64,000 nucleotides of DNA, from the NCBI GenBank assembly GCA_964634935.1, contig CAZWJT010000004.1:30915-94914 (forward strand), read 5' to 3'. Of this stretch, positions 1-64,000 are shown piece by piece; within the stretch, counting starts at the first letter, position 1, and each line of letters opens with the position of its first letter. A program made the translations under genes and the position numbers. Origin of the DNA: an uncultured Planctomycetia bacterium. Its GTDB lineage: Bacteria; Omnitrophota; Gorgyraeia; Duberdicusellales; Duberdicusellaceae. A model generated the notes under the pieces. That model saw only the letters and a list, made by a program, of their open reading frames with translations. It searched no databases and was not told where the DNA came from.

Positions 1-858
1 GGGAAAACATCCTTAAAAACTCCTGATGAAATCGAACTATGGGGAGGACGATTAAGTTTCCCGGAACAACGCGTAAACACACTTGTCTATAATTCGAAAA
101 TGGTCGCAAAGGTGGATAGTTCTTTGCTGCAAGATGGCTTTCAGCTCTATCACCATAGTTTTTTCTTTTCGAAAAATGGCGCATGGGCAGTCGTGCAGCA
201 GGGCATGAACAAACAGAATAAAACAGCGCGCAGATACCACTGGTACTCGGAAAAAATCACTGATTTAGTCTGTGAACCGCATTCGGGAATCGTAACCCAG
301 CGAAAAACGCCAACCCTCGATTTAACATCCCTGCAAAGCGCAAACACAAGAACAATAAGTACCCAACTGGTTCAGGGAACAGTCTCTTCACTGATGAAAG
401 ATGTAGAAATTATCCGAAAACATTCTTCCGGGCTATCGCAAATGGTCTCAATAAAAACAGGACAGACACAAACTACTGCTTTAACGCTCGCCCACCGAGA
501 GTTTCATTGGCATCCGGTCTTGCACGAAGATTTTTCAAGGAGTAAATACTTAGAAAAAATATTCTCAAAAGTATGCGAACTAAAACCAAAAAACTACGAA
601 CATCTCCTGGCAACAGCGGGGGTCGGACCAAAAACCATGCGCGCGCTCAGTCTAATTGCTGAAGTAATCTATGGAGCTCCTCCTTCCTATAAAGACCCGG
701 CTCGGTATTCCTTTGCCCACGGAGGAAAAGATTCGACTCCATATCCAGTTGATCAAAAAACCTATGACACCTCGATAGAATTTTTCCGCGCAATAGTGTC
801 CAAATCAAAAATCCCGTTCACCGAGAAAGGAAAAATTCTAGCGAGGTTAAGAAAATAA
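1..858 (+). CDS. Conserved hypothetical protein, 5'-truncated by window edge (possibly DUF763-like)
   Basis: The reading frame is open from nt 1 through the listed ORF 100-858 with no upstream stop. The C-terminal motif ...RYSFAHGGKDSTPYPVDQKTYD... is recalled as DUF763-like, but family membership is uncertain. Confidence 0.45.
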   Translation, partial: GKTSLKTPDEIELWGGRLSFPEQRVNTLVYNSKMVAKVDSSLLQDGFQLYHHSFFFSKNGAWAVVQQGMNKQNKTARRYHWYSEKITDLVCEPHSGIVTQRKTPTLDLTSLQSANTRTISTQLVQGTVSSLMKDVEIIRKHSSGLSQMVSIKTGQTQTTALTLAHREFHWHPVLHEDFSRSKYLEKIFSKVCELKPKNYEHLLATAGVGPKTMRALSLIAEVIYGAPPSYKDPARYSFAHGGKDSTPYPVDQKTYDTSIEFFRAIVSKSKIPFTEKGKILARLRK

Positions 859-908
859 TTTGATAAAATGACTTTCCAGTCGCAAAAATTTTTTGTTATA
901 ATGCACTC

Positions 909-1304
909 ATGAATGAATTCTCAATCGAACGGAAAGTGTACTATCATCACACCGATACCGGAGGGGTAGTTTATTATGGACGCTATCTAGAGCTCCTCGA
1001 AGAAAGCCGGGCAGAATTTTGCCTTTCGAAAGGAATCAACCTCCCCGAATATGCGGCGCAGGGTATCTCATTTCCTGTTGTTCATGTCGAAGTTGACTAC
1101 AAAGCTCCTGCGCGCTACGGTGATCTTTTACGCATTACCAGCGCCCCGGAGAAAATCGGCAATGCCTCAATCCATTTTTTCCAAACCATTCAAAAAAATC
1201 ATCTCATCTTGTTGCAAGCAAAAACAGTTTGGGCTTGCATCGATCATTCGTTCAATGCTCGCCCAATACCTGAAGCCATCAAAAACGCTTTGAACGCCAG
1301 GTAA
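909..1304 (+). CDS. Acyl-CoA thioesterase, hotdog fold (YbgC/4HBT family)
   Basis: 131 aa. The start YYHHTDTGGVVYYGRYLELLEESRAEF... is typical of YbgC/FcoT-type hotdog thioesterases (HxxD active-site region). A TATAAT -10 lies 6 nt upstream of the ATG, so the transcript may be leaderless. Confidence 0.8.
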   Translation: MNEFSIERKVYYHHTDTGGVVYYGRYLELLEESRAEFCLSKGINLPEYAAQGISFPVVHVEVDYKAPARYGDLLRITSAPEKIGNASIHFFQTIQKNHLILLQAKTVWACIDHSFNARPIPEAIKNALNAR

Positions 1305-2668
1305 TGCCGCAGGAAAAAATAAAAATTAAACCGAGTAGCATTCCTGATCATTACCGACAGTACGCTCAAAACACCCTTGAAGCAGCGCTCGCTTCGCTTC
1401 CTGCTTACCAGGAATGGCGCCAATCTGACCCTGGTGCGGCATACCCGATTGAGCACCGTTATCAAAATTTACCAATACTCACCAAAAGCGATATCAGAAA
1501 ACACTCTCCATGGGGATTTACACAGAATCCGGATAATCTTGCGGCCAGCCTGGCTCAAGGAAAAATCGAGTTAGTCAAAACAAGTGGAACTACCGATGAA
1601 GCGATCATCAACGTCTGGTATCAGCCTTGGTGGGATGCTTCAGAGCGCGCATCATGGAAACTGAATTCCCATACGAAAAATCTAACCGGTGAACAACCTG
1701 AAGCTATTCTCGCCAGCTCACGAAGCGTTGGAATCTGCTCGCTTAAAAATCCCGTCTCATTTCCCAGACGACGTATTGGACGCTTTCTTTTTCTGAACGA
1801 ATATCCTACCCCGGCATATTGGTCGCTTAAACATATCAAACGCATCGCACGCGAACTGGAAAAATTCCAACCGGTTGTCCTCGAAGCAAATCCTTCCTAT
1901 TTAGCAAAATTCTGCCGCCAAATCCAGAAAACCAAATACCGTTTATTCCAACCACAATATATCATTATTACTTATGAATTTCTCTCAGAGCTCCACCGCA
2001 AAATAATCCAACAGGTATTCTCCGCACCAATTATTAGCTCCTATGGAACAACAGAAACCGGCTATGTGTTCATGGAATGTGAGAGAGGAAGACTCCACCA
2101 AAATACCGAATTTTGCCGGGTTGACTTTCAACCTTTCCAAAGCAGATTCGGCGGTCCCGGCCGAGGACGAATCCTGGTAACAACATTCCATAATCCCTGG
2201 TCAACGCTTCTACGATTTGACGTGGGTGATGTGGTATGCCTTGCAGAAAAAGAATGCCCTTGCGGCAGAATGCATGGTTTTACCCTCGACACTATTGAAG
2301 GAAGAATCAAATCTTGTACTTTTGCAACAAACGGAATGCTCATTACCACTCATACGCTTGATACATCGTTAAGCCAGCTTCCGGAAATCATAGAATACCA
2401 ACTCGAACAAACCACACAAAAATCTTATATTCTGAGGCTGATAACCTCCGGAAAGAACAAAAGATCGCTTGCCAATGCCGCATGCGATATCTTGCAAAGA
2501 ATATACGGCAAGGATGCGCAAATAGAAATTCAATATCCAAAAACAATAGCGCCAAGCCCATCAGGAAAATACGAACTTACCAGGAGAAATTTTTCTTTCG
2601 ACACCGAAACACTCATCGAGCAAGAGTACCTCAACCGATGGAAAACTCAAAGCAACATTCAGCTGTGA
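1304..2668 (+). CDS. Adenylate-forming enzyme, phenylacetate-CoA ligase / coenzyme F390 synthetase (CapK/PaaK-like) family
   Basis: 454 aa. It has the KTSGTTDEAI P-loop-like adenylation motif and SSYGTTETGYV (YGxTE) motif characteristic of the PaaK/CapK subfamily of ANL adenylating enzymes. Its start codon overlaps the stop of the thioesterase (ATGCC at 1304). Confidence 0.8.
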   Translation: MPQEKIKIKPSSIPDHYRQYAQNTLEAALASLPAYQEWRQSDPGAAYPIEHRYQNLPILTKSDIRKHSPWGFTQNPDNLAASLAQGKIELVKTSGTTDEAIINVWYQPWWDASERASWKLNSHTKNLTGEQPEAILASSRSVGICSLKNPVSFPRRRIGRFLFLNEYPTPAYWSLKHIKRIARELEKFQPVVLEANPSYLAKFCRQIQKTKYRLFQPQYIIITYEFLSELHRKIIQQVFSAPIISSYGTTETGYVFMECERGRLHQNTEFCRVDFQPFQSRFGGPGRGRILVTTFHNPWSTLLRFDVGDVVCLAEKECPCGRMHGFTLDTIEGRIKSCTFATNGMLITTHTLDTSLSQLPEIIEYQLEQTTQKSYILRLITSGKNKRSLANAACDILQRIYGKDAQIEIQYPKTIAPSPSGKYELTRRNFSFDTETLIEQEYLNRWKTQSNIQL

Positions 2669-3384
2669 GCATCGTAGAAAAAAATCCAGTCTACCTGCTT
2701 GCAGGCGGAAATAGTTCAAGGAAAAAAACAGAATCCTTAATTCGTTTTACGTTACATCGCATGACCAAAAAGAACAACCCCCGAATCGCTTACATCGGAA
2801 CAGCAAGCAAAGACAATCAAGTTTTTTTAAAAAACATGAGTGAATTTTTTCGCAAAACTGCTTCAGCCACCACTCAACTTGTTCCTCTTTCTCAAAAGAA
2901 CGATTCAACGCAACGCGCAAAAGAAATCTTAAGCGACACGGACATCATTTTTCTAGGCGGGGGAGACGTGGAAGCGGGAATACAAGTACTCAACGAGAGG
3001 CGCCTTGATGTTTTTCTCCGAAAACTCCATAAACAGGGAATGCCTTTTTTGGGGATTTCTGCCGGAAGTATCATGCTCTGCAAGGAATGGGTTCATTGGA
3101 ATAATCGTTCTTTGGGTAAAACGGTACACCTTTTTCCCTGCCTTGGTATCGTTGATATACTCTGCGATACACATGATGAAAATGCCGATTGGGAAGAATT
3201 GAAAAGCGCGCTTATGCTCGAAAAGAATGGAAAATGCGGGTACGGCATCCCTGCTGACGCAGCCATCTGTGCAGAAAAGAATAAAATCGTAGCCTTCGGA
3301 AGAAATGTTTTCTGTTTCCAGAGGCATGGAGAATCCATAAAAAGACTTCCGGATATACCGGCACAAATTATTTCCACGCTATAA
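2638..3384 (+). CDS. Peptidase S51 family (dipeptidase E / cyanophycinase-like) protein
   Basis: The start was moved to the in-frame ATG at 2638; the listed ORF 2482-3384 overlaps the upstream gene too far. The IAYIGTASKD...IIFLGGGDVE...GISAGS nucleophile-elbow motifs match S51 peptidases (type-1 glutamine amidotransferase-like fold). Confidence 0.7.
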   Translation: MENSKQHSAVSIVEKNPVYLLAGGNSSRKKTESLIRFTLHRMTKKNNPRIAYIGTASKDNQVFLKNMSEFFRKTASATTQLVPLSQKNDSTQRAKEILSDTDIIFLGGGDVEAGIQVLNERRLDVFLRKLHKQGMPFLGISAGSIMLCKEWVHWNNRSLGKTVHLFPCLGIVDILCDTHDENADWEELKSALMLEKNGKCGYGIPADAAICAEKNKIVAFGRNVFCFQRHGESIKRLPDIPAQIISTL

Positions 3385-3423
3385 ACAAACTGGCTGATTT
3401 TTGATATTAGTTTTTTGAAAATA

Positions 3424-3432
3424 TGCTATAAT
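3424..3432 (+). promoter_or_regulatory. Extended -10 promoter element (TGcTATAAT)
   Basis: The sequence aTGcTATAAT lies at 3424-3432. The ORF-finder start ATG 3431 sits inside this -10, so the true start is the SD-preceded ATG at 3470 (aaaggaaaaaaatATG). Confidence 0.4.
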
Positions 3433-3469
3433 GGCATTGTTTCTCGTTTACCTACGAAAGGAAAAAAAT

Positions 3470-5647
3470 ATGATGATTCTATTTTATAGCGTCAGCTTTC
3501 TTGCCGCATTCCTCTTATTCCAGATTGAGCTCATCGTCGCAAAAATGCTGCTTCCTACATTCGGGGGGAGCTACATGGTTTGGGGCGGATGCATGGTCTT
3601 CTTCCAATGCCTTCTCTTTTTAGGATATGCCGCGGCATCGTATATTATCAAAAATTTTCCCGCAAAAAAATACAGATATGTCCTGTTGATTCTGCTGCTC
3701 TTACCACTCTGTTCCTTTCCTGGAAGAAATTTAACATTCTTTCCGGCATTGTCAAATTTACCGCTGATGGCTGACATCTTTTGGCAGCTTTTCCTGAATA
3801 TCGGACTTGTTTTTTTCGCGCTCTCTACAATAAGTGTCCTTTTACAATCCTGGCTCAGCGATTCAAAACTCCCTCAAAAAACAAATCCATACGCCCTCTA
3901 CAGTATCTCAAATCTTGGATCTTTTGCCGGACTTCTTTCTTATCCCTTTATCTTTGAAGTATATTTTAGCATTCCAGAGCAACTCACGATCTGGAAAATA
4001 GCATACACATTCCTTCTTGCAACCTATGCACTCATGCTCTTTAAAATTCCTCTTACTGAAACCCGCGAAATCACCCAAAGCACCGAGCACAAAAAAACAA
4101 CACTGCAGGAATATACCGTGTGGTTTCTGTTCAGTTGTGCCGCCAATATACTTTTTCTGGCAACCACAAACATCATCACATATGAAATAACCCCTATACC
4201 ACTCTTATGGATTATCCCCTTAAGTATTTATCTCGTTTCTTTTGTGCTGAACTTCAAGAAAAATCCCTGGTATCCAGCTTGGCTGGAAAAGCTCTTCTTG
4301 CCGGCAATCACATTCGGCAGCCTATGGTTCTTTCTGTCAACCCGAAAATATCTTCCGTTCCTCATCGAAGGTATGCTGTATCTTCTCACCTTGTTTGTCC
4401 TTTGCATGTTTTGCCAGCGGCAGCTGTTTAAATCAAGACCGGAATCGGCGCGTTTGGGAAATTTCTATCTGGCGCTTGCCGGAGGAGGATTGTGCGGCAG
4501 TATCTTCGTCAGCTGGATAAGCCCGCTTTTGTTCACTACAACCATCGAATACTTCATAGGACTTTTAGTATTATCCCTGCCGTTTCTCTTTCATGGAAAA
4601 AGACTTCCGATAGGCGCGGTAAACCTTCGTCTTATTATTTACCTTATTGTTACAGTCGTTTTTTGGCCGGTATTCTTTGAACGCTACAATTTTCCAGCGC
4701 TCTGCGCTATTGCTATCATTTTCTTTCTTGCCTATAGACAGCTCATACAAAATAAAGCCGCCCTATTTCTCAGCTTGCTTTCGCTCTTGTGCATAGCCAT
4801 GTTTGCTCAGCAAATTTGGACATCTCGGCTCATCTTCAGCTATCGAAATTACTATGGTATTTACACGATAACCCACGATAAAAATGGCGTGCTGTGGCTG
4901 AAAAATGGAACGACACTGCATGGAGCCCAATTCATCAATCCTGCTTTACAAGGAAAACCGCTCAGTTATTTCTCAATTTTGTCACCGGTTGGTGAAATTC
5001 TGAAACACCCAGATTTTCTCGCAGGGCACGTGGGTATTGTTGGACTAGGAACTGGAACGCTTGCGACATACGCAAAATCCGGACAAACATTTGACTTCTT
5101 TGAACTTGACCCTCAAGTTTTTACGATTGCTGACACTCTCTTCTCGTATCTGAAAAACTCCCAGGGAACAATAAATATGTTTTTTGGCGATGCTCGCGTC
5201 TCGATGAAAAAGATACCGGATCATTCGTATAAAATCTTAATTATTGATGCCTTTGGAGGAGATTCGGTGCCAGTCCACCTTTTAACTACCCAGGCTCTCT
5301 TAGAATACAAGCGCATCCTTACGAACGACGGTATCATCTTATTCCATATTTCGAACCGTTATTTTACCCTAGACCCTGTCCTGGCACAGAACGCCCAAGC
5401 AGTACAAGCACACACCCTACTTAAAGTACACATGATGCAGCATCCAATCATTCTCTCTTCAATCTGGGTAGCTCTCACCTGGGATTCGGCCATCCAAGAA
5501 AAATTGACTTCTTTACTTTTCTGGGAGACCCTTCTGCCAACAGGCCAGGTCCGCAACACCACTGATACATATTCAACTTTACTTTCTGTTATAAAACTTG
5601 ATTCTATCTTCAAGAAGCTGAAAGATTTCAAGCTCTTCTACTGGTAA
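3470..5647 (+). CDS. Fused membrane (MFS-like, ~12 TM) / spermidine-synthase-like (polyamine aminopropyltransferase fold) protein
   Basis: The N-terminal ~500 aa are highly hydrophobic and multi-pass. The C-terminus ...GIVGLGTGTLATY...FFELDPQVF...IIDAFGGDSVPVHLLT...DGIILFH matches the spermidine synthase / class I methyltransferase fold. The domain architecture matches fused spermidine-synthase/MFS proteins. Confidence 0.7.
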   Translation: MMILFYSVSFLAAFLLFQIELIVAKMLLPTFGGSYMVWGGCMVFFQCLLFLGYAAASYIIKNFPAKKYRYVLLILLLLPLCSFPGRNLTFFPALSNLPLMADIFWQLFLNIGLVFFALSTISVLLQSWLSDSKLPQKTNPYALYSISNLGSFAGLLSYPFIFEVYFSIPEQLTIWKIAYTFLLATYALMLFKIPLTETREITQSTEHKKTTLQEYTVWFLFSCAANILFLATTNIITYEITPIPLLWIIPLSIYLVSFVLNFKKNPWYPAWLEKLFLPAITFGSLWFFLSTRKYLPFLIEGMLYLLTLFVLCMFCQRQLFKSRPESARLGNFYLALAGGGLCGSIFVSWISPLLFTTTIEYFIGLLVLSLPFLFHGKRLPIGAVNLRLIIYLIVTVVFWPVFFERYNFPALCAIAIIFFLAYRQLIQNKAALFLSLLSLLCIAMFAQQIWTSRLIFSYRNYYGIYTITHDKNGVLWLKNGTTLHGAQFINPALQGKPLSYFSILSPVGEILKHPDFLAGHVGIVGLGTGTLATYAKSGQTFDFFELDPQVFTIADTLFSYLKNSQGTINMFFGDARVSMKKIPDHSYKILIIDAFGGDSVPVHLLTTQALLEYKRILTNDGIILFHISNRYFTLDPVLAQNAQAVQAHTLLKVHMMQHPIILSSIWVALTWDSAIQEKLTSLLFWETLLPTGQVRNTTDTYSTLLSVIKLDSIFKKLKDFKLFYW

Positions 5648-5651
5648 AACC

Positions 5652-7565
5652 ATGACAATCGCAGAAAGCATATTGATACTTGTATGCTTTTTTGTTCTCT
5701 GTGGATTTCTCTGTCCATCATGCGCGGCACAAAATGAAGCAGTTCAAATTATCCCAATCAAAGTTTTATTTGGCAACCCTGACCGAGTAAACCCGAAAAT
5801 TTCACCTGATGGAGAATTTATCGCTTTCCTAGCCCCGGAGCAAAATGTGCTCAACATTTGGCTGCGCGATCAAAAAACAAAAGAAGAATACCCAATTACT
5901 CACGATAGCGGCCGTGGAATACACTATTATTTTTGGAGCTATACCGGAAAAACAATCTTTTTCCTCCAGGATACCGATGGGGATGAAAACTGGCTCCTCA
6001 AAAAGATCGACGTCGACAATAAAACAACAACAAATCTTACTCCTTTACCCGGGGTTCAAGTCAGGGTTATTGAGTACAACAAAGAACGTCCCAATGAAAT
6101 GCTCTTGGCGATCAACCATAAAAACCCTAAACTTCACGATGCATACCACCTCGATACCCAAAACGGAAAACTCACTCTCGTTGAAGAAAACCCGGGTAAT
6201 GTTTCCGAATGGATCGCCGACACAACATTAACTATCCGTGCCGTCCAAACAAATCTCAATAACGGAGACGAAGAACTGCGCGTTAAAGACCAAACGACAC
6301 AGGAATGGAAAACGCTTCTTACTTGGAACTTCGAGGACGCGATGAATTCCGGACAAGTAATGTTTTCTCAAGACGGAACCGAACTCTATTTTTTAGACAG
6401 TAGAAACTTCAATACCAATCGTCTATGTGTCTTAAATCTCAAGACCTCCAATTTTACTATTCTTGCCCAGGATGAACAGTATGACATAACATCCTACCTT
6501 GTCCATCCAGATACCTACAAAATTCAAGCGGTCTCTTTTCTGCGCGATCGCCTAGATTGGAAAATCATTGACCCAAAATTAAAAAAAGATTTTGGAATGC
6601 TCCGAAGCATCAAAGGAGATATAAATATCACCAGCCGTACGAATGATGACACAAAATGGGTAATCGGATTTTCTGCCGACACTGGCCCTATTTCCTATTA
6701 TCTCTTTGACCGGAGCGCTAAAAAAATAACTTTTTTGTTTGACCATAAACCAAAACTGAGAAACTACAATCTCGCCCCGATGAAACCAATCACCCTTACA
6801 TCTCGGGACGGATTAACACTCCATGGATATATCACCTATCCCCTGGGTAAAAAAGAACAAAACTTGCCGGTTGTCCTTAATGTGCACGGAGGACCTTGGG
6901 CGCGCGACACCTGGGGGTATGATCCAGAAGCACAGTGGCTCGCCAATAGAGGATACGCCTGCCTCCAGATAAATTTCCGCGGATCCAGCGGCTACGGAAA
7001 AACTTTCTTGAATGCCGGGAACAAGGAATGGGGAAATGCAATGCACAATGACTTAGTCGATGCTGTGCATTGGGCAATTCAACGCGGTATTGCTGATCCA
7101 AAACGCATTGCGATTTATGGAGGTTCTTACGGAGGATATGCGGCGCTCGTTGGAGCATCGTTTACTCCCGATCTTTTTTCCTGTGCTGTTGATATTGTTG
7201 GTCCAAGTAATTTAATTACGTTTATCAACTCGATTCCTCCATACTGGCATACTTTTCTTGCCACAATGCACAAACGGGTTGGCAATCCTGACACCGAAGC
7301 AGAGTTCCTCAGGTCACGCTCGCCGCTTTTTAAAGTTGATCAAATAAAAATTCCTCTATTTGTTGCCCAGGGGGCAAACGATCCCCGGGTGAACAAAGCT
7401 GAATCTGAACAAATTATCCACGCACTCCAAAAGAAAAATATCCCCTATGAATACCTTTTATTTCCCGATGAAGGGCATGGTTTTGTAAAACCAGAAAACC
7501 GGGAGAAATTCTACCAGCAAGCTGAAAAATTCCTTGCCCGTTGTTTAGGGGGACATTCAGAGTAG
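5652..7565 (+). CDS. S9 family serine peptidase (prolyl oligopeptidase / acylaminoacyl-peptidase-like), secreted
   Basis: 637 aa with an N-terminal signal-like hydrophobic segment and a beta-propeller region. The C-terminal alpha/beta hydrolase has GGSYGGY (GxSxGG nucleophile), followed by PLFVAQGANDPRV and DEGHGF catalytic Asp/His regions. Confidence 0.85.
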   Translation: MTIAESILILVCFFVLCGFLCPSCAAQNEAVQIIPIKVLFGNPDRVNPKISPDGEFIAFLAPEQNVLNIWLRDQKTKEEYPITHDSGRGIHYYFWSYTGKTIFFLQDTDGDENWLLKKIDVDNKTTTNLTPLPGVQVRVIEYNKERPNEMLLAINHKNPKLHDAYHLDTQNGKLTLVEENPGNVSEWIADTTLTIRAVQTNLNNGDEELRVKDQTTQEWKTLLTWNFEDAMNSGQVMFSQDGTELYFLDSRNFNTNRLCVLNLKTSNFTILAQDEQYDITSYLVHPDTYKIQAVSFLRDRLDWKIIDPKLKKDFGMLRSIKGDINITSRTNDDTKWVIGFSADTGPISYYLFDRSAKKITFLFDHKPKLRNYNLAPMKPITLTSRDGLTLHGYITYPLGKKEQNLPVVLNVHGGPWARDTWGYDPEAQWLANRGYACLQINFRGSSGYGKTFLNAGNKEWGNAMHNDLVDAVHWAIQRGIADPKRIAIYGGSYGGYAALVGASFTPDLFSCAVDIVGPSNLITFINSIPPYWHTFLATMHKRVGNPDTEAEFLRSRSPLFKVDQIKIPLFVAQGANDPRVNKAESEQIIHALQKKNIPYEYLLFPDEGHGFVKPENREKFYQQAEKFLARCLGGHSE

Positions 7566-7586
7566 AGAAGCCCGAAAGGAGGAAAC

Positions 7587-7787
7587 ATGGAAATATCTTT
7601 GCGGAATGTGTCGATCTTTAAGATTCGTAACCGCAGGGGGTATGCATGCACGTGCCTCAACTGCCTTACTGAAGGAAAAACTCCATATGAAGCTTATCTT
7701 CGCATGCGTAAGGCAATAAAACGAAATAAAGGAGAACTGCGCGAGCTCTCGATTGAACAAACACGAAAAATTCTCAGGAAGCGCTGA
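7587..7787 (+). CDS. Small basic Cys-containing protein (66 aa), unknown function
   Basis: A consensus Shine-Dalgarno AAGGAGG lies 4-5 nt upstream of the ATG at 7587. The product is very K/R-rich with a YACTCLNC motif. It sits in the 250-nt gap between the convergent S9 peptidase and the minus-strand radical SAM gene. Confidence 0.35.
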   Translation: MEISLRNVSIFKIRNRRGYACTCLNCLTEGKTPYEAYLRMRKAIKRNKGELRELSIEQTRKILRKR

Positions 7788-7818
7788 TGCAATCCAATCT
7801 CGATTCGCAAAACCAGCC

Positions 7819-9111
7819 TTAAGAAAAGAGCGATCGCTTCAGAAATTGAAAAAGATAAGGAAGGCGCAGGTAATAACCAAGAAGGGCGGCGTTTTGGATC
7901 TGTTTGAGCCGAGCAGCGGTTACAAAAGGATGTTGGAAAACTGGATGAAAATTATCAAAATCTTCCCAGCGTTGAGTGATGAGCGTGCTTTTCATCTGCT
8001 CATAGAAAGCTGTCCCCGGTAAAGGAGTACAGAGCGTAAAATTGGCAAAATCTGTATTCAGAATTTGCGCATACTTTACCGTCTGTTGCATGGTTTCTTC
8101 AGTATCCTCGGGCAGACCTAAAATATAGAACGCAGCGATCCGGATGCCTTTTTTCCGGCAGTAATCAACCATTCTTTTTTCGTGTTCGCGTCCGCTTGTC
8201 GCCCTCCCTAAACGCGAAAGTCCATTGCGGTTTACTGATTCAATACCAACCTTAATGAGACGTAAGCCTGATGCATAGAGATTCTCTAGAAGTTGCTCAT
8301 CAAGGCTGTCGATTTTCGTCTCACAGCCCCAGTGAATATGGATATTGCGCCGGAGCAATTCTTCGGAAAGACATTCACTTTTCACTCTATTCAGTGAGAA
8401 GAATGGGTCGCGAAACATGAGACCCTTTGCCTTATAGCGCTCAACCAAATATTCAACCTCATCGGCTACGCGCAGAGGATCACGCTGGCGATATAAACCA
8501 AACACCTTATAAGGGCAGTAGGAACACCCTAGGGGACAACCACGGCTAGCCGAGAGAAACAAAAAAGGATGCTTAGGAATCATTGCTCCGTAGCGGAATT
8601 TTTTATACGGAAAAACACTCCAATCAGGAAAAGGGAGTATATCCAGATCTTGCACGGGTAAACTCTGGATTATCCCTTGGGGGATCTCTCCATCAACGAG
8701 CGCATTCAGGGCACTTTCCGGCTCACCCACAATTAAAAAATCATAAAGACCGGAAAAAAGTTCAGGACAAACTGACGCAAATGGACCAAAAATACCAATT
8801 TTCACTTTTGTATCGCGAAGCTTCTTTAAGAAATCAATCTCCTTGGAAAATCTGATTGGACTTACCTGCAGAAGCACAAGATCACAACCAGCAGGAACTG
8901 CATTTTCACTATAGAAAACCGTGTGGCCATTCTTTTTTAAAAGTGCCGCCGCATAACCGTAGGAAAGAAGTGGAAAATATTCAAGCTTGGCCCGTAAGAA
9001 GGCAAAAATCCGCGCCCAAAAAGAAACACCAATATTCCAAGTAGTCCCAAAACCTCCGTTATAGTCCTTATTATCTCCGGAATTAAAAATATGGACTAGA
9101 CCGACTTTCAT
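7819..9111 (-). CDS. B12-binding domain radical SAM protein (class B radical SAM)
   Basis: 430 aa with an N-terminal Rossmann-like B12-binding region and a SASRGCPLGCSYCPY CX3CX2C motif. GLxxIxxGxES-like radical SAM core motifs are present. Confidence 0.85.
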   Translation of the reverse strand: MKVGLVHIFNSGDNKDYNGGFGTTWNIGVSFWARIFAFLRAKLEYFPLLSYGYAAALLKKNGHTVFYSENAVPAGCDLVLLQVSPIRFSKEIDFLKKLRDTKVKIGIFGPFASVCPELFSGLYDFLIVGEPESALNALVDGEIPQGIIQSLPVQDLDILPFPDWSVFPYKKFRYGAMIPKHPFLFLSASRGCPLGCSYCPYKVFGLYRQRDPLRVADEVEYLVERYKAKGLMFRDPFFSLNRVKSECLSEELLRRNIHIHWGCETKIDSLDEQLLENLYASGLRLIKVGIESVNRNGLSRLGRATSGREHEKRMVDYCRKKGIRIAAFYILGLPEDTEETMQQTVKYAQILNTDFANFTLCTPLPGTAFYEQMKSTLITQRWEDFDNFHPVFQHPFVTAARLKQIQNAALLGYYLRLPYLFQFLKRSLFS

Positions 9112-10940
9112 GCGTCGGGGGGTATTTTTCCGGGAAAGTACCGAATCAAAACATTCGAGGTTTGCTCTGGAATAATCCGGATGAAGGGAAAGGAAAGACG
9201 TTTGTCAAAAAAAGGAACAATTTTTGCGCCCTGGGCATATAAACCATCAATCCAATGATATTTTAAGATGCATTCCCTGCTGGTAATACCCTGGACATAA
9301 ATTTGGTTAAAATCGCTCAGCACGGAAATAGCATGCCCAGAAAGCAAATAGGAGGCATTTTCTCTAAATTCATATGCGGTAAGCCATGAAATATCTTTTA
9401 TTTTCCGAGCGCCGTCCAGAGAACCAATTATTTTTTTTGCTTTCTCTGAAAACACAAGAACCCAGCGAATGTTGTAGAGACGAAACTTCTCCGATAACTC
9501 TTTTTTGGAATACCGGGTAATCTCCCGCCCAAAAATGATGTCATCCGAAAAATCTATTTTTTCATGCATAATGTCATACATATCGGTTGCCGGGCCGCCA
9601 ATGAATTCACGGGAAGTAAAAACAGGAAGAAGAGAAAGAAAATGAGATCCGAAATAATAGTGATCGCGGGAATCCTGAATAAGAATACGACCGTCTTTTG
9701 TAGTCGAAGATTCAATAAAGCGAACGATTTCTTTTCCAAGATCTGGCATTCGAGAAAGCACGTGGTTTCCCTTAAAAAACCATGTCAAATTCGGCGAAAT
9801 CGACGGAATAAAAAACATCGCACAGGCGAGAATGACAATGATTTTTTGCCGCAAAAGGAAACGAGAAAAATATTTGCTATAAAAACCAAGCGAATAAGCA
9901 GCGGGAATAATCATGAATAATGTCGCCTGGGTAATGAAGCGTCGGGGTTGCAGCTCATAGAGCACTCTTGAAAAAGAGCCAAAATAGGCAAAGAAGAAAA
10001 AACAAAGATACGCCGAAAGAAAAAAACGGAAAAAGTATTTTCTTTCGCGAAAGTGAAATAAACCAAGACTGCCAAGAAGTAAAATCAAACTCTGCAGACC
10101 ATAACCAGGCTTGTAAAAAAAATCTCCGATCACAGAAAGAACCCCCTTTGATTGAAAATTTGGCCCGGAAGGAGCCCGTAAATAACTGTGTCCAATGTAA
10201 AGATTCATCCAGAAAAAATTAATGCCGAGAACAAAGAGGAGAAGAAGGCAAAAAAGCAAAAAATCTTGCTTCCGGAAATTCTTTCGAAATACCCAGAAAA
10301 AAATAACCCCAAGAATAAGAAAAGAAACCGCGACAAACGGATGGATAAGAAACGCTACTCCAGAAAGAGCGGCGATAAAAAAGGAACCCGGCAGAGTACG
10401 AAACCCCAGAAACCAGCGAAAAATAAACGATGCACAATATACCACAACAGCTGTTGAGAAAACGTAACTGAACATCCCAAATTTAACCATTTCATTTATC
10501 AAAGAGCCAAGATGCCAATACAGAACCGAAAACGCAAAAGCATAGGTTGCAATCAAAGGACTCGCTCCAAAATTTCGTGCTGCGCGATAGAGAAGTATCG
10601 GAAAACCAAGAAACGTGAGTAAGCAAAATACCTTGAAAGAAACCCAAATGTCTATATGAAAGAAAGAAAGAAACGCGGCAAAAATTTTAAGCGCAATAGT
10701 ATTAATATAAACCGGTCCGTTAAGAAACCCTGCCATGAAATGGGGATCGTACCCGCAAAAAGTTCCGTTGAATTTAAGAAATTGCAGACCGGAATATACA
10801 TTATACGAATGAAACGCGTAATCATCGGAAAGAATCGGACCAGAAGAAAAAATATCCGGGTAAGGGAAAAAAAGCAAAAAGATAGCACAACCGTGAATAA
10901 GAAAAATTGCGATACGTGCCATTTGTAGACGGTTCAGCAT
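9108..10940 (-). CDS. YfhO-family polytopic membrane protein (putative GT-C extracytoplasmic glycosyltransferase)
   Basis: 610 aa with about 12 predicted TM segments, then a soluble C-terminal domain. The motif ...HWIDGLYAQGAKIVPFFDKRLSFPFIRIIPEQTSNVLIRYFP resembles the conserved YfhO C-terminal beta-sandwich (GW.a.vDGk.vpi..n..f.gv.lp.G.h.v...y). A 4-nt ATGA-type overlap with the upstream radical SAM indicates an operon. Confidence 0.6.
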   Translation of the reverse strand: MLNRLQMARIAIFLIHGCAIFLLFFPYPDIFSSGPILSDDYAFHSYNVYSGLQFLKFNGTFCGYDPHFMAGFLNGPVYINTIALKIFAAFLSFFHIDIWVSFKVFCLLTFLGFPILLYRAARNFGASPLIATYAFAFSVLYWHLGSLINEMVKFGMFSYVFSTAVVVYCASFIFRWFLGFRTLPGSFFIAALSGVAFLIHPFVAVSFLILGVIFFWVFRKNFRKQDFLLFCLLLLFVLGINFFWMNLYIGHSYLRAPSGPNFQSKGVLSVIGDFFYKPGYGLQSLILLLGSLGLFHFRERKYFFRFFLSAYLCFFFFAYFGSFSRVLYELQPRRFITQATLFMIIPAAYSLGFYSKYFSRFLLRQKIIVILACAMFFIPSISPNLTWFFKGNHVLSRMPDLGKEIVRFIESSTTKDGRILIQDSRDHYYFGSHFLSLLPVFTSREFIGGPATDMYDIMHEKIDFSDDIIFGREITRYSKKELSEKFRLYNIRWVLVFSEKAKKIIGSLDGARKIKDISWLTAYEFRENASYLLSGHAISVLSDFNQIYVQGITSRECILKYHWIDGLYAQGAKIVPFFDKRLSFPFIRIIPEQTSNVLIRYFPGKIPPDA

Positions 10941-11008
10941 AGTTTTTATTATAGCATTTTAGGAAGATTTTTGAACTTTCTTTTCAGAAATTATCCGCAA
11001 AAAAATAT

Positions 11009-11037
11009 ATTGCAAAGAATAAAAGGATGTGATACAG
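11009..11037 (+). promoter_or_regulatory. Putative sigma-70-type promoter (TTGCAA-17-TACAGT) for pckG
   Basis: The -35/-10-like hexamers lie in the divergent intergenic region upstream of the ATG at 11084. Confidence 0.3.
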
Positions 11038-11083
11038 TAACAAAAATTTTAAGAATAAAATCGGCAGAATCACAAAAAAAACT

Positions 11084-12967
11084 ATGAATACACTGAAAAC
11101 AAAATGTACCAAAAGAAATCTCGCGTTGCTTCTCAATCTCGATCCAAGTATCCGCGTCTTTATCGAACGTTTCGTCACATTGTGTAACCCGGAAAGCGTA
11201 TTTGTCTTTACCGGAACTGCTGAGGAAAAAAAATACATCCGCGAAAAAGCCCTGACGGTTGGTGAAGAGAAACGATTATGCCACCCATACCACTCAGTCC
11301 ACTTTGATGGATATACAGATCAAGGAAGAGATAAAGACAGCACCCGTTATCTTCTACGCGGTAAAGGTCAAGAAATGTATTTGAATGGAATACCGAAAAC
11401 TCAAGGCATGCAGACCGTGAAGCAGGAATTCAAGAACTGTATGCAGGGACGCGAGATGATTATTGGGTTTTTCTCCTTAGGTCCGCTCGGATCGAAACTT
11501 TCGATTCAATGTCTCCAGATCACTGACTCTTTTTATGTCATACATTCTGAAGACATTCTTTACCGCGCCTCTTACTCGGAAGTGCTTCAAAAGAAGACGA
11601 AACTCGCACAAATGTTCAGATTTATCCACACAGCCGGAGAGATGGAAAATCACATATCAAAAAATTCTGACCGCCGGCGGATCTATATTGACGTTGAAGA
11701 ACGCATTGTATATTCGATGAATACACAGTACGCAGGAAATACTGTTGGCCTCAAGAAACTTGCCTTGCGATTAGCAATTAAGAAAGCTTCTCGGGAAAAC
11801 TGGCTAGCTGAACACATGTTTGTTGTTGGTATTAAAGGCAACAAAACCAAAGAAAAGACATACTTTGCCGGAGCTTTTCCCAGTGCTTGCGGAAAAACTT
11901 CAACTGCAATGCTCAAAGGTGAAACTATTATCGGAGACGATATCGCATATTTACGTAATCAAGACGGGGTGGTCACAGCGGTAAACGTAGAAAAAGGAAT
12001 TTTTGGAATCATTGAAGATATAAACCCGATTCACGACCCTGAAATATGGAATGTTTTGCATTCTCCAAAGGAAGAGGTTATCTTTTCAAATGTCCTTGTT
12101 GATGACGCCAAGGAGCCTTACTGGAAAGGAAAAGGAAAAATACCTCCCCAGTCTGGCATAAACTTTTCCGGAAAATGGTTTCCCGGGAAAACCGATGAGC
12201 AAGGCAGAGAGATCCCCGCTGCACATAAGAATGCGCGCTTTACGATCAACCTCTCATCTTTGAAAAATACCGACAAAGAACTCAATAATCCTCAAGGGGT
12301 AAAGATTGAAGGTATCATTTATGGCGGAAGGGATTCCGATACCACGCTCCCAGTAGAAGAAGCGTTTAACTGGGAACACGGCATCATCACCAAGGCTGCA
12401 AGCATTGAATCCGAGACAACCGCGGCGACCCTAGGACAGGAGGGAATCAGAAAGTTCAATCCAATGTCCAACCTCGACTTTCTGTCAATCCCAGTCTCGC
12501 TCTATATCAAAAATAACCTCGCCTTTGGGAAAAAGCTTAAAAAACCGGCAAAGATATTTTCTGTTAACTATTTTCTAAAAAGCAAAGACGGAAAATATTT
12601 AAACGAAATGGATGATAAGCACGTTTGGATTAAATGGATGCAGCTTCGCGTCATGGGACAAGTTTGTGCAAAAAAAACTCCTTCGGGGCTTATTCCACTT
12701 TACGCAGATCTGAAAACACTCTTTGCAAATGTGGTACGTAAAAACTATTCAGAAGCACAATACAATGAACAATTTACCATACGGATCCCGGAAAATATCT
12801 CGAAAATTGACCGGATTATCAATATATATCAGAAAGAGGTAAAACGCACACCTGGCGTTGTCTTTATGATGCTGAAAGAACAGAAAAAGCGTTTTGAAGA
12901 GGCCCAGAAGAAGTGGGGAGAATATATCTCTCCAAACAGCCTTACCACGCACCATGACAGTAAGTAG
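11084..12967 (+). CDS. pckG: Phosphoenolpyruvate carboxykinase (GTP)
   Basis: 627 aa. The AFPSACGKTSTAML kinase-1a motif is diagnostic of GTP-dependent PEPCK, and the length and the NARFT region match. Confidence 0.9.
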   Translation: MNTLKTKCTKRNLALLLNLDPSIRVFIERFVTLCNPESVFVFTGTAEEKKYIREKALTVGEEKRLCHPYHSVHFDGYTDQGRDKDSTRYLLRGKGQEMYLNGIPKTQGMQTVKQEFKNCMQGREMIIGFFSLGPLGSKLSIQCLQITDSFYVIHSEDILYRASYSEVLQKKTKLAQMFRFIHTAGEMENHISKNSDRRRIYIDVEERIVYSMNTQYAGNTVGLKKLALRLAIKKASRENWLAEHMFVVGIKGNKTKEKTYFAGAFPSACGKTSTAMLKGETIIGDDIAYLRNQDGVVTAVNVEKGIFGIIEDINPIHDPEIWNVLHSPKEEVIFSNVLVDDAKEPYWKGKGKIPPQSGINFSGKWFPGKTDEQGREIPAAHKNARFTINLSSLKNTDKELNNPQGVKIEGIIYGGRDSDTTLPVEEAFNWEHGIITKAASIESETTAATLGQEGIRKFNPMSNLDFLSIPVSLYIKNNLAFGKKLKKPAKIFSVNYFLKSKDGKYLNEMDDKHVWIKWMQLRVMGQVCAKKTPSGLIPLYADLKTLFANVVRKNYSEAQYNEQFTIRIPENISKIDRIINIYQKEVKRTPGVVFMMLKEQKKRFEEAQKKWGEYISPNSLTTHHDSK

Positions 12968-13835
12968 TACTGATTTTAAAGGAATTCCGCTGCTCAAGAA
13001 AGGAAAAGTGCGTGATGTGTACACTGCCGGAGAAAATCTACTCATAGTCGCGACTGACCGAATCTCCGCCTTTGATGTGATCTTACCAACGCCAATTCCC
13101 GACAAAGGAAAAGTTCTCACGCGTATTTCCCAATTCTGGTTCGATTACTTAAAACCATCATGCCCAAACCATCTTATTTCAACCGACTTAAAAAACCTAC
13201 CAAAGGAATTCATGCCTTATCATGATATCTTGAACGAACGCTTCATGCTTACCCGAAAAGCAAAAGTGTTGCCCTTTGAATGCGTAGTGCGAGGATACCT
13301 TGCGGGTTCAGGATGGGCTGAGTATAAAAAAAATCAAAGCATCTGCGGCATACCGCTGCCAAAAGGGTTGAACCTTTCTGCGAAACTAGAGGAGCCAATC
13401 TTCACCCCAGCCACCAAAGCAGAAGTGGGGCATGATGAAAATGTTGATTTCGATTATATGCGAAAAACTATCGGCGAAGAGCTTGCGCTGAAGATTAAAA
13501 ATTTAAGCATCACCCTTTACAAAAAAGCAGCGGAATATGCCGAAGCAAAAGGAATCATTATCGCGGATACGAAATTTGAGTTCGGGATCATAGACCAAAA
13601 CATCATCCTTATCGATGAAGTACTGACGCCGGACTCATCTCGATTCTGGCCGCAAGATGATTACCAAGAAGGGGTAGACCAGAAAAGTCTCGATAAGCAG
13701 TTTGTCCGTGACTATCTCGAAACGTTAACTTGGAATAAACAGTACCCAGGACCAAACTTACCTAATGATATCGTTGAGAAAACCCATAAGAAATATGTAA
13801 CCATTGCTCAAATTCTTACCGGAGTAACCCTATAA
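12954..13835 (+). CDS. purC: Phosphoribosylaminoimidazole-succinocarboxamide synthase (SAICAR synthetase)
   Basis: The start was set at the in-frame ATG 12954 (14-nt overlap with pckG). The GKVRDVY...LLIVATDRISAFDVIL signature is classic PurC. Confidence 0.9.
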   Translation: MTVSSTDFKGIPLLKKGKVRDVYTAGENLLIVATDRISAFDVILPTPIPDKGKVLTRISQFWFDYLKPSCPNHLISTDLKNLPKEFMPYHDILNERFMLTRKAKVLPFECVVRGYLAGSGWAEYKKNQSICGIPLPKGLNLSAKLEEPIFTPATKAEVGHDENVDFDYMRKTIGEELALKIKNLSITLYKKAAEYAEAKGIIIADTKFEFGIIDQNIILIDEVLTPDSSRFWPQDDYQEGVDQKSLDKQFVRDYLETLTWNKQYPGPNLPNDIVEKTHKKYVTIAQILTGVTL

Positions 13836-13845
13836 AGGAGATTCT

Positions 13846-15030
13846 ATGATTGCCGAACGAACAAAAAACATAGCCGATTCATTAACCTTAGCGATCACCT
13901 CTCAAGCAAAAAAGATGAAGCAGGATGGAATCAATGTAGTAAGCTTTGGAGCAGGGGAACCCGACTTTGATACGCCGCTGCACATTAAGAATGCGGCAAA
14001 AGAAGCGATCGATAAAGGCTTTACAAAATACACCCCCTCATCGGGAACCGTCGAGTTAAAAAAAGCAATCATCGCAAAGCTCGCTTGCGACAATAATCTT
14101 CACTATACCGAGAATGAAATCATTGTGGGCTGTGGAGCAAAACATGTTATCTATGAAACAATTCTCACCCTTGTCAATCCTCAGGATGAGGTAATTATTC
14201 CCTCGCCATATTGGCTAAGCTATCCGGAAATGGTACGCATGGCAGAGGGGATTCCAATATATATCCCCACAGAAGAAAAAGATAACTTCTTGATTACTCC
14301 AGAAAATCTGGAAAAAACAATCACCAAACGCACAAAGATACTAATCTTAAATTCTCCTTCAAATCCAACGGGAAGTATTTACCAGCGTAAAACTCTCGAA
14401 CAGCTTGCCAAGATTATCGAGCAGAACAACATTATTTGCATCTCAGATGAAATCTATGAAAAACTGGTCTATGATACCAATACCCATACGAGTATTGCCT
14501 CTCTATCCGACAAAATAAAAAAACAAACGATTGTTATTAATGGAGTGTCCAAAGCATACTCAATGACTGGATGGCGAATTGGCTACGCAGCAGGAGACGC
14601 AGGCATCATCTCAGTAATGAAACGAGTACAGGATCATTCCACATCAAACCCAACTTCCATCGCCCAGAAAGCAGCCGAAGCGGCTCTTTTGGGCTCTCAG
14701 GATGAAATTGAAAAAATGCGCCTCGTCTTTGAAAAGCGGCGCAATTTGATGCTTGAAAAGATTCGTGAAATCAAAAGTATATCCTGCCCGATTCCCCAGG
14801 GGGCTTTTTACTGCTTTGTCAATATCGGTAAATTATATCGAAAACAACTAAAAACAATAGACGGTTCTCTTGCCTTTGCTAAAATACTCCTTGAGAAGAA
14901 GCATGTCGCAGTAATACCCGGGATTGTGTTCGGTGATGACAATTTTATCCGCCTTTCCTACGCGATTTCTGAACAGACAATTATTGAGGGATTAAATAGA
15001 ATACGAGAATTCATTGAAGAAGGCGCATAA
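13846..15030 (+). CDS. Aspartate/aromatic aminotransferase (class I PLP aminotransferase)
   Basis: 394 aa with the NSPSNPTG motif and a SKAYSMTGWRIGY PLP-lysine region. Confidence 0.9.
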   Translation: MIAERTKNIADSLTLAITSQAKKMKQDGINVVSFGAGEPDFDTPLHIKNAAKEAIDKGFTKYTPSSGTVELKKAIIAKLACDNNLHYTENEIIVGCGAKHVIYETILTLVNPQDEVIIPSPYWLSYPEMVRMAEGIPIYIPTEEKDNFLITPENLEKTITKRTKILILNSPSNPTGSIYQRKTLEQLAKIIEQNNIICISDEIYEKLVYDTNTHTSIASLSDKIKKQTIVINGVSKAYSMTGWRIGYAAGDAGIISVMKRVQDHSTSNPTSIAQKAAEAALLGSQDEIEKMRLVFEKRRNLMLEKIREIKSISCPIPQGAFYCFVNIGKLYRKQLKTIDGSLAFAKILLEKKHVAVIPGIVFGDDNFIRLSYAISEQTIIEGLNRIREFIEEGA

Positions 15031-15033
15031 ATT

Positions 15034-16263
15034 ATGCCAAAAATATATCTAGTTGATGTAACAAACCGTGACGGCGTACAAACTTCGAGAATCTGCCTCT
15101 CGAAACTACAGAAAACAATTATTAATATGTACCTGGATCAATTCGGGGTAACCCAGAGTGAGTTTGGATTCCCTTTCACCAAGCATGAGATCAACTATTT
15201 AAATGCAAACCTTGAGTTGGCCCAGCGAAAAGCTCTAAAACAAATCCGGTTGAGCGGGTGGATCCGCGCTATCCCTGAAGATGTTGAGATCACATTTAAG
15301 AATGTCCCAAAGATACAATATCTGAATCTTTCCATATCTACATCTGAACAGATGATCCGGCATAAATTTCAAGGAAAACTTGACTATGCGAGCATCCTCA
15401 AAACGATGGTAAAAGCGGTAAAACTTGCCAAGAAAATGGGTGCTCAATCTTTAGGTGTAAATGCCGAGGATGCTTCGCGAACAGACATGCAATACTTGAT
15501 TGATTTCTCGCTCGCCGCAAAAGAGGCAGGAGCTGACCGCATCCGGTATTGCGATACCCTGGGCTATGAAGCGCCGTTCTCAATTTATGACCGGATCAAA
15601 ACGCTTGCCGAGAATGTCAAACTCGATATTGAAATACATTGCCATAATGATTTGGGGCTTGCGGTTGCAAACTCAATCGCAGGTGCAAAAGCCGCCGTTG
15701 ACTCTGGCGTAAACGCCTTCATCAATACCTGCGTTAACGGTGTAGGGGAACGCGCGGGCAATGCCGACCTCGTTTCAATCGTGCTTGCCTTTCAATATGC
15801 GCAAGGACTTGAAAATAAGTACCTACTAAGCAATGTCAAGCTTGATCTTGCCTGGCAAATGTGTAAGTACGCCTCGTATGCGCTCGATATCCCCATACCC
15901 ATTAATCAACCCGGAATAGGCGCAAACGCATTTGCGCATGAATCTGGAATTCACGCCGATGGCGCCTTAAAAAACAGGAGAAATTACGAATTATATGACT
16001 ATGAAGCCTTGGGTCGCGGTGAACCTGAAATTATCGATACAGGGCGCCAAATCACCGTAGGGGAATATTCTGGCATTAAAGGATTTTGCAATGTCTATGA
16101 TAAGCTCTCAATTAAGTTCAAGAATAGCGCCGATGCCACAAAAATCCTTGAGCTTGTCCGCTATGCGAATGTGCATAACCAGAAACCACTGGTAGAGGAG
16201 GAGCTGCGATTTATCGCAGAATACCCGGACATCGCAAAGCGAATTTTTACTATGGAGCCGTAA
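15034..16263 (+). CDS. HMGL-like alpha-isopropylmalate / homocitrate / citramalate synthase family protein (short form lacking regulatory domain)
   Basis: 409 aa. The N-terminal [12 protein letters not shown] matches the DxTLRDGEQ motif of the LeuA/NifV/CimA family, with the HxH metal site (IHCHNDLG). There is no C-terminal LeuA-dimer regulatory domain. Confidence 0.75.
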
Positions 16264-16313
16264 ATACCCTAGGAAAACCGTCTCTTTTTTCGGAATAAAG
16301 AAGATAAAATACA

Positions 16314-17270
16314 ATGGGAAGTTTTTCTTCTCGAAGGATAGTTTTTATTCTTTGTGCCATCCTCTTAACAACGCAAGCCGCATTAGGACAACCTCCTGAA
16401 GAAAAATATTGCTTGCTTGAAAAAAATATCATTTCCCTGATATCGTCACTCCAGGCTCAGACAAGCATCATCATATACGAATTAAAATTAAAAAATCAAG
16501 GCTTCCTAAAATCAATCTTCCCGGCAGAGCGGTTTTCTTTTTCATACAATGCGCAGCTTCAATTTCCCGCGGCAAGCTTGGTAAAAGTCCCAATCATGGC
16601 ATGCTGCTTTCTTGCCGCAAAAGAAAAAAAGATTGACCTCAATGAAATCTACACCTTGCGAAAACAGGATAAGACCGGTGGATCAGGCATCTTAAAGAGC
16701 TTACCTCCTGGCATACGCTACAGGCTCATCGATTTAATCCGCATCATGATAACAAACAGTGACAATACCGCCGCAAATGTTCTCATTCGCCGGCTTGGTT
16801 TTGAATATCTAGAGAAAAGTTTCCAGCGCTTAGGCCTGCGCAATACGACTCTCAAGCGCGGCATGATGGATTTTTCTGCGAGAAGCAGAGGAATCGAAAA
16901 TTACACCACTGCCGCGGATACAGCTTTCCTCCTAGAACAAATGTATTATAAAAGACTCATTGATCCGGATATCTCAGAAAAGATTTTCCAGATTCTTCTT
17001 GCCCAAAAGATTAAAGATCGCATTCCTAAATATCTTCCTCCGAAAACGCCGGTTGCCCATAAAACTGGACTGGAAAAAGATGTTATCATGGACGCAGGCA
17101 TTGTTTTCTCGCCAAACGCTGATTTTTTGATCGTCGTCGCGATGCAAGGAAGCAGCCGATATTCATCGCTGAAGAAAGCAATCGCGGATATTGCAAAATA
17201 TGTGTATTACACCTATAATCAACCTCAAACAACAAAAAAAGCAAAAAAACATTTCCGTGGAAAACGATAA
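16314..17270 (+). CDS. Class A beta-lactamase-related serine hydrolase, secreted
   Basis: It has a signal peptide and the SxxK (ASLVK), SDN (NSDNTAAN) and KTG (HKTGL) motifs of class A beta-lactamases / PBP-like hydrolases. Confidence 0.7.
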   Translation: MGSFSSRRIVFILCAILLTTQAALGQPPEEKYCLLEKNIISLISSLQAQTSIIIYELKLKNQGFLKSIFPAERFSFSYNAQLQFPAASLVKVPIMACCFLAAKEKKIDLNEIYTLRKQDKTGGSGILKSLPPGIRYRLIDLIRIMITNSDNTAANVLIRRLGFEYLEKSFQRLGLRNTTLKRGMMDFSARSRGIENYTTAADTAFLLEQMYYKRLIDPDISEKIFQILLAQKIKDRIPKYLPPKTPVAHKTGLEKDVIMDAGIVFSPNADFLIVVAMQGSSRYSSLKKAIADIAKYVYYTYNQPQTTKKAKKHFRGKR

Positions 17271-17919
17271 AAAACCGTACCGTATCATCTTCAACGACGA
17301 GTACCTTTTGGCCGTTGAGAAAGCGCCAAATCTGCTGGTTGTACCAACTCCGGAAAAAGAAACTCACACCTTAACAAACCTCCTCTGCGAAGAATTCCTG
17401 AAAAAAGAAAAAATCAAAGTCTATCCATGTCATCGGATTGACCGAACGACATCAGGACTCATCTTGTATGCAAAAACAAAAGAACTCCAGGACTATATGA
17501 TGAATGAATTTCGGGCACGGAGGATCCGGAAAAAGTATGTTGCCTTTGTCCACGGCAGAATACCTCTAAAAGGTACCTTACGAAGCTATATTCGTGACCA
17601 CTATAACCGCTTTGAACGCAAAGAAAAATTCGCAATAACGAAATATATTCTGAAGAATCAATATCGTGATTTTTGTGTCATAGAGATTGAAACTCTGACT
17701 GGAAGAACAAATCAGATTAGAATTCAATTTTCGCAAATAGGTAACCCGTTGGTTGGAGAGCGGAAGTTCGCTATTGCTAAAAATTATCCAGTAAAATTTT
17801 CACGCCCAGCCCTTCACGCTTCGTATCTTGAATTTACTCATCCAATAAGCCGACAACGGGTAACTCTTGTCAGTAGAATTTTTCCGGATATGCAAGAGTT
17901 TCTTTCACGCTATCAATAA
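17257..17919 (+). CDS. RluA-family pseudouridine synthase (no S4 domain)
   Basis: The motifs HRIDRTTSGLILYAKT (catalytic Asp) and TGRTNQIRIQF are diagnostic of RluA/RsuA-type pseudouridine synthases. The start was taken as the GTG at 17257; the listed ATG at 17191 would overlap the upstream gene by 80 nt. Confidence 0.75.
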   Translation: MENDKKPYRIIFNDEYLLAVEKAPNLLVVPTPEKETHTLTNLLCEEFLKKEKIKVYPCHRIDRTTSGLILYAKTKELQDYMMNEFRARRIRKKYVAFVHGRIPLKGTLRSYIRDHYNRFERKEKFAITKYILKNQYRDFCVIEIETLTGRTNQIRIQFSQIGNPLVGERKFAIAKNYPVKFSRPALHASYLEFTHPISRQRVTLVSRIFPDMQEFLSRYQ

Positions 17920-18003
17920 GAATCTATCTCCCCATCATGCAAAATCTTGCCCTTTTGCCCCAAATCCATTGAAGCCCTCCTGATTTCTATGCTATAATTG
18001 TGT

Positions 18004-19170
18004 ATGCCTGTAAACAATATCTCTTTCTTCCTTTGGATAGTTTTATTTTTCTCTGCTTTAACCTCTGTTTTCTGCCCTGCAACTCTTCATGCGAGCTGGA
18101 CGCAGCAAATAGTCGACAGCTCGGTTGAAACCCAAAATATGTCTTTGGATATCGACAACAATGGCTTTATCCATGTAAGTTATTATGATGCAACGAATAC
18201 TGACCTTCGATACGCTTTTTTTAACGGCACAGGATGGAGCATCAAAACTTTGGATTCAACAGGCCACACCGGAGCATATACTTCGCTTCAAGTAAACTCC
18301 CAAGGGTATGCTTCCGTGGCATACAGAGATCTTTCTAATCCATATCTTAAACTAGCTTCTTTTAATGGAACCAGCTGGAATCTCCAGGTAGTAAATGAAA
18401 ATACATACGCACAGTCTATTTCCCTAGCCTTAGATTCTCAAGGGTATGCAAAAATTAGCTCTTGGGATACCGGGCCTTACAACACAGATTATACGGCTTT
18501 TAACGGAACCGGATGGAGTACTACTACCTTGCTTGCCCACGATGCCCTTGCGGGAACTTCAATAGCCTTAAATGCCGATGGCTATGCCAGGATAAGCTAT
18601 CTTGAAGGCCCCACGCTGACCTATGCCTCTTTTAATGGCACAAACTGGAATAAACAATACCTTACACAAGGAATAGAATATATAGACTATGTATCCTTAG
18701 CTCTAGATTCTCAAGGATACGGGCACATAAGTTACTACGATACAGGGCGACAACGACTTGGGTATGCTTTTTTTAACGGCACAGGATGGGACACGCAGAT
18801 CGTCGACAACGTAGGTACCGTTGGGCTTTATAGCTCCCTAGCCTTAGATTCTCAAGGGTATGCCTACATAAGCTATATTGAAGATACCGGTACAGCCTAT
18901 AATATAAAACTCGCCCACTGGACTGGAATAACCTGGGAAATCCAGACGCTCGCAACTAATATCCAGACAACAGGTGGGGCGCCAACCGACCGATCGCTCA
19001 CCCTGTTCAATGATTACCTTTATATTACCTATGCCCAACAAGGAGGAGACTTGGCTATTATGACCAACGCTCCGCAAGGTTTAGTCTCAGAACCTACGGT
19101 AAATACCTTAGGAAAAATTCTGTTCTTCTTCCTGCCTTTGTTCGTAGTGTTTACCAGAAAAAAATCCTAA
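18004..19170 (+). CDS. Secreted 7-repeat (beta-propeller-like) protein with C-terminal hydrophobic anchor
   Basis: It has a signal peptide and seven ~46-aa tandem repeats with the consensus SLALDSQGY.HISYYD....L.YAFFNGTGW. The C-terminus is a TM helix plus a basic tail (ILFFFLPLFVVFTRKKS). The start was taken as the ATG at 18004, 5 nt after a TGcTATAAT extended -10; the listed start at 17998 is TTG. Confidence 0.7.
   Translation: MPVNNISFFLWIVLFFSALTSVFCPATLHASWTQQIVDSSVETQNMSLDIDNNGFIHVSYYDATNTDLRYAFFNGTGWSIKTLDSTGHTGAYTSLQVNSQGYASVAYRDLSNPYLKLASFNGTSWNLQVVNENTYAQSISLALDSQGYAKISSWDTGPYNTDYTAFNGTGWSTTTLLAHDALAGTSIALNADGYARISYLEGPTLTYASFNGTNWNKQYLTQGIEYIDYVSLALDSQGYGHISYYDTGRQRLGYAFFNGTGWDTQIVDNVGTVGLYSSLALDSQGYAYISYIEDTGTAYNIKLAHWTGITWEIQTLATNIQTTGGAPTDRSLTLFNDYLYITYAQQGGDLAIMTNAPQGLVSEPTVNTLGKILFFFLPLFVVFTRKKS
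18424..18863 (+). repeat. Intragenic direct DNA repeats (identical 26-mer ctagccttagattctcaagggtatgc at 18424 and 18838, degenerate copy ~18697)
   Basis: The repeats are seen directly in the sequence and correspond to the LALDSQGY repeat units of the propeller protein. Confidence 0.8.
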
Positions 19171-19282
19171 TAAAACAGAATAACCCGCGGCTTACGATCA
19201 CTTGTCATGAGTTTTTCCTAAAACCACCGGACTTTTTACCCTAAATTACGGTTATTGATGTCGGAAAATTTCGTTATCCGAA

Positions 19283-19312
19283 AATACTCTTGCCCTTTAT
19301 TGAATTAGCGCT
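19283..19312 (+). promoter_or_regulatory. Putative promoter TTGCCC-16-TATAAT upstream of cysE
   Basis: The hexamers lie in the 155-nt intergenic region, and the -10 is a perfect consensus. Confidence 0.35.
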
Positions 19313-19325
19313 ATAATTTCCCAAT

Positions 19326-19985
19326 ATGAATATACTCTCTAGAATTCAAGAAGATATTAAGACTGTTTTTCGTGAAGACCCGGCAGCCCGAAATACCTGG
19401 GAAGTAGTTTTCTGCTATCCCGGGTTACATGCAATTTGGGATTACCGAATTGCGCACTGGCTTTGGAGAAAAAAAGTGAAATTTTTTGCTCGCCTCATAG
19501 CCCACTTAAGCCGTATGTTTACCGGAATTGAGATACATCCAGGAGCAAAAATAGGCAGAAGGTTTTTTATCGACCATGGCTCTGGCGTCGTAATCGGTGA
19601 AACTGCTGAGATCGGAAATGATGTCTTAGTGTATCAGGGTGTAGTCTTAGGCGGAACTTCCCGCAGCAAAGAGAAACGACATCCCACCATTGGAAATAAA
19701 GTAGTCATTGGTTCAGGAGCAATTCTGCTCGGACCGATCATGGTTGGAGAAGGAGCCCGCATAGGCGCAGGATCAGTGGTAATCAATGACGTACCCAAAG
19801 AGGCTACGGTTGTGGGGGTTCCCGGAAGAACAGTCGTCTCAGCAACCCCAAGAAAAGTGAGCGGCGTAGACCTCGATCATAACAAATTGCCAGACCCGGT
19901 GATTGAAGTATTGGAACGACTGGAAAAAAGGATTGAGAACTTAGAGCAGGAACATAATAGAAATATGCACAAACATACTCCTTAA
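19326..19985 (+). CDS. cysE: Serine O-acetyltransferase
   Basis: The N-terminal SAT helical domain (EDPAARN...[16 protein letters not shown]) and left-handed beta-helix hexapeptide repeats ([28 protein letters not shown]) are present. Confidence 0.85.
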
Positions 19986-19996
19986 AACACCCAATC

Positions 19997-21211
19997 ATGC
20001 GTTCCATCCAAGCAATCAACGAAAAAATCAAAAAAGGTACGATTGTTGTTCTTACCAAAAGCGAACTTACCGCGTATCTGCGCAAGAAAGGGTTCAAAAA
20101 AACATTCCGTGATGTTGATGTTGTGACAACAGCGACATTCGGCCCTATGTGTTCTTCAGGAATATATTTTAATACCGGGCACACTACCCCAAGAATTAAA
20201 TTCGGAGGCGGTTCGGTAACGCTCCAAGGAATACCATGCTATGCTGCTTTCGCTGCCGTGGATCTTTTTTTAGGGGCAACAGCCCTCAGCGATAACGATC
20301 CTCGAAATAGTGTATATCCGGGAAAATTCGTCTATGGAGGAGGACATGTAATTCAAGATTTGGTTGCAGGAAAAGACCTTGCGCTTTCTGTGACAACATA
20401 CGGAACTGATTGTTACCCCCGAAAAGAGATCAAAACACAAATCAATATAAGAGATTTGAATGAAGCCATTCTCTTCAACACGCGGAATTGCTATCAAAAT
20501 TATAATGTTGCAGTAAACAGTTCAAAAAACATCATTTATACCTATATGGGCATGCTCAAACCCAACCTCGGAAATGCAAACTATTGTTCGGCGGCATCAT
20601 TAAATCCACTACTCTGCGATCCGTACTATCGAACGATTGGCATCGGAACAAAAATATTTTTGGGTGGAGCACCAGGATTCGTAACCTGGTGGGGAACCCA
20701 GCATAACCCAACCGTACCAAGAACAAAGAAAGGAATCCCCCTGTCGGGATCGGGAACCCTTGCGCTTATTGGCAACCTGAAAGAAATGAACCCCCAGTGG
20801 CTCATCGGAACGTCGATCGCCGGATACGGAGTGAGCCTCAGTGTTGGCATCGGCATTCCAATTCCGATCCTCGATGAGAAAACCCTAGAGTACGCAGCCG
20901 TGCAAGATGAAGATATCCTTGCGCCAATCGTTGATTATTCAAAAGACTATCCTCAATTAACAGGAAAAATCCTGGGAACAGTAACCTATGAAGAACTGAA
21001 ATCCGGCTCGATTATCTTCAAAAAGAAAAAAATCCCGACTGGGTCACTATCCAGCCTCCGCAAAGCAGAGAAAATCTCGAATATTCTGAAAGAGTGGATA
21101 CACAACAAGAAGTTTTTCCTTACGCAACCCGTAGCCAAAATACCAGATCATACGTCCGGGTATACATTCCGAATGTTGAAAGAACGGCCACTTAAAAAAA
21201 TTCGTATTTAA
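19997..21211 (+). CDS. DUF39/COG1900 homocysteine biosynthesis protein (L-aspartate-semialdehyde sulfurtransferase, MA1821-like; no CBS domains)
   Basis: 404 aa of DUF39-type sequence, immediately followed by the NIL-ferredoxin partner, which is the conserved MA1821/MA1822 gene pair. Confidence 0.75.
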   Translation: MRSIQAINEKIKKGTIVVLTKSELTAYLRKKGFKKTFRDVDVVTTATFGPMCSSGIYFNTGHTTPRIKFGGGSVTLQGIPCYAAFAAVDLFLGATALSDNDPRNSVYPGKFVYGGGHVIQDLVAGKDLALSVTTYGTDCYPRKEIKTQINIRDLNEAILFNTRNCYQNYNVAVNSSKNIIYTYMGMLKPNLGNANYCSAASLNPLLCDPYYRTIGIGTKIFLGGAPGFVTWWGTQHNPTVPRTKKGIPLSGSGTLALIGNLKEMNPQWLIGTSIAGYGVSLSVGIGIPIPILDEKTLEYAAVQDEDILAPIVDYSKDYPQLTGKILGTVTYEELKSGSIIFKKKKIPTGSLSSLRKAEKISNILKEWIHNKKFFLTQPVAKIPDHTSGYTFRMLKERPLKKIRI

Positions 21212-21213
21212 CC

Positions 21214-21630
21214 ATGAATAAATTCGTCACAAAACGGATTGTTCTTCATTTTCCAAAAAATATGGTGAACCAACCGATTGTATACCGGCTGGTGAAGGAT
21301 TTTGACCTTGAATTCAATATTCTGAAAGCAGAAATAAACCCCAAAGAAGAAGGACTACTCGTGCTAGAGCTCAAGGGCACTTCCGAAAATTATAAGCGGG
21401 GCATTGAGTATCTGAAAAAAGAAAAAGTCAGCACCCAACCCTTAAGCCATGATGTTACTATGAACAAGGAAAAATGCGTTGACTGTTCAGTGTGTGTCCC
21501 TTTATGCCCGACCAAAGCACTCGTCTGCAATGAAACAACTCGTGAGGTAACTTTCATCAAGAATAAATGCGTTGCGTGCGGCATATGCATTCCGGCCTGT
21601 CCGTATGGTGCAATGAACATCTCCTTCTAA
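21214..21630 (+). CDS. NIL-domain / 2x[4Fe-4S] ferredoxin protein (MA1822-like partner of DUF39)
   Basis: 138 aa. The N-terminal region contains the literal NIL motif (EFNILKAEI), followed by two CxxCxxCxxxCP ferredoxin motifs (CVDCSVCVPLCP, CVACGICIPACP). Confidence 0.85.
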   Translation: MNKFVTKRIVLHFPKNMVNQPIVYRLVKDFDLEFNILKAEINPKEEGLLVLELKGTSENYKRGIEYLKKEKVSTQPLSHDVTMNKEKCVDCSVCVPLCPTKALVCNETTREVTFIKNKCVACGICIPACPYGAMNISF

Positions 21631-21636
21631 AATTTC

Positions 21637-22566
21637 ATGAATATCGCCCTAGGAACAAGCTTCCTAATCCTTTTTGCCATCGCAGTTGTAGGGATGCTAC
21701 TGTATGTCAAATTCTCACTCTCTTCCCAGGTAAAAAATCTTGAAGAAAAATTCATCAACCAAAAACTCACTGACCAACAAATCTTTTCAGCAGTCCAGCA
21801 AAATGTGTCACTTTCTTTAGAGAGAATTTCTAAAGATATCGGTGAACTGACCGGAGTAAGCAGAAATCTTTTGGCAATAAGCTCTTCATTCGACAACCTT
21901 TTAAAAAACCCGTCTTACCGGGGAGGTCTCGGTGAAATCCTTCTTGAAAAGATGATTGCTGACATTCTGCCTCGGGAAACATTCGAACGCCAACTGAGTT
22001 TTTCCAATGGCCTGACTGCTGACATTCTCATCAAAACTCCTCAGGGAAACTTAGCAATTGATTCAAAATTTTCCTTTGAAACATTCAAAAACTACTCAAC
22101 CGCCCAGGATGAAAAAGAACGGGAACAACTTAAAAAAATCTTTCTCCGGAGCATAAAAACTCGGATTGACGAAACCTCAAAATACATTTTGCCGCAAGAG
22201 CATACTTTTGACTTTGCTTGCATGTATGTTCCATCGGAAGCAGTTTATTACGAAATCATCACCAATGATGAAATAGCCATTTACGCACAAAACAAAAAAG
22301 TGTTCTTAACCGGACCGAATACACTCTTGGTATACTTGCGGACCCTGCTCATCGGTTTTAAAGGCCTGACTATTGAACGGCAAGCACAGCTCATGCTCAA
22401 CGAAATAAATAATCTGGAGAAGAATTTTCTGACTCTGAATGAATCGATAAAGATTCTCGGAGGCCACTTGAAAAACTCCCTAGCAAAACATCGGGAGATC
22501 GAAGAAAAAATACTCTCACTGTCGCTTGAATTGAAGCATCTTACGGAAGAAAAAAACTCTCCATGA
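21637..22566 (+). CDS. rmuC: DNA recombination protein RmuC
   Basis: An N-terminal TM helix and coiled-coil, then the RmuC core (RGGLGEILLEKM...ADIL...DSKF...YVPSEAVYYEI). Confidence 0.85.
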   Translation: MNIALGTSFLILFAIAVVGMLLYVKFSLSSQVKNLEEKFINQKLTDQQIFSAVQQNVSLSLERISKDIGELTGVSRNLLAISSSFDNLLKNPSYRGGLGEILLEKMIADILPRETFERQLSFSNGLTADILIKTPQGNLAIDSKFSFETFKNYSTAQDEKEREQLKKIFLRSIKTRIDETSKYILPQEHTFDFACMYVPSEAVYYEIITNDEIAIYAQNKKVFLTGPNTLLVYLRTLLIGFKGLTIERQAQLMLNEINNLEKNFLTLNESIKILGGHLKNSLAKHREIEEKILSLSLELKHLTEEKNSP

Positions 22567-22793
22567 AAAAACTCACCGTTAAAGTCCATCCCAACGCATC
22601 CCACGAAAAAATAGTCCTCAAGGAAAATCTTTTGCACGTTTATGTTCACGCATCACCGGAAAAAGGCAACGCCAATAAGCGGCTTGTCGCATTAATCGCT
22701 GAATACTTTGAAGTACCGAAATCGTTGGTTCATATTCTCTGCGGACATACCTCCCGAAACAAAGTAATCGAGATTATCTCGTCCAATGAATAG
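22563..22793 (+). CDS. yggU: DUF167 (YggU/UPF0235) family protein
   Basis: 76 aa. The LxVxVxPNASxxxI...L.VxVxAxPExGxANxxL pattern is typical of YggU. It is coupled to rmuC by a 4-nt overlap. Confidence 0.8.
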   Translation: MKKLTVKVHPNASHEKIVLKENLLHVYVHASPEKGNANKRLVALIAEYFEVPKSLVHILCGHTSRNKVIEIISSNE

Positions 22794-23481
22794 GATACGC
22801 CACGTTCGGGGAATATACACCATCCCGCTCTTTCGTAAATTTGGATTTGTTGCGGGTTTTACTGACAAGACGTTTCCGGGGATCGAAATCGAAAAAGACA
22901 TTACTGAAGTATTTTCCCGGATGAAACTACCCTTCCATACGATCACATTCTTAAACCAGTTACATCACACACGAATAATACAGGCGCCGTATACCAAGAA
23001 AAACCCTTCCGCCGACGGATTATACAGCAGGAGAGAAGGTCACATTATTGTAATAAAAACTGCCGATTGTATTCCACTCTTTGCTGTCGACAAAGAAAAA
23101 GAAACAGGCGCGCTTTTGCATATTGGATGGAAACCGGCCCAGCGCGGTATTATCCGGAATTTCGCTCAGATTATCCAGCAACAAGGGAAAAAAATCGGTA
23201 ACTTCAAATTTGCGTTAGGGGTCGGACTGAGAGGAAAATGTTTTGAAATTCAGAAGGATTTTTTCAAGTATAAAAATTTTCATGGATGCATCGAGAAAAA
23301 AAGAAATCGGCTGTTCTTTAATCTTGCTGGATTCATCGAGCGTGCGCTTATCGCCGAAGGCGCAAAAAAACAAGATATCCTTGACCTTGATCTCTGCAGC
23401 GGCTGTGAAACAAAAAAATTTTTCTCCTTCCGACGCGAAAAGAACCAATCCAGAACTCTATCATTCCTGATGAAGCTTTAG
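22786..23481 (+). CDS. pgeF: Peptidoglycan editing factor PgeF / YfiH (DUF152, Cu-oxidase_4) family
   Basis: The TADCIPLFAV and HIGWKP motifs match the YfiH His/Cys/His site. Confidence 0.85.
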   Translation: MNRIRHVRGIYTIPLFRKFGFVAGFTDKTFPGIEIEKDITEVFSRMKLPFHTITFLNQLHHTRIIQAPYTKKNPSADGLYSRREGHIIVIKTADCIPLFAVDKEKETGALLHIGWKPAQRGIIRNFAQIIQQQGKKIGNFKFALGVGLRGKCFEIQKDFFKYKNFHGCIEKKRNRLFFNLAGFIERALIAEGAKKQDILDLDLCSGCETKKFFSFRREKNQSRTLSFLMKL

Positions 23482-23490
23482 AGCGGCCAG

Positions 23491-24291
23491 CTATTGTGAA
23501 CGGGAAATCCTTCGTTTCAGATTTCGAACACCAAAAAATAAACAGAAAAAAACAAGCAAAAAACTCCGCAGACAGATAGTGAAACTCGGAAAAAGAAGCT
23601 TTCCTGAAAAGGCAGAGCGGAGCCAGGCATCAAGAGGCGGAATAAAAAAAGAAGAAAACCTCACTGCAACACCCAGAAATAAATTTTCCGGAAGTACCCG
23701 TTCAATCTCAAATAAAAAAAGTCCAACAGCAGAAATTTGGATTGTCAGAAAAGACGCAAAAGCGTTATTCCAGACTGAATAAAAAAAGAAAAAACAGCTG
23801 ACGACCAGAACGGCAATTATTCCGACAAAAAAATAACCCGTAAAAATACCAGTGAAAAACTGATGCGTATTCAAAACAACAATACTCTCTATAAAGCAGG
23901 ACCACGTAAGCACAAAAAAAAGAGTCACCGCTAGCATGCCGCCGAACAAAGAAAACCCATACTGGCGGAATCCTACGGGCTTTGTAAGAAATAAAACGCG
24001 GTAACGCGGTGAGATGAAATCTGAACTCAACGCGTTAAATCCAACGCTGACAATGAAAATAACCAAAAGAACAGAAAGAAAAATAGAGGTTTGAACGGCA
24101 ACCTGGGTCCAGGAAGAAAAATCTTTGGAAAGCTTTTCATAGGAAACCTGAAAATCTCGCTGGAAAACGAGCTGCGCGCTCATTAACAAGATAAGGCCAA
24201 GGAGAAAAAAAATAAGGAAAATCTTTTCACGCCTGCAATAACGGAATATAAAAAGAACGAATTGTTGCACTGCTTGCATATCAAAAATCAA
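23491..24291 (-). CDS. ABC-2 type transporter permease
   Basis: 266 aa with six predicted TM helices. It lies immediately downstream of, and overlaps, the ABC ATPase gene. Confidence 0.6.
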   Translation of the reverse strand: MIFDMQAVQQFVLFIFRYCRREKIFLIFFLLGLILLMSAQLVFQRDFQVSYEKLSKDFSSWTQVAVQTSIFLSVLLVIFIVSVGFNALSSDFISPRYRVLFLTKPVGFRQYGFSLFGGMLAVTLFFVLTWSCFIESIVVLNTHQFFTGIFTGYFFVGIIAVLVVSCFFFFYSVWNNAFASFLTIQISAVGLFLFEIERVLPENLFLGVAVRFSSFFIPPLDAWLRSAFSGKLLFPSFTICLRSFLLVFFCLFFGVRNLKRRISRSQ

Positions 24292-24976
24292 TGGGTTTGT
24301 TCAAAAACAAATTGGGCCATTCCGGATTCACAGCCATAGCCTCGCTTGAAACCACCTGAAAAACTTTCCCTCCTTGTAAGATTACCGCCGTATCCGCTAA
24401 ATGTTCAATCTCAGAAAAAACATGAGAAGAAAGAACAATGAGAGTTCTTTCCCGGATCGCTTGCAGCCTGCGATACAAAACTGTCTTGGTTTCGGCATCA
24501 AGATACACCGAAGGTTCATCAAGCAATAAGACCCGCGGTTCTGCGAGAAATGCCTGAGCAACAAGAACCTTTCTCAGCGTCCCGCAAGAAAGATGTCGAA
24601 TAAGCTTACGCTCATATCCGGCAAGAAAAAATTCTTTGGTTAAATAATCAATTCGCTGTTTTGCAATCGCGAAAGGCAGTGAATAGAGCCGTGCAATAAG
24701 ATAAAGGTATTCTCCGACTCGCAAGAATGGAGGCAAAAAATTGTCTTCCGGAACATAGCCAATAAATTGACGAAATGAATACGGGGTGACACCCCAGTAA
24801 GAAACTGCGCCTCGGCATGGAGGTAAAACACCCGATAAAATCTTTAAAAGTGTACTTTTCCCTGAACCATTTTGACCTAAAATAGCAAGGATACTCTTTG
24901 AAAAAGAAAAATGAATGTCATCGAGAATGGCTCGATGAGAAGACTCTATGCGATAAAGATGTTCAATATGAAGCAT
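24281..24976 (-). CDS. ABC transporter ATP-binding protein
   Basis: Walker A (GQNGSGKSTL), a signature-like motif (LSCGTLRK), and Walker B (LLLDEPSVYLD). The start was moved to the internal Met (MLHIEHLY...) to avoid a 74-nt overlap with recO. Confidence 0.85.
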   Translation of the reverse strand: MLHIEHLYRIESSHRAILDDIHFSFSKSILAILGQNGSGKSTLLKILSGVLPPCRGAVSYWGVTPYSFRQFIGYVPEDNFLPPFLRVGEYLYLIARLYSLPFAIAKQRIDYLTKEFFLAGYERKLIRHLSCGTLRKVLVAQAFLAEPRVLLLDEPSVYLDAETKTVLYRRLQAIRERTLIVLSSHVFSEIEHLADTAVILQGGKVFQVVSSEAMAVNPEWPNLFLNKPIDF

Positions 24977-25706
24977 AGCAAAGCAATCGCTCAAAAGAAA
25001 GATTAATATCCGTATGATACTCGAGGAACTGCTCAATGATCATTCGTAATTCTTCTGAGGTTTTTGGACTCATACGAAGCCGTAAACAAGCCGAGAAATC
25101 GTTTTTCAGAATAAACTCAATCACTTTAAAGAGCTCACCGGAAATATGGAGGGTCCCGGAAAGTTGCTGAGCACACTTTAAACATACAACTCCTCCAGAG
25201 CGAATACTGAAAAGAAATTCCCCTGTACACTCTTCTTTACAGACGATACACGCTGAGAGCAATGGTTGGATTCCAAGACACAAAAAAACTTTAAGCAAGA
25301 ATATCGGGTGAAGCTCTGCGGGCAAGCGGGTTTTTAAAAACCCCAGAGTCTCGGTGAGAAGATTAAAAAAATCCGGATGTGGTTGATGGAGCGGTGAGAT
25401 CTGATTTGCGCAGTGAATCAAAAATCCGGCAAAAATATTTTTCTTGAAGTCGGAACGAATCGCTGAAAAATCATCGAGCAAATAGGCAGAAGAAACCAGC
25501 CAGATTTCATCGGCTTTCTCATAAAAAATAAATTCATTGAGCGAAAAAACATCAAGAGTTGAGATAAAGTAATCTGGATGACGATAAAATCCCTTGAATA
25601 ATCCGGTTATCTTGCCAAATCGTTTTGTATAAATCGTCGCTATGCGGCTCGTTTCACGAAAGTCAAAATGCGCGAGCACAATTCCTAAATCTTTTTGAAT
25701 CCCCAT
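24963..25706 (-). CDS. recO: DNA repair protein RecO
   Basis: An N-terminal OB-fold region and a C-terminal zinc-binding CxxC...CxxC (CIVCKEEC...CLKCAQQ) are typical of RecO. Confidence 0.85.
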   Translation of the reverse strand: MGIQKDLGIVLAHFDFRETSRIATIYTKRFGKITGLFKGFYRHPDYFISTLDVFSLNEFIFYEKADEIWLVSSAYLLDDFSAIRSDFKKNIFAGFLIHCANQISPLHQPHPDFFNLLTETLGFLKTRLPAELHPIFLLKVFLCLGIQPLLSACIVCKEECTGEFLFSIRSGGVVCLKCAQQLSGTLHISGELFKVIEFILKNDFSACLRLRMSPKTSEELRMIIEQFLEYHTDINLSFERLLCYASY

Positions 25707-25873
25707 AGGTATAATTATATGCGCTTTTCGGCAAATAGCAATTGATGCTCAAGATGGAAAAATATATCAAAAAACATCCGGGAGAAAAAACTTTTCAAAA
25801 CAGAAAAGCATGGTATAATTTTTTCGAATTTTTGCACACGTATTATGCGGTAGGACCCATCGCCATGAGAAAC

Positions 25874-25901
25874 TTGTAATATTCTTTTTTTGATGTATAC
25901 T
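25874..25901 (+). promoter_or_regulatory. Putative promoter TTGTAA-16-TATACT for ppdK, with a consensus SD AAGGAGG at 25935-25941
   Basis: The hexamers and SD are seen in the sequence, and the SD sits 7 nt from the ATG at 25949. Confidence 0.4.
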
Positions 25902-25948
25902 AATTATCTTACAATATAAATTCAGGAAACAACCACAAGGAGGCGACA

Positions 25949-28705
25949 ATGAGTCCGAGAAAAATCTCAAAAAAATCAAAAAAATACGTATACTTTTTTG
26001 GCGGAGGGAAAGCTGACGGAAACGAAAGTATGAAAAATCTTTTAGGGGGAAAAGGCGCAAACCTCGCAGAGATGGCAGGCCATAAAAACCTTCGTCTTCC
26101 GGTTCCTCCAGGATTTACGATTACCACGGAAGTCTGCACGTACTATTATCAAAATAAAAAATCATACCCAGTGGGTTTGCATGATCAGGTGAATGACGCT
26201 CTGAAAAAAGTTGAAACACTGATGGGGAAAAAATTCGGTGATTCAGCGAACCCGCTCCTTGTTTCAGTACGTTCAGGTGCACGGAAATCTATGCCCGGAA
26301 TGATGGAAACCGTACTCAATGTCGGACTCACAGAAAAAACCATTCCTGGACTTATCAAACAAACCGGGAATGAACGGTTCGTCTATGATGCGTATCGAAG
26401 ACTCATTATGATGTATTCGGATGTAGTCATGGAAAAAGCTGCTGGTATCGAACCGATGCATGATGAAGGAGGCATTCGCCGGCAGCTCGAGAAGATCATG
26501 GACGAAATGAAAAAACGCAAAGGTGTCCTGAACGATACCGATCTCGACGCAAACGATCTTAAATCACTTTGCGTGCTTTTCAAGGGAAAAATCAAAGAAG
26601 TCCTGAAAAAAGAATTTCCTGATAATCCTCAAGAACAAATCTGGGGAGGTATTGGGGCAGTTTTTGCCTCTTGGAACGGCAAACGAGCGATTTCGTACCG
26701 TAGAATAGAAAATATACCAGACGAGTGGGGAACAGCAGTAACAGTACAATGCATGGTTTTTGGCAACATGGGATTAGATTCTGCGACAGGTGTTGCCTTT
26801 ACGCGAAATCCCGGAAATGGCGAGAATAGATTTTACGGAGAATATCTGGTAAATGCGCAAGGCGAAGATGTCGTCGCAGGAATCAGAACTCCTGCGCCCA
26901 TTAACGAATATTCGAAAGGCGGACAAAATAAAGAACTGGTCACCCTCGAAGAATCAATGTCCAAAATTTATAAGCAGCTTTTCGATATCCAGAAACGTCT
27001 TGAAAAACATTACCATGATATGCAGGATATCGAATTCACAATCGAAAAAGGCCGCCTTTTTATGCTTCAATGTCGCATCGGAAAAAGGAACGGGCCGGCT
27101 GCAGTGCGCATGGCTATGGATATGCTCAAAGAAAAATTCATTGATAAAGAAACGGCGATTACCCGAGTAACCCCCGCTCAGCTTGATGAGCTTTTGCATC
27201 CAATCATCGACCCTAAAGTCGAGACAACTCAGAAACCAATCGCTAAAGGCCTGCCGGCTGGACCCGGGGGAGCATGCGGAATGATTGTTTTCTCTCCTCA
27301 TGAAGCAGTAGAATGGGCGAAAGCGGGAAAAAAAGTAATTCTTGTTCGAGAAGAAACCAATCCCGAAGATATTGAAGGCATGCGAGCCGCCCAGGCAATT
27401 CTTACCGCACGAGGAGGAATGACTTCACATGCTGCTTTAGTCGCCCGCGGCTGGGGTAAGTGCTGCATTGTAGGATGTGGAGCGCTCAAAATTGACCACT
27501 CGAATAAAACCTTAACAGTCGGCGAGAAAATGCTCAAAGAAGGGGATTGGATCACCCTGAATGGAACAAAAGGAAATGTATACCTCGGATCGCTTAAAAT
27601 GATGGACGCATCTGAGGAAAACAAACTTCTTTTTGAGTTTTTAAGTATCTGCGATAAAGTACGAACATTAAAAATTCGCACGAATGCTGACACCCCGGAA
27701 GACGCACGGAAGGCGCGCGCTTTCGGAGCAGAAGGAATCGGGCTTTTCCGGATTGAACATATGTTTTACGGAAAGAATTCGGAAGTCCCCTTGTTTAAAC
27801 TACGAAAAATGATTATTTCGAGAACCGAAGAGGAGCGCAGAAAAGCGCTGGATGAACTCTTTCCGTTCATGAAATCCGACATCAAAAATACCCTAGAAGC
27901 AATGCAAGGATTTCCAGTGACAATACGACTCATGGATCCGCCTTTGCATGAATTTATTCCCCAAGACGAAAAACAGCAGATTGAATTGGCTCAAAGCGTT
28001 GGTATTGGTTTAGATGAATTCCGTAAAAGAGCGGCTGTGCTCCACGAAACAAATCCAATGATGGGACACCGTGGGGTTCGGCTTGGTATCACATATCCGG
28101 AAATCACCGAGATTCAAATCCGGGCTATCCTAGAGGCCACTGCGGAGCTTTTGAAAGAACATCTGAAAATTTTCCCGGAAATCATGGTCCCGGTAGTTTG
28201 CAATCAAAAAGAACTGCTGGACCAGAAAGAAATCGCCAAACGAGTGTATGAAGAAGTTCTCAAAAAATATAATTTCAAGGCGATTCCGCATTTATTCGGC
28301 ACCATGATTGAAATTCCCCGGGCAAGCTTGGTTGCAGACAAAATTGCGGAAGTAGCTCAATTTTTCTCCTTTGGAACAAATGATTTAACCCAAATGGGTT
28401 TTGGTTTCTCGCGCGATGACATCGGAGGATTCTTGCCTGATTATCTGAAAAAACAAATTCTTCCAAACGACCCATTCCAGGTTATTGACGAAGAAGGCAT
28501 AGGCCAGCTCATTCAGCTTGGAATTAAGCGTGGACGTGCAACTAGAAAAGATTTGAAGGTCGGAATTTGTGGAGAACATGGGGGAGAACCTCAATCAGTT
28601 GATTTTTGCCACCGAGTTGGAATGAATTATGTTTCTTGTTCACCATTCCGCGTTCCTATTGCGCGGCTTGCTGCAGCACAAGCAGTGCTCAGAAATAAGA
28701 AATAA
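25949..28705 (+). CDS. ppdK: Pyruvate, phosphate dikinase
   Basis: 918 aa. The ATP-grasp N-terminus (GGKGANLAEM), the phospho-His domain (GGMTSHAALVARGWGKCCIVGC) and a PEP-utilising TIM barrel C-terminus are all present. Confidence 0.95.
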   Translation: MSPRKISKKSKKYVYFFGGGKADGNESMKNLLGGKGANLAEMAGHKNLRLPVPPGFTITTEVCTYYYQNKKSYPVGLHDQVNDALKKVETLMGKKFGDSANPLLVSVRSGARKSMPGMMETVLNVGLTEKTIPGLIKQTGNERFVYDAYRRLIMMYSDVVMEKAAGIEPMHDEGGIRRQLEKIMDEMKKRKGVLNDTDLDANDLKSLCVLFKGKIKEVLKKEFPDNPQEQIWGGIGAVFASWNGKRAISYRRIENIPDEWGTAVTVQCMVFGNMGLDSATGVAFTRNPGNGENRFYGEYLVNAQGEDVVAGIRTPAPINEYSKGGQNKELVTLEESMSKIYKQLFDIQKRLEKHYHDMQDIEFTIEKGRLFMLQCRIGKRNGPAAVRMAMDMLKEKFIDKETAITRVTPAQLDELLHPIIDPKVETTQKPIAKGLPAGPGGACGMIVFSPHEAVEWAKAGKKVILVREETNPEDIEGMRAAQAILTARGGMTSHAALVARGWGKCCIVGCGALKIDHSNKTLTVGEKMLKEGDWITLNGTKGNVYLGSLKMMDASEENKLLFEFLSICDKVRTLKIRTNADTPEDARKARAFGAEGIGLFRIEHMFYGKNSEVPLFKLRKMIISRTEEERRKALDELFPFMKSDIKNTLEAMQGFPVTIRLMDPPLHEFIPQDEKQQIELAQSVGIGLDEFRKRAAVLHETNPMMGHRGVRLGITYPEITEIQIRAILEATAELLKEHLKIFPEIMVPVVCNQKELLDQKEIAKRVYEEVLKKYNFKAIPHLFGTMIEIPRASLVADKIAEVAQFFSFGTNDLTQMGFGFSRDDIGGFLPDYLKKQILPNDPFQVIDEEGIGQLIQLGIKRGRATRKDLKVGICGEHGGEPQSVDFCHRVGMNYVSCSPFRVPIARLAAAQAVLRNKK

Positions 28706-28719
28706 CCACGCATCCAGAC

Positions 28720-29535
28720 ATGGAGGCGATACGCGCATACATCGAACGAATAAAAAATATTCCTGTATTGTCTGCTCAAGAGGAACGGAAGCTGCTTCGC
28801 CAAGCTAAGAAGCAGAACCGAGAAGCATACAGGAAGTTGATCAACTCAAATCTAAAGTTGGTCATCAATATCGCAAAACACTATGCCCGATTCGGCCTTC
28901 CCTTAATGGATCTAATCGAAGAAGGCAATATCGGGATTATCAAAGCAATTGCAAAATTCAATCTCCGGAAAGGATATCGGTTTTCCACGTATGCTTCCTG
29001 GTGGATACGCCAAGCGATAACCCGAGCGCTCACTGAACAATCCCGCCTCATTCGCATTCCAGTGTATATGAGCGAACTTATGTCTCATTACGTCAAAGGA
29101 ACTGAAGAATTGCGGCAGCTTCTCAATCGTGAACCAACAAAGCAAGAACTCGCCAAAAAACTCAAAATCTCCCAGGAACGGCTTTCGAACATTGAGCTTC
29201 GTATGAATAAAAAATCCTCGCTTGATGCTCCGGTAGGAGATGAAGGGGATTCCCAGCTTTCTGATTTTATCAAAACCGAAGGAGAAGCAGATACCGAAGG
29301 AGAAATTGACAGTTTCTTTAAGCACCAAAACATCCTTGATCTCTTTCATGAACTCTCCGAGCGTGACGCACTTATCTTAGACATGCGTTTTGGCATCTCA
29401 AGCGGAAAAGCTGCTACTCTTGCTGAAGTCTCCAAGAAGCTTAAAATATCGCGTGAACGTGTCCGCCAACTCGAAGAACGGGCTCTTAAAAAATTACGAG
29501 CGGTTGTCAAAGAACATAATATCAGCTCCCTTTAA
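28720..29535 (+). CDS. RNA polymerase sigma factor, sigma-70 family
   Basis: 271 aa with region 2 ([17 protein letters not shown]...[14 protein letters not shown]), region 3, and a region 4 HTH ([27 protein letters not shown]). Confidence 0.85.
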
Positions 29536-29546
29536 CCGAGGTAGAT

Positions 29547-30059
29547 ATGAATCTAAAGCAGTATATCCGCGATATCCCCGATTTTCCCAAAAAAGGAATC
29601 ATCTTTAAAGATATCACCACGCTCCTGAAAGATCCCCGAGCTTTCCAGGGGACCATGAACATGCTGTACAGAAAAGTAAAAGGAAAAAACATCGATGTCG
29701 TTGTCGCCGCAGAATCACGTGGGTTCATTTTTGGGGCCGCGCTTGCGTACAAACTCAAATGCGGTTTTGTTCCTGTCCGTAAGCCAGGAAAACTCCCCGC
29801 AAAAAGATACGCTGCGTCATACAGCTTAGAATACGGCACCGATACCCTGGAAATCCACCAAGATGCATTCCCTAAAAAAAGTAACGTACTGATTATCGAC
29901 GACTTACTCGCAACCGGAGGAACCTGCAGCGCTATCGCACAGCTTGTCAAAAAAATGGGCGGAAAAATCGTGTCTATTCTCTTTCTCATTGAGCTCTCGT
30001 TCTTACATGGACGGAAGCGCTTAAAAAATCTCCCTGTAGATTCAATTATCCAATATTAA
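29547..30059 (+). CDS. apt: Adenine phosphoribosyltransferase
   Basis: 170 aa with the conserved N-terminus (IRDIPDFPKKGIIFKDITTLL) and a PRPP-binding motif (VLIIDDLLATGGT). Confidence 0.9.
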   Translation: MNLKQYIRDIPDFPKKGIIFKDITTLLKDPRAFQGTMNMLYRKVKGKNIDVVVAAESRGFIFGAALAYKLKCGFVPVRKPGKLPAKRYAASYSLEYGTDTLEIHQDAFPKKSNVLIIDDLLATGGTCSAIAQLVKKMGGKIVSILFLIELSFLHGRKRLKNLPVDSIIQY

Positions 30060-30065
30060 TTTGCC

Positions 30066-30138
30066 GCGCCCATAGCTCAAAAGGATAGAGCGCAGGCCTC
30101 CTAAGCCTGACATCGCCGTTCGATTCGGCGTGGGCGCA
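30066..30138 (+). tRNA. tRNA-Arg (anticodon CCT)
   Basis: A manually folded cloverleaf. The acceptor GCGCCCA pairs with TGGGCGC, the D-arm is GCTC/GAGC, the anticodon stem is CAGGC/GCCTG with loop CTCCTAA (U33, CCT, A37), and the T-arm is CGCCG-TTCGATT-CGGCG. The discriminator is A, and no CCA is encoded. Confidence 0.85.
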
Positions 30139-30171
30139 GATATGACTGCTCTTCTAGAACACAAATTCTGC

Positions 30172-30199
30172 TTGCTAATTCAACAGGTACGATTATAAT
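30172..30199 (+). promoter_or_regulatory. Near-consensus promoter TTGCTA-16-TATAAT driving the glycosylation locus (leaderless/short-leader start at 30212)
   Basis: Seen in the sequence between the tRNA and the first GT2. There are only ~12 nt from the -10 to the ATG and no SD. Confidence 0.45.
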
Positions 30200-30211
30200 A
30201 AAAACAATTCA

Positions 30212-31189
30212 ATGAGCGAACCAGTCCTTTCTGTTATAGTTCCAATCTACAACGAAGAAGAAGTGCTTCCTCACTTATACACACAAACAAAAACAGTCCT
30301 TGAACGGCTTGCTGTTCCATATGAAATCATTTTTATTGACGACGGAAGTAAAGACGCATCGCTCTCCCTGCTGAAAAAGTTCTCTCAGGAAAATCAGGCA
30401 GTAAAAATCATTTCTTTTTCAAGGAATTTCGGTCATCAGACAGCGCTTACGGCTGGTTTACAGTTTACTTCAGGAAAAGCCGTTGCGATTCTCGATGGAG
30501 ATCTCCAAGACCCTCCAGAGGTAATCGAGAAATTTTTTGAACAATGGAAGAACGGCTACGAAGTAGTATACGGAATACGGTTGAACAGAAAAGAGAATCC
30601 CCTGAAACGCATTCTCTATAAACTCTATTACCGCCTCTTGCGAATCCTTTCAAAAACGGTCATTCCTCTTGATAGCGGAGACTGCTGTTTAATGGACCGG
30701 ACTATTGTGGCTCTCTTGAACAAAATGCCTGAACGAAACCGCTTTATCCGTGGGCTGCGGAGCTGGGTTGGATTCCGTCAGATTGGCATTCCCTATGATC
30801 GCGATAGGAGATTTGCCGGAAAACCAAAATATACATTATTAAAATTAGTCAGGCTTGGGCTAGACGGAATAATTTCTTTTTCCGAAATCCCCTTGAAAGG
30901 ATCAATTATCATCGGCTTTTCCATCTCCACGCTGAGCGTTTTCTATTCCCTCTATATCATTCTCAATCGTCTCTTTCACGCCACCGATCGCCTCCCCGGA
31001 TGGTCAACCATCGTTGTAGCGATCACATTTCTCGGAGGTATCCAGCTTATGGTGATGGGCTTTCTCGGAGAATATGTGCTCAGAATTTATGATGAAATCA
31101 AAGGAAGGCCTCAGTATATTATCGATTCGCTTATCGGATTCAACGCCCACGCTCATGCCGAAGATATCAGTAATCATTCCCGCCCATAA
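30212..31189 (+). CDS. GT2 polyprenyl-phosphate glycosyltransferase (GtrB/CsbB/ArnC-like) with C-terminal TM anchor
   Basis: The LSVIVPIYNEEE...IIFIDDGSKD...DGDLQDPPE motifs of DPM1-like GT2 are present, with two C-terminal TM helices. Confidence 0.85.
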   Translation: MSEPVLSVIVPIYNEEEVLPHLYTQTKTVLERLAVPYEIIFIDDGSKDASLSLLKKFSQENQAVKIISFSRNFGHQTALTAGLQFTSGKAVAILDGDLQDPPEVIEKFFEQWKNGYEVVYGIRLNRKENPLKRILYKLYYRLLRILSKTVIPLDSGDCCLMDRTIVALLNKMPERNRFIRGLRSWVGFRQIGIPYDRDRRFAGKPKYTLLKLVRLGLDGIISFSEIPLKGSIIIGFSISTLSVFYSLYIILNRLFHATDRLPGWSTIVVAITFLGGIQLMVMGFLGEYVLRIYDEIKGRPQYIIDSLIGFNAHAHAEDISNHSRP

Positions 31190-32105
31190 TGCCGAACGAT
31201 ATATCCACGATTGCCTCAAATCACTCCAGAGTCAAACATTTAAAGATTTTGAGATTATCGTTATAAACGACGGATCAAATGACACAACGGCAGCCTGTGC
31301 TGCCCCGTATGCGCGCGTTATTACCACTCCGCATCGGGGAATCGGAGCCGCCCGAAACACCGGAGCACAGCATGCCCAGGGGGATATTCTTGTCTTTACC
31401 GATTCGGATGTGGTTGTGCCTTCTCGATGGCTTGAAAGAATCGAACAGACGATGCGTACACGGCAGATTGAATGTTGCGGAGGAGGATACTGTGGGAGCA
31501 TCGGAAACTCCTTTCTTGAACTCTTTGCCTATTATGAATTGGCATATCGCCGGAAAAAAATTCCGGATTTCGTCCATACGCTTGTCGCGAACAACTTTGC
31601 TTGTTCAAAAACAGTATTCTTTGCTTCTGGGGGTTTTCCGGAGAAATACACCTGCGAAGACATGCGGCTTTCTTTCCGAATCAGTCGAACCAATAAAATT
31701 TTCTGGGATAAAGAAAATTGCGTCTTCCATCACTTTAAAACAGATTTCAAGGCATACCTACGGCAACAATTCCGATTTGCAAGAGATACGGTCATCGCAT
31801 ATATCCAAGACCCTGCGATGTTCTTGGTCCAAACCCATCAAGGGAGAGGAATCTACTCTGAAGTGTGTTGCTGTTTCGGAATAGGAGCAACACTTTTTCT
31901 TAAACCCCTTTGGTCGCTGTATTTTCTTCTCTTGATTGTACTAATAAACAGCTCGTTTCTCCGCTTCCTTGCCGGACAACATATGCCCCTCAGGAAAAGT
32001 ATTTTGATTATCCTTGCCCGTGACGGCTCTGCTACGTGCGGAGTCCTTATGGGAATTCCTCTGGCCTTGTGGGAACTCGGGAGAAATCTATTGAAAAAGA
32101 AATGA
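31155..32105 (+). CDS. GT2 family glycosyltransferase fused to C-terminal polytopic membrane domain
   Basis: KISVIIPAHNAERYI...EIIVINDGSNDTT...DSD (DxD). The C-terminal ~100 aa are hydrophobic. The start was chosen at the internal Met, overlapping the upstream gene by 35 nt. Confidence 0.75.
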   Translation: MPKISVIIPAHNAERYIHDCLKSLQSQTFKDFEIIVINDGSNDTTAACAAPYARVITTPHRGIGAARNTGAQHAQGDILVFTDSDVVVPSRWLERIEQTMRTRQIECCGGGYCGSIGNSFLELFAYYELAYRRKKIPDFVHTLVANNFACSKTVFFASGGFPEKYTCEDMRLSFRISRTNKIFWDKENCVFHHFKTDFKAYLRQQFRFARDTVIAYIQDPAMFLVQTHQGRGIYSEVCCCFGIGATLFLKPLWSLYFLLLIVLINSSFLRFLAGQHMPLRKSILIILARDGSATCGVLMGIPLALWELGRNLLKKK

Positions 32106-32165
32106 AAAAAGGATATTATTGCCAATGATCCCATTATCACGTCGTCAAAAAAACGAAAGCGAACA

Positions 32166-33161
32166 ATGATCTTCGTCACAGGAGCAAATGGTCATATTGG
32201 AAGCCATATCGTAAAAAACCTTTTAGAGCATGGCTATCAGGTACGCGCATTCTGCCGTCCCGGATCACAAAGGAAAGCGCTTGAAACGATTTTACAGAAT
32301 ATCGAGATTGCCGAGGGGGATATCCTCAATCCTGTAAGTGTTGAACACGCCATGCGCGGGTGCGAAGGGGTAATCCATACCGCAACTCTCTTTTCCGTAA
32401 ATCCGTCACTCACCGAAGTAATCCTCAAAACAGCGGTTGAAGGATCTTTACATGTTGCGAAGGCGGCTTCTTTGCTCGGGGTGAAAAAATTTGTCTACAC
32501 CAGCTCCACAGCAGCGGTGGGCTCTTCTCTAAATCCTGAGGTTTTACTCGATGAAAACTCTTGGAACACACAACCTGGAAATGTCTATACTCGAGCAAAA
32601 ATAGAGGCGGAGCAAAAGCTTGTATCCTTTGCGAAGGAAAGCGGCCTGCCACTCATACGGGTGTGTCCGTCAACCGTTGTTGGACCCGGTGATTTTCGCC
32701 TCACGCCTTCAAATGCTCTCCTTAAAAAATTCATTGCACCATTTACCTTTTTCTATTTCCTCGGAGGAACGAATCTTGTGTTTGTTCGAGACATCGCTGA
32801 AGGCCACCGATTAGCCTACGAAAAAGGCAAAAGCCTTGAACGCTACATACTCTCAGGTACGAATACGACCTTCAACAATCTGACCCAACGCATTGACGCT
32901 TATCTCGGCAAGAAGAATATGCGCATATGCATGCCCTCAGCAATTCTTCTTGGAGGAGGACGAATCTGCGACTTCTTAGGCTCTATCACCGGCGCTTCTA
33001 TGCCGGCAAGTTATAAAGCCTTGAAAACACATCTTGGGTATTACTATTATTTCTCAAACTGCAAGGCGCATGAACAACTTGGGTTTACCCCTTCTACCCT
33101 AGAGCAGTTTTTACCGGAAACATTGGCCTGGATTATGAAAACTACTGCAAAGCGGCGATGA
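32166..33161 (+). CDS. NAD(P)-dependent epimerase/dehydratase (extended SDR, HpnA/DFR-like)
   Basis: A GANGHIGSHIV Rossmann motif and a YTRAK catalytic YxxxK. Confidence 0.85.
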   Translation: MIFVTGANGHIGSHIVKNLLEHGYQVRAFCRPGSQRKALETILQNIEIAEGDILNPVSVEHAMRGCEGVIHTATLFSVNPSLTEVILKTAVEGSLHVAKAASLLGVKKFVYTSSTAAVGSSLNPEVLLDENSWNTQPGNVYTRAKIEAEQKLVSFAKESGLPLIRVCPSTVVGPGDFRLTPSNALLKKFIAPFTFFYFLGGTNLVFVRDIAEGHRLAYEKGKSLERYILSGTNTTFNNLTQRIDAYLGKKNMRICMPSAILLGGGRICDFLGSITGASMPASYKALKTHLGYYYYFSNCKAHEQLGFTPSTLEQFLPETLAWIMKTTAKRR

Positions 33162-34681
33162 AAATACTGATCGTTAATCCGCCATTCTATCGACTCCAAC
33201 GCAGTTCGCTTGTGCATTACCCTCCTGGATGTTGCTACATGGCTGCAGTTCTTGAAAAAGCCGGATTCGCCTCTCATATCTATAATGCAGATTACGATCC
33301 AAGAAAAAATACAATCCTTGGAAACACCAACCATATTAACGTACGAGCGCTCACTGAACTTTCAGACGAATACGAACAGCGGCTGGCGAATGACGCAGAT
33401 CCAATCTGGCAAGAGGTGACTGCATACCTAAAATCTACAAATCCGGATGTTTTGATCATCAGTATTTTCAACACAACACTTACGGCTGGAATTAAAATCG
33501 CCCAGAAAGCAAAAATAATCAATTCATCAGTAAAAATTGTTTTTGAGGCAAGCACAAACCGCGGCCTCCACTGCGCGCTTGATCCTGCAGTGAGCGTCGA
33601 TCCAAAAAATATGGACTTTGCCCTGCGAAAAGAGCCAGAAGAAACCATAGTTGAACTTGTCCGCGCTCTTACTGAAAATGCCACTGATTTTTCTTCAATC
33701 CAGGGACTGAGTTGGAAAAATAACCAAGGAATACTCATCCATAATCCAGATAGACCGCCACTACAGAATCTGGATCTCCTCCCATTTCCCGCACGCCACC
33801 TACTTGATGGACATGAAAAAATGCCTCCCCACACATTCCAAGGTATTTATGGCTCTCGGGGATGTCCCTTTGATTGTATTTTTTGCGGTTGCCATACAAG
33901 CTGGGGTTATATGCCTCGATTGCGTTCAGCAAAAAACATGGTCGATGAGATTGCATTCGTACACAAGCGCTTCAGAACTACTTATTTTTATATTTGCGAT
34001 GACATTTTTTTTATTCAAAAAGATAGGGCAAGGGAATTCTGCGAGCTGATACTTGAGAAAAAACTTCCCGTTTATTGGTCGGCACAGACCAGAGCAGAGA
34101 TGGCTGATGAAAAAACCCTGCGGCTCATGAAACAAGCAGGAGGACAGCACATTGCCGTCGGAGTAGAAGTAGGCAACCCCCATGTCCGCGAACTTATCCG
34201 CAAAGGCAACACCGTTGACGATGTGCGTCGATGTGCTCGTCTCATCAAAAAAACCGGGCTACACATGGTTGCTTTTTGCATGATTGGACTACCTTGGGAA
34301 GGAGAAGAAGAAATACAAGATACAGTGCGCCTGATTAAAGAAATTGACCCGTATATCGTTTATCCTTACATGCCTACCCCGGCAAGCGGAACCGAATTAG
34401 CAAAAATCCTTACCGAAAAAAACCCCATAGGGTTCGCCCAATATCGCGATCGTTGTCACATCAACACCTCTGCAACGCTTGCCGAACGGCTCAGCCCGGA
34501 ACTCAAGAAAAAAGTAATCGAGAAAGCTCTTATGGAGTTTGTTAAAATCAACAGGAAAAATTTACTTTTTGATCTGATGCGGCGGCCACAATTCTATATC
34601 GCCCTGGCGCATGATATGCGTTTTTTCACACATCCAAAGTTTCTTTTCTATTATTTCCGCGACTATTGCAAACCGTCTTAA
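33158..34681 (+). CDS. B12-binding domain radical SAM protein (class B)
   Basis: 507 aa with an N-terminal B12-binding-like domain and a GSRGCPFDCIFCG CX3CX2C motif. A 4-nt overlap with the upstream epimerase. Confidence 0.85.
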   Translation: MKILIVNPPFYRLQRSSLVHYPPGCCYMAAVLEKAGFASHIYNADYDPRKNTILGNTNHINVRALTELSDEYEQRLANDADPIWQEVTAYLKSTNPDVLIISIFNTTLTAGIKIAQKAKIINSSVKIVFEASTNRGLHCALDPAVSVDPKNMDFALRKEPEETIVELVRALTENATDFSSIQGLSWKNNQGILIHNPDRPPLQNLDLLPFPARHLLDGHEKMPPHTFQGIYGSRGCPFDCIFCGCHTSWGYMPRLRSAKNMVDEIAFVHKRFRTTYFYICDDIFFIQKDRAREFCELILEKKLPVYWSAQTRAEMADEKTLRLMKQAGGQHIAVGVEVGNPHVRELIRKGNTVDDVRRCARLIKKTGLHMVAFCMIGLPWEGEEEIQDTVRLIKEIDPYIVYPYMPTPASGTELAKILTEKNPIGFAQYRDRCHINTSATLAERLSPELKKKVIEKALMEFVKINRKNLLFDLMRRPQFYIALAHDMRFFTHPKFLFYYFRDYCKPS

Positions 34682-34685
34682 AGGT

Positions 34686-35720
34686 ATGAGCCTAGTACAG
34701 AAAGCTTCATTTCTCGCATCTCTTTGCTTTGCCCGCGCTCTGCACCGGAGAATTCCTTTAACTGTTATTTTTAATATTACGGATCACTGTAATGCCAATT
34801 GCGGTTATTGTTACGCGCGCTATTTTCAAAGAAATCTCCCGGAACTCGGAATTCAAGAGATAAATACAATCCTCTCTGAATTGAGAACGATGGGATGCAA
34901 ACGGATAAGCCTTGGAGGAGGAGAGCCGCTTCTGCGCAAAGACCTTGCCAGAATTATTGAAGCAATAAAGAAAAATGGGATGGAATGCATTATAAATTCA
35001 AACGGAATACTTGTCCCAGAGAAAATAGAGATATTGCGCCGGGTAAACGCGCTCTGCATCAGCCTTGACGGCCCAGAAAATGTACATGATACATACCGCG
35101 GGAAAGGAAGCTTTCAAAAAGTACTCCTTGCGATTGAAACTGCTTCCGCGCATAGAATACCCCTTCATACCAACACTGTCCTCCACCATAACAATATCAA
35201 CTCGATCGACTTTATCCTTACACTCGCAAAAAAATATGGTTTTTTTGCTGAATTTAATATCGCGATAGCACCACTTTCTGAAACGAACAAGGCTGCTCCC
35301 TACAAAGCCTCTGAAGAAGAAATCCGCACAACAATGCGAAAACTCATTCAATACAAAAAAGCAGGTCACAACATTCTTTTTTCCAAAAAAGCATTTGAAC
35401 TCGCCTTAGCTTGGCCAGACTATGGCAAAGAATCGCTGCCTAGCATACCAAACACTCAATATCCGGCATGCGCCGCGGGAAGTTATTTTTGTTTCATTGA
35501 TACTGATGGAGGAGTATACGCGTGCCCGCATTTAATCGGAAAAGTTCAACCGCTTAAAGCACAAGATGGATTTCGACAGGCCTTCGAAAAACTAGCGCGG
35601 CCTTCGTGCTCAGCTTGTTATCAAGTATACCACAACGAGTTTAATCTACTCTTTAATCTTGATATTGAAGTAATCGCTAATTACGGGCTTAATACAATCT
35701 TGCGGTTGTTTCGAAAATAA
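34686..35720 (+). CDS. Radical SAM/SPASM-domain protein, paralog 1 (subfamily A)
   Basis: CNANCGYC (CX3CX2C) near the N-terminus, the GGGEPLLRKD motif, and a C-terminal Cys cluster (CAAGSYFCFIDTDGGVYACPHL...CSACYQ) of SPASM/twitch type. Confidence 0.85.
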   Translation: MSLVQKASFLASLCFARALHRRIPLTVIFNITDHCNANCGYCYARYFQRNLPELGIQEINTILSELRTMGCKRISLGGGEPLLRKDLARIIEAIKKNGMECIINSNGILVPEKIEILRRVNALCISLDGPENVHDTYRGKGSFQKVLLAIETASAHRIPLHTNTVLHHNNINSIDFILTLAKKYGFFAEFNIAIAPLSETNKAAPYKASEEEIRTTMRKLIQYKKAGHNILFSKKAFELALAWPDYGKESLPSIPNTQYPACAAGSYFCFIDTDGGVYACPHLIGKVQPLKAQDGFRQAFEKLARPSCSACYQVYHNEFNLLFNLDIEVIANYGLNTILRLFRK

Positions 35721-35725
35721 ATAGC

Positions 35726-36754
35726 ATGAGCATCCAGAACCGTTTCGCATTCATGGCGCGTTTGATCAAAGACCGGATTTCCGGAAAGGCAACACCGCTC
35801 GTTGTGGTGCTCAATACTACATTTCGCTGTAATTTACGTTGCGGGTATTGTTATGGTCAATACTTCCAAAGAACTGACGAAGATTTTACCACCGTTGAAC
35901 TTCTGGGACTGATCGACGACCTGAGTAAATTAGGAACTCGTTCGATCACCTTGGGGGGTGGTGAGCCTCTTCTGCGCCAAGATATTGGCCAAATTATCGA
36001 TAGGATAAAACAACACGGCATCGAATGCGGGATGAACACAAACGGCATACTGATTCCTCAACGGCTAGACATGTTGAGGAAAATTGATATGGTAACAATT
36101 TCAATTGATGGACCAAAGGAATTGAACGACCGCAACAGAGGAGACGGATCCTTCGAAAAAATCATGGCCGGCTTAGAAGCGGCCCTGGCTGCAGATATAA
36201 AAGTACACACAACTACAGTGCTTACAAAACATAACTACCAGGCAATCGATTGGATTGTTGACATGGCCAGGAGAAAAAAAATTCAGGCGGAATTTAATTT
36301 CTTGTTTCACCAGAATCGGGGAAAACATGAATCCGACACTTTCATGGCCGAGGAGACATCTCTCAGAAAAGCAGCTGAACGTATCGTCGAACTCAAGAAA
36401 AAAGGAGCGCCTATTCTATTTTCAAAGAAGATCTACCAATGGGTGGCGCGCTGGCCTGATTATAAAAAGAGGATCATCCAACAAAAATCCAGATTGAAAA
36501 CCAGACTGTGCAATGCGGGAAGATTTATGATGTTCATTGATGCTGACGGAAAAGTCTATCCGTGCGTCCAGCTGATTGACGTATTTCCTGCCTTAGAATT
36601 TCGTTCCGCTGGAATCGAGAAAGCATGGCGTCACACCCATATCCATAATTGCTATGCTTGTTATTTTCCATGTTTTAATGAATTCAATGCGGTTTTTAAC
36701 CTAGATCCGGAAATCCTCTTAGAACAAATAATGAGTACCTTACAAAATCATTGA
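35726..36754 (+). CDS. Radical SAM/SPASM-domain protein, paralog 2 (subfamily A)
   Basis: CNLRCGYC, GGGEPLLRQD, and a C-terminal CNAGRF...DADGKVYPC...CYACYFPC. It is clearly paralogous to 34686-35720. Confidence 0.85.
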   Translation: MSIQNRFAFMARLIKDRISGKATPLVVVLNTTFRCNLRCGYCYGQYFQRTDEDFTTVELLGLIDDLSKLGTRSITLGGGEPLLRQDIGQIIDRIKQHGIECGMNTNGILIPQRLDMLRKIDMVTISIDGPKELNDRNRGDGSFEKIMAGLEAALAADIKVHTTTVLTKHNYQAIDWIVDMARRKKIQAEFNFLFHQNRGKHESDTFMAEETSLRKAAERIVELKKKGAPILFSKKIYQWVARWPDYKKRIIQQKSRLKTRLCNAGRFMMFIDADGKVYPCVQLIDVFPALEFRSAGIEKAWRHTHIHNCYACYFPCFNEFNAVFNLDPEILLEQIMSTLQNH

Positions 36755-37807
36755 ATGGGAAGCCTATTTGAAAAAAATCGATTCTTCTTAGCCTTGCTGA
36801 AAGGGCGCGTCTTAAAACAATCAATCCCTCTCCTGGTATTTTTTACTATCACTCATCGCTGTAACGGATCATGCCCATATTGTTTCGGGGCATATGAAAA
36901 TCCGGGAGGAAAAAATGCTGGTTTTGAGCTGAATACCGAACAAATTTTTTGCCTTATTGATCAGATGGCGGCGGCTGGAACGCAGCGCATTGGAATCAGC
37001 GGAGGAGAACCGCTTTTGCGCGACGATATCGGGAAAATAATCGATTATGCGGCTCAAAAAAAGATTCACTGCGGCCTCAACACCAACGGGTATCTCATAC
37101 CTCAGAAAATATCCGAACTTGCTAAACTAAGCAATATCACGATCAGCCTCGATGGCGACATGTTTGAACATGAACAAAATCGAGGAAAAGGCACGTATGA
37201 AAAAACAATTCTCGCGATTGAGCGGGTAAAACGCCAGAAAATTCCCCTCCATGTAAGCATGGTACTTACTCGGCACAATATGAACAGTATCCCTTTTATT
37301 CTGGAGCGTGCAAGAAAAACCGGATTCCTGGTACAAATTAGCCCGCTCTATCCTTGCGTACTCCCCGAAAAGAACAATAATTCTCTACAGCTAAGCGATG
37401 AACAACTTCGCCGAATACTCCAGCAAATTATAACTTATAAGCGCAAGGGATACCCTGTTTTTTACTCACAGACGACATACTCTCGGATTCTTTCTTGGCC
37501 TGATCTCCAGAAAGACCGCTACCTTGGAGAAAAACCGAGGTTTCCCCATGCTCCGTGCGTCATGGGAAAATACGCCTGCCTTTTAGATGCAAACGGCGAT
37601 GTCTACCCATGCGCTCAAATTCAAGGCTTAACCCCAAAAAATGCCTTAAGTATAGGGTTTAAACGAGCTTTCCAGCACATCAATAAACATCTTTGTCGCG
37701 CCTGCTCGTGGGCTTGTTACAATGAGTTGAATCTCTTGGCGCAGTTAAATCCCGAAGTAGTCATGAACACGATTAGCAATATTTTGTTTGACAAAAATCA
37801 TGCCTGA
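36755..37807 (+). CDS. Radical SAM/SPASM-domain protein, paralog 3 (subfamily A)
   Basis: CNGSCPYC, SGGEPLLRDD, and a C-terminal CVMGKYACLLDANGDVYPC...CRACSWAC. Confidence 0.85.
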   Translation: MGSLFEKNRFFLALLKGRVLKQSIPLLVFFTITHRCNGSCPYCFGAYENPGGKNAGFELNTEQIFCLIDQMAAAGTQRIGISGGEPLLRDDIGKIIDYAAQKKIHCGLNTNGYLIPQKISELAKLSNITISLDGDMFEHEQNRGKGTYEKTILAIERVKRQKIPLHVSMVLTRHNMNSIPFILERARKTGFLVQISPLYPCVLPEKNNNSLQLSDEQLRRILQQIITYKRKGYPVFYSQTTYSRILSWPDLQKDRYLGEKPRFPHAPCVMGKYACLLDANGDVYPCAQIQGLTPKNALSIGFKRAFQHINKHLCRACSWACYNELNLLAQLNPEVVMNTISNILFDKNHA

Positions 37808-38891
37808 AATCCTTTGTAGCTCTTGTAAGCAGAAAAAACTATCGGTAATCACTTCGTGCGCACAGCGCCGATGCTCCTTTCATCCACGGGGAAAAACTTT
37901 CTCCATGGAAAAACTCGCTCCTGACCGGTTATGTCTCGAAGCTTTTTTCCGGCTGTATCCATACTGCTTCGCGGCACTCTACCAAAAAGAATTTACGCCA
38001 TATCGAGTGCACTGCCCAAAAGTAGAAAATGGGGTAACGTTTCAGGTTTTCCGCAAGCCACAAAGATTCACGCGAAGGCTTATGAATTATATAAAAACTA
38101 TCATAGCAAAATTGTATCCACTTGATATTATTCGCTACCGCATTTTCATTGAAGTCCTCTCACAACAACACGATTGCCTTGAAAACCATGCGCCTGGGCA
38201 ACAATTTGAGCTGAACTTGAACCAGAAAACTACGGAAGCTTGCCCTGCTGCATTTCACAATGTCTTCCCGAGTTTTTTCGCCGGAACCTGCACGGAAAAC
38301 ACCTTGCAGCCCATAACCAGTGCGTGCCCGGACCACTGTTATGATATACAACTTACGCTCAATCCGAAAATAAATAAAAATCTGCTTCCGTCCGGTTCTC
38401 TGGAGTGTGCGGCTTATGAACATTTCACACTTGCCATACCATTCCCGGAAGAATCACACCAGAAATTTCCGCACACAAAACTTCAAACGATTTCTGAACT
38501 TCTGGGAGAAATAAGATGCCTAGGGGCATTTTGGGCTATTTTCCCATACTATCTAACCCTCTTAGAAGACGGAGAAATGACAGGATTCTATAGTAAACAT
38601 AGACATTCCGCATATGTTCAATGTCCAAGCATCGAACATAAGGTTGAAATGCTCATTGAAAAAAAAGAAGGAATTTACGTTTTACGAATCGGAAAAACAA
38701 AAAACCCGTGTCCAAAAGGACTCGTTCCCGGAATGGAAATCGCCTTAAGCGATGAAAAAAATAAATTAGTTCTACAAACCCTGCATTCAATTGTGCCGTA
38801 CGCGCTAGCGCTATCAAATCTATCGCTGTCCAACATAAACATTTACTCGCCAGACCCAAAAAAACAGTTTATAATAGAAATCAAAAAATAA
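37788..38891 (+). CDS. Cys-rich hypothetical protein (about 16 Cys; N-terminal zinc-ribbon-like CxxC-x10-Cx4C), embedded in the radical SAM array
   Basis: A 367-aa ORF translationally coupled on both sides (a 20-nt overlap upstream and TAATG downstream). No recognisable enzymatic motifs. Confidence 0.55.
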   Translation: MTKIMPEILCSSCKQKKLSVITSCAQRRCSFHPRGKTFSMEKLAPDRLCLEAFFRLYPYCFAALYQKEFTPYRVHCPKVENGVTFQVFRKPQRFTRRLMNYIKTIIAKLYPLDIIRYRIFIEVLSQQHDCLENHAPGQQFELNLNQKTTEACPAAFHNVFPSFFAGTCTENTLQPITSACPDHCYDIQLTLNPKINKNLLPSGSLECAAYEHFTLAIPFPEESHQKFPHTKLQTISELLGEIRCLGAFWAIFPYYLTLLEDGEMTGFYSKHRHSAYVQCPSIEHKVEMLIEKKEGIYVLRIGKTKNPCPKGLVPGMEIALSDEKNKLVLQTLHSIVPYALALSNLSLSNINIYSPDPKKQFIIEIKK

Positions 38892-39952
38892 TGTACACAG
38901 CGACAAAAAAAATATCGAAAGGAATCAATCTTCTGGCCACTTTCTCTTGGGCAAAACTTCAGAAGAAGCACATCCCGCTCGTTCTTTATTTCTTAGTGAC
39001 CGAACGCTGCAACTGCCGTTGTCCTTATTGCTGGATACGCCGAGATACAGAAACACTTTCTCATGAGATGTCAACTGAAACAATTCTCAAGGTAATCGAT
39101 GAATTCTACGCAATCGGCACCCGCTATATGAGCATCCTGGGTGGAGAACCGCTTTTACGGAAAGACCTCGATGTGATCGTCGAACACCTGAATAAACTCA
39201 ATATGATGAACGATATCGTTACGAACGGAACGCTCATCGAACCTCAGCTGGAAACACTGAAAAAATTTGATCTTGTTTGTGTCAGTCTCGAAGGCAATCA
39301 AGAAACCCATGATCACGACCGGGGACAAGGTACCCACGCTCAGGTTATGAAAGGCATCGAACTTCTCGCAAAACATAAAATTCGATTTCGCTTTAATACA
39401 ACCGTGACTCAGCACACTGTACATTCGTTTCCGTATGTCTTAGAGTTAGCTAAAAAATACAATGCTGCAATTTCAGTAGGCATCGCGGTGGTATCGAGCG
39501 GACAGGAAAAAGAAATTATCCCGACTGTTGAAATGATAATAGATTTCTGGAAACAAGTCAGAACTTTCAAGACTCAAGGATACCCAATTGAGAAATCAGT
39601 ACGGGCAATTGACGGTTTGATAAAAAACGCGCAATTTTTTTTGGAAAGTTCTATTTACGAGAAAGATATTCCACCTGTGCACGATTACAATCCCTGCCTT
39701 TTTGGAAAATATCTCGGTTATCTTGGCGCTGACGGAACAATATTTCCTTGTCCTCACCCGGATTTATTTGGGAAGAAAGAATTCCATTCTAATATCTTCA
39801 CCTATGGAACAAAAACCGCATGGAAAAATCTTGTCCAAAATACACCCTGCTCATTCTGCAATCTCCTGCTCGGTTGCGAAATAAATAATTTTCTCAATTT
39901 AAATGCACGAAGCGTCCTGGAGAGTGCCCGTGCGTACTTTTTTGACTGGTAA
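38891..39952 (+). CDS. Radical SAM/SPASM-domain protein, paralog 4 (subfamily B)
   Basis: ERCNCRCPYC, LGGEPLLRKD, VTNGTLI, DHDRGQGT, and a C-terminal CLFGKYLGYLGADGTIFPCPHP...CSFCNLLLGC. Confidence 0.85.
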   Translation: MYTATKKISKGINLLATFSWAKLQKKHIPLVLYFLVTERCNCRCPYCWIRRDTETLSHEMSTETILKVIDEFYAIGTRYMSILGGEPLLRKDLDVIVEHLNKLNMMNDIVTNGTLIEPQLETLKKFDLVCVSLEGNQETHDHDRGQGTHAQVMKGIELLAKHKIRFRFNTTVTQHTVHSFPYVLELAKKYNAAISVGIAVVSSGQEKEIIPTVEMIIDFWKQVRTFKTQGYPIEKSVRAIDGLIKNAQFFLESSIYEKDIPPVHDYNPCLFGKYLGYLGADGTIFPCPHPDLFGKKEFHSNIFTYGTKTAWKNLVQNTPCSFCNLLLGCEINNFLNLNARSVLESARAYFFDW

Positions 39953-39956
39953 AATT

Positions 39957-41006
39957 ATGCACAAATTTTCTAAAGGATTGAAATTTCTTTTTGCTTTCCT
40001 TTGGGCAAAACTGCGAAAAAAAGATATACCGCTTGTTGTCTCCTTTTTAATAACCGAAAAATGCAATCTGCACTGCCCGTATTGCTTCATCCGTTTTCAA
40101 GATTTTACAACTCCGGAACTCTCAACAGAATCACTCATAAAGATTATCGACGAATTCTATGCCCTGGGCATGCGCTATATCAGCATCGTAGGAGGTGAGC
40201 CCCTCTTACGCAAAGATTTAGAAGCTATTGTTACATATCTTCATAGATTAAATATCTTTACTGAACTTGTGACAAATGGAACGCTCATCGCCACGCAGCT
40301 GAACGCATTAAAAAAGATCGATTCGGTTTGCATCAGCCTGGAGGCAGACGAACAACATCATGACCATGACAGAGGAAAAGGCACATACGCCCAGATTATT
40401 CGCAATCTAAGCATCCTGCAGGAAAACAACATTCATTTTCGCTTTAATGCCACCGTGTCTCTCCATACAATCAATGCCTTTCCGCATGTCGCAGAGCTCG
40501 CAAAACAATATCGCACTTCGCTTACGGTAAACCTGGCTATTCTTGATCATAATAAATCCGAAGCCAGGCCAGACGGAAAAGAAATTCGCAGATTCTGGGA
40601 AAACGTGCGCCGTTTAAAAAAAGCAGGGTATCCGATCGAGAAATCGTACCGAACAATCGATTCACTGATCAAAAATGCCGATTTGTTTGCCCAGGGAAAA
40701 CGCTACAAAGAAAAACCGCAAGGAATCGTAGATTTTCATCGTTGTTTTTATGGGAGATTGTTTTGCTATATCGGAGCAGACGGGGCTCTATTTCCCTGTT
40801 GCCATCCTGAGCTTTACGGCAAAAAAGATTTTCAGGCAAATATTTTTGAGTATGGAGCAAAGCATGCTTGGGAAAAACTCGTCGCCCAACGCGCATGTGA
40901 ATGCTGCAATCTTACTATTGGATGCGAGATGAATAACTTTCTTGACTTAAGCATTCCAGCAATCTGGGAAAGTTTCACTGCATTTCTGTTTCACCGAAAA
41001 CAATGA
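39957..41006 (+). CDS. Radical SAM/SPASM-domain protein, paralog 5 (subfamily B)
   Basis: EKCNLHCPYC, VGGEPLLRKD, VTNGTLI, DHDRGKGT, and a C-terminal CFYGRLFCYIGADGALFPCCHP...CECCNLTIGC. It is closely paralogous to 38891-39952. Confidence 0.85.
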   Translation: MHKFSKGLKFLFAFLWAKLRKKDIPLVVSFLITEKCNLHCPYCFIRFQDFTTPELSTESLIKIIDEFYALGMRYISIVGGEPLLRKDLEAIVTYLHRLNIFTELVTNGTLIATQLNALKKIDSVCISLEADEQHHDHDRGKGTYAQIIRNLSILQENNIHFRFNATVSLHTINAFPHVAELAKQYRTSLTVNLAILDHNKSEARPDGKEIRRFWENVRRLKKAGYPIEKSYRTIDSLIKNADLFAQGKRYKEKPQGIVDFHRCFYGRLFCYIGADGALFPCCHPELYGKKDFQANIFEYGAKHAWEKLVAQRACECCNLTIGCEMNNFLDLSIPAIWESFTAFLFHRKQ

Positions 41007-41764
41007 AACGATCACAACGCGAAAAAATAATTTCTCCCGAATATTTACCAGGACAAATAATCTGGTCATGTAAGTTTTTCTGGGACAGCGCATGTCTCCT
41101 TATCCGCCAACCATCAAGGGCTTCTCTCGAATATATGCAACTTGCTGCGCGGGTTATTCCGAAATACACAATGCTTAGCCTACCGCGCTTAATGAATCTC
41201 GTAAATTTGATAAAAACCATTAACAAGAAAAACATTGAAGGTGATGTTGTCGAATGTGGCACGTGGAATGGAGGAGCAGCAGCAGTAATGGCAGCGTATC
41301 AAGAAAAAACACTCAATACTACCTTACCACCGCGACATTTCTGGCTTTTTGATTCATTTCAAGGTCTACCCAAACCTACGGCAAATGACGGAGCACTCCT
41401 TACTGATAACCATATTCAAGGATTATTTAAAGGAAATCCGGAGTATATAAAAAGATTGTTCTTGCAACTGCGGATTCCATCAGAACATCTCCATATCATT
41501 CCTGGATGGTTTCAGCAAACTATACCCGAAGTAAGAAATAGGAAAATAGCGCTGCTCCATATTGATGCCGATCTCTATGATTCGATTTTTAATGTCTTGG
41601 AACAACTTTATGATACAATAGTGCCGCGAGGATTCTGTGTGTGCGACGACTATTCCTGGAGCGGAGGGAAAAAAGCGATTGACACATTCCTCGAAAAAAG
41701 GGGACTGGGGAATCAAGAAAAGTTCTTTATTGACGGCGCAATTTATTTTCAAAAACCAGAATAA
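41003..41764 (+). CDS. TylF/MycF-family class I SAM-dependent O-methyltransferase (macrocin-O-methyltransferase-like)
   Basis: A VECGTWNGG SAM-binding motif and IDADLYDS are typical of TylF-type sugar O-methyltransferases. A 4-nt overlap with the upstream gene. Confidence 0.8.
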   Translation: MKRSQREKIISPEYLPGQIIWSCKFFWDSACLLIRQPSRASLEYMQLAARVIPKYTMLSLPRLMNLVNLIKTINKKNIEGDVVECGTWNGGAAAVMAAYQEKTLNTTLPPRHFWLFDSFQGLPKPTANDGALLTDNHIQGLFKGNPEYIKRLFLQLRIPSEHLHIIPGWFQQTIPEVRNRKIALLHIDADLYDSIFNVLEQLYDTIVPRGFCVCDDYSWSGGKKAIDTFLEKRGLGNQEKFFIDGAIYFQKPE

Positions 41765-42474
41765 TGAAAACCACTCTACTCATCCCAACGCTGAATGAAA
41801 TTATCGGAATGAAAAAAATCATGCCTACGATTTCAAAGAATTGGGTAGACCAGATTATTATTTTAGATGGCGGATCAACCGACGGAACAATTGAATACGC
41901 ACAAAAAGAAGGATACACATGCATTGTCCAGAAAAAACCAGGATTGCGGAATGGATACCTGGAAGCGTGGCCGTACATTCAAGGTGATATTGTGATTACT
42001 TTCAGTCCTGACGGTAATTCACTGAGTAGCCGCATCCCCGAATTAATCGAAAAAATGAAAGAGGGGTACGATATGGTCATTGTTTCCCGGTACGCCAACG
42101 GCGCCAAAAGTTATGATGACGACGCAATTACGAGATTCGGCAATTGGATGTTTACAACAACAATCAACCTTCTCTTTAAAGCTCATTACACGGATGCAAT
42201 GGTAATCTTTCGAGCTTATAAGAAAAATCTTGTATACGCACTAGGCCTTGATCAGGAACAGACATACTCACCAGAAAAATTGTTTGCCACATGGATAAGC
42301 TGGGAGCCAATTCTTTCTGTCCGTTGCGCCAAAAAAAGACTACACGTAGGGGAAATCCCCGGCGATGAACCTCCACGAATCGGAGGAGAAAGAAAACTCC
42401 AGGTTCTGCGCTGGGGAGGTGCCTATTTTACGCAAATTCTCAGAGAATTGTTTTTTTGGAAAAATACACAATGA
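41764..42474 (+). CDS. GT2 family glycosyltransferase (short, DPM1-like)
   Basis: LLIPTLNE...IIILDGGSTDGT... It is paralogous to 54016-54684. Confidence 0.8.
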   Translation: MKTTLLIPTLNEIIGMKKIMPTISKNWVDQIIILDGGSTDGTIEYAQKEGYTCIVQKKPGLRNGYLEAWPYIQGDIVITFSPDGNSLSSRIPELIEKMKEGYDMVIVSRYANGAKSYDDDAITRFGNWMFTTTINLLFKAHYTDAMVIFRAYKKNLVYALGLDQEQTYSPEKLFATWISWEPILSVRCAKKRLHVGEIPGDEPPRIGGERKLQVLRWGGAYFTQILRELFFWKNTQ

Positions 42475-43478
42475 ATCATTCTTGCGACAGTTCAGAAAGT
42501 TTTCCCACAGAGATAGCCGAAGATATTCTTCTGCGGCTTTATACTATCATGATGCAGATTCGGCTTGTTGAATTAAGGATAGAAGAAGAATATCCAAAAA
42601 ATCAGATAAAAACCCCTATACACCTATGCATCGGCCAAGAAGCAACCGCAGCAGGAATCTGTATCCATCTCACCAAAGACGATTATCTCTTTAGCAACCA
42701 TCGCGGACACGGCCATTACTTGGCTAAAGGCGGTAATTTGGCAGCGATGATAGCCGAACTTTACTGCAAAAAGACCGGTTGTGCTGAATCGCGAGGAGGC
42801 TCGATGCACCTCATCGATACTGACTGCGGAATAATGGGTTCGTCCTCAATTGTAGCGGGAAATATCCCTATTGCTACCGGAGCAGCTTTAACCTCTCGCT
42901 TGAAACAACAAGGCAAAATCTCTGTTGTTTTTTTTGGCGATGGGGCTTCCGAGGAAGGGGTATTCTTTGAAAGTATGAATTTCGCGGCGCTTAAGAAATT
43001 GCCGATTCTTTTTGTATGCGAAAATAACTTTTATTCAGTTTGCTCACACCAGAGTGCCCGTCAAGCGAACCTCAATATTGCCCAACGCGCTAACGCTTTT
43101 GGGATCAAGAACTTACGGATCGACGCCTCAAATGTGCTTACGGTTTATCAGCATGCGCAAGAAATTATCGCATCAATGCGCGCGCTGAACGAACCATTCT
43201 TGCTTGAATGTCAAGCGTATCGGTTCCGCGGCCATGCTGGAGAAAATGACCCACTGAAAGATGAGTATCGGAACCTCATGGAATGGAAAACCTGGATGCA
43301 AAAAGACCCTGTGGAAAATTTTGAGATCCTGCTTACCCAACAAAACATACTGACTCCAGAAAAAAAAGATTCTCTCATCCAAACGTTACGCCAGCAGATT
43401 GATGCAGCATTTGTCTTTGCCCAAACATCCCCGCTCCCAAAAAGCGAAGAACTATTTGATAATCTTTACCACCCATAA
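42471..43478 (+). CDS. Thiamine-diphosphate-dependent dehydrogenase E1 component, alpha subunit (stand-alone, sugar-locus type)
   Basis: HLCIGQEA...HRGHGHYLAKGG...GSMHL...GIMGSSSIVAGNIPIATG...FFGDGASEEGVFFESMNFA...FVCENNFYS are E1-alpha TPP-binding motifs. There are no E2/E3 genes nearby. Confidence 0.9.
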   Translation: MNHSCDSSESFPTEIAEDILLRLYTIMMQIRLVELRIEEEYPKNQIKTPIHLCIGQEATAAGICIHLTKDDYLFSNHRGHGHYLAKGGNLAAMIAELYCKKTGCAESRGGSMHLIDTDCGIMGSSSIVAGNIPIATGAALTSRLKQQGKISVVFFGDGASEEGVFFESMNFAALKKLPILFVCENNFYSVCSHQSARQANLNIAQRANAFGIKNLRIDASNVLTVYQHAQEIIASMRALNEPFLLECQAYRFRGHAGENDPLKDEYRNLMEWKTWMQKDPVENFEILLTQQNILTPEKKDSLIQTLRQQIDAAFVFAQTSPLPKSEELFDNLYHP

Positions 43479-43486
43479 GAAAAACT

Positions 43487-44530
43487 ATGCCTTGGACAAA
43501 ATTCCTGATTGAAAAAGAAGAGCCGGGATATGATGAGAATCCGAAGATTACCGACCGTAAATTTACCGCTCCCCAGGCAATTTGCGAAACACTCAGTCAA
43601 GCCCTGGCGCTTGATCCAAATATTTTTGTCATGGGTCAAGGAGTCGATGATCCAACCGGAATGTTTGGCACCACCTGCGGATTACAGAAAAGATTCGGGC
43701 CTGAGCGGGTCTTTGATACACCGCTTTCTGAAAATGCCTTGACGGGAATCGCTACAGGCGCTGCGCTTACGGGATTAAAACCGATTTATCTACATAATCG
43801 ACCTGATTTTCTTCTCCTTGCCATGGATCAAATCATAAATCACGCGGCCAAACTCAGCTATATGTTTGCGGGAAAATTAAAAGTCCCCTTGGTAATTATG
43901 GCCACGATCGGTAAGGGTTGGGGTTCAGGACCCCAACATTCCCAATCACTCCACGGTTTATTTCTGCACATCCCTGGCCTAAAATTAGTAATGCCATCCA
44001 CCGCCTATGACGCCAAAGGCCTCTTGGTTTCAAGCATCGCTGACAACAACCCTGTTCTTTTTATCGAGCACCGCTGGCTTTTCAAGCACACCAGCTACGT
44101 CCCCGAAGAACTCTATGCCATACCATTTGGAAAAGGACTCGTTCGCCGCTTCGGAAACGATGTGACAATAATTGGAATCTCATACATGGTAATTGAAGCG
44201 CTGCGCGCGGCTGAAGAGTTGGCTAAACAAGGAATCGAGGCCGAAGTTCTAGATCCACGAACACTCAAACCTCTTGATGAAGAAATTATTCTGCAATCAA
44301 TAAAAAAAACTGGACGCTTGATTATCGTTGATACTGACTGGCTGACCGGAGGAACAGCTTCAGAAATTGCAGCGTTTGCCGCAGAAAAAGCGTTCAATTT
44401 TCTCAAAGCTCCAGTGAAGCGGATAGCCTGGCCCGATATCCCTGTGCCGAGCGGTCATACTTTGGAAGAAGCGTTCTATCCCACGGTGCAGACGATAGTC
44501 CAAAACGTTAAAGAAATAATCCAATTGTAG
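43487..44530 (+). CDS. Thiamine-diphosphate-dependent dehydrogenase E1 component, beta subunit (transketolase-like pyrimidine-binding + C-terminal domain)
   Basis: 347 aa with a typical E1-beta layout (VMGQGVDDPTGMFGTT...; C-terminal TK_C-like). Confidence 0.9.
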   Translation: MPWTKFLIEKEEPGYDENPKITDRKFTAPQAICETLSQALALDPNIFVMGQGVDDPTGMFGTTCGLQKRFGPERVFDTPLSENALTGIATGAALTGLKPIYLHNRPDFLLLAMDQIINHAAKLSYMFAGKLKVPLVIMATIGKGWGSGPQHSQSLHGLFLHIPGLKLVMPSTAYDAKGLLVSSIADNNPVLFIEHRWLFKHTSYVPEELYAIPFGKGLVRRFGNDVTIIGISYMVIEALRAAEELAKQGIEAEVLDPRTLKPLDEEIILQSIKKTGRLIIVDTDWLTGGTASEIAAFAAEKAFNFLKAPVKRIAWPDIPVPSGHTLEEAFYPTVQTIVQNVKEIIQL

Positions 44531-44537
44531 TGACAAT

Positions 44538-45470
44538 ATGAAGAAAGAAGCCCGCATCCTTATTATTTCAACACTTTCATTGATCGGCAAAAACTTTGTT
44601 CCCTTCTTGAAAGAAAGAGGATTTAAAAATGTTTTTCTTCTGTCTGCGGAAAATTTTGACTTAACGAGAACGGATCGAGTAGAAAATTTTCTCAAAAAGC
44701 TAAAACCAAGGTATATTTTTCTTACGCACCTCTATTCAGGCGGTATCAAGCTCAACAGCGAACATCCAGCTTCTCTGATATATCAAAATCTACAGATACA
44801 AAATGCAGTCATCCATGGAGCGCACAAAACCGGAGTAGAACGCTTGCTCTACTGGGCGAGCTCTTGCGTTTATCCCAGAAACGCAAAACAGCCAATGACA
44901 GAAATGCAAATTTGTACTGGAAAGGTCGAAGATTCAAATGAAGCTTACGCAATCGCGAAATTAGCCGGTATCGCTCTCTGCAAAGCCTACCATCAAGAAT
45001 ACCGGAAACATTTTTTTACGCTCATTCCAGCGACGGTGTATGGCCCTGCTGATGATTTCAACCCCCATACCAGTCATGTTATCGCATCATTCATCCAGAG
45101 ATTCCATCAAGCAAAAAAGCAAAACCTGAGTACAGTAATCCTCTGGGGTAGCGGAAAACCTAGACGTGAGTTCATCTACATCGATGACGTCTTAGAAGCT
45201 TCCCTTTTACTTTTGAATCGCTACACACAAAACATTCCAATAAACGTTGGGGTTTCTCGGGATGTCTCGATCTATGATCTCGCAATGCTTGTGCGTAAAG
45301 TTGTAGGTTTTACCGGCAGCGTCGCTTTTGACCAAACCAAGCCTGACGGCGTCTTCCGTAAATTGCTTTCGAGTAAACGAATAAGAGCGCTTGGCTGGAA
45401 ACCGCGCATCTCTCTTTTAGAAGGCATACAAAAAACATACCGATGGTATAAAAACCAAGTGGAGGAGTAA
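44538..45470 (+). CDS. GDP-L-fucose synthase (Fcl)-like 3,5-epimerase/4-reductase; N-terminal Gly-rich NADP motif degenerate (SxxSxxG)
   Basis: It aligns with Fcl over its full length (SSCVYP, EAYAIAKLAG, YGPADDFNPHTSHVI, LWGSGKPRREFIYIDD, KPDGVFRKLL), and the catalytic Ser/Tyr/Lys are retained. The GxxGxxG is replaced by STLSLIG. Confidence 0.8.
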   Translation: MKKEARILIISTLSLIGKNFVPFLKERGFKNVFLLSAENFDLTRTDRVENFLKKLKPRYIFLTHLYSGGIKLNSEHPASLIYQNLQIQNAVIHGAHKTGVERLLYWASSCVYPRNAKQPMTEMQICTGKVEDSNEAYAIAKLAGIALCKAYHQEYRKHFFTLIPATVYGPADDFNPHTSHVIASFIQRFHQAKKQNLSTVILWGSGKPRREFIYIDDVLEASLLLLNRYTQNIPINVGVSRDVSIYDLAMLVRKVVGFTGSVAFDQTKPDGVFRKLLSSKRIRALGWKPRISLLEGIQKTYRWYKNQVEE

Positions 45471-45473
45471 ACT

Positions 45474-46406
45474 ATGAAAATCTTGGTAACCGGAGCAGCT
45501 GGCTATATTGGTTCGGTGCTGGTGGGAGAACTCCTGCGGCATAATCATAGCGTAATCGCGCTCGATAATTTCATGTATAATCAGATATCGCTGCTCGAAT
45601 ATTGCAATCAGACTCAGCTTGAAATTGTTCGCGGAGACGCAAGAGATAAAAATTTGATGGAACGTTTATTAAAAAATACCGATGCAATTTTCCCTTTGGC
45701 TTGCCTAACCGGAGCCCCGCTGTGCCAACGGTATCCATGGGAAGCACAAACCATCATCGTTGACGCGGTTCGCATGCTCCTTGAGTTACGCAGTGCGCAA
45801 CAGATAATTATATTTCCAACTACAAACAGCGGATACGGGATCGGACAAAAAGGAATCCCTTGCACAGAAGAAAGCGCCCTACATCCTATATCGTTGTATG
45901 CTCAGCTTAAAGTCGATGTTGAGAAAATTCTCCTGGCTGCGGGAAATTGTATTACGCTCCGATTGGCAACAGCCTTCGGTATCAGCCCCCGTATGCGGCT
46001 GGATCTCCTCGTAAATGACTTAACCTACAAAGCAGTCACAGATCGGTACGTTATTCTTTTTGAGCCGCATTTCAAAAGAAATTTCATCCACGTGCGCGAT
46101 ATCGCGAAAGCTTTTTTACATGGACTTACGCATTTCGAGCAAATGAAAAATCAATCCTATAATGTTGGGCTTAGTGACACGAATCTAAGCAAATGGGAAC
46201 TCTGCGCAGAAATAAAGAAACAACTCCCTGGTTTTATCTTTCTCGAAGCGCCAATTGGAGAAGATCCAGATAAACGGGATTATATCGTAAGCAATGAGAA
46301 GATAGAACAAACTGGATTTAAACCGGATTTTTCACTCCAAGATGGAATCCGGGAGTTGATCAAGGGATATCAAGTGATTCGGCGCAATCAATTTTCAAAC
46401 GTCTAA
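45474..46406 (+). CDS. NAD-dependent epimerase/dehydratase (extended SDR)
   Basis: A TGAAGYIGS Rossmann motif and a YAQLK YxxxK. Confidence 0.85.
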   Translation: MKILVTGAAGYIGSVLVGELLRHNHSVIALDNFMYNQISLLEYCNQTQLEIVRGDARDKNLMERLLKNTDAIFPLACLTGAPLCQRYPWEAQTIIVDAVRMLLELRSAQQIIIFPTTNSGYGIGQKGIPCTEESALHPISLYAQLKVDVEKILLAAGNCITLRLATAFGISPRMRLDLLVNDLTYKAVTDRYVILFEPHFKRNFIHVRDIAKAFLHGLTHFEQMKNQSYNVGLSDTNLSKWELCAEIKKQLPGFIFLEAPIGEDPDKRDYIVSNEKIEQTGFKPDFSLQDGIRELIKGYQVIRRNQFSNV

Positions 46407-46415
46407 GGAGGCTAC

Positions 46416-47402
46416 ATGATTATCAGTCGTTCACCTTTTCGGATATCGTTTTTTGGCGGCGGGACTGACTACCCGATCTGGTATCGGGAAAACGCGGGCG
46501 CAGTCTTATCCACAACAATCAACAAATACTGTTATATCACCTTGAGATATCTCCCTCCATTCTTCGAACATAAACACCGAGTAGTTTACTCTAAGATTGA
46601 AAACGTCCGGTATGTCAGCGAAATCCAGCACCCAGCGGCCCGGGCCACACTCGAATTCGCTAGAATCGAACGAGGGGTTGAAATTCATCATGACGGAGAC
46701 CTTCCCGCGCGTTCCGGACTGGGCTCAAGTTCAGCCTTTACGATTGGTTTGCTTCATGCGATTCATGCCCTGCAGGGACATATGGTATCGAAAGCGCAAC
46801 TCGCCAAAGAAGCAATCCGTATCGAGCGAGATGTACTCAAAGAAAATGTCGGATCTCAAGATCAGATTGCGATAGCCTACGGCGGTTTTAACAAGATCAT
46901 TTTCAGGAAAGATGACGAATTTCGGGTTGAGCCTATCACCATAAAACCTGACCGAATAGGCCAACTCAAAAATCATCTCATTCTCATCTTTACCGGCTTA
47001 TCACATACTGCCTCTGAGATCGCGGAGGAACAGATCAAAAACACACCCCATAAGAAGGAAGAACTCACCACAATGCATGATATGGTCAATCAAGCTGTTG
47101 ATATCTTAAATAGCAATAAAGATATCCTTGAATTTGGCGCTTTGCTCCATGAAGCCTGGAAGCTCAAGAAAAAACTTTCCTGTAAAATATCCAATAATGC
47201 CGTGGATAATATTTATGACCGAGCCCTCTCTGCCGGAGCCTTAGGAGGAAAATTACTCGGAGCAGGCGGAGGAGGATTTATGCTTTTATTTGTTCCTCCG
47301 GAAAAACAAGAAAAAGTCCGCGATGAATTGCGCGACCTGTTGGAAGTAAAATTTTCCTTTGATAACGAAGGAAGTCAAATCATATACTACACAGCCGAAT
47401 AG
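46416..47402 (+). CDS. GHMP kinase, D-glycero-D-manno-heptose 7-phosphate kinase (HddA)-like
   Basis: The N-terminus (IISRSPFRISFFGGGTDYP) and a GHMP ATP-binding motif (PARSGLGSSSAF) are present. Confidence 0.8.
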   Translation: MIISRSPFRISFFGGGTDYPIWYRENAGAVLSTTINKYCYITLRYLPPFFEHKHRVVYSKIENVRYVSEIQHPAARATLEFARIERGVEIHHDGDLPARSGLGSSSAFTIGLLHAIHALQGHMVSKAQLAKEAIRIERDVLKENVGSQDQIAIAYGGFNKIIFRKDDEFRVEPITIKPDRIGQLKNHLILIFTGLSHTASEIAEEQIKNTPHKKEELTTMHDMVNQAVDILNSNKDILEFGALLHEAWKLKKKLSCKISNNAVDNIYDRALSAGALGGKLLGAGGGGFMLLFVPPEKQEKVRDELRDLLEVKFSFDNEGSQIIYYTAE

Positions 47403-47407
47403 CGCCG

Positions 47408-48118
47408 ATGCCCTTAGACTATACTTCAGCAGATGTGGTTATTCTCTGCGGAGGAAGAGGGAAACGCCTCGGGCCACTTACGAGTAAAATCCCTAAACCA
47501 CTTCTCAGAATAAAACAGCGCCCGTTCCTTGAAATACTCATTGGCTCGCTCTACAAGCAAGGATTCCGGCGTTTTATCCTCTGCACGGGATATAAAAAAG
47601 AACTGCTGAAAAAATATTTCCAATCTCATCACGCTTATGCTCCATACATCTTTTTTTCTGAAGAAAAAAAGCCGCTTGGGACAGGAGGAGCGATATACCA
47701 CGCCCGAAAACTCATTTTGAGTGAAGCATTTTTTGTGTTGAATGGAGACAGCCTCTGCCGATACCCTCTCAAAAAAATATTTTCCTTCCATCGCCGTAAG
47801 CATGCCGATGTTTCGATTCTCTTGGCGAAGCAAAAAGAGCAGGCTGAATGCGGATTCGCGAAGCTTGATCACAACTCAAAAATTGTCACTTTTTCGGAGA
47901 AAGAAACGATCCGGACCAAAACCTATATCAATACAGGAGTTTATGTATTCAGCGGTAAAATTTTCCAGAGAGTTCCCTGGCGAGGATCATTTTCATTAGA
48001 ATATGATCTTTTCCCGAAACTCTGCAGCCATGGTAAGCTTTATGGATTGCCTAGTGTATGTACTTTCCTGGATATCGGAACCCCCCAGCGCCTTCAGAAA
48101 GCTCAGCGTTCTTTATAG
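47408..48118 (+). CDS. Sugar-phosphate nucleotidyltransferase, D-glycero-D-manno-heptose 1-phosphate guanylyltransferase (HddC)-like
   Basis: ILCGGRGKRLGPLTSKIPKPLL is a nucleotidyltransferase G-rich loop, and 236 aa is a typical HddC size. Confidence 0.75.
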   Translation: MPLDYTSADVVILCGGRGKRLGPLTSKIPKPLLRIKQRPFLEILIGSLYKQGFRRFILCTGYKKELLKKYFQSHHAYAPYIFFSEEKKPLGTGGAIYHARKLILSEAFFVLNGDSLCRYPLKKIFSFHRRKHADVSILLAKQKEQAECGFAKLDHNSKIVTFSEKETIRTKTYINTGVYVFSGKIFQRVPWRGSFSLEYDLFPKLCSHGKLYGLPSVCTFLDIGTPQRLQKAQRSL

Positions 48119-48201
48119 TCTTCCCGGAAAGTTTCAATAACGGTATGAAAAAAACCAAAACGGTGGTATACTTTATAGAATAACCCGGAGAATAAAAGTA
48201 A

Positions 48202-49395
48202 ATGCGCGTACCTTTCGGCACAATTACCATCCCCGAACAAACAAAAAAACTCATTCAAGAAATCCTTGAAAGTGGACGCGTTTCTAATGGAAAATATGTT
48301 TATGCGTTCGAGCAAAAGTTTGCGCGGCTCATCGGAACAACCGAAGCCGTTGCGCTCAGCAGCGGAACAGATGCCGATGCTCTCGCACTTGCAGTCCTCT
48401 ATGATTTAAAAGCACAGCGGGGTGATGAAATTATTCTCCCGGCACTTTCATTTGTCGCCACCGGAAATGCAGTACTTCAGGCAGGATTTACTCCTATCTT
48501 TGTTGACATCAACGAAGAAACTCTCAATATTGACCCAGCACAAATAACTCAAGCAATCACGAAAAAAACCAGGGCAATCATGCCAGTACATCTCATGGGA
48601 AAACCAGCAGAGATGGACACAATTTGTGAAATTGCCAAAGCATACAATCTTCTGGTTATCGAAGACGCCGCGGAAGCTCACGGTGCTCGCTATAAAGGAA
48701 AAACAATAGGCTCTATTGGAGACCTGGCGGCATTCAGCCTCTACATAGCACACATCATCAGTACAATCGAAGGAGGCATAATCACAACGAATAATCAGAA
48801 ATATGCTGAAATCCTTCGTTCCTTGCGTTCGCATGGACGAGCTTGCAAGTGTCAGATATGCCTTTTAAATGCATCAAACGATTCCTGCAAACAGCGCTTC
48901 GAACAGAATCGCGACATTCGTTTTATCTTTGAACGAATTGGATTCTCTGCAAAAATGAATGAACTGGAAGCAGCAGTCGGTCTGGGGGGGCTTGCGCTGT
49001 TTGAAACAATAATTACAAAACGAAAACAGACACTCGCTACGCTCATACAATGTTTCGGAAAGTTCTCCCGATATATAACCACCTTTCGCCAAGAATCTCA
49101 TGAAGAAATTGGTCCACACGGATTTCCAATGATCCTCAAACGTGACGCCCCATTCTCACGGAATGAGTTTGTTCTATACCTCGAGAAAAAAGGAGTAGAT
49201 ACCCGAGACCTTTTTTCGTCTATGCCGACCCAGTGCGCTGGTTTTGAATTTTTAGGAAAAAAAACAGGGGATTTTCCCCATGCGGAATTTATCGGCACTC
49301 ACGGACTGCATATTGGCGTTCACCAGGATTTAACTCCTGATCATATTAGTTACTTTATCGACACCGTTGAACAATTTCTTTCCTCTCATGCTTAA
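48202..49395 (+). CDS. DegT/DnrJ/EryC1/StrS family PLP-dependent sugar aminotransferase
   Basis: 397 aa with typical DegT motifs (SSGTDALALA, MPVHLMGKP). Confidence 0.9.
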   Translation: MRVPFGTITIPEQTKKLIQEILESGRVSNGKYVYAFEQKFARLIGTTEAVALSSGTDADALALAVLYDLKAQRGDEIILPALSFVATGNAVLQAGFTPIFVDINEETLNIDPAQITQAITKKTRAIMPVHLMGKPAEMDTICEIAKAYNLLVIEDAAEAHGARYKGKTIGSIGDLAAFSLYIAHIISTIEGGIITTNNQKYAEILRSLRSHGRACKCQICLLNASNDSCKQRFEQNRDIRFIFERIGFSAKMNELEAAVGLGGLALFETIITKRKQTLATLIQCFGKFSRYITTFRQESHEEIGPHGFPMILKRDAPFSRNEFVLYLEKKGVDTRDLFSSMPTQCAGFEFLGKKTGDFPHAEFIGTHGLHIGVHQDLTPDHISYFIDTVEQFLSSHA

Positions 49396-50212
49396 AAGAC
49401 ATTCCATAACCCAGCGATGGTTCAGCGGAAAAACTGCCCTGGTAACCGGAGCAAGCTCGGGCATCGGCAGAGCCATTGCCCATAAACTTCTTGGCTGGGG
49501 CACGGATGTTCTTGCGTGCGGTCGAGACACTACGGCCTTAGAATCGCTGCGCACTGATTCAAAGCAAACACCAGGCAAGATCATTGAAATCTTTTCCGCT
49601 GACTTTTCCCAGCCTCATCAACTCCATGAGACAGCCATACGTATAAAAAGCAACCACCGCATTGACCTGCTCATTAATAATGCCGGCTTAAGCGACATGC
49701 GCAATTTCATACGGCAACCCTTTGATAGTATTACCGCCCTTGAATATGTGAATATCGGCGCAGTCATCTTTCTTTGTCATATATTTCTCCCATCTTTGAC
49801 CGGAAGAAAAGGAACTGGAATTCTTAACCTCGGTTCAACCGCTTCATTTTTTGCAACTCCTGGTTCCGCGCTCTACGGAGCCTCTAAACATTTCATTCTG
49901 GGATTTACCGATGCACTTCACCAGGAGATGCTTGCGCAGAATGTTCATGTCACCGGACTTTACCCTGGAACAACCCACTCGAAATTTCTTGAACGAGCAA
50001 CAGCCGGACGGTATTCAGCATGGAAAAACGCAATGGATGCATCTGTGGTCGCTGAACAAGGCTTGCATGGATTGGCCAGGAATAAAATTCGGGTCATACC
50101 AGGAATAAGCAATCGAATTAAAGTTAGCATTGCATCGTTGGTGCCCCCTGCTATAATTCTCCAAAAAATCTACAAGGACCTTTCGTGTTACCAGAATCAG
50201 CCTCATGTATAA
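49388..50212 (+). CDS. SDR family oxidoreductase
   Basis: A TGASSGIGRA cofactor motif and a YGASK catalytic YxxxK. The start was set at ATG 49388, overlapping the DegT stop by 8 nt. Confidence 0.85.
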   Translation: MLKRHSITQRWFSGKTALVTGASSGIGRAIAHKLLGWGTDVLACGRDTTALESLRTDSKQTPGKIIEIFSADFSQPHQLHETAIRIKSNHRIDLLINNAGLSDMRNFIRQPFDSITALEYVNIGAVIFLCHIFLPSLTGRKGTGILNLGSTASFFATPGSALYGASKHFILGFTDALHQEMLAQNVHVTGLYPGTTHSKFLERATAGRYSAWKNAMDASVVAEQGLHGLARNKIRVIPGISNRIKVSIASLVPPAIILQKIYKDLSCYQNQPHV

Positions 50213-51326
50213 AAATATTCTGCGCTGGGGAAGAAGCTTTTTTCAGCCGTTGTATGTGATTTTTTTTGTTACGAACCGCTGCAACGCAGGATGCCCTATG
50301 TGTTTCTATGCCCAAAATATGCAAAAAAGCCTCCCGGATGAGAAAGAATTAACAGTAGAGGAATACGAGTGTATCGCCCGGAAAATGAAAACGATAAATG
50401 TGCTCGGTATCTCAGGAGGGGAACCTTTCTTGCGGCAGGACTTACCTGAAATCCTGCATGCCTTTTACCGGAATGCCTCGCCGCTCGTTGTGGACCTACC
50501 AACGAATGGATACTTCACTGAAACAATCACTCGCCACGTTGAACGCATCGCATCTCAATGTCCAAAAATGATTCTCGACCTCCAACTTTCGATCGATGGC
50601 CCGGAAGAAATTCATAATGCGATCCGAAAGCTTCCTGACGGATTCAAAAAACTTGAACAAACTTACGATGCGATGATCGCACTAAAAAATCGATACAAGA
50701 ATTTACGGATAAAAGCCTGCATCGTATACTCGGCGTATAACAAAAATCATATCCGCCAGTTGTTCCGGGTTCTGGATGAGAAATTTTCTCGGCTTGACCG
50801 CATTGTTTTTTCAGTAGTACACGGAACCACCTATAACCCAGAAGCATTGCGCTTTGAGTGGTCGGACTACTTCAAAGAATGTAAACACCTACGTTCTCGA
50901 TCGCGGGTACATAACATCTTCGACTTTCATTCGATCTTTACTATGGCGCTTCGCATTACTAAAAACCACTATCTAAAAAAATCGTTAATAAGAAAAGATT
51001 TTTTCCGCGTCTGTAAGGCAGGGAAAAGGGTCGTTGTGGTAAGTCCAACCGGAACAGTATTTCCCTGCGAACCGCTCTGGGAGGAAGTGGGAAACTTGCG
51101 CACAAACAACTACGATCTTAAGCAGATCATACATTCACCTTCCATGGCGCAGTTTCAGCAAAAAATCAAAAATAAAAGCTGTAACTGTCACTGGGGAATT
51201 CCGATGACAAACGCACTTCTATACAGTCCACGCTATTATCCAAGAATAGCCTATGAAGCAAGCAGCATTTTTCTCCGTAGTATCACTAAAGAAATACCTG
51301 CCGAATCCAGCATTCCACCAGAATAA
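50205..51326 (+). CDS. Radical SAM protein with C-terminal auxiliary Cys cluster (SPASM/twitch-like)
   Basis: NRCNAGCPMC CX3CX2C and ISGGEPFLRQD, with a C-terminal CKAGKRVVVVSPTGTVFPCEPL...CNCHWG. Confidence 0.85.
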   Translation: MYKNILRWGRSFFQPLYVIFFVTNRCNAGCPMCFYAQNMQKSLPDEKELTVEEYECIARKMKTINVLGISGGEPFLRQDLPEILHAFYRNASPLVVDLPTNGYFTETITRHVERIASQCPKMILDLQLSIDGPEEIHNAIRKLPDGFKKLEQTYDAMIALKNRYKNLRIKACIVYSAYNKNHIRQLFRVLDEKFSRLDRIVFSVVHGTTYNPEALRFEWSDYFKECKHLRSRSRVHNIFDFHSIFTMALRITKNHYLKKSLIRKDFFRVCKAGKRVVVVSPTGTVFPCEPLWEEVGNLRTNNYDLKQIIHSPSMAQFQQKIKNKSCNCHWGIPMTNALLYSPRYYPRIAYEASSIFLRSITKEIPAESSIPPE

Positions 51327-51340
51327 TTTCTATCCACTCG

Positions 51341-51372
51341 ACAGTCTTTCCTTTGCAAAGACTGTTTCATTG
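51341..51372 (+). terminator. Possible Rho-independent terminator (9-bp perfect stem acagtcttt/aaagactgt, 7-nt loop, T-rich tail)
   Basis: An inverted repeat is seen directly after the radical SAM stop. The stem GC content is modest. Confidence 0.3.
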
Positions 51373-51427
51373 ATCGATTTTATGATATGATGTCTTGGGA
51401 TAGAGAAAACTTAAACTGAAAACAAAA

Positions 51428-52252
51428 ATGGAAAATTTCCAGGATTTTGCTTTGTTGAAAAAAAAAGCTCTTTCGGTACGCCGTCAAGTATTGGAAATGA
51501 TCGCTTGCGCAGGAAAAGGACACATTGGAGGATCCCTCTCATGCGTTGAAATCATCACCACTCTCTACCTTGCTCCAATATTAAACCACAACCCCGGTAA
51601 TCCCTCCTGGCAGGACCGCGATCGTTTCATTCTCAGCAAAGGCCACGCCGCTGCGACACTCTATGCGGTACTCGCCGAATGCGGCTATCTTGAAAAAGAA
51701 AAACTCTGTTCTTATCAGAAAGAAAAGTGCAGTTTACTTGGCCATCCGGATCGCAGGACATCTGGCATAGAGATTGACTCAGGGTCACTAGGACATGGAC
51801 TAGGAATAGCGACGGGAATAGCGCTTGGAGCAATGAAACTCAACAAGGATTACTTCACCTTTGCTCTCTTAGGAGATGGGGAATGTCACGAAGGAACCAT
51901 ATGGGAAGCGGCACTCTTTGCGGCCCAGCATAACCTGTATAATTTGATTGGTATTATCGACCACAATCAACTCTGCGTGACCGATTTTCTTCGAGACTGT
52001 ATATCCGTAGACCCTCTTGCAGCGAAATGGCAAGCATTCGGCTGGGAAGTCCAAGAAGTGGACGGCCACTCAATTCCCCAGCTTATGAATGTATGCCTAG
52101 ATGCGAAAAAGAAAAAAAATCAAAAACCGCTTATGATTATCGCGCATACAATAAAAGGAAAAGGCGTTTCGTTTATGGAAAATAAGATTGAATGGCATCA
52201 CCGGGTTCCCAAAAAAGAGGAACTCGAGCAAGCCCGAGACGAACTGAAATAA
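51428..52252 (+). CDS. Transketolase, N-terminal (TPP-binding) subunit
   Basis: GHIGGSLSC...GDGECHEG...IIDHNQL. It is a split-gene transketolase. Confidence 0.9.
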   Translation: MENFQDFALLKKKALSVRRQVLEMIACAGKGHIGGSLSCVEIITTLYLAPILNHNPGNPSWQDRDRFILSKGHAAATLYAVLAECGYLEKEKLCSYQKEKCSLLGHPDRRTSGIEIDSGSLGHGLGIATGIALGAMKLNKDYFTFALLGDGECHEGTIWEAALFAAQHNLYNLIGIIDHNQLCVTDFLRDCISVDPLAAKWQAFGWEVQEVDGHSIPQLMNVCLDAKKKKNQKPLMIIAHTIKGKGVSFMENKIEWHHRVPKKEELEQARDELK

Positions 52253-52254
52253 CC

Positions 52255-53217
52255 ATGATTCCCAATAACCATACAATTGACATCCGCGATGCTTTTTTTG
52301 ACATGCTGTACCAATACGCACAAACCGACACAAAAGTCATCGTTCTAACGGCAGACATGGGAGCACAAAGCCTGGAGCAATTGAAGCATGACTTTCCTCG
52401 CCAATATATCAATACGGGGATCGCTGAACAAAATATGATCAGCATTGCAGCTGGGTTAGCACTCTCTGGATGTAAAGTATTTGCGTATGGGATAATTCCT
52501 TTTGTCACATTTCGATGTTTTGAACAAATTAAGGTTGACCTGTGCTCCATGCATCTTCCTGTTACGATCATCGGCGTAGGACCAGGGGTGACTTACGCAA
52601 GCGACGGACCGACACATCATGGAACACATGATATTTCGGTGATGCGGGTACTCCCCGGGATAACGATCTTAAATCCGTCTGACTCAGCTCTTGCGCAAGA
52701 GTGCGCAAACATCTGTTACCAAACACCAAGCCCCACGTATGTGCGTATCGATAAAGGAATATTTCCTCAGCTGTATTCATCTCCTGTCGATTGCACACCT
52801 GGCTTACACCTGTTGAGAAAAGGCACCGATTTGACGATTATCGCTACTGGAACAATAGTGCATACAGCATTGGATGTTGCCAAAAAGCTCGATAACTTCT
52901 CGATTTCTTCTTCAGTAATTGATCTCTATAGAATAAAACCCCTCAACGCACAAAAACTAATAGAATATTGTTCACAAACCAACGCCGTGGTAAGTTTGGA
53001 AGAACATACTCTTGCTGGAGGTCTCGGAAGCATCATCGCTGAATGTTTGAACGATCATCAAATGACTCTGCCGCTCAAGCGCATCGGATTTCCTGATGAG
53101 CACTGCTTATGTGCGGGCGAAAGGAAAACAATCCAGGAAAATTATGGTTTATCCACAGAATTAATCTGTAATACGATTACTTCTTGGCATACGACATGTA
53201 AACAAAAGAAAGGTTGA
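52255..53217 (+). CDS. Transketolase, C-terminal (pyrimidine-binding + TK_C) subunit
   Basis: The start is ATG 52255, 3 nt after the N-subunit stop. The subunit has typical Tkt C-terminal half motifs. Confidence 0.9.
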   Translation: MIPNNHTIDIRDAFFDMLYQYAQTDTKVIVLTADMGAQSLEQLKHDFPRQYINTGIAEQNMISIAAGLALSGCKVFAYGIIPFVTFRCFEQIKVDLCSMHLPVTIIGVGPGVTYASDGPTHHGTHDISVMRVLPGITILNPSDSALAQECANICYQTPSPTYVRIDKGIFPQLYSSPVDCTPGLHLLRKGTDLTIIATGTIVHTALDVAKKLDNFSISSSVIDLYRIKPLNAQKLIEYCSQTNAVVSLEEHTLAGGLGSIIAECLNDHQMTLPLKRIGFPDEHCLCAGERKTIQENYGLSTELICNTITSWHTTCKQKKG

Positions 53218-53223
53218 AGTGGT

Positions 53224-54009
53224 ATGGATTTGGGTATAACTGGGAAAAAGGCATTAGTGACCGGAGGAACTCATGGAATCGGACAAGCAACAGCCCTCTT
53301 GCTTGCTCAAGAAGGCTGTTCAGTCGCCGTATGTTCACGAACAAAGAACAGAATTGATGAAACGCTACAGAAGCTTGAACGCTATAGCGTTCAAACGCTT
53401 GGAATTCAGGCCGATCTGACCAACGAACAAAACATCCAGAACGTTTTTAAAACAATGATTCAGGAGTGGGGCACCATCCATATTCTGATCAACAATGTTG
53501 GAGGCGGAGGAAGATGGGGAAGAGAGATCGTGGAAGAAACTGAAGAAAAAGTCTGGCTTGAGGTATATAATAAGAACGCGCTTACCGCTATCCGCTGCAC
53601 GAACCTTGCATTGCCGTATATGCGTAAACAAAAATGGGGAAGAGTAGTCACCGTTACTTCCATCTTTGGCAGAGAAGCGGGGGGTAATCCCTGGTTCAGC
53701 ATGGCCAAGAGCGCACAAACAGCCCTGATGAAATCCTTGGCAAAAAAACGTTATCTGTCACGGGAAAATATCACTTTCAATAGTGTTGCCCCTGGAGCAA
53801 TTATGATCCCCGATACTGGATGGAGTGCGCTTGCAAAAGAAAATCCCGGTGAGATGAAAAAATTTATTGATGAACACCTTCCGTCCAATCGCTTTGGAAC
53901 GCCGGAAGAAGTTGCACAGGTTATCGCTTTTTTATGTTCAGAAAAAGCAAGCTTAATCAACGGTGCATCAATTCCTGTGGACGGAGGACAAGGTAATAGC
54001 AATCTCTAG
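53224..54009 (+). CDS. SDR family oxidoreductase (3-oxoacyl-ACP reductase-like)
   Basis: TGGTHGIGQA and NNVGGGG motifs, with S-Y-K catalytic residues. Confidence 0.9.
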   Translation: MDLGITGKKALVTGGTHGIGQATALLLAQEGCSVAVCSRTKNRIDETLQKLERYSVQTLGIQADLTNEQNIQNVFKTMIQEWGTIHILINNVGGGGRWGREIVEETEEKVWLEVYNKNALTAIRCTNLALPYMRKQKWGRVVTVTSIFGREAGGNPWFSMAKSAQTALMKSLAKKRYLSRENITFNSVAPGAIMIPDTGWSALAKENPGEMKKFIDEHLPSNRFGTPEEVAQVIAFLCSEKASLINGASIPVDGGQGNSNL

Positions 54010-54015
54010 AATACA

Positions 54016-54684
54016 ATGCCCGAAGTATCGCTTGTCCTCTTTACACTCAATGAAATAGATGGAATGCGGGCAATTATGCCGCAGATCAAAAAAGAATGGT
54101 ACGACGAATTGCTCATTGTTGATGGCGGATCAACCGACGGAACCATTGAATACGCCAAAGAACACGGTTATTTCATCTTTGTCCAGAAAGAAAAAGGAGC
54201 GGGGGCTGCTTTTCGTGAAGCCATGCAGCGAGTAACAAAAGAAATAGTCGTTATTTTTAGTCCAGACGGAAACTCACTCCCTGAGGCGATTCCGCTTCTC
54301 GTCGAAAAGATACACGAGGGCTTTGACCTGGTTATTGCTTCGCGATATCTCAAAGGGGCAAAAAGCCTTGATGATGATCCTGTGACTGCTTTTGGTAATT
54401 GGATGTTTACTCATCTTACCAATCTTTTATTTCACTCACGCTGCACCGACACCCTGGTAATGTATCGCGCTTTTCGGAAAAAGATCCTCAACACTCTTGC
54501 GATCAACACAAAAACTCCTTGTTGGGGAAGCTTAATGCTCATGCGTGCAATCAAACAAAAGCTCTCGATTGCGGAAATTCCTGCAAGCGAACCAAAACGG
54601 ATCGGAGGAACCCGCAAAATGAATCCCTTGCGGAACGGAATCGCGGAATTATATATTTTATTCCGTGAATGGATAAAATGCTAA
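54016..54684 (+). CDS. GT2 family glycosyltransferase (short, DPM1-like), paralog of 41764-42474
   Basis: LVLFTLNEIDGMRAIMPQI...LLIVDGGSTDGTIEYAKEHGY... Confidence 0.8.
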   Translation: MPEVSLVLFTLNEIDGMRAIMPQIKKEWYDELLIVDGGSTDGTIEYAKEHGYFIFVQKEKGAGAAFREAMQRVTKEIVVIFSPDGNSLPEAIPLLVEKIHEGFDLVIASRYLKGAKSLDDDPVTAFGNWMFTHLTNLLFHSRCTDTLVMYRAFRKKILNTLAINTKTPCWGSLMLMRAIKQKLSIAEIPASEPKRIGGTRKMNPLRNGIAELYILFREWIKC

Positions 54685-54688
54685 AGCG

Positions 54689-55654
54689 ATGACGAAACAA
54701 AAAATTCTTATTTGCGGCGGAACAGGATTTATCGGACGAAACTGTGCAGAATATTTCCAGCATAATAAGAAATTTGAAATTTTTGCAACATACCATAGAC
54801 GAACACCGCCAGAAATACCTGGAATAACCTTCCTCAAGGTAAACCTTACCAACCCTAAGGAAGTAGAGCGGGCTCTCGCCGGAAAAGACGTTATTATTCA
54901 GGCAGCCGCATCCACATCTGGAGCGCACGTCATTGTAAATCATCCCGAATTGCATGTAACCGATAACGCAATAATGAACTCGCTTATTTTCCGCGCAGCT
55001 CTGCGGCATAAACCGAAAAATTTAGTTTTTTTTAGCTGTAGCGTTCTTTATCACTCAAGTAAAAAATCACTTAAAGAAACTGACTTTAATCCGAATCAAG
55101 CTCTCTATCCGGCTTATTTCGGAGTAGGCTGGACAAAAATCTATCTTGAAAAAATGTGCGAATTTTATTCCAGAATAGGAAAAACAAATTATACGGTCAT
55201 TCGACATTCAAACATCTATGGACCTCATGATAAATTCGACCCAGGAGAATCACATGTATGCGCTGCGCTTATCGCAAAGGCCGCTCAGGCTTCCCGGACC
55301 ATCACTCTTTGGGGCAAAGGACAAGAAAAGCGAGACCTGCTTTACATAGATGACCTGGTACGTTTTATTGCATTGGTTATTCAGAAGCAGCGTGAGAAAT
55401 TCTCGCTCTATAACGTTGGCAGTGGTTTTTGTATCTCCATAGAGGATCTTGCAAAAACAATTATTTCACTCAGCGCAAAACCTTTACAGGTCCGCTATGA
55501 TACCCAGAAAATATCCCTAGATACCTGTGTATGTCTCAACATCGAAAAAGCTCGCCGGCAATTGGGATGGAAGCCAAAAATTGCGCTCACAGAAGGCTTA
55601 GCCAAAACCATTGCTTGGTATAACAAATCTCGCAGTTACAAGGAAAATAGATGA
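54689..55654 (+). CDS. NAD-dependent epimerase/dehydratase (extended SDR, Fcl/GME-like)
   Basis: A CGGTGFIGRN Rossmann motif and YGPHDKFDP...LWGKGQEKRDLLYIDD, resembling GDP-sugar epimerase/reductases. Confidence 0.85.
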   Translation: MTKQKILICGGTGFIGRNCAEYFQHNKKFEIFATYHRRTPPEIPGITFLKVNLTNPKEVERALAGKDVIIQAAASTSGAHVIVNHPELHVTDNAIMNSLIFRAALRHKPKNLVFFSCSVLYHSSKKSLKETDFNPNQALYPAYFGVGWTKIYLEKMCEFYSRIGKTNYTVIRHSNIYGPHDKFDPGESHVCAALIAKAAQASRTITLWGKGQEKRDLLYIDDLVRFIALVIQKQREKFSLYNVGSGFCISIEDLAKTIISLSAKPLQVRYDTQKISLDTCVCLNIEKARRQLGWKPKIALTEGLAKTIAWYNKSRSYKENR

Positions 55655-57111
55655 ACCAAAAAATCATTCTTGCCACAGTAAACGCAAAGAAAGATCTCTA
55701 TTCAGTCACCGCAGACGAATTCTCGGCGATAGCGCCCAATGTTCAACTTGGCCTTCTCGGTGCGTATATCAAATCAAAAAATATCAACGTGCGAATTATC
55801 GATTCTGAAGAAGAACGACTTTCCATCGACGATTTAATCAATCTCGTGAAAAAGGAAAAACCTTTGCTCTTGGGAATTGTTGCTACGGGCGCAAATCCAT
55901 CTTCTTCTACAATGGTCATGGCCGGAATCGTTGATTTTTTTAAAAAATTCAACATGACAAACTCCCCGGTAAAAACTTTTATCTGGGGACCTCACCCCAC
56001 AGTGCTTCCTGAACGCTCACTCAAAGAAACCCAGGCAAGCTTTATCGTACGCGGAGAAGGGTATGAAACTATTGTCAACTTATTTTATGCTTTACACCGG
56101 GGACAGGAAATCAACCAAATCAAGGGGCTTTCTTACATTGAAAACCAGAACGGTTCAATCCAATATTGCCACACCCCCGATGCCGAACTAATTAAAAATC
56201 TTGATTCTCTCCCGATGATTGACTGGCAAGCGATGAACCCGTCAAAATACCGGGCTCATAATTGGCACTGCTTTGGAAACCTTGAGAACCGCACGCCCTA
56301 CGCAATTATCTGGACAAGCTTTGGGTGCCCTTTCCAATGCAATTACTGTTGTATTAATAATCTCTTCGGCAGAAGGATACAGCGTTTCCGCAGTATCAAA
56401 AATGTGATAGAGGAGATAAGCCTTCTCGTCGAGACCTATAAGGTCAAGAACATTAAAATTCTTGATGAGCTCTTTGTCGTCAATCCCCAGCGCATCGAAG
56501 AATTCTGTGACCGCCTGGAAGAAAAAAGATATTCTCTCAATATGTGGTCATATTCCCGCGTCGACACCATATCGGAACGCCTCCTGAAACGGCTCAAAAC
56601 AGTGGGGATGAATTGGATTTCTTATGGTTTTGAAACCGCCACTCCTCAGATGCTTGACAATATAGAAAAAGGATGCAAACGAGATGTCGATGCCGTAATC
56701 AAAATGACCCAAGAAGCCGGAATTTCAATTTGCGCGGATGTAATGTTTGGACTCCCTGACGACACCATCCAAACCATGGAACAAACCTACGAGTTTCTGG
56801 TGCGCCATAATTTTGAATGGGTTAATATGTATCCGATGTTCGCTTACCCAGGAACCAAGCTCTATGCTGAGTCAAGCGAACCGGAATCATGGAAAACGTA
56901 CGCACTCTATGGAGCAGACTGCATTCCCATGGGTACAAAACATCTCAGCCCTCGGGCAGTACTGAAGTTTCGCGATGAAGCCTTCAGCAGATATTTTGGA
57001 CGCCCTGAATATCTCGCTATGATCGAAAAGAAATTTGGGGTGTCTACCCGAGAACACATTCAACGGATGATTGCCATCCCTCTACGACGCAAACTGCTGG
57101 AACAACAATGA
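55651..57111 (+). CDS. B12-binding domain radical SAM protein (class B)
   Basis: 486 aa with an N-terminal B12-binding-like domain and a TSFGCPFQCNYCC CX3CX2C. It is coupled to the neighbouring genes on both sides by ATGA overlaps. Confidence 0.85.
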   Translation: MNQKIILATVNAKKDLYSVTADEFSAIAPNVQLGLLGAYIKSKNINVRIIDSEEERLSIDDLINLVKKEKPLLLGIVATGANPSSSTMVMAGIVDFFKKFNMTNSPVKTFIWGPHPTVLPERSLKETQASFIVRGEGYETIVNLFYALHRGQEINQIKGLSYIENQNGSIQYCHTPDAELIKNLDSLPMIDWQAMNPSKYRAHNWHCFGNLENRTPYAIIWTSFGCPFQCNYCCINNLFGRRIQRFRSIKNVIEEISLLVETYKVKNIKILDELFVVNPQRIEEFCDRLEEKRYSLNMWSYSRVDTISERLLKRLKTVGMNWISYGFETATPQMLDNIEKGCKRDVDAVIKMTQEAGISICADVMFGLPDDTIQTMEQTYEFLVRHNFEWVNMYPMFAYPGTKLYAESSEPESWKTYALYGADCIPMGTKHLSPRAVLKFRDEAFSRYFGRPEYLAMIEKKFGVSTREHIQRMIAIPLRRKLLEQQ

Positions 57112-59387
57112 TGCGTAATCGCTCCCTGCTCGGGATTTTTTTTCTCGTAGGAGTTTTTGTCACTATCCTGCATATCGATATCATGATCCACAAGAAGCTT
57201 CCCTTCTCTCACGATACATTCCAATACTTCCAACAACAATATGTTTATTTTAATGAATTCATCACACAACGCTCAATACCATTGTGGTTTCCTTTTGTCT
57301 CCCAGGGTTTTGTAGGAAACTTTCATATAACCGGACAGTTAACCATGGCATTGCCCGTGCAATACTTAGTGGGAATTTTGTTTCCCGACATAAATTATTA
57401 TTATTTATTCCACCTAGGAATCTGGATTGAAGAAATGTTCTTCCTTTTGGGCGTAATCCTGCTAAGCTCATTCTATTATAAGAACAAAAAAACAATACTA
57501 TTCACCGCAATCACTCTCTTAGGAACAAACATCTGGTATCCGCAGATCTGGTGGAACTTTCATTTATTCTATTGGATGCCACTTACTTTATATGGCGTTC
57601 ATCGTTTCCTCAAGGAGCAAAAAATATCTTATCTCATACTTGCCTCTTTAACATTCTCGCTTACGGTTCTTGGAAACTTCATCTACTGTATTATCTTTGC
57701 CTTATTTATTCTGACAATTTATTATACGCTCTACGCTTGTTTCCATTGGAAGGAAATACTTGTTGCCGATTGGAAAAAAATACCGATAAAACATTATCTC
57801 TCATTCTTGCTCATTCTGTGCGTGCTGGCAATCAGCTTTCTATTCATAACTGTTGCCATTGATCAAATCGATTATCTACAACAAAATCGCAACACAACCG
57901 GCAAGAACACCCTCCAAACCTTTATGACCTATGGAGGCTCTCTGGGATTGCATAAATACCGAGAAATTCTCCGCCGTTATAGTTCTCCAGAAAATATTAC
58001 GCGAGATATAAATCTCTTTGCTGGGTTTTTCTTAATTCCTTTTGCCGCATTTACAGCGTTTTATTGCCGGAAAAAAATATCCTATGTAATTGCGGCCACT
58101 GCACTTGTGGTCTTCTTTTTCAGCATCGGCTCATGGATATCAGTTCTATTCTATTACTTATTTCCCGGTGGAAGTTTTTTCCGGCACATTGGATTAACGG
58201 CACCCGTTTTTAAGGTGCTCTTAGTCTTTTATGCCGGTTTTGGGTTCGAAGAATTTTGCCAGCGCGTTTCATCTTCCCGTACGCCAATTCTTGTGTTATT
58301 ACTCTCTCAGATAATACTCCTGGGGTGGTTACTCTATAAACCGTGGTTTCCGCCGCAAGAATATTTTTTCAATATCGTAAGTCCGGAAAACCGCAAACTT
58401 CTAAAAATGACTCTCTACGGAATTCTCTCTCTGAATGTAGTGGTTCTTTCGTGGTTTTTTCTTAGAAAAATGCCAAAAAATTTCCTGATCTATCTTCTCT
58501 TGGGGCTCGTTTCTCTTGATATGTTCACCTATAAATACTCTCTCATCCCGCTACGCATGCCCAAAGCTTCACCGGTATTGCTTGAGCTTTTTAAGCCATA
58601 TCGGTATGAATTCCCTCCAACGCGATTGATGAATACAAATATGGCAGTAGAAGACAATCAGCGTCTGCAATCTTTCTATTCAACCCCTTTTACTGGGGCA
58701 CGTTACAATACCATTGAATCGTTTCTCTTTATAGATTCAGCCATATCACCATTTCGCTCTGATTTTCTCCTTAAGCCACTAAAAAAGTATTTTGAGATGA
58801 TCCAGACATACCCCAATAAAAACGGGGCGTATGAAAAATATTCAGGCATTGATTACCCGAAGCTCAGTGTTTTTTCAAAACTGCACATCTTTCCAGGAGA
58901 AAAAGAGATAGGGACTGTTCTTGCTAATCCTGTTTTTGAGGGAAATGTGCTCTTTGCGCTGCAAAATGACTTTGCTCCGCTTGAATTTCCCGATAAACCC
59001 GAAGCAACCGAGTATTTCAACCAAAATAATTCTCCGCTCTTTACATACGAACGTATCCCGGCGCTTATCTCTATCAAACAGTTCAGCTACAATACATTGA
59101 AGCTTGACGTTACCACAGAAATAAACCAGAAAAATTATTTTTTGTACTACGCAGATGTTTTTCATCCTTATTGGACCGCCATCGTAAACGGGAAAAAAAC
59201 ACCGGTAATCCGCGCAAATATCGCCTATAAAGCGATCCCCATTCCTTCTGGGATTGCGAACGTAGAATTCCGATTTTCCGATTTGCGCTACCGCATATCA
59301 GCATGGACCCAGATTACAGTAATTCTGGCCTTATTGGGAAGTTGCATTTTTATCTTTTGGCGGAAACTGGTAGTGGAGAAAAACTGA
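57108..59387 (+). CDS. YfhO-family GT-C membrane glycosyltransferase
   Basis: 759 aa with about 13 TM helices, a large extracytoplasmic C-terminal domain with the YfhO-like motif FHPYWTAIVNGKKTPVIRANIAYKAIPIPSGIANVEFRF, and a terminal TM helix. Confidence 0.7.
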   Translation: MMRNRSLLGIFFLVGVFVTILHIDIMIHKKLPFSHDTFQYFQQQYVYFNEFITQRSIPLWFPFVSQGFVGNFHITGQLTMALPVQYLVGILFPDINYYYLFHLGIWIEEMFFLLGVILLSSFYYKNKKTILFTAITLLGTNIWYPQIWWNFHLFYWMPLTLYGVHRFLKEQKISYLILASLTFSLTVLGNFIYCIIFALFILTIYYTLYACFHWKEILVADWKKIPIKHYLSFLLILCVLAISFLFITVAIDQIDYLQQNRNTTGKNTLQTFMTYGGSLGLHKYREILRRYSSPENITRDINLFAGFFLIPFAAFTAFYCRKKISYVIAATALVVFFFSIGSWISVLFYYLFPGGSFFRHIGLTAPVFKVLLVFYAGFGFEEFCQRVSSSRTPILVLLLSQIILLGWLLYKPWFPPQEYFFNIVSPENRKLLKMTLYGILSLNVVVLSWFFLRKMPKNFLIYLLLGLVSLDMFTYKYSLIPLRMPKASPVLLELFKPYRYEFPPTRLMNTNMAVEDNQRLQSFYSTPFTGARYNTIESFLFIDSAISPFRSDFLLKPLKKYFEMIQTYPNKNGAYEKYSGIDYPKLSVFSKLHIFPGEKEIGTVLANPVFEGNVLFALQNDFAPLEFPDKPEATEYFNQNNSPLFTYERIPALISIKQFSYNTLKLDVTTEINQKNYFLYYADVFHPYWTAIVNGKKTPVIRANIAYKAIPIPSGIANVEFRFSDLRYRISAWTQITVILALLGSCIFIFWRKLVVEKN

Positions 59388-60874
59388 TGTGGAAAACGCT
59401 TGGCACTAAAAAAATTCTAAAAATTACCCCACTGATACAAAGCGGGTTTTTAATTCTCCTTACACTGGTTGTATTCTGGCCAAGTTTTTTTCATGTATTT
59501 CGCAATGACGAATGGCACTTTTTCTTTATTTCCCGCTTTGAAAATTTGGATTTTTCTTACATCCTAAATCACCTGGACTGGCAATTACAACTCGGCCATG
59601 ACCGGCTCTTATTCCGCCCCTTGCACCATACCGATATCGCACTAAACCGCGTGCTCTTTGATATCCACTACAGTGGTCCGCATATTCTGAATTTCATAAA
59701 ACACCTAGGCGTTGTATTTGCCCTCTGGAAACTCCTTAGCCAGACAAACCCAGGTTTGCCGGCATATCTTTTTGCCATGCTTTTTTCGGTTCTCTCGCTT
59801 GGATCTGATGCTGTATTCTGGCCACACGTAAGTGGCTATCTCTATGTATCTCTCTTTACCATTCTTGCGATTATTCTGTTACGAAAAAGTTTAACCCAAG
59901 AAACACCTTCAAAGAAAAGCCTGAGGCTCATATCGCTCTGGACGCTTCTGGCAATGTTCTCGAATGAATCGGGACTTATTTTGCCTTTTGTTCTAACCGG
60001 AATGTGCTTTATTCTCTTAAGGTCAGCTCAGAAAAAATATTTTCTTTCCTACATAACCCACACAGCGTTTATTCCACTGATTGCCTGGAGTAGCTGCTAC
60101 GGCATCCATCTATTCCTGGCATACCCGAACTGGAATATAGGATTTCAGTCGTATCTGATCCCTCTCTGGAAAATACCGAGAAATTTGTTCCGTTTTCTTT
60201 TCATGATAGTTTTTGGCATAACTATGCCTGTTTTCTCATACCCTCTCCTTGGAGATATCGTACGCTTTCTTGTGATACCGCCAGCGAAAAGAATACTCCA
60301 GGCGTGCTGCAGTGTATTCCTGGCTGCGGTTCTTATCCGTAAAACAAAAGAAAACAGAAACCATATCTTCTGCGCGTTGTTTCTTCTTATGGCAGCAGGA
60401 TTTATTATTACCGCAGGACGCTCGGCGTATGTCGACTCTTTGCTCTCAGAAAGAAAAATTGACAGCCACCATGTGTATTTTACCAGCATGGCCGCAATCT
60501 GGTTACTGTCAGAACTCACCCAGGCAAAAAACCGAAAAAGAAAAAATATGGTTCTCTTTCTTTTAATACTTGGAATTATGGCTCACAGCGCAAAAACGCA
60601 TTCGCTGGGAAACGAAATCACTCAAAAAACCGCCCCGCTTAAAAATTACTTTGACGCGGTAGCTTCCTTTGTAAAGCATCATAAGGATACGCCAAATTTT
60701 TCTTTCTTTATGCAGGAAAGGCCGCCAAAAACTCCTGTATTTTATTGGGAATCGGAACATTGTATTGATGGATTGTTTTTCCGTTATCTCAATCCGGAAA
60801 AACCGCTCTATTGGCTTTCTTATGATTTAAAAACCCAGGCTCTCACTGCACGGAAAAACGCACAACTTCAATAA
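59387..60874 (+). CDS. Polytopic membrane protein (GT-C-like / unknown)
   Basis: The start ATG 59387 overlaps the stop of the YfhO gene by 1 nt (TGATG). The product is about 495 aa with more than 10 hydrophobic helices. Confidence 0.5.
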   Translation: MWKTLGTKKILKITPLIQSGFLILLTLVVFWPSFFHVFRNDEWHFFFISRFENLDFSYILNHLDWQLQLGHDRLLFRPLHHTDIALNRVLFDIHYSGPHILNFIKHLGVVFALWKLLSQTNPGLPAYLFAMLFSVLSLGSDAVFWPHVSGYLYVSLFTILAIILLRKSLTQETPSKKSLRLISLWTLLAMFSNESGLILPFVLTGMCFILLRSAQKKYFLSYITHTAFIPLIAWSSCYGIHLFLAYPNWNIGFQSYLIPLWKIPRNLFRFLFMIVFGITMPVFSYPLLGDIVRFLVIPPAKRILQACCSVFLAAVLIRKTKENRNHIFCALFLLMAAGFIITAGRSAYVDSLLSERKIDSHHVYFTSMAAIWLLSELTQAKNRKRKNMVLFLLILGIMAHSAKTHSLGNEITQKTAPLKNYFDAVASFVKHHKDTPNFSFFMQERPPKTPVFYWESEHCIDGLFFRYLNPEKPLYWLSYDLKTQALTARKNAQLQ

Positions 60875-60889
60875 GAGCCAGGGAAAAAA

Positions 60890-61660
60890 CTAAAAGACTG
60901 ATTTTGGTTTCTTAGCGATAAAAAGCGGGCATCGAAAGATACGCAAACGGTGTAAAAAAAGGTAGAGGAGAGAAAGGAGAGTTTTTAAACCATAGATTGA
61001 ACTGGCAAAAAATTTTATTGATGATGCTTCGGTAAAGTAACGGACCGGCATCGGAATATCGCCCAAAACAAAACCATGATGCACTGCCTGGATAAGAAAT
61101 TGCGTATCAAAAACAAAATCATTGTCGTTCCGTTCAAATGCGATTACTTCTAAAACTTCCCGGCGATAAGCGCGAAATCCCGAATGAAAATCCGCTAAAT
61201 TCTGCCCTAAACACATGTTTTCAACAAAAGTAAGGAAACGATTTGCAAGGTATTTATAAACCGGCATTCCGCCCTTTAAACATTCACGCCGGGTTCTCAC
61301 CCGAGCACCCAAGACTACATCGCAAATACGCAATCGCAAAATAGTTACAGCCACAGAGATAAGCCTGCTATCGTACTGATAATCAGGATGGATCATTATT
61401 ATATAATCCGCGCCGTGCTCCAAGGCATACCGGTAGCATGTTTTTTGGTTTGCCCCATACCCTTGATTTTGGGAATGCACATATACGGATAAACCAAGTT
61501 TTTTTGCAATTTCAACGGTATTGTCGCTACTTGCATCGTCTACAAGAATAATCTCATCAACAACACCATGCGGAATATCAGCAACAGTCTTTTCTAGGGT
61601 CTTAGCCGCGTTATACGCGGGCATAATCGCTACCACTTTTCCGTTTGATTGCGTATCCAT
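60890..61660 (-). CDS. GT2 family glycosyltransferase (DPM1/GtrB-like, no TM anchor)
   Basis: [14 protein letters not shown]...[12 protein letters not shown]...HPDYQYD (DxD-like). Confidence 0.85.
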
Positions 61661-61773
61661 AAAATTTGTTTTAGTGTATTATAATCGTAAGTATCAAGAA
61701 TTACAAGCGCCTACCACAAAGTACACCTGAATCGCTTGTAATTGTTACTTTGCTTCTATATAATACAATAACT

Positions 61774-63351
61774 ATGCTGAATAATGCCATCAGTGAAAAA
61801 AAACCGAGGAATCGAAAACTCCTCAGCGTAACGCTGGTTTATGTACTTCTTGGAATTTTACTTCTCCCTGCGTACCAGCATCAAATCAACCCTGACGGCA
61901 TTTCTTATATCAATATTGCCCAGCAATATCTTTCCGGGAGATTTCAAGATGCAATTAACGGCTGGTGGGGACCGCTTTTTTCCTGGTTACTTCTTCCGTT
62001 TCTCGCCATAGGAGTTACCCCGCTTATGGCTGCTAAGATCATTTCGCTGGGAATAGGAGCTTGGAGTATCTTTTGCCTTTCCAGACTCGGAAGCATTCTT
62101 GAAATCCCGATTCGTGCGCCTCTTGTTCTTACCTGCATGATCCCTTTCATCCTGTATTGTGCGTACTCGGTCATTACCCCTGATTTTCTTCTCGCGGTAA
62201 TATTTCTGTACTACCTTGGCACTGTATACCAGAAAAATTCTGCGCTCCAACCAACACGCAGTGTTCTTTGTGGAGTCTGGGGGGCTGCTTTGTATCTTTG
62301 TAAATCATATGGATTTGTTTTCTTCCTAATCCATTTTACGCTCGTTTCAGGATACCGATTGTTCAGTTCAAAACAACCCCTTCAGCGCTCAAAAATAGTG
62401 CTTCATTTTCTCTTAACCATCACGGTATTTTTTGCGCTCAGCGGTATATGGATCGGACTCATCAGCTGGAAATACCACCGGCTTACCATTGGTGCTGCTG
62501 GAACATATAACTTTCGCCTCGTTGGACCAAAATCCCAAGGACAAGCCGTGCATTCACAAGGATTTCTCCCAATACCAAATCAAGCCGCAACAAGCGCATA
62601 TGAAGATCCTTCCTATTTTCCGACCCAACCTTGGAATCCGTTTACTTCCTGGTCTGAATTCAGACATCTCTTGAGAGTCATAGAGAATAACTCGATTGAA
62701 CTGATAAAGACACTTCAAAGATTTTCGGCTTTCTCTCTGTTGCTGATTTGCGGCACAGCTATTTCCATCGCGAAAAATTTGTGGTGGGGAAAGAAAATCC
62801 AGAAAAATATAGTTTTTATTGCCGCAAGCGGCGTACTCTATTCAATAGGATTCCTGCTCTTAATCATTGAAGAGCGCTATTTCTGGGGAATTGGATTCCT
62901 GCTGTTTTTCTTGGCACTACGGGCATCGCAAGCCCTTGCCGCGCAAACGTCTCCGCGTTTGAACGGAAAACGCGCACTCGTTGCGTTGATCTTATTGAGC
63001 TTCACGCTCATGCCCACGCAATATCTACTACGGAACCTTCAGACAAAAAAAGATATTTATGAAACAAGCTTGCTTCTTAAAAATAGGTATGCTGTGTCCG
63101 GAAATATCGCATCAAACGCGTTCTGGCATGAATCTTTGTACATTGCCTATCACCTTAGGGGAAAATACCTAGGCCAAAAATTGAAAGGCCTTTCCGGGCA
63201 GAAACTTCGCGATGCCCTGCAAAGTCTAAAAATAGACTATTACTTTGTCTGGAGCAAAACCAACTCTGAATTTGAAACTCTTGAAGGATACCCAGAAATT
63301 ACCCAGGGCGCAATACCCTATTTACGGGTTTATCGACTATGCAAAATCTGA
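61774..63351 (+). CDS. Polytopic membrane protein, putative GT-C glycosyltransferase (PMT/ArnT-like)
   Basis: The start was taken as ATG 61774, 9 nt after a TATAAT at 61759-61764; the listed start at 61750 is TTG. There are more than 10 TM helices and an N-terminal DGxSY-like loop (INPDGISYIN). Confidence 0.5.
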   Translation: MLNNAISEKKPRNRKLLSVTLVYVLLGILLLPAYQHQINPDGISYINIAQQYLSGRFQDAINGWWGPLFSWLLLPFLAIGVTPLMAAKIISLGIGAWSIFCLSRLGSILEIPIRAPLVLTCMIPFILYCAYSVITPDFLLAVIFLYYLGTVYQKNSALQPTRSVLCGVWGAALYLCKSYGFVFFLIHFTLVSGYRLFSSKQPLQRSKIVLHFLLTITVFFALSGIWIGLISWKYHRLTIGAAGTYNFRLVGPKSQGQAVHSQGFLPIPNQAATSAYEDPSYFPTQPWNPFTSWSEFRHLLRVIENNSIELIKTLQRFSAFSLLLICGTAISIAKNLWWGKKIQKNIVFIAASGVLYSIGFLLLIIEERYFWGIGFLLFFLALRASQALAAQTSPRLNGKRALVALILLSFTLMPTQYLLRNLQTKKDIYETSLLLKNRYAVSGNIASNAFWHESLYIAYHLRGKYLGQKLKGLSGQKLRDALQSLKIDYYFVWSKTNSEFETLEGYPEITQGAIPYLRVYRLCKI

Positions 63352-64000
63352 AAAAACCAAAAACCGATATCCGCGGTTACACCAGAAAAGCATTGGCAGA
63401 ATTGCTTACCCGAGCGAGCTTTAACGCATATAATGCCGATCAAATCTTCACCTGGATCTATAAAAAACAGGTGGAAGAATTTTCAAAGATGACCAACATT
63501 TCAAAAACACTCAGGGAATTTCTCCAGAAGAATTTTTACCTAAAAGATCCAAAAATCCTTACCCTTCAAACATCGTGCGATCAAACAAGAAAGATTCTCT
63601 TAGAGCTGGATGATCACGCGCAGATTGAATGCGTCTTAATCCCTGAACCGAAACGACTTACCCTTTGTGTCTCATCCCAGGTAGGTTGCAAATTTTCCTG
63701 TTCATTCTGCATGAGCGGTAAAGACGGGTTTTATCGAAATCTTACCACTGCGGAAATAATCGGACAATATTTTGCCGCTGCGCGAAGCATGACTGACCGA
63801 AAAATCACTAATATTGTTTTCATGGGCACCGGGGAACCTTTGGATAACTTTGAGAATGTCCGTGAGGCAGTTGAGATTTTTCTCGACGAGAAGGGGATTT
63901 ATCTTGGAAAACGTAAGCTCTGTATCTCTACCTGCGGAGCACCGCCACTTCTAAAACAGTTAATCGACAGTGACTGCGCGGTAAAGCTTTCTCTTTCTTT
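63339..64000 (+). CDS. rlmN: 23S rRNA (adenine2503-C2)-methyltransferase RlmN (radical SAM), 3'-truncated by window edge
   Basis: An open frame runs from ATG 63339 to the window end and is not in the ORF track. LTLCVSSQVGCKFSCSFCMSG is the RlmN/Cfr CX3CX2C region, and NIVFMGTGEPLDN is conserved. Confidence 0.85.
   Translation, partial: MQNLKKPKTDIRGYTRKALAELLTRASFNAYNADQIFTWIYKKQVEEFSKMTNISKTLREFLQKNFYLKDPKILTLQTSCDQTRKILLELDDHAQIECVLIPEPKRLTLCVSSQVGCKFSCSFCMSGKDGFYRNLTTAEIIGQYFAAARSMTDRKITNIVFMGTGEPLDNFENVREAVEIFLDEKGIYLGKRKLCISTCGAPPLLKQLIDSDCAVKLSLS

What the first reader, a model, noticed from the sequence alone, without database searches (positions are those of the whole stretch)
55651..59387. 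Recurrent module: B12-binding radical SAM translationally coupled to a YfhO-family GT-C glycosyltransferase, present twice in the window
The pair 55651-57111 / 57108-59387 (plus strand) and the pair 7819-9111 / 9108-10940 (minus strand) are each joined by a 4-nt ATGA overlap. Each pair couples a class-B radical SAM enzyme (a putative methyltransferase or rearrangement enzyme) to a YfhO-like membrane protein. YfhO enzymes transfer sugars from undecaprenyl-phosphate carriers to extracytoplasmic polymers. The established partner of YfhO is a CsbB-type GT2 (the B. subtilis csbB-yfhO three-component glycosylation system); a B12-radical-SAM partner is not standard. Class-B radical SAMs methylate unactivated carbons in sugars and lipids (GenK, Fom3, HpnP/HpnR). 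The module may therefore C-methylate or otherwise tailor a lipid-linked glycan or a membrane lipid before transfer.
Basis: partly seen in the sequence, partly recalled or inferred. Interest (0 to 1): 0.7.

Follow-up and report, generated by a model that had tools for sequence, protein, structure and literature searches.

The report
Radical SAM enzymes beside GT-C glycosyltransferases
The flagged gene pair is the end of a conserved operon that probably builds an unusually modified sugar on a lipid carrier and attaches it to the cell surface; a vitamin-B12-type radical enzyme in such a pathway is unusual, and the claimed "second copy" is only a loose look-alike.

Summary
The ORFs, coordinates and both ATGA overlaps are exact. 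rSAM1 (55651-57111) is a B12-domain radical SAM. M1 (57108-59387) has a GT-C fold and is a divergent YfhO-superfamily protein: it fails Pfam's cut-off but shows full-length profile homology. The "second copy" does not hold as a repeat. M2 (9108-10940) also has a GT-C fold but is unrelated to M1 at sequence and profile level and is not YfhO. rSAM2 has no detectable B12 domain, the gene order is reversed, and neither partner's relatives keep this pairing. The conserved unit is larger than the pair. GT2, SDR epimerase and rSAM1 co-occur in 21 of 22 loci from several phyla, usually next to polytopic membrane proteins of varying family: M1, some that match PMT_2, and several that match no family. 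The M1 partner is confined to Omnitrophota. [quoted passage not shown] The chemistry is unknown; the nearest relatives are HpnJ, BchE and AprD4 rather than methylases. This is a new variant of a known kind and of moderate interest.

The parts
50205..51326 (+). Radical SAM/SPASM gene at the head of the conserved block
   Evidence: Pfam Radical_SAM and SPASM. Orthologs of 52-58% identity sit upstream of the same block in L010, L014, L015 and L029.
51428..53217 (+). Split transketolase-like ThDP enzyme: N-terminal subunit 51428-52252, C-terminal subunit 52192-53217
   Evidence: Pfam Transketolase_N, then Transket_pyr plus Transketolase_C. NCBIfam transketolase 268 and 175 bits, below cut-offs. 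Conserved in front of the SDR-GT2-epimerase-rSAM1 block in Omnitrophota loci.
53224..54009 (+). Classical short-chain dehydrogenase/reductase
   Evidence: Pfam adh_short_C2, E 2e-49. Orthologs of 59-69% identity sit directly before the GT2 in Omnitrophota loci.
54016..54684 (+). Small GT2 of 222 aa with no TM segment; probable polyprenyl-phosphate sugar synthase (the CsbB/GtrB-type role)
   Evidence: Pfam Glycos_transf_2. Best NCBIfam relatives are AglJ (115 bits), Dol-P-hexose transferase (84), PgfS, ArnC and PpgS, all below equivalog cut-offs. PDB hits: DPMS 5mlz E 1.6e-9, and ArnC. Orthologs of 48-71% identity accompany rSAM1 orthologs in 21 of 22 loci.
54689..55654 (+). Extended SDR 'epimerase/reductase', joined to rSAM1 by an ATGA overlap
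   Evidence: Pfam Epimerase, E 1.5e-42. Best NCBIfam match is GDP-L-fucose synthase, 134 bits against a 500 cut-off. ATGA at 55651-55654. Co-occurs with rSAM1 orthologs.
55651..57111 (+). rSAM1: B12-binding-domain radical SAM enzyme, no predicted TM segments (cytoplasmic location inferred)
   Evidence: Pfam B12-binding 34.8 bits and Radical_SAM 64.6 bits. CX3CX2C at C226/C230/C233 is invariant. Nearest families are HpnJ (167 bits against 577) and BchE (153 against 481). Nearest solved structures are AprD4, QCMT and OxsB. Orthologs are 57-70% identical in Omnitrophota.
57108..59387 (+). M1: divergent YfhO-superfamily GT-C membrane protein. TM module is about residues 1-480, the extracytoplasmic domain 480-725 and a C-terminal TM helix 726-756. 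D36 is invariant after TM1.
59387..60874 (+). M3: polytopic membrane protein coupled to M1 (TGATG). It has an 'NDEWHF' acidic motif after its first TM. Possible second GT-C, unverified.
   Evidence: ORF 59303-60874. The probable start is 59387, overlapping M1's stop by 1 nt, in agreement with the gene call in L001. About 6 TM segments. No Pfam family. A homolog lies directly after the rSAM1 ortholog in L016.
60890..61660 (-). Second polyprenyl-phosphate sugar synthase-like GT2, convergent with the operon
   Evidence: Pfam Glycos_transf_2. NCBIfam PpgS 72 bits, AglJ 66 bits, below cut-offs.
61750..63351 (+). Polytopic membrane protein (about 8 TM) of unknown family; possible further GT-C, unverified
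   Evidence: No Pfam or NCBIfam hit. TM count. N-terminal 'NPDGISY' motif after TM1.
9108..10940 (-). M2: GT-C-fold membrane protein of a very rare family. Not YfhO by any threshold test. D39-D40 lie after TM1, with D40 invariant.
7819..9111 (-). rSAM2: BchE/HpnJ-like radical SAM, downstream of M2 and joined by ATGA; no detectable B12-binding domain
   Evidence: Pfam Radical_SAM only, even at E<=1. NCBIfam BchE 130 bits and HpnJ 123 bits, below cut-offs. 28% identical to rSAM1. CX3CX2C at C192. ATGA junction.

Best explanation

Proposed steps, all inferred:
1. A sugar precursor is made or remodelled by the split transketolase and the SDR at 53224.
2. The small soluble GT2 (54016) loads a sugar from a nucleotide donor onto polyprenyl phosphate.
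3. The extended SDR (54689) and the B12-domain radical SAM rSAM1 modify that sugar in the cytoplasm, either as the nucleotide sugar or as the lipid-linked sugar. Radical SAM enzymes need SAM and a reductant, which is the basis for placing this step before flipping.
4. After flipping by an unlinked flippase, the YfhO-like GT-C M1, and probably M3, transfers the modified sugar to an extracytoplasmic acceptor.

For the radical step I favour an HpnJ/AprD4-type radical rearrangement or dehydration whose keto or ene product is fixed by the partner SDR (about 0.4). C-methylation is about 0.3 and other chemistry about 0.3.

The M2-rSAM2 pair is a separate two-gene unit on the same theme (GT-C plus a SAM-using tailoring enzyme). 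It is not a copy of the first.

Shown here: the folds, the family relationships and the gene linkage. Inferred: substrates, order of steps, chemistry and cobalamin use.
For: Linkage:
- GT2_54016 and epimerase orthologs lie within the fetched flanks of rSAM1 orthologs (>=48% identity) in 21 of 22 loci. These come from Omnitrophota, 'Deltaproteobacteria' MAGs, Tagaea, Firestonebacteria and others.
- A large polytopic membrane protein lies within about 250 bp of that block in 14 of the 21 loci.
- M1 orthologs are that partner in six Omnitrophota genomes.
- Of ten non-M1 partners scanned, two pass the PMT_2 (GT-C) cut-off, one falls just below it, and three carry F5/8-C lectin domains.
- In L018 the rSAM1-M1 pair stays together even though the GT2 block is inverted several kb away.

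Component identities:
- GT2_54016's characterised relatives are all polyprenyl-phosphate sugar synthases.
- M1 and M2 have GT-C folds with an invariant Asp just after TM1.
- M1 is homologous to YfhO over its full length.

Chemistry hints:
- The best family matches are HpnJ, BchE and AprD4.
- One or two SDR-type enzymes always accompany rSAM1, as in the AprD4/AprD3 pairing.
- HpnJ acts on a lipid-linked sugar placed by the GT2 HpnI (PMC12324291).

Reference frame:
- Such systems consist of a GT-A C55-P-sugar synthase, an often unlinked flippase, and a GT-C that may be YfhO, PMT_2 or family-less. A soluble GT-A variant is known (PMC8035078).
- rSAM2 orthologs repeat the theme: GT2, then a roughly 480-aa membrane protein with 8-9 TM segments and a 'WWDEAEY' motif, then rSAM2, then an SDR.
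Against: - No biochemical data exist for any component.
- Every family match of rSAM1, the GT2 and the SDRs is far below its equivalog cut-off.
- No GtrA-type or Wzx-type flippase is recognisable in the locus. This is also true of the canonical csbB-yfhO locus.
- The M1 partner is not universal. In 15 of 22 loci something else follows rSAM1 (a 610-620-aa non-membrane protein, nucleotide-sugar genes, or an M3-like protein) or the contig ends there. More distant M1 relatives (26% identity) have no radical SAM neighbour.
- rSAM1 paralogs of about 40% identity sit inside nucleotide-sugar cassettes (GHMP kinase, NTP-transferase, DegT). This suggests the family may act on soluble nucleotide sugars, so the link to M1 may be only at pathway level.
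- A B12-like domain does not prove cobalamin use, as AprD4 shows.
Confidence: 0.6

Rival explanations
1. One reading: both pairs are copies of one module in which a cobalamin-dependent radical SAM C-methylates a lipid-linked glycan or lipid just before a YfhO enzyme transfers it.
For: - rSAM1 passes the Pfam B12-binding cut-off.
- Most characterised class-B enzymes are methyltransferases (PMC12931638).
- In the closest M2 relative (P0035, 44% identity, syntenic next to PEPCK) a class-I SAM methyltransferase overlaps the M2-like gene, and no radical SAM follows it as rSAM2 does in the window. This fits methylation as the accessory function.
Against: - M1 and M2 are unrelated families, and M2 is not YfhO.
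- rSAM2 has no detectable B12 domain.
- Methylase families score far lower for rSAM1 (HpnR 61, KedN5 61, TsrM-type 41 bits) than HpnJ (167) or BchE (153).
- The top solved relative, AprD4, is a cobalamin-free dehydratase.
- The constant SDR partners have no obvious role in a simple methylation.
Confidence: 0.2
2. Operon packing only. rSAM1 tailors a soluble nucleotide sugar used by cytoplasmic glycosyltransferases of the same 30-kb locus. Its position beside M1 has no specific functional meaning.
For: - About 40%-identical paralogs lie between an epimerase and a GHMP kinase in nucleotide-sugar cassettes, many without any adjacent GT-C.
- The window locus holds nine radical SAM genes and many overlapping junctions, so some adjacency to a membrane protein is expected.
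- M1 is replaced by other genes in many rSAM1 loci.
Against: - The GT2, epimerase and rSAM1 genes are retained together across phyla, usually abutting polytopic membrane proteins, a few of which match the GT-C family PMT_2.
- rSAM1 and M1 stay adjacent in L018 although the rest of the block is inverted.
- At least ten further M1 relatives and rSAM1 orthologs report identical longest-contig lengths, implying shared contigs. This is an inference.
Confidence: 0.15
3. The radical SAM enzymes act on the lipid rather than the sugar, for example by methylating or cross-linking the polyprenyl carrier or a membrane lipid. Alternatively they modify the protein or peptide acceptor of the GT-C enzyme.
For: - Both rSAM1 and rSAM2 hit the ladderane-lipid B12 radical SAM family at 95 bits.
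- Distant M2-family members sit next to a SPASM-type radical SAM, a class often acting on peptides.
Against: - No lipid-synthesis genes or precursor-peptide genes were noted beside either pair in the domain scans.
- The conserved partners of rSAM1 are sugar enzymes: GT2, SDRs and a transketolase.
Confidence: 0.05

Closest known systems
Multi-component (three-component) transmembrane glycosylation systems: CsbB/GtcA/YfhO of B. subtilis, S. aureus and Listeria; GtrB/GtrA/GtrC (PMC5836110, PMC8035078)
   Same: - A GT-A/GT2 related to polyprenyl-phosphate sugar synthases, encoded near a GT-C-fold membrane transferase.
- M1 is a full-length remote homolog of YfhO.
- The flippase is unlinked, as in csbB-yfhO.
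   Different: - The GT2 is short (222 aa) and lacks the C-terminal TM helices of CsbB/GtrB. It resembles the soluble GT-A variant instead.
- M1 fails Pfam's YfhO cut-off.
- A B12-domain radical SAM, two SDRs and a split transketolase are conserved within the operon. None of these is a described component of such systems.
Streptococcus mutans Pgf machinery: pgfS-pgfM1-pgfE-pgfM2 (bioRxiv 10.1101/2022.10.10.511621)
   Same: - One operon with a GT2 (PgfS appears among GT2_54016's NCBIfam matches), an SDR epimerase and two YfhO-like membrane proteins.
- This is the same parts list as GT2-epimerase-M1-M3.
   Different: - Pgf has no radical SAM.
- PgfE is a GalE-type UDP-4-epimerase, whereas the SDR here is nearest to GDP-fucose synthase.
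- M3 is not demonstrably related to M1.
Hopanoid side-chain tailoring by HpnI (GT2), HpnK and HpnJ (B12-type radical SAM) (PMC12324291)
   Same: - A GT2 puts a sugar on a lipid, and a BchE/HpnJ-clade radical SAM then rearranges that lipid-linked sugar.
- HpnJ is rSAM1's best NCBIfam match.
   Different: - The score of 167 bits is far below the HpnJ cut-off of 577.
- No squalene-hopene cyclase or HpnH/G genes appeared in the domain scans of the locus.
- The carrier here is presumably polyprenyl phosphate, and the product is handed to a GT-C.
AprD4/AprD3 (radical SAM diol dehydratase plus NADPH reductase) in apramycin biosynthesis
   Same: - AprD4 is the best solved-structure relative of rSAM1 (6fd2, 83 bits with the family profile).
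- A radical SAM is paired with an SDR-type reductase acting on a sugar.
   Different: - AprD4's B12-like domain does not use cobalamin.
- Its substrate is an aminoglycoside pseudodisaccharide, not a carrier-linked sugar.
- Only the radical SAM core aligns.
Tailoring of polyprenyl-phosphate sugars before GT-C transfer: ArnC/ArnD/ArnT and DprE1/DprE2 with Emb/Aft enzymes (own knowledge)
   Different: The tailoring enzymes there are a deformylase or an FAD oxidase/SDR pair, not a radical SAM. No sequence relationship was tested.

Membership tests
YfhO family (Pfam PF09586): M1 | Score at or above Pfam's gathering threshold (28.5 bits) | tested here: not met
   15.8 bits, over residues 657-724 only. 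Among 28 relatives, 10 hit at E<=0.01, always in the C-terminal 70-100 residues, and only P0016 passes (32.9 bits).
YfhO family (Pfam PF09586): M1 | Full-length homology to a genuine YfhO protein | tested here: met
   The M1 profile reaches 24,063 proteins at E<=1e-3. Of 42 sampled full-length relatives, 21 hit YfhO and nothing else. hhalign of that alignment against P0034 (YfhO, 76 bits) gives 98.8%, E 6.6e-17, over 601 columns.
GT-C fold glycosyltransferases: M1 | GT-C transmembrane fold with a conserved acidic residue in the first extracytoplasmic loop | tested here: met
YfhO family (Pfam PF09586): M2 | Any significant match to the YfhO profile or to a YfhO protein | tested here: not met
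   No Pfam or NCBIfam hit. Of 7 family members, none hits YfhO and one weakly hits PTPS_related. hhalign to P0034 gives 43.8% (inconclusive) and to the M1 superfamily 15%.
GT-C fold glycosyltransferases: M2 | GT-C transmembrane fold with a conserved acidic residue in the first extracytoplasmic loop | tested here: met
Cobalamin-dependent (class B) radical SAM: rSAM1 | CX3CX2C cluster motif plus an N-terminal B12-binding Rossmann domain | tested here: met
   C226/C230/C233 are invariant. PF02310 scores 34.8 bits against a 32.1 cut-off, over residues 19-144.
Cobalamin-dependent (class B) radical SAM: rSAM1 | Actual cobalamin binding and use | not testable with these tools
   AprD4, the closest solved relative, has the domain but is classed as not B12-dependent. 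No cobalamin riboswitch occurs in the window.
Cobalamin-dependent (class B) radical SAM: rSAM2 | N-terminal B12-binding domain | tested here: not met
   No PF02310 match even at E<=1. Alignments to B12-type families begin only around residues 77-92. CX3CX2C is present at C192.
HpnJ / BchE / named class-B equivalogs: rSAM1 and rSAM2 | Score at or above the NCBIfam equivalog cut-off | tested here: not met
   rSAM1: HpnJ 167.5 against 577.6, BchE 152.6 against 481. rSAM2: BchE 129.8, HpnJ 123.
Multi-component transmembrane glycosylation system | GT-A enzyme that forms a polyprenyl-phosphate sugar, encoded with the GT-C | tested here: inconclusive
   GT2_54016 lies two genes upstream of rSAM1. Its characterised relatives are AglJ, Dol-P-hexose transferase, DPMS, ArnC, PgfS and PpgS, but all score below cut-offs and no TM anchor is present. 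Activity was not tested.
Multi-component transmembrane glycosylation system | GtrA-type or Wzx-type flippase | tested here: not met
   No small 3-4 TM ORF and no recognisable flippase lies in 50-64 kb or beside M2. In known systems the flippase is often unlinked, so its absence here is not disqualifying.
'Recurrent module' (the same module twice in the window) | Both components homologous between copies, same gene order, and adjacency conserved for both | tested here: not met
   The rSAMs are 28% identical. The membrane proteins are unrelated. The order is reversed. Pair 2's adjacency is absent from all 5 M2-relative contexts and from about 14 rSAM2-ortholog contexts.

The most novel reading that the evidence does not exclude
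The conserved GT2-SDR-rSAM1 block performs radical chemistry on a sugar already attached to polyprenyl phosphate. Candidate reactions are an HpnJ-like ring contraction to a carbocycle, a deoxygenation, or a C-methylation. The result would be a non-canonical lipid-linked donor that GT-C enzymes of several families (YfhO-like M1, PMT_2-like, and possibly M3-like) install on the cell surface. This would be the first radical SAM component of a transmembrane GT-C glycosylation system, and it would be present in several bacterial phyla. The independent pairing of a second radical SAM lineage (rSAM2 orthologs) with a GT2, membrane proteins that carry a GT-C-like motif and an SDR would make it a general design.
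Probability: 0.3. Interest if true: 0.75.

Novelty: new variant of a known kind. Interest (0 to 1): 0.55.

Why it matters
Extracytoplasmic glycosylation through polyprenyl-phosphate sugars and GT-C enzymes decorates teichoic acids, O-antigens, arabinogalactan and surface proteins. The donors known so far are ordinary sugars or lightly modified ones.

A conserved radical-SAM/SDR tailoring block tied to the donor-forming GT2 would add new sugar chemistry to this pathway class. It would also give a functional handle on one clade of the more than 220,000 mostly uncharacterised B12-type radical SAM enzymes (PMC12931638). The four-gene set GT2, SDR, rSAM1 and GT-C is small enough to reconstitute heterologously.

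The work also assigns folds to two orphan membrane-protein families. M1's clade is a divergent YfhO branch. M2's family is a very rare GT-C family with only six relatives found.

Tried and rejected
2. Profile comparison of the M1 and M2 families to each other showed no relationship, so the duplicated-module idea was rejected.
3. I tested whether the roughly 270-aa N-terminal extensions of some M1-superfamily proteins (P0165, P0227) are fused GT2 domains, which would have been a Rosetta-stone link. They are not; they look like an extra TM segment plus an extracytoplasmic domain.
4. hhalign of M3, x61750 and the rSAM2-ortholog partner against the M2 family found nothing. Their GT-C status rests only on TM count and an acidic motif after TM1.
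5. The Foldseek afdb50 library, wanted to classify M2, was unavailable.
6. Literature searches for YfhO with radical SAM, for B12 radical SAM with GT-C or polyprenyl, and for Omnitrophota with radical SAM found no description of such a system.
7. No cobalamin riboswitch or other regulatory RNA is present.
8. There is no compositional sign of a genomic island, despite a tRNA-Arg at the locus start.
9. Promoter and terminator scans were at chance level overall. The sites bracketing M2-rSAM2 are only suggestive.
10. The organism name could not be retrieved. Assignment to Omnitrophota rests on the best hits only.

Full report
**1. What is in the sequence**

All four ORFs exist exactly as described.
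- rSAM1: 55651-57111, plus strand, 486 aa.
- M1: 57108-59387, plus strand, 759 aa.
- M2: 9108-10940, minus strand, 610 aa.
- rSAM2: 7819-9111, minus strand, 430 aa.

The ATGA overlaps are real. One lies at 57108-57111, followed by a second in-frame ATG at 57111. The other lies at 9111-9108 on the minus strand.

Two details weaken the idea of a special coupled pair.
- The same ATGA overlap joins the upstream epimerase to rSAM1 (55651-55654). ORF coordinates show further 4-nt overlaps at 33158-33161 and 41003-41006. M1 is in turn coupled to the next membrane protein by TGATG at 59385-59389.
- In the second pair the membrane protein comes first and the radical SAM second, the reverse of pair 1.

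**2. Family assignments**

*rSAM1.* It matches Pfam Radical_SAM and passes the B12-binding cut-off (34.8 against 32.1 bits). Its CX3CX2C motif is invariant.

*rSAM2.* It matches Radical_SAM only, with no B12-binding match even at E<=1. It belongs to the same broad BchE/HpnJ-like group and is 28% identical to rSAM1.

*Named families.* Neither enzyme reaches any equivalog cut-off.
- rSAM1's best NCBIfam scores are HpnJ 167 (cut-off 577), BchE 153, ApyD 113 and PhpK 99.
- HpnR and KedN5 score 61 and AprD4 scores 60.
- With the family profile, the best solved relatives are AprD4 (83 bits), the glutamine C-methyltransferase QCMT 9ccb (75), OxsB (49), CysS and TsrM.

*M1.* It scores only 15.8 bits on Pfam YfhO (cut-off 28.5), over its last 68 residues. 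Several further lines of evidence place it nearer to YfhO.
- A profile of its family reaches 24,063 proteins at E<=1e-3, with full-length matches.
- Half of a 42-protein sample of those relatives hits YfhO and nothing else.
- hhalign to a protein that clearly passes YfhO gives 98.8% probability over 601 columns.
- D36 is invariant and sits just after TM1.

M1 is therefore a divergent YfhO-superfamily GT-C protein.

**3. Conservation of pair 1**

M1's close family is confined to Omnitrophota MAGs, with 26-45% identity. rSAM1 orthologs are much better conserved, at 57-70% identity. Relatives of about 50% identity extend to other phyla.

In two MAGs the whole block is syntenic with window 51428-59387: transketolase N and C subunits, SDR, small GT2, epimerase, one or two B12 radical SAM genes, then M1.

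I compared window proteins against six-frame ORFs of 56 loci fetched from one genome per species. The results were as follows.
- Of 22 loci with an rSAM1 ortholog (>=48% identity), 21 also carry orthologs of GT2_54016 (48-71%) and of the epimerase. These are nearly always contiguous with rSAM1.
- The loci come from Omnitrophota, 'Deltaproteobacteria' MAGs, Tagaea, Firestonebacteria and others.
- M1 follows rSAM1 directly in six of the 22, all Omnitrophota.
- Elsewhere other large polytopic proteins abut the block, so that 14 of 21 loci have one within about 250 bp.
- Of ten such neighbours scanned, two pass PMT_2, one is just below the cut-off, three carry F5/8-C lectin domains, two carry TPR repeats (one of them also a PMT_2 hit), and three had no hit. 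Most show a DD, DE or ND motif right after TM1.
- In L018, rSAM1-M1 remain adjacent although the GT2 block is inverted several kb away.
- More distant M1 relatives (26% identity) have no radical SAM neighbour.
- Ten further M1 relatives and rSAM1 orthologs report identical longest-contig lengths. I read this as co-residence on the same contig, which is an inference.

**4. The GT2 partner is present**

GT2_54016 (222 aa, no TM segment) has only polyprenyl-phosphate sugar synthases among its characterised relatives. These are AglJ (115 bits), Dol-P-hexose transferase (84), PgfS, ArnC, PpgS, and the solved DPMS and ArnC structures. All score below cut-offs.

The GT2 is there, and it is the gene most tightly linked to rSAM1.

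Two further AglJ/PpgS-like GT2 genes (41764 and 60890, minus strand) and two further polytopic proteins (M3 and 61750-63351) lie in the same locus.

**5. Pair 2**

Neither partner's relatives keep this pairing.

*M2's relatives.*
- The two closest M2 relatives (44% and 41% identity) lack a radical SAM neighbour. The 44% relative is syntenic next to PEPCK.
- That 44% relative has a class-I SAM methyltransferase overlapping the M2-like gene's start.
- Three distant relatives (21-25% identity) are each preceded by one orthologous SPASM-like radical SAM.

*rSAM2's orthologs (39-58% identity, metagenome scan).*
- They never sit beside an M2-family protein.
- Several show this order: GT2, then a roughly 480-aa protein with 8-9 TM segments and an ArnT/PMT-like 'WWDEAEY' motif, then rSAM2, then an SDR epimerase.
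- Others show a small TM protein, then rSAM2, an epimerase and more B12-like radical SAM genes.

The exact pair is thus unique to this window. The theme of a radical SAM with an SDR, a GT2 and a polytopic membrane protein that may be a GT-C recurs in a second radical SAM lineage.

**6. Wider locus**

Window 30212-61660 is one long plus-strand glycan locus that starts just after a tRNA-Arg. GC content is uniform. It contains the following.
- Eight of the window's nine radical SAM genes, including a run of paralogs at 34611-41006.
- A TylF-like O-methyltransferase.
- A GDP-sugar-type cassette: HddA-like kinase, HddC/ManC-like nucleotidyltransferase, Fcl-like and RfbH-like enzymes, and a PDH-E1-like pair.

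In other genomes that cassette carries an rSAM1 paralog of about 40% identity between the epimerase and the kinase. The window lacks a paralog at that position.

**7. Mechanism**

*Shown here:* the folds, the family relationships and the gene linkage.

*Inferred:*
- To this is added a cytoplasmic tailoring unit of rSAM1 plus one or two SDRs, and in Omnitrophota also a split transketolase and a SPASM radical SAM.
- Radical SAM chemistry needs SAM and a reductant, so it presumably precedes flipping. GT-C active sites face outward.

Whether rSAM1 acts on the nucleotide sugar or on the lipid-linked sugar is open. The paralog group in nucleotide-sugar cassettes argues for the former. The tight GT2 linkage and the HpnI/HpnJ precedent (PMC12324291) argue for the latter.

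For the chemistry I lean to rearrangement or dehydration followed by SDR reduction, for two reasons:
- the nearest relatives are HpnJ, BchE and AprD4;
- an SDR always accompanies rSAM1.

Methylation remains a serious alternative.

**8. Comparison with known systems, and novelty**

The closest layout is the S. mutans Pgf operon: a GT2, a YfhO-like protein, an epimerase and a second YfhO-like protein. CsbB/YfhO systems are next closest.

The difference is the conserved radical SAM and SDR block. This block is not mentioned in the 2021 review of these systems, and glycosyltransferases are not mentioned in a 2026 review of B12 radical SAM enzymes. Four targeted literature searches found nothing on it.

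I rate this a new variant of a known kind with moderate interest (0.55). It is a real, conserved, multi-phylum association that can be tested with a small gene set. It lies inside a well-understood pathway logic, however, and the "module present twice" claim does not hold.

Noticed in passing
window 33158-41006: A run of radical SAM genes. It begins with a B12-like one (33158-34681). Five paralogous ~350-aa radical SAM genes follow, matching Fer4_12 with at most a weak SPASM hit: 34611, 35726 and 36755 are 36-38% identical to each other, and 38891 and 39903 are 51% identical. The run is interrupted by a 367-aa ORF (37788-38891) that has no Pfam hit and no CX3CX2C. With 50205, 55651 and 7819, the window holds nine radical SAM genes in 64 kb.
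   Followed up: partly
window 41764-42474, 54016-54684, 60890-61660(-) and 57108-59387, 59387-60874, 61750-63351: The locus holds three small AglJ/PpgS-like GT2 genes and three large polytopic membrane proteins. This suggests three parallel pairs of a lipid-phosphate sugar donor and a transferase. Only M1's fold was checked.
   Followed up: partly
window 42456-49395; loci L030-L059: A GDP-sugar-like cassette is widespread in Omnitrophota, Brocadiia, Desulfobacterales, Chloroflexi and Methanoperedens archaea. It comprises a PDH-E1-like pair or split transketolase, Fcl-like and GalE-like SDRs, an HddA-like kinase, a nucleotidyltransferase and an RfbH-like enzyme. Elsewhere it carries an rSAM1 paralog of about 40% identity between the epimerase and the kinase; the window's copy lacks it.
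   Followed up: partly
window 54689-55654 versus L009-L029: The window's epimerase is only 31-36% identical to the epimerase at the same position in other Omnitrophota loci. It is 47-54% identical to the one in 'Deltaproteobacteria' and Tagaea loci. The flanking GT2 and rSAM1 show the opposite pattern. This may reflect replacement of that gene.
   Followed up: no
L007 472-1656, L008 923-2155, L067 3-971: Distant M2-family GT-C proteins (P0038, P0039, P0040) are each directly preceded by an orthologous SPASM-like radical SAM with a C-terminal 'CPGCWxECD' motif. This is a second, independent pairing of a radical SAM with a GT-C.
   Followed up: partly
L004 3872-4603 / L005 4332-5063: In the closest, syntenic M2 relative (next to PEPCK), a class-I SAM methyltransferase with a hydrophobic C-terminus overlaps the M2-like gene's start, and no radical SAM follows that gene as rSAM2 does in the window.
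   Followed up: no
L021, L024, L025, L026, L028 (for example L024 7021-7797): In non-Omnitrophota loci an extra protein of about 255 aa with a 'VTGAxSGLGR' Rossmann motif (SDR-like) sits beside the GT2, epimerase and rSAM1 genes. The conserved block there is one GT2, two SDR-type enzymes and rSAM1.
   Followed up: partly
window 30066-30138: A tRNA-Arg (CCT) lies immediately upstream of the first gene of the 31-kb glycan locus. GC content is flat across the window, so there is no compositional island signal.
   Followed up: yes
window 3431-5647: A 738-aa ORF with about 13 predicted TM segments lies upstream of the S9 peptidase and near the M2 pair.
   Followed up: no
P0017, P0165, P0167, P0227, P0287 (M1 superfamily): Some M1-superfamily proteins carry N-terminal extensions of roughly 260 to 480 aa. 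P0017 has a precomputed PA14 hit. The extensions of P0165 and P0227 look like an extra TM segment plus an extracytoplasmic domain, not a GT2.
   Followed up: partly
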